Positions 1-29,273 of a DNA stretch of 29,273 nt are shown in pieces. The stretch comes from a candidate division FCPU426 bacterium (GTDB taxonomy: Bacteria > Oederibacteriota > JAAXVQ01 > JAUVAV01). Made by a program: the position numbers and the translations under genes. The notes below the pieces were generated by a model. It did not search any database, was not told where the DNA came from, and saw nothing but the letters and a program-made list of their open reading frames with translations. Within the stretch, counting starts at the first letter, position 1, and each line of letters opens with the position of its first letter. The stretch lies in contig DAOWGI010000105.1 of NCBI GenBank assembly GCA_030637655.1, forward strand, positions 1 through 29,273, given 5' to 3'.

Positions 1-45
1 AAAAGATAATAGATATCTTGTTATTAAAAGGATGCTCCACGCGTT

Positions 46-139
46 GTCATCCCGGCAATCATTAAGCCGGGATCCAGTGACTTTAAAGCATTTAAAGATC
101 AAAGCCACTGGATTCCTGCTAAAAACATGCAGGAATGAC
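46..139. repeat. Cloverleaf palindromic element (REP/RPE/MITE-like)
   Basis: Nested inverted repeats read directly: GTCAT..ATGAC closing stem; CCCGGC/GCCGGG hairpin; ATCCAGTG/CACTGGAT arm; TCCTGC/GCAGGA hairpin. Confidence 0.75.
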
Positions 140-466
140 GAGCTAAATAGAGAAGTACTTTCAGTTAAGGATGTTGCAATATGAGTTACAATCCGCCGCT
201 TTGATGATTTTATGGAAAAACCATATGATTATAGAGCATTACATGAGAAAATCATTGACTTAACAGTAAAAAGTGTGGAAATTGAGAAAAGAAAAACCAG
301 GATTGTGCCATTTATATAAGACTAATCTATATGCTAATATGAAAGGCGTATTACCAGAGAAATTCGACGATATTGTAAATTAAGGAAGATAAAAGTTTAG
401 AAAAGTATACGAAGGTTGCTGTTCGGCGGAAGGAAAATTAATTATTGCTTATAATCAGAGGGAAAG

Positions 467-964
467 ATGATTTTTTACGAAGAAATATTACGGGTGTTTC
501 ATAAGGAGAAGGTTAAATTTGTTCTTGTCGGGGGTGTGGCGGCCAATCTTCTCGGTTTGCTGAGAAGCACGGCGGACTTGGACATTTTGGTTGAAATGAG
601 TGATGAAAATCTCAGAAAGATAGTCAAAATCCTGAAACGGCGTGGTTATCGGGTTAAGCAGCCCGTTGATCCGATGAAAATTGCCGATAAAGCAACAAGG
701 GAAGATTGGATTAAAAACAAACATATGAAGGCTTTTAATTTTTATAAGGATGACGGCTGGAAGGAAGTGGATATCATTATTGAATCGCCGGTGTCTTTTC
801 ATAAAGCTCAAAAAAGCGCCGTGCATATCAAAGTCGATGATTATATTCTGCCGGTAATCTCCTTGAGGCATCTGATTAAAATGAAAGAAAAAACCGGGCG
901 TATAGTTGATCAGTTGGATGTGAAGGGTTTGAAAAAAATTAATAAGTTAAGAAAAAAACGATGA
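467..964 (+). CDS. Nucleotidyltransferase-fold protein (DUF6036-like, Pol beta superfamily)
   Basis: Motif FVLVGGVAANLLG..RSTADLDIL (GG plus DxD), a third acidic residue in VDII, and C-terminal LIKMK..GR..D..D; GAGGGA RBS-like site upstream. Confidence 0.75.
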   Translation: MIFYEEILRVFHKEKVKFVLVGGVAANLLGLLRSTADLDILVEMSDENLRKIVKILKRRGYRVKQPVDPMKIADKATREDWIKNKHMKAFNFYKDDGWKEVDIIIESPVSFHKAQKSAVHIKVDDYILPVISLRHLIKMKEKTGRIVDQLDVKGLKKINKLRKKR

Positions 965-1122
965 TTTTCAAATGGGAAACAGAAGAACAACGTCTTTTAA
1001 GATTCATGAAAATACCGCCTAAACAAAAGCTTGAATGGTTGCATCAAATGAATAAATTTATAAATAAGTGTTCAACCAAACGAACCAAGATCATCCGGCA
1101 GAAACTAAGGAACAGCCTTTAA
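961..1122 (+). CDS. Small basic helical protein (53 aa), partner of the nucleotidyltransferase
   Basis: Not in the ORF track. ATGA overlap with the upstream stop. Translation MIFKWETEEQRLLRFMKIPPKQKLEWLHQMNKFINKCSTKRTKIIRQKLRNSL. Confidence 0.65.
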   Translation: MIFKWETEEQRLLRFMKIPPKQKLEWLHQMNKFINKCSTKRTKIIRQKLRNSL

Positions 1123-1347
1123 TTCCACGCCGGCGTCCTTTATTAAAACTCAATGTAAAAAACTTGGCGGACAAAAGGAAGAACAGCATTGTCAAAGTAA
1201 AGATACGACCCCGAAATGGTGCCAGCCACTAAAATTCCTTTAGTGTGCCGGCGAGGTGTGTAGAAAAAAGAGGTTTGATATTTATGTGCTGCGGGAAAGA
1301 GCAAGAATGCTGCTAAGCGGGGATGGGACATTGATGAGTTAAGCTTA

Positions 1348-1473
1348 TGCTGCAAAACCCCTGTGAGGTCATTGCGAGAGATCGGCGGGAGTCCTTTTCC
1401 TTTAATTTTATCTCCGGCCAGGGCTTTATTGTCGCGGCTGCTTCTCGCGAAGACAGCTTAGGGGTTTGCGGCA
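1348..1473. mobile_element. MITE-like element with imperfect terminal inverted repeats
   Basis: TGCTGCAAAACCCC (1348-1361) vs GGGGTTTGCGGCA (1461-1473), plus inner arms GTCATTGCGAGA / TCTCGCGAAGAC. The right end resembles 19965-19997. Confidence 0.5.
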
Positions 1474-1496
1474 GAACAAGTCAAGAACGTCCGTGT

Positions 1497-2438
1497 TTAA
1501 GCTGGAGTAACTCTAAGGCTTTTATATTGTTCGTGAGTTAAGTTTCGATATGCATTCCGTGCGCCGCCATAATTGGCAAAACTATCCACTTTGCAGATAT
1601 CGCTAAGTGATATTGGATGTTCATAAACAATTAGTTTTCCCGGAGCAAAGATATTGCTCCAGGTAAAATCTTTTTCCCGGTTTGTTTTTTTAACTTTCGC
1701 AATTTCAGCTTCCACGGTTATGGCCTTCTTTTCTGTATCATAAAGCAATAATTTTCTGCCGGTTCCAACAAGCTGCTTAAGCTCTTTAGGTGTATTCCAG
1801 TACTTCCATTGTCCATTGTTCATTTCATCAAGATACTTATCCTTATCAACGCCGGTTTTGTCATTAAAGGCAATTTTTTGAATAATTCCAACAATATCTT
1901 GTTTAAATATTTCATTCCCAATTAAATCCAAATATTGCTGAACAATTGCGGCAAAAACAGATTTATTAGATGTTTGAATATATTTCTCTAAATAGTTATA
2001 AACATGTTTCCATTCCAAGTGTTGTATCCTGGTTTTGTCGATTTTGACGAAGTCCTGAATATAATTACTATTCGCATCATCCGGGGTCAAAAGAATCAAC
2101 GACTGTATTTTATGTGTGTCACTCTTGAAAGTTTTAAGATGCTTTTTAATTTGTTCCGCGCGTAATGTTGCCGACTCAATTTTTGTCTCAAATTGAAAAT
2201 AGCACCGATTTCCAGCTAGTGTAGCATCAGCAGTGCTTTTCTGTTCGTTCTGCAAAACCTGAAAAACATTAAAGGTGTCATTAATAGGCTTTGAAAAGAT
2301 TTTTGAAACAAAATCCGAAACAAAATCCGAATTTTCCCTGTTTCCAAGTTTGAGAATTGAAATTAATCCATTGGTAAAATTATTTTCTTTCTGCGCGTAA
2401 CTTGTAAAGATATTGACTTCGTTCTTTTGCTTGCGCAT
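1497..2438 (-). CDS. PD-(D/E)XK nuclease-family protein with possible C-terminal PUA/EVE-like domain
   Basis: N-terminal EN..T helix (QKENNFTNGL), AD...FETK catalytic-type motif, and Q in AEQIKKH. GGAGG RBS at 2447-2451 on the minus strand. Visibly AT-rich. Confidence 0.6.
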   Translation of the reverse strand: MRKQKNEVNIFTSYAQKENNFTNGLISILKLGNRENSDFVSDFVSKIFSKPINDTFNVFQVLQNEQKSTADATLAGNRCYFQFETKIESATLRAEQIKKHLKTFKSDTHKIQSLILLTPDDANSNYIQDFVKIDKTRIQHLEWKHVYNYLEKYIQTSNKSVFAAIVQQYLDLIGNEIFKQDIVGIIQKIAFNDKTGVDKDKYLDEMNNGQWKYWNTPKELKQLVGTGRKLLLYDTEKKAITVEAEIAKVKKTNREKDFTWSNIFAPGKLIVYEHPISLSDICKVDSFANYGGARNAYRNLTHEQYKSLRVTPA

Positions 2439-2541
2439 TTTCGTGCCTCCTTTTGTTGTTCGGATTCAGTTGCTAACTGTTCCGGTTTTTTCAATTGTCG
2501 GCACGGGGTGTTGATTCCTTTAATTGACTCCTGACTTCCTT

Positions 2542-2575
2542 CCGGCTTCGCTAAAACTACGCTGTGGCAAGCCGG
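2542..2575. repeat. Short intergenic palindromic element
   Basis: CCGGCTT-cgctaaaactacgctgtggc-AAGCCGG, a 7-bp stem lying between the 1400-aa gene and the nuclease gene. Confidence 0.4.
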
Positions 2576-2648
2576 TTGCCCGCTAAAGGTGCGCGAAAAT
2601 GACATGACTCCAGTAATAAGAAAAATGGTTTTCCGCGCCAGGAACCAG

Positions 2649-5600
2649 CTACGGACGGGGAAGCAAATGGATATCTCCGTTGGCTTGAACGTATACCTGA
2701 TCACCATCAGACAAGCGTGAACAGCAAGCAGCCACCTGCAGAATTGGAACACCTTTTTCTCTGGCAACTAAGGCGGCATGGGAAAGATACCCGCCGCGTT
2801 CGGTCAGAATGCCGGCCACAGTACCATACAAACTTACCAATTGAGGTTTTAAGAATTTGGTTACCACAATTTTGTTGTGGTAATATTCCGGTGAAAGGGG
2901 AAGCGTATCCTCAATCACAGCTATTTCTCCGGAAAAATCCCGGGGCACGGAAAGCGCTTGACCATAAAAATCCGGGGCTTTTTGCCGCCAGGCTGAGGTC
3001 CGTAACCGGGCAGCAGGAAATAGTTCGCAGGCGTTGAGAAATTCAATATCCGTGCGTTTTAAGGGATCAGGCAAGTCCAAAGCCTGAAAAGTCTGTTGGA
3101 TTTTTTTGTTTTTACTTACCTGAGCCTTAAGGTCCGGCCATGATTCGTGTGCTGCCACACGGGAAAGGTCAGCCAAGGTCAGATAAAAAATATTTTCCGG
3201 CAAAGTAAGTTTTAGAGCTTTACCGAGCGCTAAAAACCAGGGCCGGCGTTGCCGGAGCCACTGAATGGCGAGATCCTTGATCTCTTCCTTGGCCTGTAAT
3301 AATTGCAGAGCAGAACCGGAGGCTGGTTCCGCTGAGGAGGTAACTTGAAAGTGTTGGTACTGTTTGGCTAAATCCAAAGCCTGCTGGGGATTTTCCCGGA
3401 AGCTGGGAAACAAGAGATCATAATCTTGGGTACTACGATAGCCCCAGGCCGAAAGAAAAGTATCCATAGCATTATCCGCTGAGAGCTGTTGCAAAGCTTT
3501 CGCCAAGGCGCCGGCTTGGGTTGGAACTGCCAGGTGTTTGGTTAGTGCCGACGGAAGCAGTGAACACAGCAAAGAAGCATGGAAGGCTGGGGGATAAATT
3601 TGCGTGATAAAAATTCGGATCTGTGCCTGGCAAGCCGCGGCCAGGGATTTGGTGTTTGTTGGTTGTGTATCCGGCAAAGCGTATTCAGTTATTTTGTTCT
3701 GCAGCGCGCGCAACCGGGCCAGCAAGGGCGCGGGATCTCTTTTTAAGCGCGCAGCAACCTGCTTGGCAGACTGCCAATAACGGAAACGCGAGAGCAAATG
3801 ACGAAATCCCAGACGCTCAATATACAAACGATTAAAGCCGGGAACCACGTCCAGACCATGGGCGCCTGTGTGAGTGATATGCAATTGATCAAGCGCGATT
3901 CCCAGACTGCCTTGTGTGCTATAGAGTTCTTGTAACAAGGAGAAGGTAAAAGGGCTGGGATTGTTCACTACTTCATATACGGGACTGAGATCCCATAGTG
4001 GTTTATCCGGTGTGTTTAAAAGAGAAGCAAGCTGTGAACCAAGAAAACGTTCCTGTTCCAGGTGGATTTCCGGAGAGAATAAGAATTTAGTAATAGGACG
4101 TGCTTGGACTATATAGAGCTGATGCTCGCGTTGGCAGTACACCCATTCAATATCCTGCGGCGCGGACAAGAAATTTTCCATTAGCATGCCGCTAAAAAAA
4201 ACGGTTTGCAATTCAGGCAGATAGGCGTCGGGCTGTGGTGCCTGCGCGCCGGACCAGCGGGAAAAGAAAATTTCCTTGGGCTGCTTGCGGCCGGAGACCA
4301 ATGATTCAGCCGCGCCGGACACGTATTCAATATGACTTAAGACTCCGCTCTTGGGAGATTGGGTGAAGAGCACTCCGCTTATTTCGGCAGTAATCATTTT
4401 TTGAATAATCACACCGCTGGAAGCGTCCACAGGCACTTGTTGTTTTTGATATGATGTCAGTACCTGATCGACGGCGTGAGGTAGTTCGGTTAAAGTAACA
4501 TTTAGGATTGAGGAAAACCGGCCGGCCTGACTCTCGGTCCGGCTGTCTTCCGTGGCGGCGCAGGAGCGGACCGCATAGGTCTGTGTTGCGGCTTGGGAAA
4601 AATACAATTCCGCGGCGTGGCGGATGTGTGCCGCGTATTCCTCAGAAGTGGCTGGGGGAATTTGCTTGGGAAAGAGCACAAATCCCGGAGGCACAGAAAA
4701 GAGCGGATGATCAAAGGCGAACAATTTGGCCAGCACAGCTGCTTTGCCGGGCAGGACCGAAACGGAATTGGGCGCCAAGGGAACGAGATAGTTTGGCAAA
4801 AACACTTTCGGTTTAAACGCGGAGCTGATTTTCAAATTAAACAGTTCCGCGATCCGGCGCTTTGCCGTGCGGGTAACCGCCCGGGCTGTGAGCAGGCGAA
4901 GAACTAAAAAGGTGAAGGCAAAGAGCGCGTAGGCAACAGGTACCAAGGCATTGAGCAAAAGCAAGAAGCCAATACTAAGCACTATGGCAAAAACTAATTT
5001 CCAGAACGGACCGGGCTGCCGGAGTAGTTTCAGAGGTCTGGGGAGCAACGGCAAAAGCGATACCAGGACCAAGAGCACATTAAACCAGGGCTGCGGTTGA
5101 TCCAGTCCGGACAGAAAAAAACCTTGGTTGCTAAGCAGCGGGTTGTCGGGAAAAACCAGGATTTTAAAGCAGGCCAAAATAGTGATCAGCGACAAAGCTT
5201 TTTCGATCATTTCCCAGAACGGATGATATCCGATTTTTCGCAACAACCAAGGTTTGAGCCGGGCACGATAGGGATGTTTTGGCAGGGATTGTTGTATTGC
5301 CAGGGTAAGTTCACGGCGCACACTTTGGGCCCAGAGTCCCGGAATCAGTAGGGGAGAAAGCGCGGCAAAAACCAGCAGCGCCAAGAGCATGAGCAGGAGG
5401 TCGGAAAAAGGAGTTGTGATTTTAGCCAAGACAACAGCGGCTTGAGTAATCCACACCTGGCTGCGCCGCAGCGGTTGCTTAATTAACAAGGAATTTTTTT
5501 CTTTCCAGGTCCAGAGCGTGGAAAATTCCGCGATTTGCAAAGTAGCTCCCAGATAGCGAAAGGAGTGTTTCCGGGTTTGGCTGTCTTGATACAGGCGATA

Positions 5601-6851
5601 GCAAAAATCCATACCACCCATAAGCCAGTCATGCTTGGTCAGCGCTACCACCAAAAACGGCTTGTCGCGCAACCAGGCAGACAAGCGTTTTGCCTGTTTC
5701 TCAAAATCCGGTGCCGCGTAATCAATAGCATAAATATTATTACGCTGCATGCGCGCGCGGATGTGTTTTTGATACTCCGGTTTTTCAAAATATTGGCGCC
5801 AGTTCACGGGTCCCAGACGGGAAAGGCAATAGGTGTAGAGATACTCAAGCTGGATTTCCCGGCTGCGATGGATACCGTTGTAGGGGGCCACAATCGGAAA
5901 CGTTTGATCGGAAATATATTTACCGATATCACGCGCAAAGAACACGGTGGTCATATTGGGAAAACGCACGTGCGGCTCATCATGAAAATAGACATCCGGC
6001 CGTACCGGCCAATAGGATCTTTTTTGGGGACTGGTATAAATGGCCGGAACCAGACGGTTGTCAGGCAGCTGTTTGAATTTAAAATTGGTAATACCAACCA
6101 CAGGTTTTATATAATACACCCGGCGGAAGGAAGCCAGTAGGGTCAGCAGGGATTTGTGTTTTTCCAAAGGCTGCGCGCGGTAAAACAATTGAATCGGTAT
6201 CCAATACAGATCCAGCTGATTTCTTTTTTTTAAGGGGATTTTTTGCAGATGCGCTTCCAGATTAGCCAAATCCACCCGCTCAAACAGCCGCCGGTTCTGC
6301 GGTGAACCGACACCGGGAATACCGGAGGCATATACGGGAAGACTGCAGGAGATCAGCAACAAAGGCCGATACTCAGGATCAGCCATAATTTTGGTGTGCA
6401 GATCCGTCAGGGTGGCCTGAGGGTAATGCTGTATAAATTTGCAATACCACACGCGGCTTTCGTGAATGTTGATATCACTCCGCATATATGCTTCCAAATT
6501 GTTCAAATAATTTTCTCTGGATTTTCCACTCCAATTGACAAGTAACAGCGAGAGCGTAATGAGCCAAAGAAGAGCAAACAGACTGCTGGTGACAATTAGA
6601 AAGCGGATGGGATTTTTACGTTTGTTAAGCATACGAAGAAAGGCAATGCCGGCCAAGGCAAAGCCTGCGGACGCGAGCCCGATGAAAAGCAGGGAAAATT
6701 CAAAGAAACCAAAAATCATAAAGGGAGCGGGTAAAGCGTGGGCAGAGCAGGGCAGAAAAAGCAGTATTCCGGCCGACAAGAATTCAAGCGTGCGTCTTTT
6801 TATACGCACGATTTCGGCCGGAACACCTCTGTTTACAGCATGAATTCGCAT
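2649..6851 (-). CDS. Large membrane protein: signal peptide/TM segments, soluble domain, YidC/Oxa1-like TM region, PEP/pyruvate-binding ATP-grasp domain, helical domain and PEP-utiliser His-swivel domain
   Basis: ATP-grasp motifs GKAAVL, VPPGFVL, AVRSCAATED..SQAGRFSS, VIIQKMI..SGVLFT, PQDIEW, LYIVQARPIT. Swivel motif GILTERGGYLSHAALVAREKGVP (His about 1358). Several hydrophobic helices at aa ~20-105 and ~478-655. Confidence 0.8.
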   Translation of the reverse strand: MRIHAVNRGVPAEIVRIKRRTLEFLSAGILLFLPCSAHALPAPFMIFGFFEFSLLFIGLASAGFALAGIAFLRMLNKRKNPIRFLIVTSSLFALLWLITLSLLLVNWSGKSRENYLNNLEAYMRSDINIHESRVWYCKFIQHYPQATLTDLHTKIMADPEYRPLLLISCSLPVYASGIPGVGSPQNRRLFERVDLANLEAHLQKIPLKKRNQLDLYWIPIQLFYRAQPLEKHKSLLTLLASFRRVYYIKPVVGITNFKFKQLPDNRLVPAIYTSPQKRSYWPVRPDVYFHDEPHVRFPNMTTVFFARDIGKYISDQTFPIVAPYNGIHRSREIQLEYLYTYCLSRLGPVNWRQYFEKPEYQKHIRARMQRNNIYAIDYAAPDFEKQAKRLSAWLRDKPFLVVALTKHDWLMGGMDFCYRLYQDSQTRKHSFRYLGATLQIAEFSTLWTWKEKNSLLIKQPLRRSQVWITQAAVVLAKITTPFSDLLLMLLALLVFAALSPLLIPGLWAQSVRRELTLAIQQSLPKHPYRARLKPWLLRKIGYHPFWEMIEKALSLITILACFKILVFPDNPLLSNQGFFLSGLDQPQPWFNVLLVLVSLLPLLPRPLKLLRQPGPFWKLVFAIVLSIGFLLLLNALVPVAYALFAFTFLVLRLLTARAVTRTAKRRIAELFNLKISSAFKPKVFLPNYLVPLAPNSVSVLPGKAAVLAKLFAFDHPLFSVPPGFVLFPKQIPPATSEEYAAHIRHAAELYFSQAATQTYAVRSCAATEDSRTESQAGRFSSILNVTLTELPHAVDQVLTSYQKQQVPVDASSGVIIQKMITAEISGVLFTQSPKSGVLSHIEYVSGAAESLVSGRKQPKEIFFSRWSGAQAPQPDAYLPELQTVFFSGMLMENFLSAPQDIEWVYCQREHQLYIVQARPITKFLFSPEIHLEQERFLGSQLASLLNTPDKPLWDLSPVYEVVNNPSPFTFSLLQELYSTQGSLGIALDQLHITHTGAHGLDVVPGFNRLYIERLGFRHLLSRFRYWQSAKQVAARLKRDPAPLLARLRALQNKITEYALPDTQPTNTKSLAAACQAQIRIFITQIYPPAFHASLLCSLLPSALTKHLAVPTQAGALAKALQQLSADNAMDTFLSAWGYRSTQDYDLLFPSFRENPQQALDLAKQYQHFQVTSSAEPASGSALQLLQAKEEIKDLAIQWLRQRRPWFLALGKALKLTLPENIFYLTLADLSRVAAHESWPDLKAQVSKNKKIQQTFQALDLPDPLKRTDIEFLNACELFPAARLRTSAWRQKAPDFYGQALSVPRDFSGEIAVIEDTLPLSPEYYHNKIVVTKFLKPQLVSLYGTVAGILTERGGYLSHAALVAREKGVPILQVAACCSRLSDGDQVYVQANGDIHLLPRP

Positions 6852-7003
6852 ACCAGTTCCTTTGCCTTAATATAAATGATGTTGGCAGTTTCCGGACAAC
6901 CAACACAAATCGGTTTGCACATAATTTTAACACTATTTTTTTCGTATGAAATAAAATAATGTTATTTCAAGTTGTACCGTAACTTTAAAGAGGAGGAGAG
7001 ATA

Positions 7004-7660
7004 ATGGCACTACTTAGCGAAGACATTAAAAAACAGATCAAAACACAGCTGGCAGACAATCCCAAGCCGATTACTCTGCATGTATTTACACAAGAATTGG
7101 AATGCCGGGATTGTCGTGAAAACCGGGTCTTAGCCAAAGAAGTAGCGCAGTGCGCGCCGGATAAAGTAAAAGTGGAAGTGCACGATTTTGTGACCGCTAA
7201 AGAGGCGGTGGCTAAGTTCAAAATAGAGCAAATTCCCGCCCTGGCTGTGATAGGTGAAAAGGATTACGGAATTCGTTTCTACGGTATTACGTCTGGTTAT
7301 GAGTTTGCATCTTTATTAAATGCCATAAAAAGTGTGTCAAAAGGCCGTACAGAGTTCTCTAAAATCTCCTTAGCCAAATTGGGCGCTATTACCAATCCTT
7401 TGCACATTAAAGTTTTTGTAACTTTAACCTGCCCTGATTGTCCCGGCGCTGTGCGCCTGGCGCATCAGTTGGCAATCGCCAGTCCGTTGATTCAGGCGGA
7501 TATGATTGAAGTTTCTCAATTTCCACACTTGGCAATTCGTGAGCAGGTAACGGGAGTTCCTAAAACCGTGCTTGCGGGGGTGGGTAGTTTTGCCGGAGCC
7601 CTGCCGGAGACGAAATTCGTAGAAAAAATTGTCAACCTGGTTACTGGTGGAGCTATCTAA
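7004..7660 (+). CDS. Protein disulfide oxidoreductase (glutaredoxin-like, two thioredoxin folds; PDO/AhpF N-terminal type)
   Basis: Two CxxC motifs (CRDC, CPDC); GIRFYGI.SGYEFASL; VTGVPKT cis-Pro loop; GGAGGAG RBS. Confidence 0.9.
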   Translation: MALLSEDIKKQIKTQLADNPKPITLHVFTQELECRDCRENRVLAKEVAQCAPDKVKVEVHDFVTAKEAVAKFKIEQIPALAVIGEKDYGIRFYGITSGYEFASLLNAIKSVSKGRTEFSKISLAKLGAITNPLHIKVFVTLTCPDCPGAVRLAHQLAIASPLIQADMIEVSQFPHLAIREQVTGVPKTVLAGVGSFAGALPETKFVEKIVNLVTGGAI

Positions 7661-8004
7661 ACCAGGATTTCCCGCAGATTAGCGCACAAAAGATGAAGGA
7701 GAGCCGTTCAGAACCGGTATGCAGGCACAGGTTCCAAACCACCTTATGCTGCTGCAGGCAAAAGATGTGGTAGTGAGCGATAAGGAAAAGTCTCAATAAA
7801 ATGAGGCAGGTGAAAATAGGGTAGCTGTTGCTGTGATATTTTTCATATTATAATGCGCGGGCTTGAGGAGTAATTGCTCTGAGTAATTAAGGGGATATAA
7901 GGGGAAGCTGAAATCCTTTTGCCTCAACCGATTTAGTGTCAGAGAGTGAACAGATACATAAAAATATATTTTATGTTCCTCGCGCAATATGATAAAGTAC
8001 AAAT

Positions 8005-8254
8005 ATAAAATACAGAGTTGAACTCAAGTCTCGCGCGATAAAGGACTTAAGGAAACTAGATAAAAAAACAGCGAAAATAATTTTCGCTAAAATTGAATTA
8101 CTGTCAAATGATTTACGAGGTAACGTAAAAAAAATTAACAAATTTCACACCAGAATATCGTCTTCGGGTTGGCGATTGTCGGATTTTATTTGAAACCGAA
8201 TATGATAGAGTTATAATTTACAGAGTCCGGCATAGAAAAGAAGCTTATGAGTAA
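8005..8254 (+). pseudogene. relE: RelE/StbE-family toxin pseudogene
   Basis: Reconstruction (I)KYRVELKSRAIKDLRKLDKK...LRGNVKK / LTNFTPEYRLRVGDCRILFE...IIYRVRHRKEAYE* requires removing one A from the A8 run at 8127-8134. The start position reads ATA, with an in-frame TAA at 7993. Confidence 0.85.
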
Positions 8255-8266
8255 GGAGTTATTGTT

Positions 8267-8464
8267 ATGACCATCCATCCGCAAATTTTAAAGAAAAATG
8301 GTAAAAACGAGTTCGCTATTTTGCCGTACAAAGAATTCATTAGAATTCAAGAGGTGCTGAATGACTACGAAGATTTAAAAGCGTTACGTTCGGCAAAGGT
8401 AAAGGAAAAAAACGTTAAAACCATTTCTTTAAAAGAAGCCAAGAAACGTCTTGATCTTTCTTAG
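8267..8464 (+). CDS. Type II antitoxin (Phd/YefM-like, 65 aa)
   Basis: Lies directly downstream of the relE remnant with an AGGAG RBS. GK.EFAILPY.EF...YEDL..L...ISL.EAKK.L pattern is typical of antitoxins paired with RelE. Confidence 0.75.
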   Translation: MTIHPQILKKNGKNEFAILPYKEFIRIQEVLNDYEDLKALRSAKVKEKNVKTISLKEAKKRLDLS

Positions 8465-8697
8465 TTTCTACACTCATTCGGCGGATTGTGAATGATAGTG
8501 TGATAGGGAACTTGTTTGATTTAAGAACTTTAGCTTTGAAAACCGTAAGTTCATAAGTCAAATACATCCCGTATACCCCGTTCGATTTTTAGTCATTGAC
8601 TCCCTATTACAGCTTTTGTTATATTTTCCTTGGAAAGCAATTACTTATCAGCCAAAAAAATCATAAATAAAAAGATCTAAAATTGAAGAACAAATAA

Positions 8698-9576
8698 ATG
8701 ATGAATACATCCAGCTTTATTTTAATTACTCTACCCACATTGATTTGGAGCTCCACCTGGTTTGTTATAAAATTCCAGGTGGGTGTGGTTGATCCGATGG
8801 TATCGGTTTTTTACCGCTATGCCCTGGCCGGGTTTTTGATGCTCAGCTTTTGCCTGGTGACCAGAAGAAAATTGCGATACAGTATCAAACTTCATGCTTT
8901 GTTTTTGTTGGAAGGATTATGTCTGTTTGGGCTTAATTATTGGCTGGTGTATATAGCGGAACTGCATCTGACCAGCGGGCTGATCGCGGTGATATTTTCT
9001 CTCATTGTGTTTTTTAATATAATTTTTGGTAAGCTATTGTTAAAAACCAGAATACGAATACCGGTGCTATTAGCGGGATTGCTGGGCATGAGCGGTATTG
9101 GGCTTATTTTTAAACGGGAAATAGGAGCCTTTAGTTTCAGTGATCAATCCTTTATGGCTATCATTTTATGCTTTGTTTCTTTGCTGCTGGCTTCGCTAGG
9201 TAATATCATGGCGGTTAAAATTAGCAAACATGATGTTAAGGTGATAGAAGCCAATACTTTTGGGATGCTATATGGCGCGTTGAGTATGTTCCTGCTAACA
9301 TTGATAACTGGAAAAGCATTTGAGTTTGAAATGAGCCTGAGTTATATCTCATCATTATTTTATTTGGTTGTATTCGGCTCTATTGTAGCTTTTGCGTGTT
9401 ATATCAAAACCGTTATCAGGATTGGTCCGGATCGCGCGGCCTATGCCTTAATTATGATTCCCATCATCTCAATGCTTATTTCATCAATATTTGAAAGCTA
9501 TACTTGGGACAATAGTTCATTGCTAGGCATATGTTTGATTGTTTTGGGCAATATCTTGATGCTAAGAACCAAATAG
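8698..9576 (+). CDS. DMT/EamA family transporter
   Basis: About 10 hydrophobic helices; LIWSSTW..IK; YR..LAG; YLVVFGSIVAF..Y...IGP.RA; P..S.L.S..FE. Confidence 0.9.
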   Translation: MMNTSSFILITLPTLIWSSTWFVIKFQVGVVDPMVSVFYRYALAGFLMLSFCLVTRRKLRYSIKLHALFLLEGLCLFGLNYWLVYIAELHLTSGLIAVIFSLIVFFNIIFGKLLLKTRIRIPVLLAGLLGMSGIGLIFKREIGAFSFSDQSFMAIILCFVSLLLASLGNIMAVKISKHDVKVIEANTFGMLYGALSMFLLTLITGKAFEFEMSLSYISSLFYLVVFGSIVAFACYIKTVIRIGPDRAAYALIMIPIISMLISSIFESYTWDNSSLLGICLIVLGNILMLRTK

Positions 9577-9795
9577 AATGGAAAAAGAAATGAGTACCTC
9601 TTAAAATGAACATGTCAAATCAGCGGTTTGATTTTGACGGTGAAAAATATATGTCAAGGCATGTTTTGGTTGTGTAACCCATAGCCGGCCTGGTAAAATA
9701 CCTGTGGAAATAAAGCTGCGAAAACAAGATGGACAATTCCAGTATCAGCGACACCTATATGCCAAAAAAACAACAAATCCAAGGAGGAGTAAAAA

Positions 9796-10371
9796 ATGCC
9801 AAAACTTAAAGGAACCAAAACCGAAAAAAACTTATTGACCTCTTTTGCCGGAGAGTCTCAAGCCAGAAACCGTTACACCTATTTTGCGGCCAAGGCCGGG
9901 AAAGAGGGCTATGTTCAGATTTCCGCAATTTTTGAAAAAACCGCCAACCAGGAAAAGGAACACGCCAAACGCTTCTTCAAGTTCCTGGAAGGCGGCGAGG
10001 TGGAAATTATCGGAGCGTTTCCAGCCGGCGTGATCGGGGATACTGTGGACAATTTAGAGGCTGCCGCAGCCGGTGAGCGTTACGAGAACACTAAAATGTA
10101 CCCTGAGTTTGCCCAAATTGCCCGGGCTGAGGGTTTTGAGGACATAGCCAAGGTATTTGAGGCCGTATCTGTGGCAGAGAAAAATCACGAGAATCAGTAC
10201 AGTGCTTTAGCAGCGAATATCAAAAAAAACCAAGTGTTTAAAAAATCGACAAAAGTAAGCTGGGTTTGCCGCAACTGCGGTTATGTGCATGAAGGCGAGG
10301 AAGCCCCGCAAAGCTGTCCGGCCTGTGCTCATCCGCAGGCACATTTTGAGTTAAAAGTGCAAAATTATTGA
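9796..10371 (+). CDS. rbr: Rubrerythrin
   Basis: FAGESQARNRY, EKEHAK, GE.YE...YP, E..H diiron ligands; C-terminal CRNCG..CPAC rubredoxin-like domain. Confidence 0.97.
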   Translation: MPKLKGTKTEKNLLTSFAGESQARNRYTYFAAKAGKEGYVQISAIFEKTANQEKEHAKRFFKFLEGGEVEIIGAFPAGVIGDTVDNLEAAAAGERYENTKMYPEFAQIARAEGFEDIAKVFEAVSVAEKNHENQYSALAANIKKNQVFKKSTKVSWVCRNCGYVHEGEEAPQSCPACAHPQAHFELKVQNY

Positions 10372-10398
10372 TATACAACTATAAAAAAGGAGATAATT

Positions 10399-10779
10399 AT
10401 GGGAACCAAAATTTTGGAAATATACAGATGTGAGGAATGCGGCGGGATCGTGGAAGTACTGCACGCTGGAGTTTTGCCCTCATGCTGTGGACAGCCAATG
10501 AAAAAAGTGAAAGCAGGTATCACGGACGCGGCTCAGGAAAAGCATGTCCCGGTTATTGAAAAACAGGGCGACGTGGTTACCATAACCGTGGGTAGCGTTG
10601 AACACCCCATGGAGGAAAAACATTATATTGAATGGATTGAATTAATTGCCAATAAGAAGAGTTACCTTCAGTTTTTGAAACCTGGTGAACCGCCGAAGGC
10701 GGTTTTTCAGGTCAAGGCTGAAAAGCTCACTGTCAGGGAGCATTGCAATTTACATGGCTTGTGGGAAGCAAGAGCCTAG
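10399..10779 (+). CDS. dfx: Desulfoferrodoxin (2Fe superoxide reductase)
   Basis: CEECG..CCGQPM centre [18 protein letters not shown] and CNLHGLW centre II. Confidence 0.96.
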
Positions 10780-10799
10780 AAACAGAGAGGCAATAAAAC

Positions 10800-13700
10800 A
10801 TGGAGAGACGTCCCGTGGATACCACAACCGGAAAAATGCTTCGGTTATCCAAGAATGCCATTCGGGTATTGGAAAGACGGTATCTCAGTAGAGATGCGCG
10901 GAATAATCTTTCAGAAACTCCGGAAATGATGTTTCGCCGGGTAGCTGAAAATATTGCCGCGCAAGATAAACTGTACTCCCCGGAGAGTGATACCACGTTA
11001 GTGGCGGAAGAATTTTACCGGTTGATGATTAATTTGGAGTTCATACCAAATTCACCAACCCTTATGAACGCGGGTAAGGATATGCAGCAATTGTCCGCCT
11101 GTTTTGTGTTGCCGGTGGAAGATTCCATGGAATCCATTTTTGAGAGTGTTAAAAACGCGGCCTTGATTCACAAGAGTGGCGGGGGTACGGGTTTTAGTTT
11201 TTCCAGAATACGTCCTAAAAATGATATTGTGCGAACCACCAACGGTTGCGCCAGCGGACCGGTCTCATTTATGAAAGTGTTTAACGCAGCGACGGAAGCG
11301 GTCAAACAGGGCGGGACCCGTCGGGGCGCCAACATGGCTGTCTTGCGGGTGGACCATCCGGATATTATGGATTTTATTCATTGCAAACAGGACACCAGGG
11401 AATTAACCAATTTCAATATTAGTGTGGCCTTGACCGATGCGTTCATGCAGGCGGTAGAAGCAGAGACCGAGTATGATTTAATTCATCCCCGCACACAGCA
11501 AAAAACCGGAACCTTGTCAGCCGGGTTGGTTTTTGCGCAAATTGTGAAAAACGCCTGGGAAACCGGGGAGCCGGGAATTGTATTTATTGATCAAATCAAC
11601 AAATATAATCCCACTCCTCAATTAGGCGGGATCGAGAGCACAAATCCGTGTTTTACAGGATCCATGCGGTTGGCAACGGACCAGGGACTGAGCACCTTTG
11701 AAGAATTATATATTGAACAACTAAAAATAAAGGTTGCGACAGACAATCGGGTAGCCGGCTATGATAAAAAGATATTTGAAGGTCAAATGTTGGTTAGAAC
11801 CCGCCCGGTGACTGGTATAACTTTTCGTCCGGCAGTCCCGGTTTTTAAAACCAGAGCCAATTGGCCGGTATTCCGGTTGGAAACCAAGGATGGTTATGAG
11901 GTGACGACCACGGCGGATCATAAGTTCATAACACCTCGCGGTCGTATGAAATTGAAGGAGCTTAAACCCGGGGACGAAATTTTAATGCAGTCTGGCAGAG
12001 GAGCATGGGGGAAGGACAACCTCTTGCCGCCATTTTTTCCTGACAACAAATTGAAAGCCAGATTACAACGCGGGGAGTGCAAGCGGCCCGAAACGTGGTC
12101 GCGTGATTTAGGGCAATTATTAGGCTGGATTATTGGCGATGGTTGGGTGAGCCGGGAAATTCCGTCAGGGCGCAATATTCCAAATTATACTGTGGGATTA
12201 ATGTTTGGAAACGAAGAAAAGAAGGAGTTGGCGCCTGCGTTTCGCTCATTAATAAAAAGCTGGTTGGGATTAAACGGTACTTCCGTGGAACGTAACGGCA
12301 CATACACTTTGTACTACAAATCCGTGCTCTATTATTTTTTAAATTCCTTAGGAATTACACTATGCTCCGGCTTGGAAAAAGAAGTGCCAAAATCCCTTTG
12401 GACTGCGCCGAGAGAAGCAGTTTTGGGATTTTTACAAGCGCTTTTTACAGCCGACGGTACAGTCAACGCAAGTCTCAGTAAAGGATGCTGCTCAATACGT
12501 TTGGCCAATAGTTCGAAAAAATTATTGCAGCAAATCCAAATTATGCTTTTAAATGAAGGCCTGGCGGCAAAGTTGAAACTGCGGCGAAAACCGGGCGTCA
12601 AATTCATGCCGGATTCCAAGAGACAACCGAAATTGTATCACTATGCCGCCCAATACGAATTGATCATAGATGGCGCCAATCGGGATAAATTTATCGAAAA
12701 TATAGGCTTCATGCTTCCTGCCAAACAGAAGAAGGCCGAAGAGTGGATTGCCTCTAAAAAGCGTAATTCCAATAAAGAGTATTTTGTTGACCAGGTTAAA
12801 GAGATAGTTCCTGCCGGCAGAGAGGATGTTTATTGTACCACAGAGCCTGAAACCCATTCTGTTGTAAGTAATGGTTTTGTTACGGCACAGTGCGGAGAAC
12901 AGCCGTTGTTGCCGTATGAGGCATGCAATTTGGGTTCCATCAATTTTTCCGTATTGGTGACCGACAAAGACGGAGCAAAAGTAATTGACTATGCCCGCCT
13001 GCGTCGCATTGTTAAAAGTGCGGTTCATTTCCTGGACAATGTGATTGATGCCTCAAAGTTTCCTTTACCCCAGATCGAAGCCGTGGTGAAGAAAAACCGG
13101 AAAATCGGTCTGGGTGTGATGGGTTTTGCCGACTTGTTGCTGAAATTAGGAATTCCCTATAATTCTGAGCGAGCGTTGGCCACGGCCGAAAGCATCATGC
13201 AGTGCATTGCTGAGGAAAGCAGACAGGCTTCCCGGGAATTGGCTGTGGACCGCGGACCATTTCCGGAATTTGCCCGGAGTCGTTGGGCCAAACAAAAACT
13301 ACCGCCGCAGCGCAACGCGACCACAACCACCATCGCGCCAACCGGGACAATCAGTATTATTGCCAATACCAGTTCCGGCATTGAACCCTTGTTCGCGGTC
13401 TCGTATGTTCGTAATGTGATGGACAATGATCAATTGGTGGAAGTAAATCCGATCTTTGAGGAAAAAGCGATTTTGCATGATTTTGCCTCAGAGGAGCTGA
13501 TGCAGGAGATTGCCAAAAAAGGAAGCGTGCAAGGGATGGAGGCAGTGCCGCCGGAAATGCGTAAAATCTTTGTGACTGCGCATGATATGGAACCTTTATG
13601 GCATATCCGGATGCAGGCGGTATTTCAAAAACATACGGATAACGCAGTTTCCAAGACGGTTAATTTTGCTCAGTCGGCTACTGAAGCAGATGTAAAAGAA

Positions 13701-14309
13701 GTGTTTCTGGAAGCTTATCGCGCTCAATGCAAGGGTGTTACCATTTACCGGGATGGTAGTCGTGAGGGTCAGGTGTTGTCCACGTCCGCAGGAGCAGGCG
13801 TCGCAGCAGGGCCGGGACACAAACTGGAACCCCGGGACCGGCCGGAAGTGGTTTCCGGGATTACGGAAAAAATAAAAACCGGGTGCGGTAATTATTATAT
13901 AACTATGAATCATGATGAAAAAGGCTTGTTTGAAGTATTTACACAGATGGGGAAATCAGGAGGATGCGCGGCAGCCCAATCCGAGGCCATTGCCCGTCTG
14001 ATTTCGTTGGCCTTGCGTGCGGATGTGAATCCGGAAGCGATTATTAAAAACCTGCGCGGTTTGCGCTGTTCCAGTCCGGCCTGGAGTGCGGGAGGCATGG
14101 TGCTCTCTTGTCCGGATGCGGTGGGACTGGCCATGGAAAATATTATCAAATGGCAGAGCAATGCTAAAACCCCTGGCCGGAAGAAGATGTCAGCGGGCTT
14201 GAATGCTCTGGATCATCTGATTGGCGCATGTCCGGAGTGCGGTGGAACCGTGGAGCATGAGAGCGGTTGTGTGGTATGCCGCGTGTGCGGCTTTTCCAAG
14301 TGCGCCTAA
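10800..14309 (+). CDS. nrdJ: Class II (adenosylcobalamin-dependent) ribonucleotide reductase, intein-containing
   Basis: PNSPTLMNAG..QLSACF, GGGTGF, QGGTRRGANM, TNP|CGEQ..ACNLGS, TIAPTGT, SGIEP, KGVTIYRDGSR; C-terminal TSCPD-type domain and Cys cluster (CPECG..GCVVCRVCGFSKC). No N-terminal ATP cone is evident. Confidence 0.95.
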   Translation: MERRPVDTTTGKMLRLSKNAIRVLERRYLSRDARNNLSETPEMMFRRVAENIAAQDKLYSPESDTTLVAEEFYRLMINLEFIPNSPTLMNAGKDMQQLSACFVLPVEDSMESIFESVKNAALIHKSGGGTGFSFSRIRPKNDIVRTTNGCASGPVSFMKVFNAATEAVKQGGTRRGANMAVLRVDHPDIMDFIHCKQDTRELTNFNISVALTDAFMQAVEAETEYDLIHPRTQQKTGTLSAGLVFAQIVKNAWETGEPGIVFIDQINKYNPTPQLGGIESTNPCFTGSMRLATDQGLSTFEELYIEQLKIKVATDNRVAGYDKKIFEGQMLVRTRPVTGITFRPAVPVFKTRANWPVFRLETKDGYEVTTTADHKFITPRGRMKLKELKPGDEILMQSGRGAWGKDNLLPPFFPDNKLKARLQRGECKRPETWSRDLGQLLGWIIGDGWVSREIPSGRNIPNYTVGLMFGNEEKKELAPAFRSLIKSWLGLNGTSVERNGTYTLYYKSVLYYFLNSLGITLCSGLEKEVPKSLWTAPREAVLGFLQALFTADGTVNASLSKGCCSIRLANSSKKLLQQIQIMLLNEGLAAKLKLRRKPGVKFMPDSKRQPKLYHYAAQYELIIDGANRDKFIENIGFMLPAKQKKAEEWIASKKRNSNKEYFVDQVKEIVPAGREDVYCTTEPETHSVVSNGFVTAQCGEQPLLPYEACNLGSINFSVLVTDKDGAKVIDYARLRRIVKSAVHFLDNVIDASKFPLPQIEAVVKKNRKIGLGVMGFADLLLKLGIPYNSERALATAESIMQCIAEESRQASRELAVDRGPFPEFARSRWAKQKLPPQRNATTTTIAPTGTISIIANTSSGIEPLFAVSYVRNVMDNDQLVEVNPIFEEKAILHDFASEELMQEIAKKGSVQGMEAVPPEMRKIFVTAHDMEPLWHIRMQAVFQKHTDNAVSKTVNFAQSATEADVKEVFLEAYRAQCKGVTIYRDGSREGQVLSTSAGAGVAAGPGHKLEPRDRPEVVSGITEKIKTGCGNYYITMNHDEKGLFEVFTQMGKSGGCAAAQSEAIARLISLALRADVNPEAIIKNLRGLRCSSPAWSAGGMVLSCPDAVGLAMENIIKWQSNAKTPGRKKMSAGLNALDHLIGACPECGGTVEHESGCVVCRVCGFSKCA
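11649..12890 (+). mobile_element. Intein (414 aa) with LAGLIDADG homing endonuclease inside nrdJ
   Basis: Interrupts NP|CGE. Starts CFTGSMRLAT; block B TTADHKF; LLGWIIGDG and FLQALFTADG motifs; ends VYCTTEPETHSVVSNGFVTAQ followed by extein Cys. Confidence 0.95.
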
Positions 14310-14337
14310 GAGACTGAGCAATTAGTTGCTCAGTCTC
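14310..14337 (+). terminator. Hairpin immediately after the nrdJ stop (possible terminator or RNA stabiliser)
   Basis: Perfect 12-bp stem GAGACTGAGCAA-ttag-TTGCTCAGTCTC; no U-tract follows. Confidence 0.5.
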
Positions 14338-14684
14338 CAGAGCATTTGAGATTCAATAGTAGAAATTAGATAAAATATCTCAAATGCGGTCTACTTTCCA
14401 CTGTTCAACTGTTCAGAAATTTTAAAAAGCAACTAAATGCTCACACTCCTAGAGGGAGGCGATTTATCCGCCTTCGCAGAAGACCCCGGTTTTGGCCGCA
14501 AAAGTCCTGCACAAGCAAATTCGCATCTGAAAACCTACCAAACATTTCCAGCCTGACATTTCCATGATAACTCCCTTAAATTTTTACTTTTCCATGAAAC
14601 ATGGTTTTTAATTGCATGGTATGAATAGATCAAGCAAGGCGTCTAATCCAACGCAATTAATAAAATAAAGGAGGGAATTTACAA

Positions 14685-16622
14685 ATGAATAAAAATATTT
14701 TATGGATTTTAATGGTTTTATTTTTTCAAGGGTTGTCAGGGGTAGTTCCAACTCCCGGGCTGGCCCGGGAGTGGCCGAATAATTACAATTTGCGGGTAAT
14801 GACTTTAGGCGGCGCATTTTTAGCTTTGGAAGACCAGACCACAGACTTATCGCTCTTTAATATGGAAAACCCCGCTGGTCTGGCTTTTACGCCCAAAGAG
14901 AACTGGATAAATTTTGGAATATATTATGATAATTCTGTTTCTTCAATAACTACGCGCGATTACTATACTGAATATTATTCTTGGCCGCCTGGTTCCTACA
15001 GCTACATAAGCACTATACTTGAACAAAAAGACGATTTCAAAACTCTTGCACTATATCCGGCAGAAGGTGAATTCAGCGGTTTTAATTATTGGGTAAGCGA
15101 TAATTGGGCGATAAATATAAATCTCATGCCTGTGCAGGTCCAATCAAAATATAGGGAAAAGTATTTTGAATATATTTATAATTATTCGCCAGAAAAGCCA
15201 TATAATTCATCTAACAGTTACGATTTTTCCTTCAACGGTTCCTCGTTTGGCGTGTATAGCGATTTGAAGACAGCAATCCGGTTAGGGGATGTTTTTTCCT
15301 TAGGCGGAGAACTTGCGTATATTTTTACTAATAGTACTGATATGGATACATATACTGAATGCGAAGCCAATATGAGTCTGCTTCATTGGCAAATTGGATC
15401 AGGCCTCAAAATTGGCAAGGACATAGCTTTACAGTTAGGCGTAACCGCGGGCAATGATGATGAAGTGGATGATTTCAGAACTGAATATACTTTTCCGGAT
15501 GACATCATCTTTATCGCGGGCAATGATGATGAAGTGGATGATTTTACAAGCGAACACACTTTTTCGGAGTTCAAAACTACTTATACATATACACCTGCTA
15601 CGATTTTACTTGCCGCGCAGAGTGTTTTTAATATCAAAGACTTTTTCCAGATTGGAACACAGGCATATTGGAAATCCCGGGAAATTACAAAACAAGTAAA
15701 AGAGTACGAAGGTAAATACTCACAAATGGATGGATGGGGTGTAATGCCAATGATCAAAGGCATGATCCCTTTAGGTTATGATTGCAATTTGCTGCTCGGG
15801 GCCCACTATATTTTTAGTAAGGCTGAGACTGACTATGAAATGTCAAACAGTAAAAACGAAACCCAAAACAGAGAATTCGGCAGTGGTCTGGGATTTCAGT
15901 TTTTTAAGAAAAAAATACAGCTTGCGTTTCAATATAATAGAAAATCAATTATGACTAATATCGTAACTAATATTTTTCTGGAAGACGTGAATGATGTTTT
16001 TGGAGTCGGAATTGAAGGCTGGGTTACACCTTATGTTGCTTTGCGGTCTGCTTATACCCATGATAAAAGTTATTTCGATAATTCAACCAGGTGGATTAAT
16101 TCATCAACTATTAGTGCTGGAATGGCTATAAAAATAGCTGAGCATTATAATTTAGATATTATGGGACGTTATACACCCAAAACCACGGGCCAGAATATGG
16201 AGATGGGACCCAATTGGGGGATTTATACGAACATTCACATTCCGCTCACAATTAAATCTGAAATCAAGCCTGAAACTAAACTTACTCCCAAATATAAATC
16301 ACCAAACTCCAATAAAGTAACAAAATTAGCTTTGCCCCAGCCAGAGGAATATCGCGTAGGGATTTTTGATTTTATCAAAAACACGCCCAAGTTGAGTCTT
16401 TTTAATACTCTGAAAGAAATCGCCGATTTGCATAACAAATATGCTGATTTGCAAATAATCATAACCGCTTTATACCAGCCTAATTGGAAAAAGTATCAGC
16501 AGGAAAGACTGGATAATATTCTTACTTATTTTGCAGAACAGGGCCTTAAGAACATTGAAATTAAATGGGTTGAGACGAATGATTTGCAGGATACTACGCG
16601 ATTTTTCATTAAGGTGGAATAA
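14685..16622 (+). CDS. Exported probable outer-membrane beta-barrel protein (FadL/PorV-like N-terminal motif)
   Basis: Signal peptide; R..TLGGAF.A..D......NPAGLA motif; Tyr/Phe/Gly-rich alternating strands; a linker then a C-terminal alpha/beta domain weakly like OmpA-C. GGAGG RBS. Confidence 0.6.
   Translation: MNKNILWILMVLFFQGLSGVVPTPGLAREWPNNYNLRVMTLGGAFLALEDQTTDLSLFNMENPAGLAFTPKENWINFGIYYDNSVSSITTRDYYTEYYSWPPGSYSYISTILEQKDDFKTLALYPAEGEFSGFNYWVSDNWAININLMPVQVQSKYREKYFEYIYNYSPEKPYNSSNSYDFSFNGSSFGVYSDLKTAIRLGDVFSLGGELAYIFTNSTDMDTYTECEANMSLLHWQIGSGLKIGKDIALQLGVTAGNDDEVDDFRTEYTFPDDIIFIAGNDDEVDDFTSEHTFSEFKTTYTYTPATILLAAQSVFNIKDFFQIGTQAYWKSREITKQVKEYEGKYSQMDGWGVMPMIKGMIPLGYDCNLLLGAHYIFSKAETDYEMSNSKNETQNREFGSGLGFQFFKKKIQLAFQYNRKSIMTNIVTNIFLEDVNDVFGVGIEGWVTPYVALRSAYTHDKSYFDNSTRWINSSTISAGMAIKIAEHYNLDIMGRYTPKTTGQNMEMGPNWGIYTNIHIPLTIKSEIKPETKLTPKYKSPNSNKVTKLALPQPEEYRVGIFDFIKNTPKLSLFNTLKEIADLHNKYADLQIIITALYQPNWKKYQQERLDNILTYFAEQGLKNIEIKWVETNDLQDTTRFFIKVE
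15446..15544 (+). repeat. Intragenic 30-bp perfect direct repeat (69-nt period)
   Basis: CGCGGGCAATGATGATGAAGTGGATGATTT at 15446-15475 and 15515-15544, encoding AGNDDEVDDF twice. Confidence 0.95.
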
Positions 16623-16984
16623 TGAAAAATGTCATTGCTGTACTATTATTTCTCCTTTTATCCGGCAGCTGCGGAATGGCCGCGGAACTTGATCCCAAAC
16701 GGCAGGAAGCCCTGGGTTGGTATCAGGAAGCTAATTTTCAGGAATATGGAGCTGGGGATTTAGAAAAAGCTATTGGAATTTATGAAATGATCTTTACGCA
16801 TTATTCTCAATATGAGGATATATGCGCCGTAACTCTTATTAGTATTGCGCGGTGTTATGAAAATCTTGACCGTTTGGTTGAAGCAGTTCTTTATTACCGC
16901 TTAGTTATTACTTGGTATCCGAAAAATACTCAGAAAGTCAGGGAAGCACAACTTGCCTTGAAACATTTAAAAAGGGAAAAGTAA
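16622..16984 (+). CDS. Exported TPR-repeat protein (possible lipoprotein)
   Basis: Hydrophobic N-terminus ending LSGSC; TPR-like GDLEKAIGIYE and IARCYENL...EAVLYY...YP; start overlaps the upstream stop (TAATG). Confidence 0.7.
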   Translation: MKNVIAVLLFLLLSGSCGMAAELDPKRQEALGWYQEANFQEYGAGDLEKAIGIYEMIFTHYSQYEDICAVTLISIARCYENLDRLVEAVLYYRLVITWYPKNTQKVREAQLALKHLKREK

Positions 16985-16987
16985 AAC

Positions 16988-19057
16988 ATGAAATTGCCGC
17001 TTTATATTCTGATTATACTTCTTTTACTTATCCCTTCTATATTTCTAGTCGGACTGGGCCGGCAATATATGCAAAAAGAGGACCGCGAATTTCTCAGCAA
17101 AATTGAGCAAGCACAAAAACAAAGCAGCAGGCAAACCAAGGAAGCGCTGCTGAGCGAGATTGACAATTTTTTAGCTGCTAATTTACGGTTTTTAGAGAAC
17201 ATGAATTGGGAACAAAACCCCTCCAAACAATTGAATATCTTCTTTAAAGCCCATAAGAATATTATGGAGGTTTTTGCGGTGAAAGACAGGAGCTTGTTGG
17301 TTGATCCTACGGGCGCGATTTCGCTTTTTTGGCAAGCCGAGCCTTTTGAGCCGGACAAATTTGCTCAAGAAATCTCCACTATACGCGCAGCCGAACGCCA
17401 AGAAATTATTGAAAAAAATTACGCTGCCGCGATTGCGGAATACCAAAAAATATTTATAAACATACTGGAACCGGTATTGCGGGCGAGATTATTGAACTGC
17501 ATTGCCCGTTCCTATTTAAAAGCCGGGAATTATCAAAAAGCAGTGGATCATTATCAGCTCATTTTGCTGCAATATCATCAGCATCCTAATTGGGACGGCA
17601 TCCCCATAGCCATTGCGGCCTACCGCCAGATGCATTTCATATATGAAAGTTCGAATAATTTTTTGGCTTTAAAGAAAAATCTGCTGGCGCTTTATCAGGA
17701 TATTGTGTCGGAAAAAATTACGCTTAAACCGAGTTTTTACAAAAAACAATTGCAATGGCTGCATCAAATGGCAAAACAGTATGATTTAAATACAGCAACT
17801 GCCTATAAAAAGATAAGCTCCCGGGAAGTAACTAAAGCGCGGCTGGAAAGAAAACGAAAATATTTCCAGAGACATTATCTGAAAAAATTAAACCAGCTTA
17901 TTCAACCTCAGCTTTTATACTTTACTTCTGAAAAGGCGCATCAGCTTACGGTTATTACCCGTTATAATGGCACAAAATTTTTAATTTGCCGGCTTGACTT
18001 CAAAGCCTGGTTGGATCAGAGCTTTGGTCCGCTTTTGGAAAAAATAGCGCCTAAGGAAAATATTTATTTGGCAATAAAAGATCAATATGGAAAATCTGTT
18101 CCCTGGTCTTTCCCGGCCAAAAAATATCCAACAGACCGGTCCGGCAATCATTGGAAAACAGAATTAAACTGGCAGTATAAAGGACTAGCCTTTGATTTTC
18201 AGATGGAACCGGGAAATTTGCCGGCTATCCGCAGCCAACAGGAAAAAAGACACCGCTTTTATAGGGTGATATTTCTGATATTTGTCGGTTATGTTCTGCT
18301 TGCGATTATATTTTCTGTTAAAATATTACTGAGGGAATTTGAGCTGCTCCGCCTGAAATCGGAATTTGTAGAGCATATTTCCCATGAGCTTAAAACTCCG
18401 CTTACGTCCCTTCGAATGTATTCTGAAATTCTGGAGGATGAGGATAATCTTGATCCGAATAAGCGCAGGGAATTTGTCGGGATATTAAGAAAAGAAACCG
18501 AACGCTTAAGTGATTTAATAAAAAAGGTGCTGGATTTCACGAAAAACCGGAAAAGAAAATTTATATTTTCCTTAACTCCTTTGGATTTAAATAAACATGT
18601 AACGGAAGCGATAGCGGTTTTTCAAAGGCAAAAAAATAACTACGATTTTAAAATTCAGTATATTGCTCCTGAGGAAAAAATATGGGTTAAGGCGGATCAA
18701 TATACCCTCCAGCAAGTATGGGCCAATCTGCTGGAAAACGCGGTAAAATATTCTCAAACTAAAAAAGAGCTCCACATTCATTTGCTGGATTTTAAAAAAT
18801 ATGCTGCGGTGGAAATAATTGATTTCGGCATCGGGATGTCTAAAATTGAGATTAAAAAAGTTTTTGAAAAATATTACCGTATTCGTGATGAGCGGTTATA
18901 TTCCCGGGAAGGGGTTGGACTGGGATTGGCGATTGTTAAAAAAATATTAAAAGACCATAAAGCCCGGATTGATATTAAGAGCGAGCAGAAAAAAGGAACG
19001 AGAGTTAAAATTACTTTTAAAAAGTGCAGATTCAAAAACGGAGGCCGTGATGTCTAA
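16988..19057 (+). CDS. Sensor histidine kinase with TPR-containing extracytoplasmic region
   Basis: Two TM helices; TPR-like NYAAAIAEYQKI and IARSYLKAGNYQKAVDHYQ; H-box ISHELKTPLTSL; N-box NLLENAVKYS; D.GIGM; GVGLGLAIVK. Confidence 0.95.
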   Translation: MKLPLYILIILLLLIPSIFLVGLGRQYMQKEDREFLSKIEQAQKQSSRQTKEALLSEIDNFLAANLRFLENMNWEQNPSKQLNIFFKAHKNIMEVFAVKDRSLLVDPTGAISLFWQAEPFEPDKFAQEISTIRAAERQEIIEKNYAAAIAEYQKIFINILEPVLRARLLNCIARSYLKAGNYQKAVDHYQLILLQYHQHPNWDGIPIAIAAYRQMHFIYESSNNFLALKKNLLALYQDIVSEKITLKPSFYKKQLQWLHQMAKQYDLNTATAYKKISSREVTKARLERKRKYFQRHYLKKLNQLIQPQLLYFTSEKAHQLTVITRYNGTKFLICRLDFKAWLDQSFGPLLEKIAPKENIYLAIKDQYGKSVPWSFPAKKYPTDRSGNHWKTELNWQYKGLAFDFQMEPGNLPAIRSQQEKRHRFYRVIFLIFVGYVLLAIIFSVKILLREFELLRLKSEFVEHISHELKTPLTSLRMYSEILEDEDNLDPNKRREFVGILRKETERLSDLIKKVLDFTKNRKRKFIFSLTPLDLNKHVTEAIAVFQRQKNNYDFKIQYIAPEEKIWVKADQYTLQQVWANLLENAVKYSQTKKELHIHLLDFKKYAAVEIIDFGIGMSKIEIKKVFEKYYRIRDERLYSREGVGLGLAIVKKILKDHKARIDIKSEQKKGTRVKITFKKCRFKNGGRDV

Positions 19058-19778
19058 AATTATTGTGGTGGAGGATGATCTCTCCATTTCAACCGGCGTA
19101 GAATATGCTTTGGAAAAGGAAGGCTATGAAGTAGTTGTTTATCCGGACGGCCGGCAAGGCGATAAAGGCATACGATATCATATGCAAAAATCGGAGCCCG
19201 GTCCGGATCTGATTATTCTGGATATTATGCTTCCCTATAAAAACGGTTATGAAATATGCAGCCAATTAAGAGCGGATAAAATTTATATACCTATAATTAT
19301 GCTTACTGCCAAATCCCAGGAAGCTGACAAAATTAAGGGGCTTAAATCAGGCGCTGATGATTATGTAAGCAAACCATTCAGTTTAAAAGAGCTGCTGGCC
19401 CGGGTCCAAGCTATCTTACGGCGGTCACTGCCGGACCGGCAATCAAACGAACCGGTTAAAGTCAGATTAAACCCGAGTTGCGTTATTGATTTTGCAAAAC
19501 ACGAAATCCTGCGAGATAATAAAAAAATAGCACTATCCGAAAAGGAGAAAAAACTGCTGGAATACTTTTTTAAAAACCCGGGAAAAGTTATAGCCCGGGA
19601 AGAAATATTAGAGCAGGTATGGAACTATACGGATGAATTGTCTTTTCCCACCACTCGTACAGTTGACAATTATATTGTCAAATTACGCCAATTAATAGAG
19701 AAAGATCCTAATCAACCGCAGCAGCTTAAAACCGTTTATCGCGCCGGGTATAAATTTGAAAAAGACGTCAATTTATAA
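19050..19778 (+). CDS. OmpR/PhoB-family response regulator
   Basis: Start re-called at ATG 19050 (GGAGG RBS). VVEDD, ILDIMLP, MLTAK, GADDYVSKPF; winged helix RTVDNYIVKLR...TVYRAGYKF. Confidence 0.95.
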   Translation: MSKIIVVEDDLSISTGVEYALEKEGYEVVVYPDGRQGDKGIRYHMQKSEPGPDLIILDIMLPYKNGYEICSQLRADKIYIPIIMLTAKSQEADKIKGLKSGADDYVSKPFSLKELLARVQAILRRSLPDRQSNEPVKVRLNPSCVIDFAKHEILRDNKKIALSEKEKKLLEYFFKNPGKVIAREEILEQVWNYTDELSFPTTRTVDNYIVKLRQLIEKDPNQPQQLKTVYRAGYKFEKDVNL

Positions 19779-19813
19779 TACATATCTGCGGTTCAAACAG
19801 TAGTAAAACATCC

Positions 19814-19997
19814 CGTCATTCCCCGACAGGAAAAGATATATAGGGACGCTTCGCAGCCGGCATGATCGTCACCCCGGTATGCCTAAATCCGGGGCGGAAT
19901 TCAGAAAAACACTGTAATATAAGCAAAAATATTTCCTAGATACCGCCCCGGATAAATACATGCCCGCAAAGACAGCAAAAGGGGTTTTGCAGCAGAA
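19814..19997. repeat. Degenerate palindromic MITE/REP-like element
   Basis: 11-bp IR ATCCGGGGCGG (19887-19897) / CCGCCCCGGAT (19943-19953); GTCA-CCCCGG..CCGGGG hairpin; ends in GGGGTTTTGCAGCAG, the reverse complement of the 1348-1361 terminus. Confidence 0.5.
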
Positions 19998-20344
19998 TCA
20001 TAAATATTCTTGTTTACATTTTCGGCATACTATCCGCGCAAAACCTTTGCTCAAATCCCCACATGCCAGATATTTGTTTACTACCTCTCCAACCTATCGG
20101 TCTCAAATAGCCATTGCTTTTTTCATGCTTCTCTTTAATAATAGTTAAGGTAATTGGCAAACATTGCCACAATTTTGTTTTTTCAGGACGGCGTGGTTTA
20201 TAGACTTGATCTCCCAGGTCTTTGTCGACATGGAAATTAGCTTTTTTTTTGCTGAAAATATAATGTCCTAATAGGATGTGGTGGAAAAAATTCAAGCCGC
20301 AGTGAAGATACTGCGCGCAATCAATTAACCGGGGAGGGAATACT

Positions 20345-20860
20345 ATGAATGAAAAAATGGAAAAAGCTTTGAATGAACAGATCAACGCTGAGTTGTATTC
20401 CGCTTATTTGTATTTGTCTATGTCCGCGTATTTTGCAGCCCAGGATATGCCGGGATTTGCCAATTGGATGTATGTACAGTATCAAGAGGAAACCACCCAT
20501 GGAATCAAAATCTATAAATATGTTTTGGAACGCGGCGGCAAAGTTATCTTGACCACAATTCAACAGCCGCCCACAGAATGGAAAGATACGCAGCAGGTTT
20601 TTGAGGAAGTGCTTAAACACGAACAGCTGGTTACCTCGCTGATTAATAATTTGGTTGATTTGGCGCTGGCTGAAAAAGACCATGCCAGCAATAACATGCT
20701 GCAGTGGTTTGTGGCCGAACAGGTGGAAGAAGAGGCCAATGCCATGACCATTCTCGGCCAAATTAAGATGGTTCAGGCGTCCAAGGAAAGTCTGTATATG
20801 CTGGACAAGGAATTGAGCCAACGTGTTTTTGTGGATGCAACCCAAGCTCCAGGCGCATGA
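20345..20860 (+). CDS. ftnA: Non-haem ferritin
   Basis: LNEQINAELYSAYLYLSM, QYQEE..H, HEQ.VT..IN, LQWFVAEQVEEE. Confidence 0.95.
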   Translation: MNEKMEKALNEQINAELYSAYLYLSMSAYFAAQDMPGFANWMYVQYQEETTHGIKIYKYVLERGGKVILTTIQQPPTEWKDTQQVFEEVLKHEQLVTSLINNLVDLALAEKDHASNNMLQWFVAEQVEEEANAMTILGQIKMVQASKESLYMLDKELSQRVFVDATQAPGA

Positions 20861-20880
20861 TTACGGTTGAGGAGTGAGCA

Positions 20881-21396
20881 GTGAATATATATGAAAGAGC
20901 GCTCTATTGTTTTACCTATGGGCTGTATGTAGTTACCGCCCGGGTTGAGGACAAGTATAACGGTCAAATTGTGAATGTGGGTACCCAGATTACGGTGGAG
21001 CCCCTGCGTTTGGCAATCTGTTTGAATAAGGAAAATTTAACCTACGAGTATGTTAAAAAGGATCGGACCTTTGGCATGTCCGTTCTGGAACAGGAGACGC
21101 CGTTTTCTTTTTTCGGCGCTTGGGGCTTCCAGAGCGGGCGGAAAGAAGATAAGTTCGCCAAGGCTGATTTTCGTGTGGGCCAAAGCAAAGTCCCCTTACT
21201 ACTCGATCACGCCTTGGCTGTGATTGAGTGCAAAGTGATTAATGAGATGGATGTAGGCACGCACGCCATTTTCGTGGGCGAGGTGGTGTATAGTGAAGTG
21301 CTCAAGGAAGGAATCCCGCTGACGTATGAGTATTACCGTACGGTGATTAAAGGTAAGGTACCCAAGACAGCGCCCACCTATCGTGTTGGCGCGTAA
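20881..21396 (+). CDS. Flavin reductase-like FMN-binding protein
   Basis: GTG start; TYGLYVVT, FQSGR..DKF, DVGTH.IFVGEV, PLTYEYY...KG..PKTAPTY. Confidence 0.88.
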   Translation: MNIYERALYCFTYGLYVVTARVEDKYNGQIVNVGTQITVEPLRLAICLNKENLTYEYVKKDRTFGMSVLEQETPFSFFGAWGFQSGRKEDKFAKADFRVGQSKVPLLLDHALAVIECKVINEMDVGTHAIFVGEVVYSEVLKEGIPLTYEYYRTVIKGKVPKTAPTYRVGA

Positions 21397-21411
21397 TTAG
21401 GAGGCAAGTCC

Positions 21412-21885
21412 ATGAATATCTTCCAGGCTCAGGAAATATTCAATATTGCCATAAAGATTGAAGAAAACGGGGAACGCTTTTATCGGCAGGCTATGACCAT
21501 TACTGATAACGATGAGACGAAAAAGATTTTTCAGCATTTGGCCAATGAAGAAATAAACCACAAAAAAATATTTGAAGAATTGCAAAGCAAGCTGAAGGAG
21601 TATACTCCGGCAGAAAGTTATCCGGGAGAATACATGGACTATCTCAACGCGTTTGTGGAGAATGTCTTGTTTCCGCAAAACACGGACAGCGTCAACTTTA
21701 CAGGGACTACCAACACCTTAGCAGCCATCCGTTTTGCCATCCAAAAAGAATTGGATTCCATCTATTATTACAAAGAAATCAAAAATTTCATTCCAGCCAC
21801 GCAGCAAACCGCTGTGGATAATATTATCGAGGAAGAACGGCGTCATTTTATGCAATTGATGAAATTGAAAAAAACACTCGGCTAA
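21412..21885 (+). CDS. Ferritin-like diiron protein (rubrerythrin family, no rubredoxin domain)
   Basis: AIKIEENGERFY, LANEEINH, AIQKELDSIYYY, IIEEERRH. Confidence 0.9.
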   Translation: MNIFQAQEIFNIAIKIEENGERFYRQAMTITDNDETKKIFQHLANEEINHKKIFEELQSKLKEYTPAESYPGEYMDYLNAFVENVLFPQNTDSVNFTGTTNTLAAIRFAIQKELDSIYYYKEIKNFIPATQQTAVDNIIEEERRHFMQLMKLKKTLG

Positions 21886-21897
21886 GGAGGAACGAAA

Positions 21898-22059
21898 ATG
21901 CAAAAGTATGTATGTGATGTGTGTGGTTATGAATATGACCCGGCTAAAGGTGATCCGGACAATGGTGTAGCTCCCAACACCCCCTTTGAGCAGTTGCCTG
22001 AGGACTGGGTATGTCCGGAATGTGGTGTCGGCAAGGATCAATTTTCTCCTCAGGATTAA
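21898..22059 (+). CDS. rub: Rubredoxin (53 aa)
   Basis: Not in the ORF track. [62 protein letters not shown]. Confidence 0.98.
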
Positions 22060-22132
22060 TCCGGAGGAACAAAGCAGGACAAAACGAGAAAGCAGCAGAC
22101 GCAACACGCGGAAGGGTTTGAGGATAAAAGTT

Positions 22133-23851
22133 ATGGAGACAGAGTTCAGAGGCATTGCAGCATCACCAGGATTGGCAGTCGGCCGGGTTTGTTTTTGGAG
22201 TGATCCAAAAGCCATTCCGCGCTATACCATCAAACCGGACCGGGTGAAAGAAGAACTCCGGCGATTGGACGAAACCCTGGAGCAATCCCGGCAACAGATC
22301 GAAGATCTGCGCCAACGGGTGGAGAAGGAGTTGGGCCCGGAAGAGGCCGCTATTTTTTCTTCACATAATTTGTTGTTGGATGATCCTTCCTTTTATGCCC
22401 AGGTCGAGAAAAAATTAATCAATGAAAACCTTAATTTGGAAGCAGCGGTGGAAGATGCCACGGAAGAGATGACGCAAATTTTTCTAAAGATACCGGATCC
22501 GTATTTGCGGGAACGGGCCAATGATTATCGCGATGTAGGCCGCCGGGTTTTGGATAATCTCATCTCATACCAGCGCCAATGCACAGTGGAGGAAGGCGAG
22601 CTGGTGGTCATGGTAGCCAGAGAGTTAATGCCCTCAGATACGGTCCATTTTCATCGCCAACAGGTAGGGGCCTTTGTGACCGAATTTGGGGGCGTCTCTT
22701 CGCATGCCGCTATTTTGGCCAGATCACTGCGCTTGCCGGCGGTATTAAGTATTCCAGAGGTCTTGAAAAAGATCCGAAGCGGGGAAAGGATTCTGGTGGA
22801 CGGAACCCAAGGCGTGGTCGTCATTGATCCCACGCCGGAGCAAATATCCCTGGCCAAAGCAGACGAAAAACGACGCGTGGGCACGGCTTTGCAGGAACGG
22901 GCAGCCCAAGCCGCACAGACTTTGGATAAAGTGGAGGTGCGTTTTTTAGCCAATCTGACACGCGAAAAGGAAGTGGAAGAGGCAGTTCGTGTAGGAGCTC
23001 TGGGTGTAGGTTTGCTTAGAACCGAGTTTCTTTTTATGGATCGCGGAGAGTTTTTAAACGAGGAGGAGCAGTACCTCGCGTATACGCATGTGGTTGAGAA
23101 GATGGCACCTCAGCCGGTTACCATTCGCACGTTGGATTTAGGGGAAGACAAGCATTTTGATTTTGATAATCCGGTGGAAGTAAACAGGGAGGCCTGCGTC
23201 TTGGGCTGGCGCTCCATCCGGCTGTCCCTCGCGCATGAGAAAATTTTTCTCGCGCAATTAAAAGCGTTGCTACGGACGGCTGTGCATGGTCCGGTTCGTA
23301 TTTTGCTCCCCATGATCAACGGGGTCGAGGAGCTGCGCTTGGTGAAGCAATTGCTGCGCAAAGCCGAACACGAGCTGAAGGAACAGGGAATTCCGTATCA
23401 GGCCAAGGTGCCAATTGGCGCCATGGTGGAAACTCCGGCTTCAGCGGTCGCGCCGGAAGTGTTGCTGACAGAAGCGGATTTTTTATCCATCGGGACCAAT
23501 GATTTAGTACAGTATGTGATGGTAGCAGATCGGACCTCAGAGCGTATGCAATCCTACTATCGTTCCTGCTCTCCCGTTATCCTCAAATTATTGCAAGGGT
23601 TGGCCGCCGCCGCGCGCGCTAAAGAAAAAGATATCAGTATTTGCGGGGAGATGGCCGGCGATCCCATATACCTGCCTTTATTATTGGGGCTGGGTTTACG
23701 AAATTTTTCCGTAGCCCCGGTACTGTTGCCGGACCTGGCCAATAGTGTAGGGAAGTACGTGCTGCCGGAATGCGTAACACTCGCCAACCAGGCACTCCAA
23801 AAAACCACTGCCGCTGAAGTAGAAACGCTGCTTCGCTCCTTTCACCAATAA
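22133..23851 (+). CDS. ptsI: PEP-protein phosphotransferase (PTS enzyme I)
   Basis: Start re-called at ATG 22133. GIAASPGLAVG; GGVSSHAAILARSL phospho-His; GVGLLRTEFLF; IRTLDLG.DK; MVETP; SIGTNDL.QY; ICGEMAGDP. Confidence 0.95.
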   Translation: METEFRGIAASPGLAVGRVCFWSDPKAIPRYTIKPDRVKEELRRLDETLEQSRQQIEDLRQRVEKELGPEEAAIFSSHNLLLDDPSFYAQVEKKLINENLNLEAAVEDATEEMTQIFLKIPDPYLRERANDYRDVGRRVLDNLISYQRQCTVEEGELVVMVARELMPSDTVHFHRQQVGAFVTEFGGVSSHAAILARSLRLPAVLSIPEVLKKIRSGERILVDGTQGVVVIDPTPEQISLAKADEKRRVGTALQERAAQAAQTLDKVEVRFLANLTREKEVEEAVRVGALGVGLLRTEFLFMDRGEFLNEEEQYLAYTHVVEKMAPQPVTIRTLDLGEDKHFDFDNPVEVNREACVLGWRSIRLSLAHEKIFLAQLKALLRTAVHGPVRILLPMINGVEELRLVKQLLRKAEHELKEQGIPYQAKVPIGAMVETPASAVAPEVLLTEADFLSIGTNDLVQYVMVADRTSERMQSYYRSCSPVILKLLQGLAAAARAKEKDISICGEMAGDPIYLPLLLGLGLRNFSVAPVLLPDLANSVGKYVLPECVTLANQALQKTTAAEVETLLRSFHQ

Positions 23852-24026
23852 CCTGGTTGCCGGTACTTGTGAGGCTGGAAAATATGGGAAGAAGTGGGAC
23901 AAGTCATTCATAGTGTTTTGTCCCACAAGACATTGGCCAAGGTGGCAGCCAAACAGAATAATAATACGAATAATGCTTTGACCGAATTACAGCTAGTGTC
24001 AACATGACACTTCCGGGGGGTCTGAA

Positions 24027-24575
24027 ATGACACGCTTTCACAAGCAGACCAATATACCTACAGATATATCTACAGAACAGTTTCAAGCCTTGCTGCAGGA
24101 CTATTTTCCCAGAGTGTACAATTATCTTTACCGTTTTGTCCGCCGGACGGAAACAGCTGAAGATCTGACCCAGGAAAGTTTTCTCAAAGCCTGGCAAGCC
24201 AGAAACACTTACAATCCCAAACAGTCGTGGCCAACCTGGCTGTATCGTATTGCCCGGAATACCATGATTGATTCTTTTCGAAAAAAGCGCGAAGTACTTG
24301 ACAATGCCATTGAAAAACGGGAAATTGTTACAGCGCAAAATCCTGAGAGCGAATTAGCCGCTAAGGAAAAGCAGGCGCAAATGGAAAAAGCATTAGCGAA
24401 ATTGCCGGAGCTATATGCCACTGTATTATATTTGCACTATCTGGAAGAAATGAAAATACAGGATATCGCTTTTGTGCTCAAACGATCTGTACGCGCGACC
24501 ACCTCATTGTTGCATCGCGCTCGAGTACAACTCAAAGCAGAACTGTCAGCATTGCCGGCTGAGATATTTCTCTGA
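24027..24575 (+). CDS. ECF sigma-70 factor
   Basis: Region 2 AEDLTQESFLKAW...TWLYRIARN..ID; region 4 L.KLP...L.Y.EEM...IA..L......L.RAR..L. Confidence 0.92.
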   Translation: MTRFHKQTNIPTDISTEQFQALLQDYFPRVYNYLYRFVRRTETAEDLTQESFLKAWQARNTYNPKQSWPTWLYRIARNTMIDSFRKKREVLDNAIEKREIVTAQNPESELAAKEKQAQMEKALAKLPELYATVLYLHYLEEMKIQDIAFVLKRSVRATTSLLHRARVQLKAELSALPAEIFL

Positions 24576-24622
24576 CAGAAGGGTGTATTCGGATAATGTA
24601 AGGCAGGAACCCGGATGTACGA

Positions 24623-24656
24623 AAAGAAGCCCCGCGGAAGCCCGCGGGGCTTCTTT
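24623..24656. terminator. Intrinsic terminator-like hairpin, possibly bidirectional
   Basis: Perfect 15-bp stem AAAGAAGCCCCGCGG-aagc-CCGCGGGGCTTCTTT. Confidence 0.7.
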
Positions 24657-24694
24657 AATGCTAAAACAAATATATTCGTACTGGCATTTTTTTC

Positions 24695-24721
24695 GGAATC
24701 ATTTTTTATTTCGTTCGTATT
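24695..24721 (+). promoter_or_regulatory. Candidate ECF-sigma promoter
   Basis: GGAAT-N16-CGTATT resembles the ECF -35 GGAAC/TGAAAC and -10 CGT elements. It sits just upstream of the AGGAGG RBS of the 24743 gene. Confidence 0.5.
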
Positions 24722-24742
24722 GAAGAGTAGGAGGCAAGACAG

Positions 24743-25084
24743 ATGAAACCAGAATGGACCGAACAGAATGAAGATGAGTTAAAAAAAGCCTTTCGGGAAA
24801 TACCTTGGCAGAAACCGCGGCCTGGATATGTCGAGCAATTCCGGGCCAGAGCAAGTCAAAAAAGCAGCCCCACCAGGGCCAGGTCTTGGCAGTGGGTCCC
24901 GGTGGCAGCCATGGGCCTGGGGTTCTTCGCCGGAGTTGTTTTGGGACGTTTTGCCGGAAGCCCGCCGGAGCCATTATCTGCGGACTTGGTGGCGCAAGAA
25001 ATTAGTCAGGCCGGTGGTTTGGATAGCGGTTCTATGGCGCTGACTCTGATTGTTTCACCGCAAAGGAGTGTTCAGCATGAATAA
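24743..25084 (+). CDS. Single-pass membrane protein, putative anti-sigma factor
   Basis: Short cytoplasmic N-terminus (EDELKKAFREIPWQKPRPGYVEQF), one TM helix, small periplasmic tail; lies between the ECF sigma and sensor genes. Confidence 0.55.
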   Translation: MKPEWTEQNEDELKKAFREIPWQKPRPGYVEQFRARASQKSSPTRARSWQWVPVAAMGLGFFAGVVLGRFAGSPPEPLSADLVAQEISQAGGLDSGSMALTLIVSPQRSVQHE

Positions 25085-25607
25085 AACGATTTTGGTTATT
25101 AGTGCAGTTGTAGGTTTGATCATCGCCGGAATTGGTGGTTATGCTCTTACGAAGAGTGGAACAACTCTGTCAAATCACGAACTATCCGGTTGCTCGGAAA
25201 CGGCTTATCTGGCCGGTACTTTGGAACTCGGCGAGAAAACGTTGTCCACCATCCAAAGTATGGACAAGGCATTTATGCAGAAGTATCGTGAAACCTGCGC
25301 TCGTTTGTGTGAAAAACGGGGACAATTATTCGAATACTTAAAAGCGGCCAAAGCCGATGATACTCAGGCTCTGCAATTGCTTGCCCGGATTCACGAAATT
25401 CAATCCGCGCAAGAACAGGCTACGTATGGCTTCGTAATAGCTGTACGGGATGTGTTGCCTGTCAAACAGAGGGGTGAATTTATAGACGCTATACAACAGC
25501 GTTGGCTGCCAGGACAAAAATACTTGAAAAATATAGCTGCCGGAACGTGTTGTGGAACCGGGACCAATTCGCGTAAAAAAGGCGAATCGGAAAACCAGCA
25601 GGAGTAG
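25077..25607 (+). CDS. Periplasmic heavy-metal sensor-like helical protein (Spy/CpxP/ZraP/CnrX-like)
   Basis: Start re-called at ATG 25077 (AGGAG RBS). N-terminal TM; L.L...helical hairpin...RDVLP.KQR..F pattern; Cys-rich (CARLC, CC). Confidence 0.65.
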   Translation: MNKTILVISAVVGLIIAGIGGYALTKSGTTLSNHELSGCSETAYLAGTLELGEKTLSTIQSMDKAFMQKYRETCARLCEKRGQLFEYLKAAKADDTQALQLLARIHEIQSAQEQATYGFVIAVRDVLPVKQRGEFIDAIQQRWLPGQKYLKNIAAGTCCGTGTNSRKKGESENQQE

Positions 25608-25611
25608 AGTA

Positions 25612-26886
25612 ATGAAAAACGCACTCGGATTAAGCATATTAGGAATTATGTTTTCTGCCATAGCAGTTCAGGCAGAGACCTTGGCACAATTACAGCAGGA
25701 AGCGGAAAAAGCAAATTCCGCGGTCCTGGCAGCGCAGTCTGCCTGGCAGGCCGCTGAGGCCCAAACTGTCCAGCAGGGCTGGTGGCCAAATCCGAAACTC
25801 AAAATGAGTTTTCTAAATCTGCCATCCGGGGAATGGAATTTTTCACGCACCCCCATGAGCGGGAAACAATTGATGTTAATGCAAAAGGTTCCTTTTTGGA
25901 AAGCGCCCCTGCGTGGTAGTGCGGGCGAGGCCAAAGCCAGGGCCGCCCATGCGCAGTGGCAGAACAAGCGCTGGGAAGTTCGGCATGCTGTAACCAGTAC
26001 GGTGGTTCAGCTTTTGTATTTACGTGAGGCTGCGCAGATTCTTCAGAAGAATCAGAAGCTGATTCAGCGTCTGGCTAAAGTGGCCAGAGCAAAATATGAA
26101 GGTGGACGTGGGTTGGAGCAGGACGTGTTACGGGCGGAAGTGGAGTTGGCGCTGCTGGATAATCAGTTGCTTGAGATTAAAGAAAAGCAGCAAACCAAAC
26201 AGGCTAAACTCAAAGCCATACTCAGCCGCTCCCAGGACCGGCCTATAGAGTTGGAGGGAAGCTTACACTGGCAAGCACGCTACCTTAAGCGATCGGAAAT
26301 GCTGCTGCGCGCCCAAGTGAAAAATCCCCGCTTACAACAATTGCAGGCGCAGGTGGAACAAAGTCGTTGGCAACGAAGAATAGCGGACGAGGACTGGATT
26401 CCGGATCTGGAGCTCTCCGGTTATTATACCTGGCGCGAGGCAATCCGCGGAGATCCGGTGGCAGGAGAGGATTTTGCCGGAGTCTCGGCCGGAATTGAAA
26501 TACCACTCTTTTTTTTCAGCCGGGAATTGCCTGCCAGCCGGGAAGCCCATGCCCGCTATGAGCAAAAAAAGAGTCAGCACCAGGCCTGGGAAGACGAGTT
26601 GGCGGCGCAAGTCAACAGTAGTCTGGACCGCATTGACCGCTTGGCCGCTTCCCGTGAGATCTATCATACTCGGGTTCTGCCGCAAGCCAAAGCTGCGCTG
26701 GAATCGTCTTTAACCGCTTATCAAACCGGACGTGTGGAATTCTTGACAGTTGTGAACAATGAAACCATGCTGGTTCGACACGAAATCAGACATCATAAAA
26801 TTATCGCTGAGTATGAACAAGCGCTTGCCCATTTGGAAATGTTGCTGGGAAGCGAGCTGTCAACAGCGAAGGAGGAAAAACAATGA
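25612..26886 (+). CDS. TolC-family outer-membrane efflux protein (CusC-like)
   Basis: Start re-called at ATG 25612. Signal peptide; WPNP.L; QKVPF; KYEGG...QDVLRAEVE; IPDL.L; AY.TG.V.FL.V. Confidence 0.9.
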   Translation: MKNALGLSILGIMFSAIAVQAETLAQLQQEAEKANSAVLAAQSAWQAAEAQTVQQGWWPNPKLKMSFLNLPSGEWNFSRTPMSGKQLMLMQKVPFWKAPLRGSAGEAKARAAHAQWQNKRWEVRHAVTSTVVQLLYLREAAQILQKNQKLIQRLAKVARAKYEGGRGLEQDVLRAEVELALLDNQLLEIKEKQQTKQAKLKAILSRSQDRPIELEGSLHWQARYLKRSEMLLRAQVKNPRLQQLQAQVEQSRWQRRIADEDWIPDLELSGYYTWREAIRGDPVAGEDFAGVSAGIEIPLFFFSRELPASREAHARYEQKKSQHQAWEDELAAQVNSSLDRIDRLAASREIYHTRVLPQAKAALESSLTAYQTGRVEFLTVVNNETMLVRHEIRHHKIIAEYEQALAHLEMLLGSELSTAKEEKQ

Positions 26887-28136
26887 AAACGCTACTTTAT
26901 ACCTTAATGGTTTTTATGGCACTAGGGGGAACAGCAGTAGTCATGACCGCCTGCTCGCCAAACGCATCGCAGCAAGCGACGGTTCAGTACCACTGTCCCA
27001 TGCATCCGACAGTTATATCCGATCACCCGGGCAGTTGCAAGATATGCGGCATGGATCTCGTTCCGATTGAAAAGGAAGAAACGTTTGACGAGGAAGAAAA
27101 TGTTGGTTTACCCACTAAAAAGGAACCGGCCGGCTCACCTACAAAACATGAGCCGGTGCAATACGTTTGCCCTATGCATCCTGAAGAAGTATCCGATCAC
27201 CCGGGGAGTTGTTCCATTTGCGGGATGGACCTGAAACGCCAACCATTGGCACCAGATCACACCGGGTCGCATAGTAAAACGGAAAACATGGATTCATCCG
27301 CGCAGCCTGAAGCGGTAAAAGCCGGAGATGCAACCGATATGAAACCAGTACCGGGATACAGTAAAATTCGTGTGAGCCCGGAACAACAGCAACTCATAGG
27401 TGTTCGTCTGGCACGAGCCGAGCTGCGTATTTTAGAAAAGAAAATTCGCGTAGTTGGAGAAGTGGCGCATGATCCGGAAATGTATCAAGCCCAAGCGGAA
27501 TATTTGAAATCACGGGGCACAGGCTTGCGGGCATCTGCTCGTTTAAAACTTGAACATATGGGCATGAGCTCAAAACAGATTAAACAGCTGGATCGACGCG
27601 GCCGGGCCAAGCGCAATCTTATTGTTAGGGATAAAGATAAAACTTACTGGATTTACGCGTATTTTTATGAGGCGGATTTGCCATTGGTACAGGTCGGACA
27701 AGAGGTCAGCGTTACTGTTCCAACCTTCGGGGACAGAAATTTACCCGGGCGGTTGCAAGCCCTGCGGGCGCATATTGATACCCGGACGCGTAGTATACGC
27801 AGCATCATCGAAGTTTATGATCCCCACCAACGTTTGCAGCCCGGTTTGTTCGTTAATGTTGAAGTTAATGTATCTTTACCCCAAGGATTGGTTATTCCCA
27901 CAGCAGCGGTGATGGATACCGGAAAACGTCAGATTGCTTTTGTTAAAAAGGAAAAAGGAACCTTTATCCCCCGGGAAGTGAAACTAGGCGCAACCGCGAA
28001 TGGTTCTGTTTTAGTGACAGCCGGTATTCAGGCTGACGAGGAGGTTGTGGTAGGGGCGAATTTTATGCTTGATTCAGAAAGTCGTCTTAAAGCCGCGATT
28101 AAATCGGGTGGTGCCGGTGGTGGGCATCAACATTAA
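26883..28136 (+). CDS. cusB: Heavy-metal RND membrane fusion protein with two CPMHP metal-binding domains
   Basis: Lipobox VMTAC; YHCPMHP..PGSCKICGMDL and YVCPMHP..PGSCSICGMDL; QLIGVR; L.PGLFV; VIP..AV.DTG; ANFMLDSESRL; C-terminal HQH. Confidence 0.88.
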   Translation: MKTLLYTLMVFMALGGTAVVMTACSPNASQQATVQYHCPMHPTVISDHPGSCKICGMDLVPIEKEETFDEEENVGLPTKKEPAGSPTKHEPVQYVCPMHPEEVSDHPGSCSICGMDLKRQPLAPDHTGSHSKTENMDSSAQPEAVKAGDATDMKPVPGYSKIRVSPEQQQLIGVRLARAELRILEKKIRVVGEVAHDPEMYQAQAEYLKSRGTGLRASARLKLEHMGMSSKQIKQLDRRGRAKRNLIVRDKDKTYWIYAYFYEADLPLVQVGQEVSVTVPTFGDRNLPGRLQALRAHIDTRTRSIRSIIEVYDPHQRLQPGLFVNVEVNVSLPQGLVIPTAAVMDTGKRQIAFVKKEKGTFIPREVKLGATANGSVLVTAGIQADEEVVVGANFMLDSESRLKAAIKSGGAGGGHQH

Positions 28137-28145
28137 AATTGTTAC

Positions 28146-28163
28146 GTAGGGGTCCGCCCCTAC
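28146..28163. repeat. Minimal GTAG-type REP-like hairpin between cusB and cusA
   Basis: GTAGGGG-tccg-CCCCTAC. Confidence 0.45.
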
Positions 28164-28181
28164 AATAAAAGGGTGATTATT

Positions 28182-29273
28182 ATGATTAATCGATTAATTG
28201 AGTTCTGTCTTAAAAACAAATATCTGGTATTGCTCCTGACCGCACTAATGGTGGGTTGGGGAATCTTTGCCATATCCCGTATTCCCTTGGATGCGATCCC
28301 GGATTTATCTGATACGCAGGTGATCGTCTTTACCGAATGGCCGGGCCGTAGTCCGGATCTGGTCGAAGACCAGATTAGTTATCCCATTATCAGTTCTTTG
28401 CTGGCTGCTCCCAAAGTGAAAACAGTGCGCGGTTACTCCATGTTCGGCATGTCTTTTATCTATGTGCTTTTTGAAGATGGCACGGATATCTATTGGGCCA
28501 GAAGCCGGGTTTTGGAATATATGAGTAAAATTCAAGGACAACTGCCTTCCGGTGTGATTCCCACCTTGGGGCCGGATGCCACCGGTATTGGTTGGGTTTA
28601 TCAATATGTGCTGGAAGATACCAGCGGTAAGCGTGATTTGGCGGAGTTGCGGGGTTTCCAGGATTGGTATTTGCGCTATTGGCTGGAATCCGTCGAAGGC
28701 GTCGCCGAAGTGGCCAGTGTGGGAGGTTTTCAAAAGCAATATCAAATCACTATTGATCCGCACAAATTGCTGGCCAATAATTTCACCTTAAAGCATATTG
28801 TCATGCGTATTCGCCAAAATAATAATGATGTCGGCGGCCGGGTAGTAGAGATGAATGGCCGGGAGTATTTTGTTCGCGGCAGAGGCTACATTAAAAATTT
28901 GGATGATATCCGCAATATTGGTCTGGGAGTGGATAATAAAGGGACACCGATCTATTTAAAAGACATAGCCACAGTTTCTTTTGGTCCGGATATTCGTCGC
29001 GGCGCTGCTGAATTCAATGGCATGGGCGAAGTGGTAGGCGGCATCGTGATTATGCGCTATGGGGAAAACGCCTTAAAAGTGATCAATCGCGTGAAAGAAA
29101 AAATCAAGGATATTGAGCCCTCGTTACCTGACGGCGTTAAAATCCGCATGGTCTATGACCGGTCCGGTATTATTCTAAAAGCCATCAAAACATTGACCAA
29201 GACATTGTCAGAAGAAGGGTTGGTCGTGGCTATCGTGATTTTTATTTTTTTACTTCACTGGCGCGGCGCACTC
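28182..29273 (+). CDS. cusA: CusA/CzcA-family heavy-metal RND permease (5' part; truncated by window end)
   Basis: Not in the ORF track. MINRLIEFCLKNK...IPLDAIPDLSDTQVIVFTEWPGRSPDLVEDQISYP...RGYSMFG.SF.YV.FEDGTDIYWARSRVLEY...LGPDATGIGWVYQY. Confidence 0.95.
   Translation, partial: MINRLIEFCLKNKYLVLLLTALMVGWGIFAISRIPLDAIPDLSDTQVIVFTEWPGRSPDLVEDQISYPIISSLLAAPKVKTVRGYSMFGMSFIYVLFEDGTDIYWARSRVLEYMSKIQGQLPSGVIPTLGPDATGIGWVYQYVLEDTSGKRDLAELRGFQDWYLRYWLESVEGVAEVASVGGFQKQYQITIDPHKLLANNFTLKHIVMRIRQNNNDVGGRVVEMNGREYFVRGRGYIKNLDDIRNIGLGVDNKGTPIYLKDIATVSFGPDIRRGAAEFNGMGEVVGGIVIMRYGENALKVINRVKEKIKDIEPSLPDGVKIRMVYDRSGIILKAIKTLTKTLSEEGLVVAIVIFIFLLHWRGAL

Follow-up and report, generated by a model that had tools for sequence, protein, structure and literature searches.

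The window analysed here, a stretch of 29,273 nucleotides from a candidate division FCPU426 bacterium (contig DAOWGI010000105.1), carries on its reverse strand one uninterrupted open frame (2649..6851, stop codon included) for a multidomain inner-membrane dikinase of 1400 amino acids. This real gene specifies a single polypeptide of four modules: three N-terminal hydrophobic helices, two cysteine-less rhodanese-like domains outside the membrane, a divergent five-helix core of YidC/Oxa1 fold and a cytoplasmic three-domain dikinase. An earlier note had read the sequence as an exported domain followed by a YidC/Oxa1-like core and a rifampin phosphotransferase (RPH)-type dikinase, and that order holds. 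The motifs it quoted all lie near where it placed them: CSAHA at residues 35-39, SPL at 499-501, LLRKIGYHPFW at 536-546, LSNQGFFLSGLDQPQP at 573-588, VPVAYALF at 637-644, WGYRSTQDYDL at 1136-1146 and His1358 within LSHAAL.

That the frame is a chimera, a pseudogene or an over-extended ORF, the true gene being a 913-residue product from Met488, is scarcely credible. A 913-residue form is on record in a public protein collection (P0003), and one relative (G004) ends after 712 residues. Met488, however, falls inside the first transmembrane (TM) helix of the core, and the N-terminal 487 residues are conserved, at 62% identity in P0002 and 41% in P0004; at least 17 representatives, 1252-1428 residues long, share this architecture. 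Mis-assembly, for which the earlier note had allowed, is contradicted because the orthologue P0002 (1428 residues, 62% identity) spans 100% of the N-terminal query, the dikinase lies behind the membrane part in 20 of the 35 rows of the family alignment, and both domain junctions are bridged at 99% identity or more by contigs from two other samples, which show neither assembly joints nor loose ends there.

Hydropathy places hydrophobic segments at residues 22-40, 44-73, 84-106, 483-505, 549-570, 589-607, 617-638 and 640-660, with a polar stretch of 361 residues between 110 and 470. K/R-rich loops sit where a cytoplasmic kinase needs them (hydropathy and loop charges), and by the positive-inside rule the kinase half is predicted to be cytoplasmic. 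The first hydrophobic helix (aa 12-39; 6735..6818, reverse strand; hydropathy) ends in AHA followed by LPAPF, for which the family consensus is AxA-LPTPD; A39, P41 and P43 are kept in all rows with a residue at those positions, and L40 in all but two. The hydrophobic segment and motif of the signal peptide proposed earlier are present, although with a model helix at 12-32 the segment could be either a cleaved signal peptide or TM1. Two TM helices follow, as had been proposed (aa 43-106; 6534..6725, reverse strand; hydropathy and loop charges), with a short K/R-rich turn (NKRK) between them on the cytoplasmic side; segments 44-73 and 84-106 agree with helices at 43-77 and 81-124 in the predicted model.

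The polar stretch, previously described simply as a soluble domain of about 360 residues, is better described as a tandem, Cys-less rhodanese-like fold. The call is made by fold alone (VIA-align), at Z 6-9, a range in which common arrangements also score: domain 1 (aa ~128-265; 6057..6470, reverse strand) aligns with 2hhg (Z 8.1, 110 residues aligned, rmsd 3.5), 1qxn (Z 7.8) and 3foj (Z 7.0), domain 2 (aa ~295-450; 5502..5969, reverse strand) with 2j6p (Z 7.4), 3i2v (Z 7.1) and GlpE 1gn0 (Z 6.9), and 6mxv (Z 8.9) and 1yt8 (Z 8.6), chains with two domains each, cover both halves. Pfam finds no Rhodanese family match in the 1400-residue protein. Domain 1 carries a conserved Y174-x-S-G177-x-P and no conserved Cys (column table). 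At the active-site-loop position of domain 2 stands P323-Y324-NGIH-R329, in which the Arg is retained and the Cys replaced; P323 and R329 are invariant in alignment A2, and in the column table every family member is without the catalytic Cys at this loop. The conserved polar residues outside the membrane are R124, D126, R329, D377, D408 and D415.

The divergent YidC/Oxa1-fold core (aa 478-665; 4857..5420, reverse strand) has five TM helices, the first of which leads into a short basic hairpin in the cytoplasm (aa ~506-548). In the PDB, the N-terminal family profile A3 matches only YidC (seven sequences, E 4e-10 to 5.2e-6; next match E 0.52), as does profile A1 (E 2.9e-11 to 5.2e-8). YidC occupies Foldseek ranks 1-6 for the AlphaFold model of the membrane part, and VIA-align returns 3wo7 (Z 10.3, 206 of 224 residues aligned), 6y86 (Z 9.7) and 5mg3_C (Z 7.6), supporting YidC homology over aa ~450-673, where the earlier note had seen the likeness at aa ~478-655. 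For the window protein the relation is visible only at the level of family profiles and structure. The Pfam match to 60KD_IMP (PF02096) that had been expected on aa 470-660 is absent even at E<=1; in nine of 35 relatives the family appears at E<=1e-3, as sub-threshold, near full-length matches. Comparison of the A3 profile with the genome's own canonical YidC by hhalign is weak (probability 1.4, E 0.037). Since that canonical YidC, with its YidC_periplas domain, is encoded on another contig of the genome, the fusion protein is not the housekeeping insertase. The missing groove Arg of the earlier note proves to be a clade peculiarity: the position is Phe495 in the window protein, whose two closest relatives also lack the Arg, and Arg in 21 of 30 relatives (alignment column).

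The kinase half opens with an ATP-grasp nucleotide-binding domain (aa ~695-925; 4077..4769, reverse strand) bearing the motifs GKA (Lys703), AVRS and PQDIEW, whose K, R, S, E and D columns are invariant in alignment A4. Pfam recognizes PPDK_N (best stretch aa 737-864, E 2.7e-21), and Foldseek matches the ATP-binding domain 5hv6 (E 9.8e-10). Next comes a helical central domain of substrate-binding type containing WGYRSTQDYDLLFPSFRENP (aa ~930-1290; 2982..4064, reverse strand; helical in model 2 and covered by the full-length alignment with RPH-Lm), whose W-G-x-R...Y motif is near-invariant in A4 and A6. The phospho-histidine swivel domain (aa ~1300-1400; 2652..2954, reverse strand; Pfam PEP-utilizers, aa 1326-1390, E 2.8e-12) holds the catalytic His1358, present in at least 90% of A4 rows and invariant in A6. 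For the whole half, the top Foldseek match is Listeria RPH-Lm (5hv1, E 5.3e-24, 924 columns, all three domains), and Pfam finds no PEP/pyruvate TIM-barrel family in the protein. Both Pfam families, the RPH-type order and the lack of a barrel are as the earlier note anticipated, and its observation is confirmed overall.

The family is rare, with 35 representatives among 1.84 billion, and sporadic in its phylum (2 of 99 genomes). Within it, membrane module and dikinase always occur together, in fused or in adjacent, often overlapping, genes, a recurrence in other bacteria that extends the pairing beyond the window. At every split locus with downstream DNA (seven of seven: L011-L015, L018 and L020) the gene immediately downstream encodes a dikinase, Pfam-confirmed in five and 45-53% identical to the L014 dikinase in the other two; in L011, L012, L014 and L020 the two genes overlap by 4 bp. 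The L014 dikinase is itself 31% identical to the window kinase half over 711 residues (E 1e-82). Beside the pair, 12 loci surveyed for ORFs of at least 100 residues hold no third conserved gene or small ORF; this absence is easier to reconcile with a substrate that is a general component of the cell than with one made by a dedicated gene. Two closely related loci adjoin a hybrid histidine kinase and a response regulator. In the literature searched we found no described equivalent of the pairing and no characterised function for the architecture.

Complex prediction suggests how the split partners may meet. The ATP-grasp domain of a split-locus dikinase is placed on the cytoplasmic hairpin of the YidC-like protein with a score of 0.67, against 0.00 for the best of three controls, the score being the model's own confidence and the alignment rows including fused homologues. 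Of 80 solved complexes, 58 reach this mark, as do 2 of 110 mismatched pairs; the counts are only rough because our own alignments were used. Three docking runs share at least 98% of contacts, with partner pLDDT of at least 80, and the predicted interface brings residues 31-38, 173-203 and 247-251 of the ATP-grasp domain into contact with residues 492-508, in the cytoplasmic hairpin, and 625-633, in the tail, of the membrane protein.

By the logic of its domains, the protein is most likely a membrane-sited ATP-dependent phosphotransferase whose substrate is a lipid or another amphipathic compound. Besides its role as an insertase, YidC is described as scrambling lipids (PMC11997395), and the RPH-type enzymes HapC/PigC (PMC13534948) and HpeHI (PMC12167813) are described as phosphorylating hydroxyls of bulky lipophilic molecules. 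The membrane enzyme coupling phosphorylation to an insertase fold that had been suggested gains strength from the split and fused pattern and the predicted docking, and we infer that it could work as follows. The dikinase would sit against the core's cytoplasmic hairpin and C-terminal tail, convert ATP to AMP and Pi through phospho-His1358, and put phosphate on a hydroxyl of an amphipathic molecule residing in the membrane, whether a lipid, a compound linked to one or a lipophilic metabolite, which would arrive via the groove where the YidC fold thins the membrane. The groove Arg, where family members have it, as most do, could next guide the newly anionic head group toward the outer leaflet, and a conserved pocket in the rhodanese-like pair, resembling an anion loop (P-[YF]-x4-R, D377, D408, D415), would receive it there; as the Arg is Phe in the window's clade, this transport step may there be altered or lost. 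We hold the architecture and obligate pairing with high confidence and the phosphorylation mechanism only tentatively; blended into one explanation, the whole stands a little short of an even chance.

The conserved polar residues outside the membrane resemble a binding site, and the layout of outside domain, TM bundle and cytoplasmic enzyme is receptor-like. It is conceivable, though unlikely, that the rhodanese-like pair senses a signal such as an anion or sulfur compound and, through the helical core, switches a dikinase whose substrate is a soluble metabolite, with the YidC fold as anchor and transducer only. The histidine kinase and response regulator noted above would fit such sensing, but they adjoin only two closely related loci, no genes for a soluble-substrate pathway are linked to the pair, and the family-wide retention of YidC groove motifs and Arg would go unexplained. 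Harder to credit is a dedicated insertase, whose core would insert or translocate one particular small protein or peptide of the membrane while the dikinase phosphorylates the client or gates insertion from the cytoplasm and the rhodanese-like pair handles the outside part. In its favour, the core shares its ancestry with a protein insertase, the groove Arg is kept by most relatives, and cytoplasmic partners of canonical YidC bind at the hairpin and tail region where the kinase is predicted to dock. Against this, the Arg is lost in the window's clade, the 12 loci offer no conserved client gene within the size surveyed, and characterised RPH-type dikinases, to our knowledge, act on small molecules, never on proteins.

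RPH is also the closest solved structure, matched in all three domains, and accessory or resistance genes usually show such a sporadic spread; both would suit a membrane-anchored kinase that inactivates a lipophilic antibiotic or xenobiotic entering the membrane, with the module only positioning the enzyme. We consider this improbable: the RPH equivalog score is 93.7 bits against a cut-off of 999, a mere anchor needs neither a conserved YidC fold nor a conserved 330-residue outside domain, and the gene has neither a mobile-element setting nor a resistance setting around it.

Several known systems resemble parts of the protein. With the YidC/Oxa1/Alb3 insertases (solved for B. halodurans YidC2, 3wo6/3wo7; T. 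maritima, 5y83/6y86; and E. coli, 3wvf/6al2) the window protein shares the five-helix core, the motif order and the basic hairpin after the first core helix, with Gram-negative YidC a large domain outside the membrane that precedes the core, and most of its relatives share the groove Arg that in it is Phe495. It differs in having three helices rather than one before the outside domain, a rhodanese-like pair there instead of the YidC_periplas beta-sandwich of the genome's own YidC, and an added 740-residue enzyme at the C-terminus; the whole family, moreover, falls under the Pfam cut-off, the window protein without any match. RPH-Lm (5hv1, 5fbs, 5fbt) has the same order of ATP-grasp, helical and swivelling-His domains, the conserved His and no TIM barrel, but is only 15-18% identical to the kinase half and a soluble stand-alone enzyme, whereas the family's dikinase is always tied to a membrane module.

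The prodiginine ligases PigC, HapC and RedH and the two-component kinase HpeHI share the superfamily and domain plan, and substrates described for PigC/HapC (PMC13534948) and HpeHI (PMC12167813) are lipophilic or phenolic small molecules. HpeI (9goj) matches the kinase half (Foldseek, E 1.8e-7), and the separate subunits of HpeHI illustrate that this enzyme type can be split. None of these enzymes is reported with a YidC-fold partner, however; the PigC and RedH equivalog models give 87.1 and 81.7 bits, where the cut-offs are 1300 and 1350, and there are no pigment or catabolic genes nearby. The rhodanese-like pair has its own counterparts. It recalls the tandem-rhodanese sulfurtransferases (6mxv, 1yt8) and the rhodanese-fold phosphatases of Cdc25/Acr2 type (1c25, 2j6p) in its two successive rhodanese-type alpha/beta domains and in the Arg retained by a loop behind the central strand (P-Y-x4-R329); unlike them, no family member has the catalytic Cys at the loop, the window protein gives no sequence-level Rhodanese match, and its domains are membrane-tethered and extracytoplasmic. 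E. coli YibN, a rhodanese-like protein, is described as associating physically and functionally with YidC (PMC11997395). The parallel may be coincidental: YibN is a separate single-TM protein with a cytosolic rhodanese-like domain, in a pair without a kinase, whereas the window protein carries two such domains fused to its core and outside the membrane.

The gene at 2649-6851 on the reverse strand is a single uninterrupted ORF of 1400 aa, in which N-terminal helices, an outside domain, a YidC-like core and a C-terminal dikinase follow one another, and the genome encodes a separate housekeeping YidC. The motifs cited in the earlier note all turned up near the residues assigned to them, His1358 included. 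Hydropathy and loop charges mark out a hydrophobic helix at aa 22-40 that ends in AHA, TM helices at aa 44-73 and 84-106 with NKRK between them, and five core TM helices within aa 483-660, with a basic loop at 512-547 that holds 8 K/R; the 361 residues of aa 110-470 form a polar domain by hydropathy, and a K/R-rich stretch precedes the kinase. By this layout the 361-aa domain is extracytoplasmic and the kinase, on whose topology the note had wanted a prediction, is cytoplasmic. Right behind the first hydrophobic helix, at ORF aa 37-44 (nt ~6720-6743), the motif AxA-LP(T/A)P(D) is near-universal in the family; it may mark cleavage by signal peptidase ahead of a conserved mature N-terminus or, alternatively, form a fixed outside turn.

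That the frame might be a mis-assembled chimera, a danger flagged at the outset, is contradicted both by full-length relatives and by contigs that bridge the junctions at >=99% identity. The 1428-aa orthologue P0002 is 62% identical across 100% of the N-terminal query, and a genome of the same family, G004, has a copy with 41% identity. The bridging contigs come from two additional samples and match the gene at >=99% identity, without joints or loose ends: the junction of core and kinase is bridged in sequencing runs X2 (4455-4959) and X3 (4255-4950), and that of outside domain and core in X3 (5266-5518). The study that produced these bridging runs is also that of the probable source sample, and the contigs of two others, X4 and X5, are of such low depth that holes in their coverage are meaningless. 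The 913-aa product that a public collection gives for the locus (P0003) begins at Met488 (nt 5388-5390), within the first core TM helix; the whole outside domain is thus missing from it, and it is a truncated call.

The family is rare. A word-index homologue search returned only P0002 and the window's own product, and the family emerged in an exhaustive phmmer search with aa 1-690 against 1.84 billion representatives, which yielded 35 proteins at E<=1e-3, 24 of them at E<=1e-10. Their alignment, A1, has 35 rows, the first being the window's N-terminal part only and P0003 being omitted as redundant; behind the membrane part, PPDK_N is present in 20 rows and PEP-utilizers in 19, and six relatives of 596-644 aa stop directly after the last TM helix. 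The clusters examined have 1-5 members each, and carriers are found in the Desulfuromonadales, Zetaproteobacteria, Chromatiales, Oligoflexia and the window's own phylum. A protein query found the module in 2 of 61 relatives, and a profile of seven N-terminal parts (A3) found it in 2 of the 99 genomes of the phylum; two extra, weak A3 matches among the 99 are frames of ~550 aa, of which the one at L009 is a canonical YidC by Pfam. The patchy distribution (2/99 genomes) and the gene's G+C are compatible with horizontal acquisition: G+C is ~0.50 at 3001-6000 of the window; on either side, at 1-3000 and 8001-10000, it is 0.36-0.43, and 0.5 is reached elsewhere in the window too.

Two members of the family depart from the usual form. 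In P0025 (1130 aa), an FHA domain (aa 35-81, E 7.4e-11) stands where the N-terminal helices and the greater part of the outside domain would be and continues directly into the end of the second rhodanese-like domain; the arrangement may be genuine or may stem from a chimeric gene call. The 41%-identical copy of G004 (L005, G004:C7, 4647-6785, forward strand) stops after 712 aa, just past the GGKA with which the ATP-grasp begins; the contig ends 188 bp further on, and the copy may be truncated, broken or mis-assembled at this point.

Family profiles and structural models tie the membrane core to YidC. The Pfam family 60KD_IMP (PF02096), which the earlier note had expected here, has no match at E<=1 in the window product (P0001) or in aa 1-690; among the relatives, 9 of the 35 A1 rows give near full-length matches at E<=1e-3 (E 3.3e-7 to 2.2e-4), and those listed score 21.7-30.9 bits, all under the gathering score of 35 bits. 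Searched with the A3 profile, built from N-terminal parts only, 177,635 PDB sequences yield seven of YidC (E 4e-10 to 5.2e-6; the next match has E 0.52), and for the same PDB YidC chains the 35-row A1 profile gives E 2.9e-11 to 5.2e-8. When A3 is aligned by hhalign with the genome's own single YidC sequence, the probability is only 1.4 (E 0.037); the motifs do line up. Despite this weak result, the profile similarity of the core to bona fide YidC is significant and specific. An AlphaFold model of aa 1-690 (pLDDT 85.9, pTM 0.68) has YidC entries at all of Foldseek ranks 1-6, at probability 1.00 and marginal E (1.7e-3 to 1.1e-2), with TM-scores by target of 0.57-0.58 for BhYidC2. Among 48,161 chains searched with VIA-align, 3wo7_A is the top match (Z 10.3, rmsd 5.7, 206 aligned, model 450-673), with further YidC chains at Z 9.7 (6y86_A) and 7.6 (5mg3_C), values to be read with the caution that helical bundles at Z below ~13 are possibly alike in common arrangement only. 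The model has the five-TM YidC core fold, with a cytoplasmic helical hairpin behind core TM1 that is short, at ~40 aa. The proposed YidC/Oxa1 relation is therefore upheld by family profiles, which match only YidC chains in the PDB, and by the top structural matches.

As the earlier note suspected, the groove Arg is absent from the window protein, which has Phe495 in that column, as P0002 and another relative, P0004, have Phe; relatives P0005 and P0006 have Trp. Of the 30 rows with a residue in this column, 21 have Arg, and in the A3 profile alignment the column lines up with the Arg of the IRLALLPL stretch of BhYidC2. The window protein has no Pfam match to YidC_periplas (PF14849), the Gram-negative-type P1 domain. 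The genome's canonical YidC lies on another contig and carries both 60KD_IMP (E 1.1e-58) and PF14849; with a normal YidC elsewhere, the window protein is an additional, divergent paralogue.

The outside domain is predicted to hold a pair of rhodanese-like units. In the model, aa ~128-265 and ~295-450 each resemble many rhodanese-fold chains by VIA-align at Z 6-8, with most of the target covered—for example, 2hhg (Z 8.1, 110/132), 1qxn (Z 7.8, 121/137), 2j6p (Z 7.4), 3i2v (Z 7.1) and 1gn0 (Z 6.9, 100/108)—and the two-domain rhodaneses 6mxv (Z 8.9) and 1yt8 (Z 8.6) span both halves, in a range, Z 6-9, that VIA-align rates as middling. These matches point to the rhodanese alpha/beta fold for the outside domain; Pfam Rhodanese finds no match in the window product at E<=1 or in the 35 A1 rows at E<=1e-3. 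The family lacks a conserved catalytic Cys. In domain 2 the loop reads P323-Y324-NGIH-R329, with Y or F at position 324 in nearly all rows, and we take P323-[Y/F]324-x4-R329, by the usual rhodanese loop rule, to be the site of the rhodanese catalytic loop, a placement read from the strand order of the model rather than from a residue-level structural alignment. Cys168 of domain 1 is common, among the aligned relatives shown, only to P0002. Besides the loop, the near-invariant polar residues are R124, D126, D377, D408, G413 and D415.

In the kinase half, Pfam matches both families that had been predicted, PPDK_N (PF01326; E 2.7e-21, 76.7 bits against a 27-bit cut-off) and PEP-utilizers (PF00391; E 2.8e-12, 46.5 bits against 23.1), and no PEP/pyruvate TIM-barrel family in the window product. 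In the kinase-part alignments A4 and A6 the K, R, S, E and D columns of the ATP-grasp are invariant, and its Lys and the AVRS, ED and PQDIEW motifs are invariant or nearly so; His1358, within GGYLSHAALVARE, is kept in at least 90% of A4 rows and in all of A6. An AlphaFold model of aa 465-1400 (pLDDT 84.8, pTM 0.79) is closest in Foldseek to Listeria rifampin phosphotransferase (RPH; 5hv1), with an alignment of 924 columns at E 5.3e-24; RPH entries take the first six places, followed by 5hv6 (an RPH ATP-binding-domain fragment), PEP synthase, HpeI and PPDK. With Pfam, this match to 5hv1 bears out the RPH-type order read earlier from the sequence: ATP-grasp, helical substrate domain and swivel, without a TIM barrel. 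Membership in a named NCBIfam equivalog is not indicated, as the matches to the PEP-synthase-like, RPH, PigC and RedH models are partial and far below threshold: RIF_Ptrans_rph 93.7 against 999 bits, PigC 87.1 against 1300, RedH 81.7 against 1350 and PEP_synth (TIGR01418) 92.5 against 739.75.

The membrane module is obligately paired with such a dikinase. Twelve loci were examined: three fusions (the window, L017 and L019), seven split loci (L011-L015, L018 and L020), L016, which is cut by a contig end, and that of G004. In all seven split loci, the immediate next gene encodes a dikinase of ~690-730 aa, confirmed by Pfam in each of the five scanned; the remaining two share 53% and 45% identity with the dikinase of L014, which itself aligns with the window's kinase half at 31% identity over 711 aa (E 1e-82). 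Membrane and dikinase genes overlap by 4 bp in four loci. A FastTree tree of the membrane parts, built on 25 of the 35 rows with those of fewer than 520 N-terminal residues excluded, puts the split forms in one clade (support 1.0) amid fused lineages, under midpoint rooting only. Complex prediction for the L014 dikinase and the L014 core (aa 425-633) scores 0.67 (runs 0.69, 0.67 and 0.67), and none of three controls exceeds 0.00; contact agreement is at least 98% and partner pLDDT at least 80. Among 80 solved complexes 58 attain a score of 0.67, as do 2 among 110 mismatched pairs, counts that are only rough because the analysis used its own alignments. The predicted contacts join the ATP-grasp to the core's cytoplasmic hairpin (492-508) and tail (625-633), and the prediction supports binding of the dikinase to the YidC-like core.

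Beyond this pair, no other neighbour is common to the loci examined, and PADLOC matches the gene to no defence system. A protein disulfide oxidoreductase (TIGR02187, 222 bits) lies divergently at 7004-7660 on the forward strand of the window, and G004 has a similar thioredoxin-fold gene in the same position (L005, 3652-4341, reverse strand). A functional link to this neighbour was rejected: it is conserved only in G004 and was not seen in 10 distant loci, so we regard its position as inherited synteny. Two split loci that are close relatives, L013 (3271-7290) and L015 (756-4775), have upstream of the pair an MHYT-PAS hybrid histidine kinase, checked with Pfam only in L013, and a single-domain response-regulator-like gene identified from its sequence start only.

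The window holds several other features. Just past the disulfide-oxidoreductase gene, an Rfam match to domains D1-D4 of a group II intron (RF01999; 91.7 bits, E 1.2e-17) covers 7695-7811 on the forward strand; no ORF of at least 100 aa lies between 7660 and 8698, so the intron may be ORF-less or fragmentary. Further along the forward strand, 10800-14309 encodes a ribonucleotide reductase large subunit that is split by an intein bearing a LAGLIDADG endonuclease domain (Pfam Intein_splicing, LAGLIDADG_3) and has a C-terminal TSCPD domain. At 14685-19057, a 645-aa ORF without a Pfam match is followed by genes for a small TPR protein and for a histidine kinase of 689 aa, in frames that overlap or abut.

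How might the modules work together? The favoured but tentative reading is that the dikinase sits on the hairpin of the YidC-like core, whose groove would give it access to a molecule resident in the membrane; by way of phospho-His1358, the dikinase would then phosphorylate a hydroxyl of that amphipathic molecule, and the groove may hand the anionic head group outward to the rhodanese-like pocket. The YidC groove is known to thin the membrane and has been linked to lipid scrambling (PMC11997395), and the molecules on which RPH-type enzymes are reported to act are bulky and lipophilic or phenolic (PMC13534948; PMC12167813). Less probably, the same parts make up an insertase that phosphorylates its clients, a sensor-kinase, or a detoxifying kinase anchored at the membrane. 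As to the substrate, the lack of a third conserved gene favours a general cell component. In its full form, phosphorylation-coupled translocation would mean that an Oxa1-superfamily groove has been converted from a protein insertase to the conduit of an ATP-powered translocase. At the inner leaflet, the docked dikinase would add phosphate to an amphipathic or lipid carrier, whose phosphorylated head group the groove (with Arg in most members) would move across to the outside rhodanese-like pair. We put this forward as a long shot, rather improbable as it stands. Were such a translocase to exist, activated phosphoryl groups or phospho-lipids could be delivered to the ATP-free extracytoplasmic space.

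A full-text literature search, judged by title and abstract, found no description of a fusion or pair of a YidC-type protein with a dikinase, nor of a YidC/Oxa1 protein obligatorily coupled to an enzyme. Public records call the family proteins no more than "hypothetical protein" or "phosphohistidine swiveling domain-containing protein," which leaves the membrane half unrecognised at present; aa 1-690 matched no Pfam or NCBIfam family and had no usable match in the ESM Atlas. The precomputed annotation of the 913-aa form includes a newer Pfam family, PF27448, which might name part of the window protein and may bear on the claim of novelty. It is a real possibility that, in combination, the modules have a categorically new role.

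What sets the family apart is that a YidC fold is firmly associated with an ATP-consuming dikinase and with a new outside domain; several bacterial lineages conserve this association, whether fused or as a unit of two genes, and where the genes are split the subunits are already separate for biochemical work. The textbook role of YidC/Oxa1 proteins is protein insertion, and nowadays they are discussed as lipid scramblases too. If the kinase acts on a molecule held in the groove, the family would provide a natural, tractable case for what an insertase groove handles besides nascent proteins, and would add a new class of substrate to those of the RPH-type dikinases.
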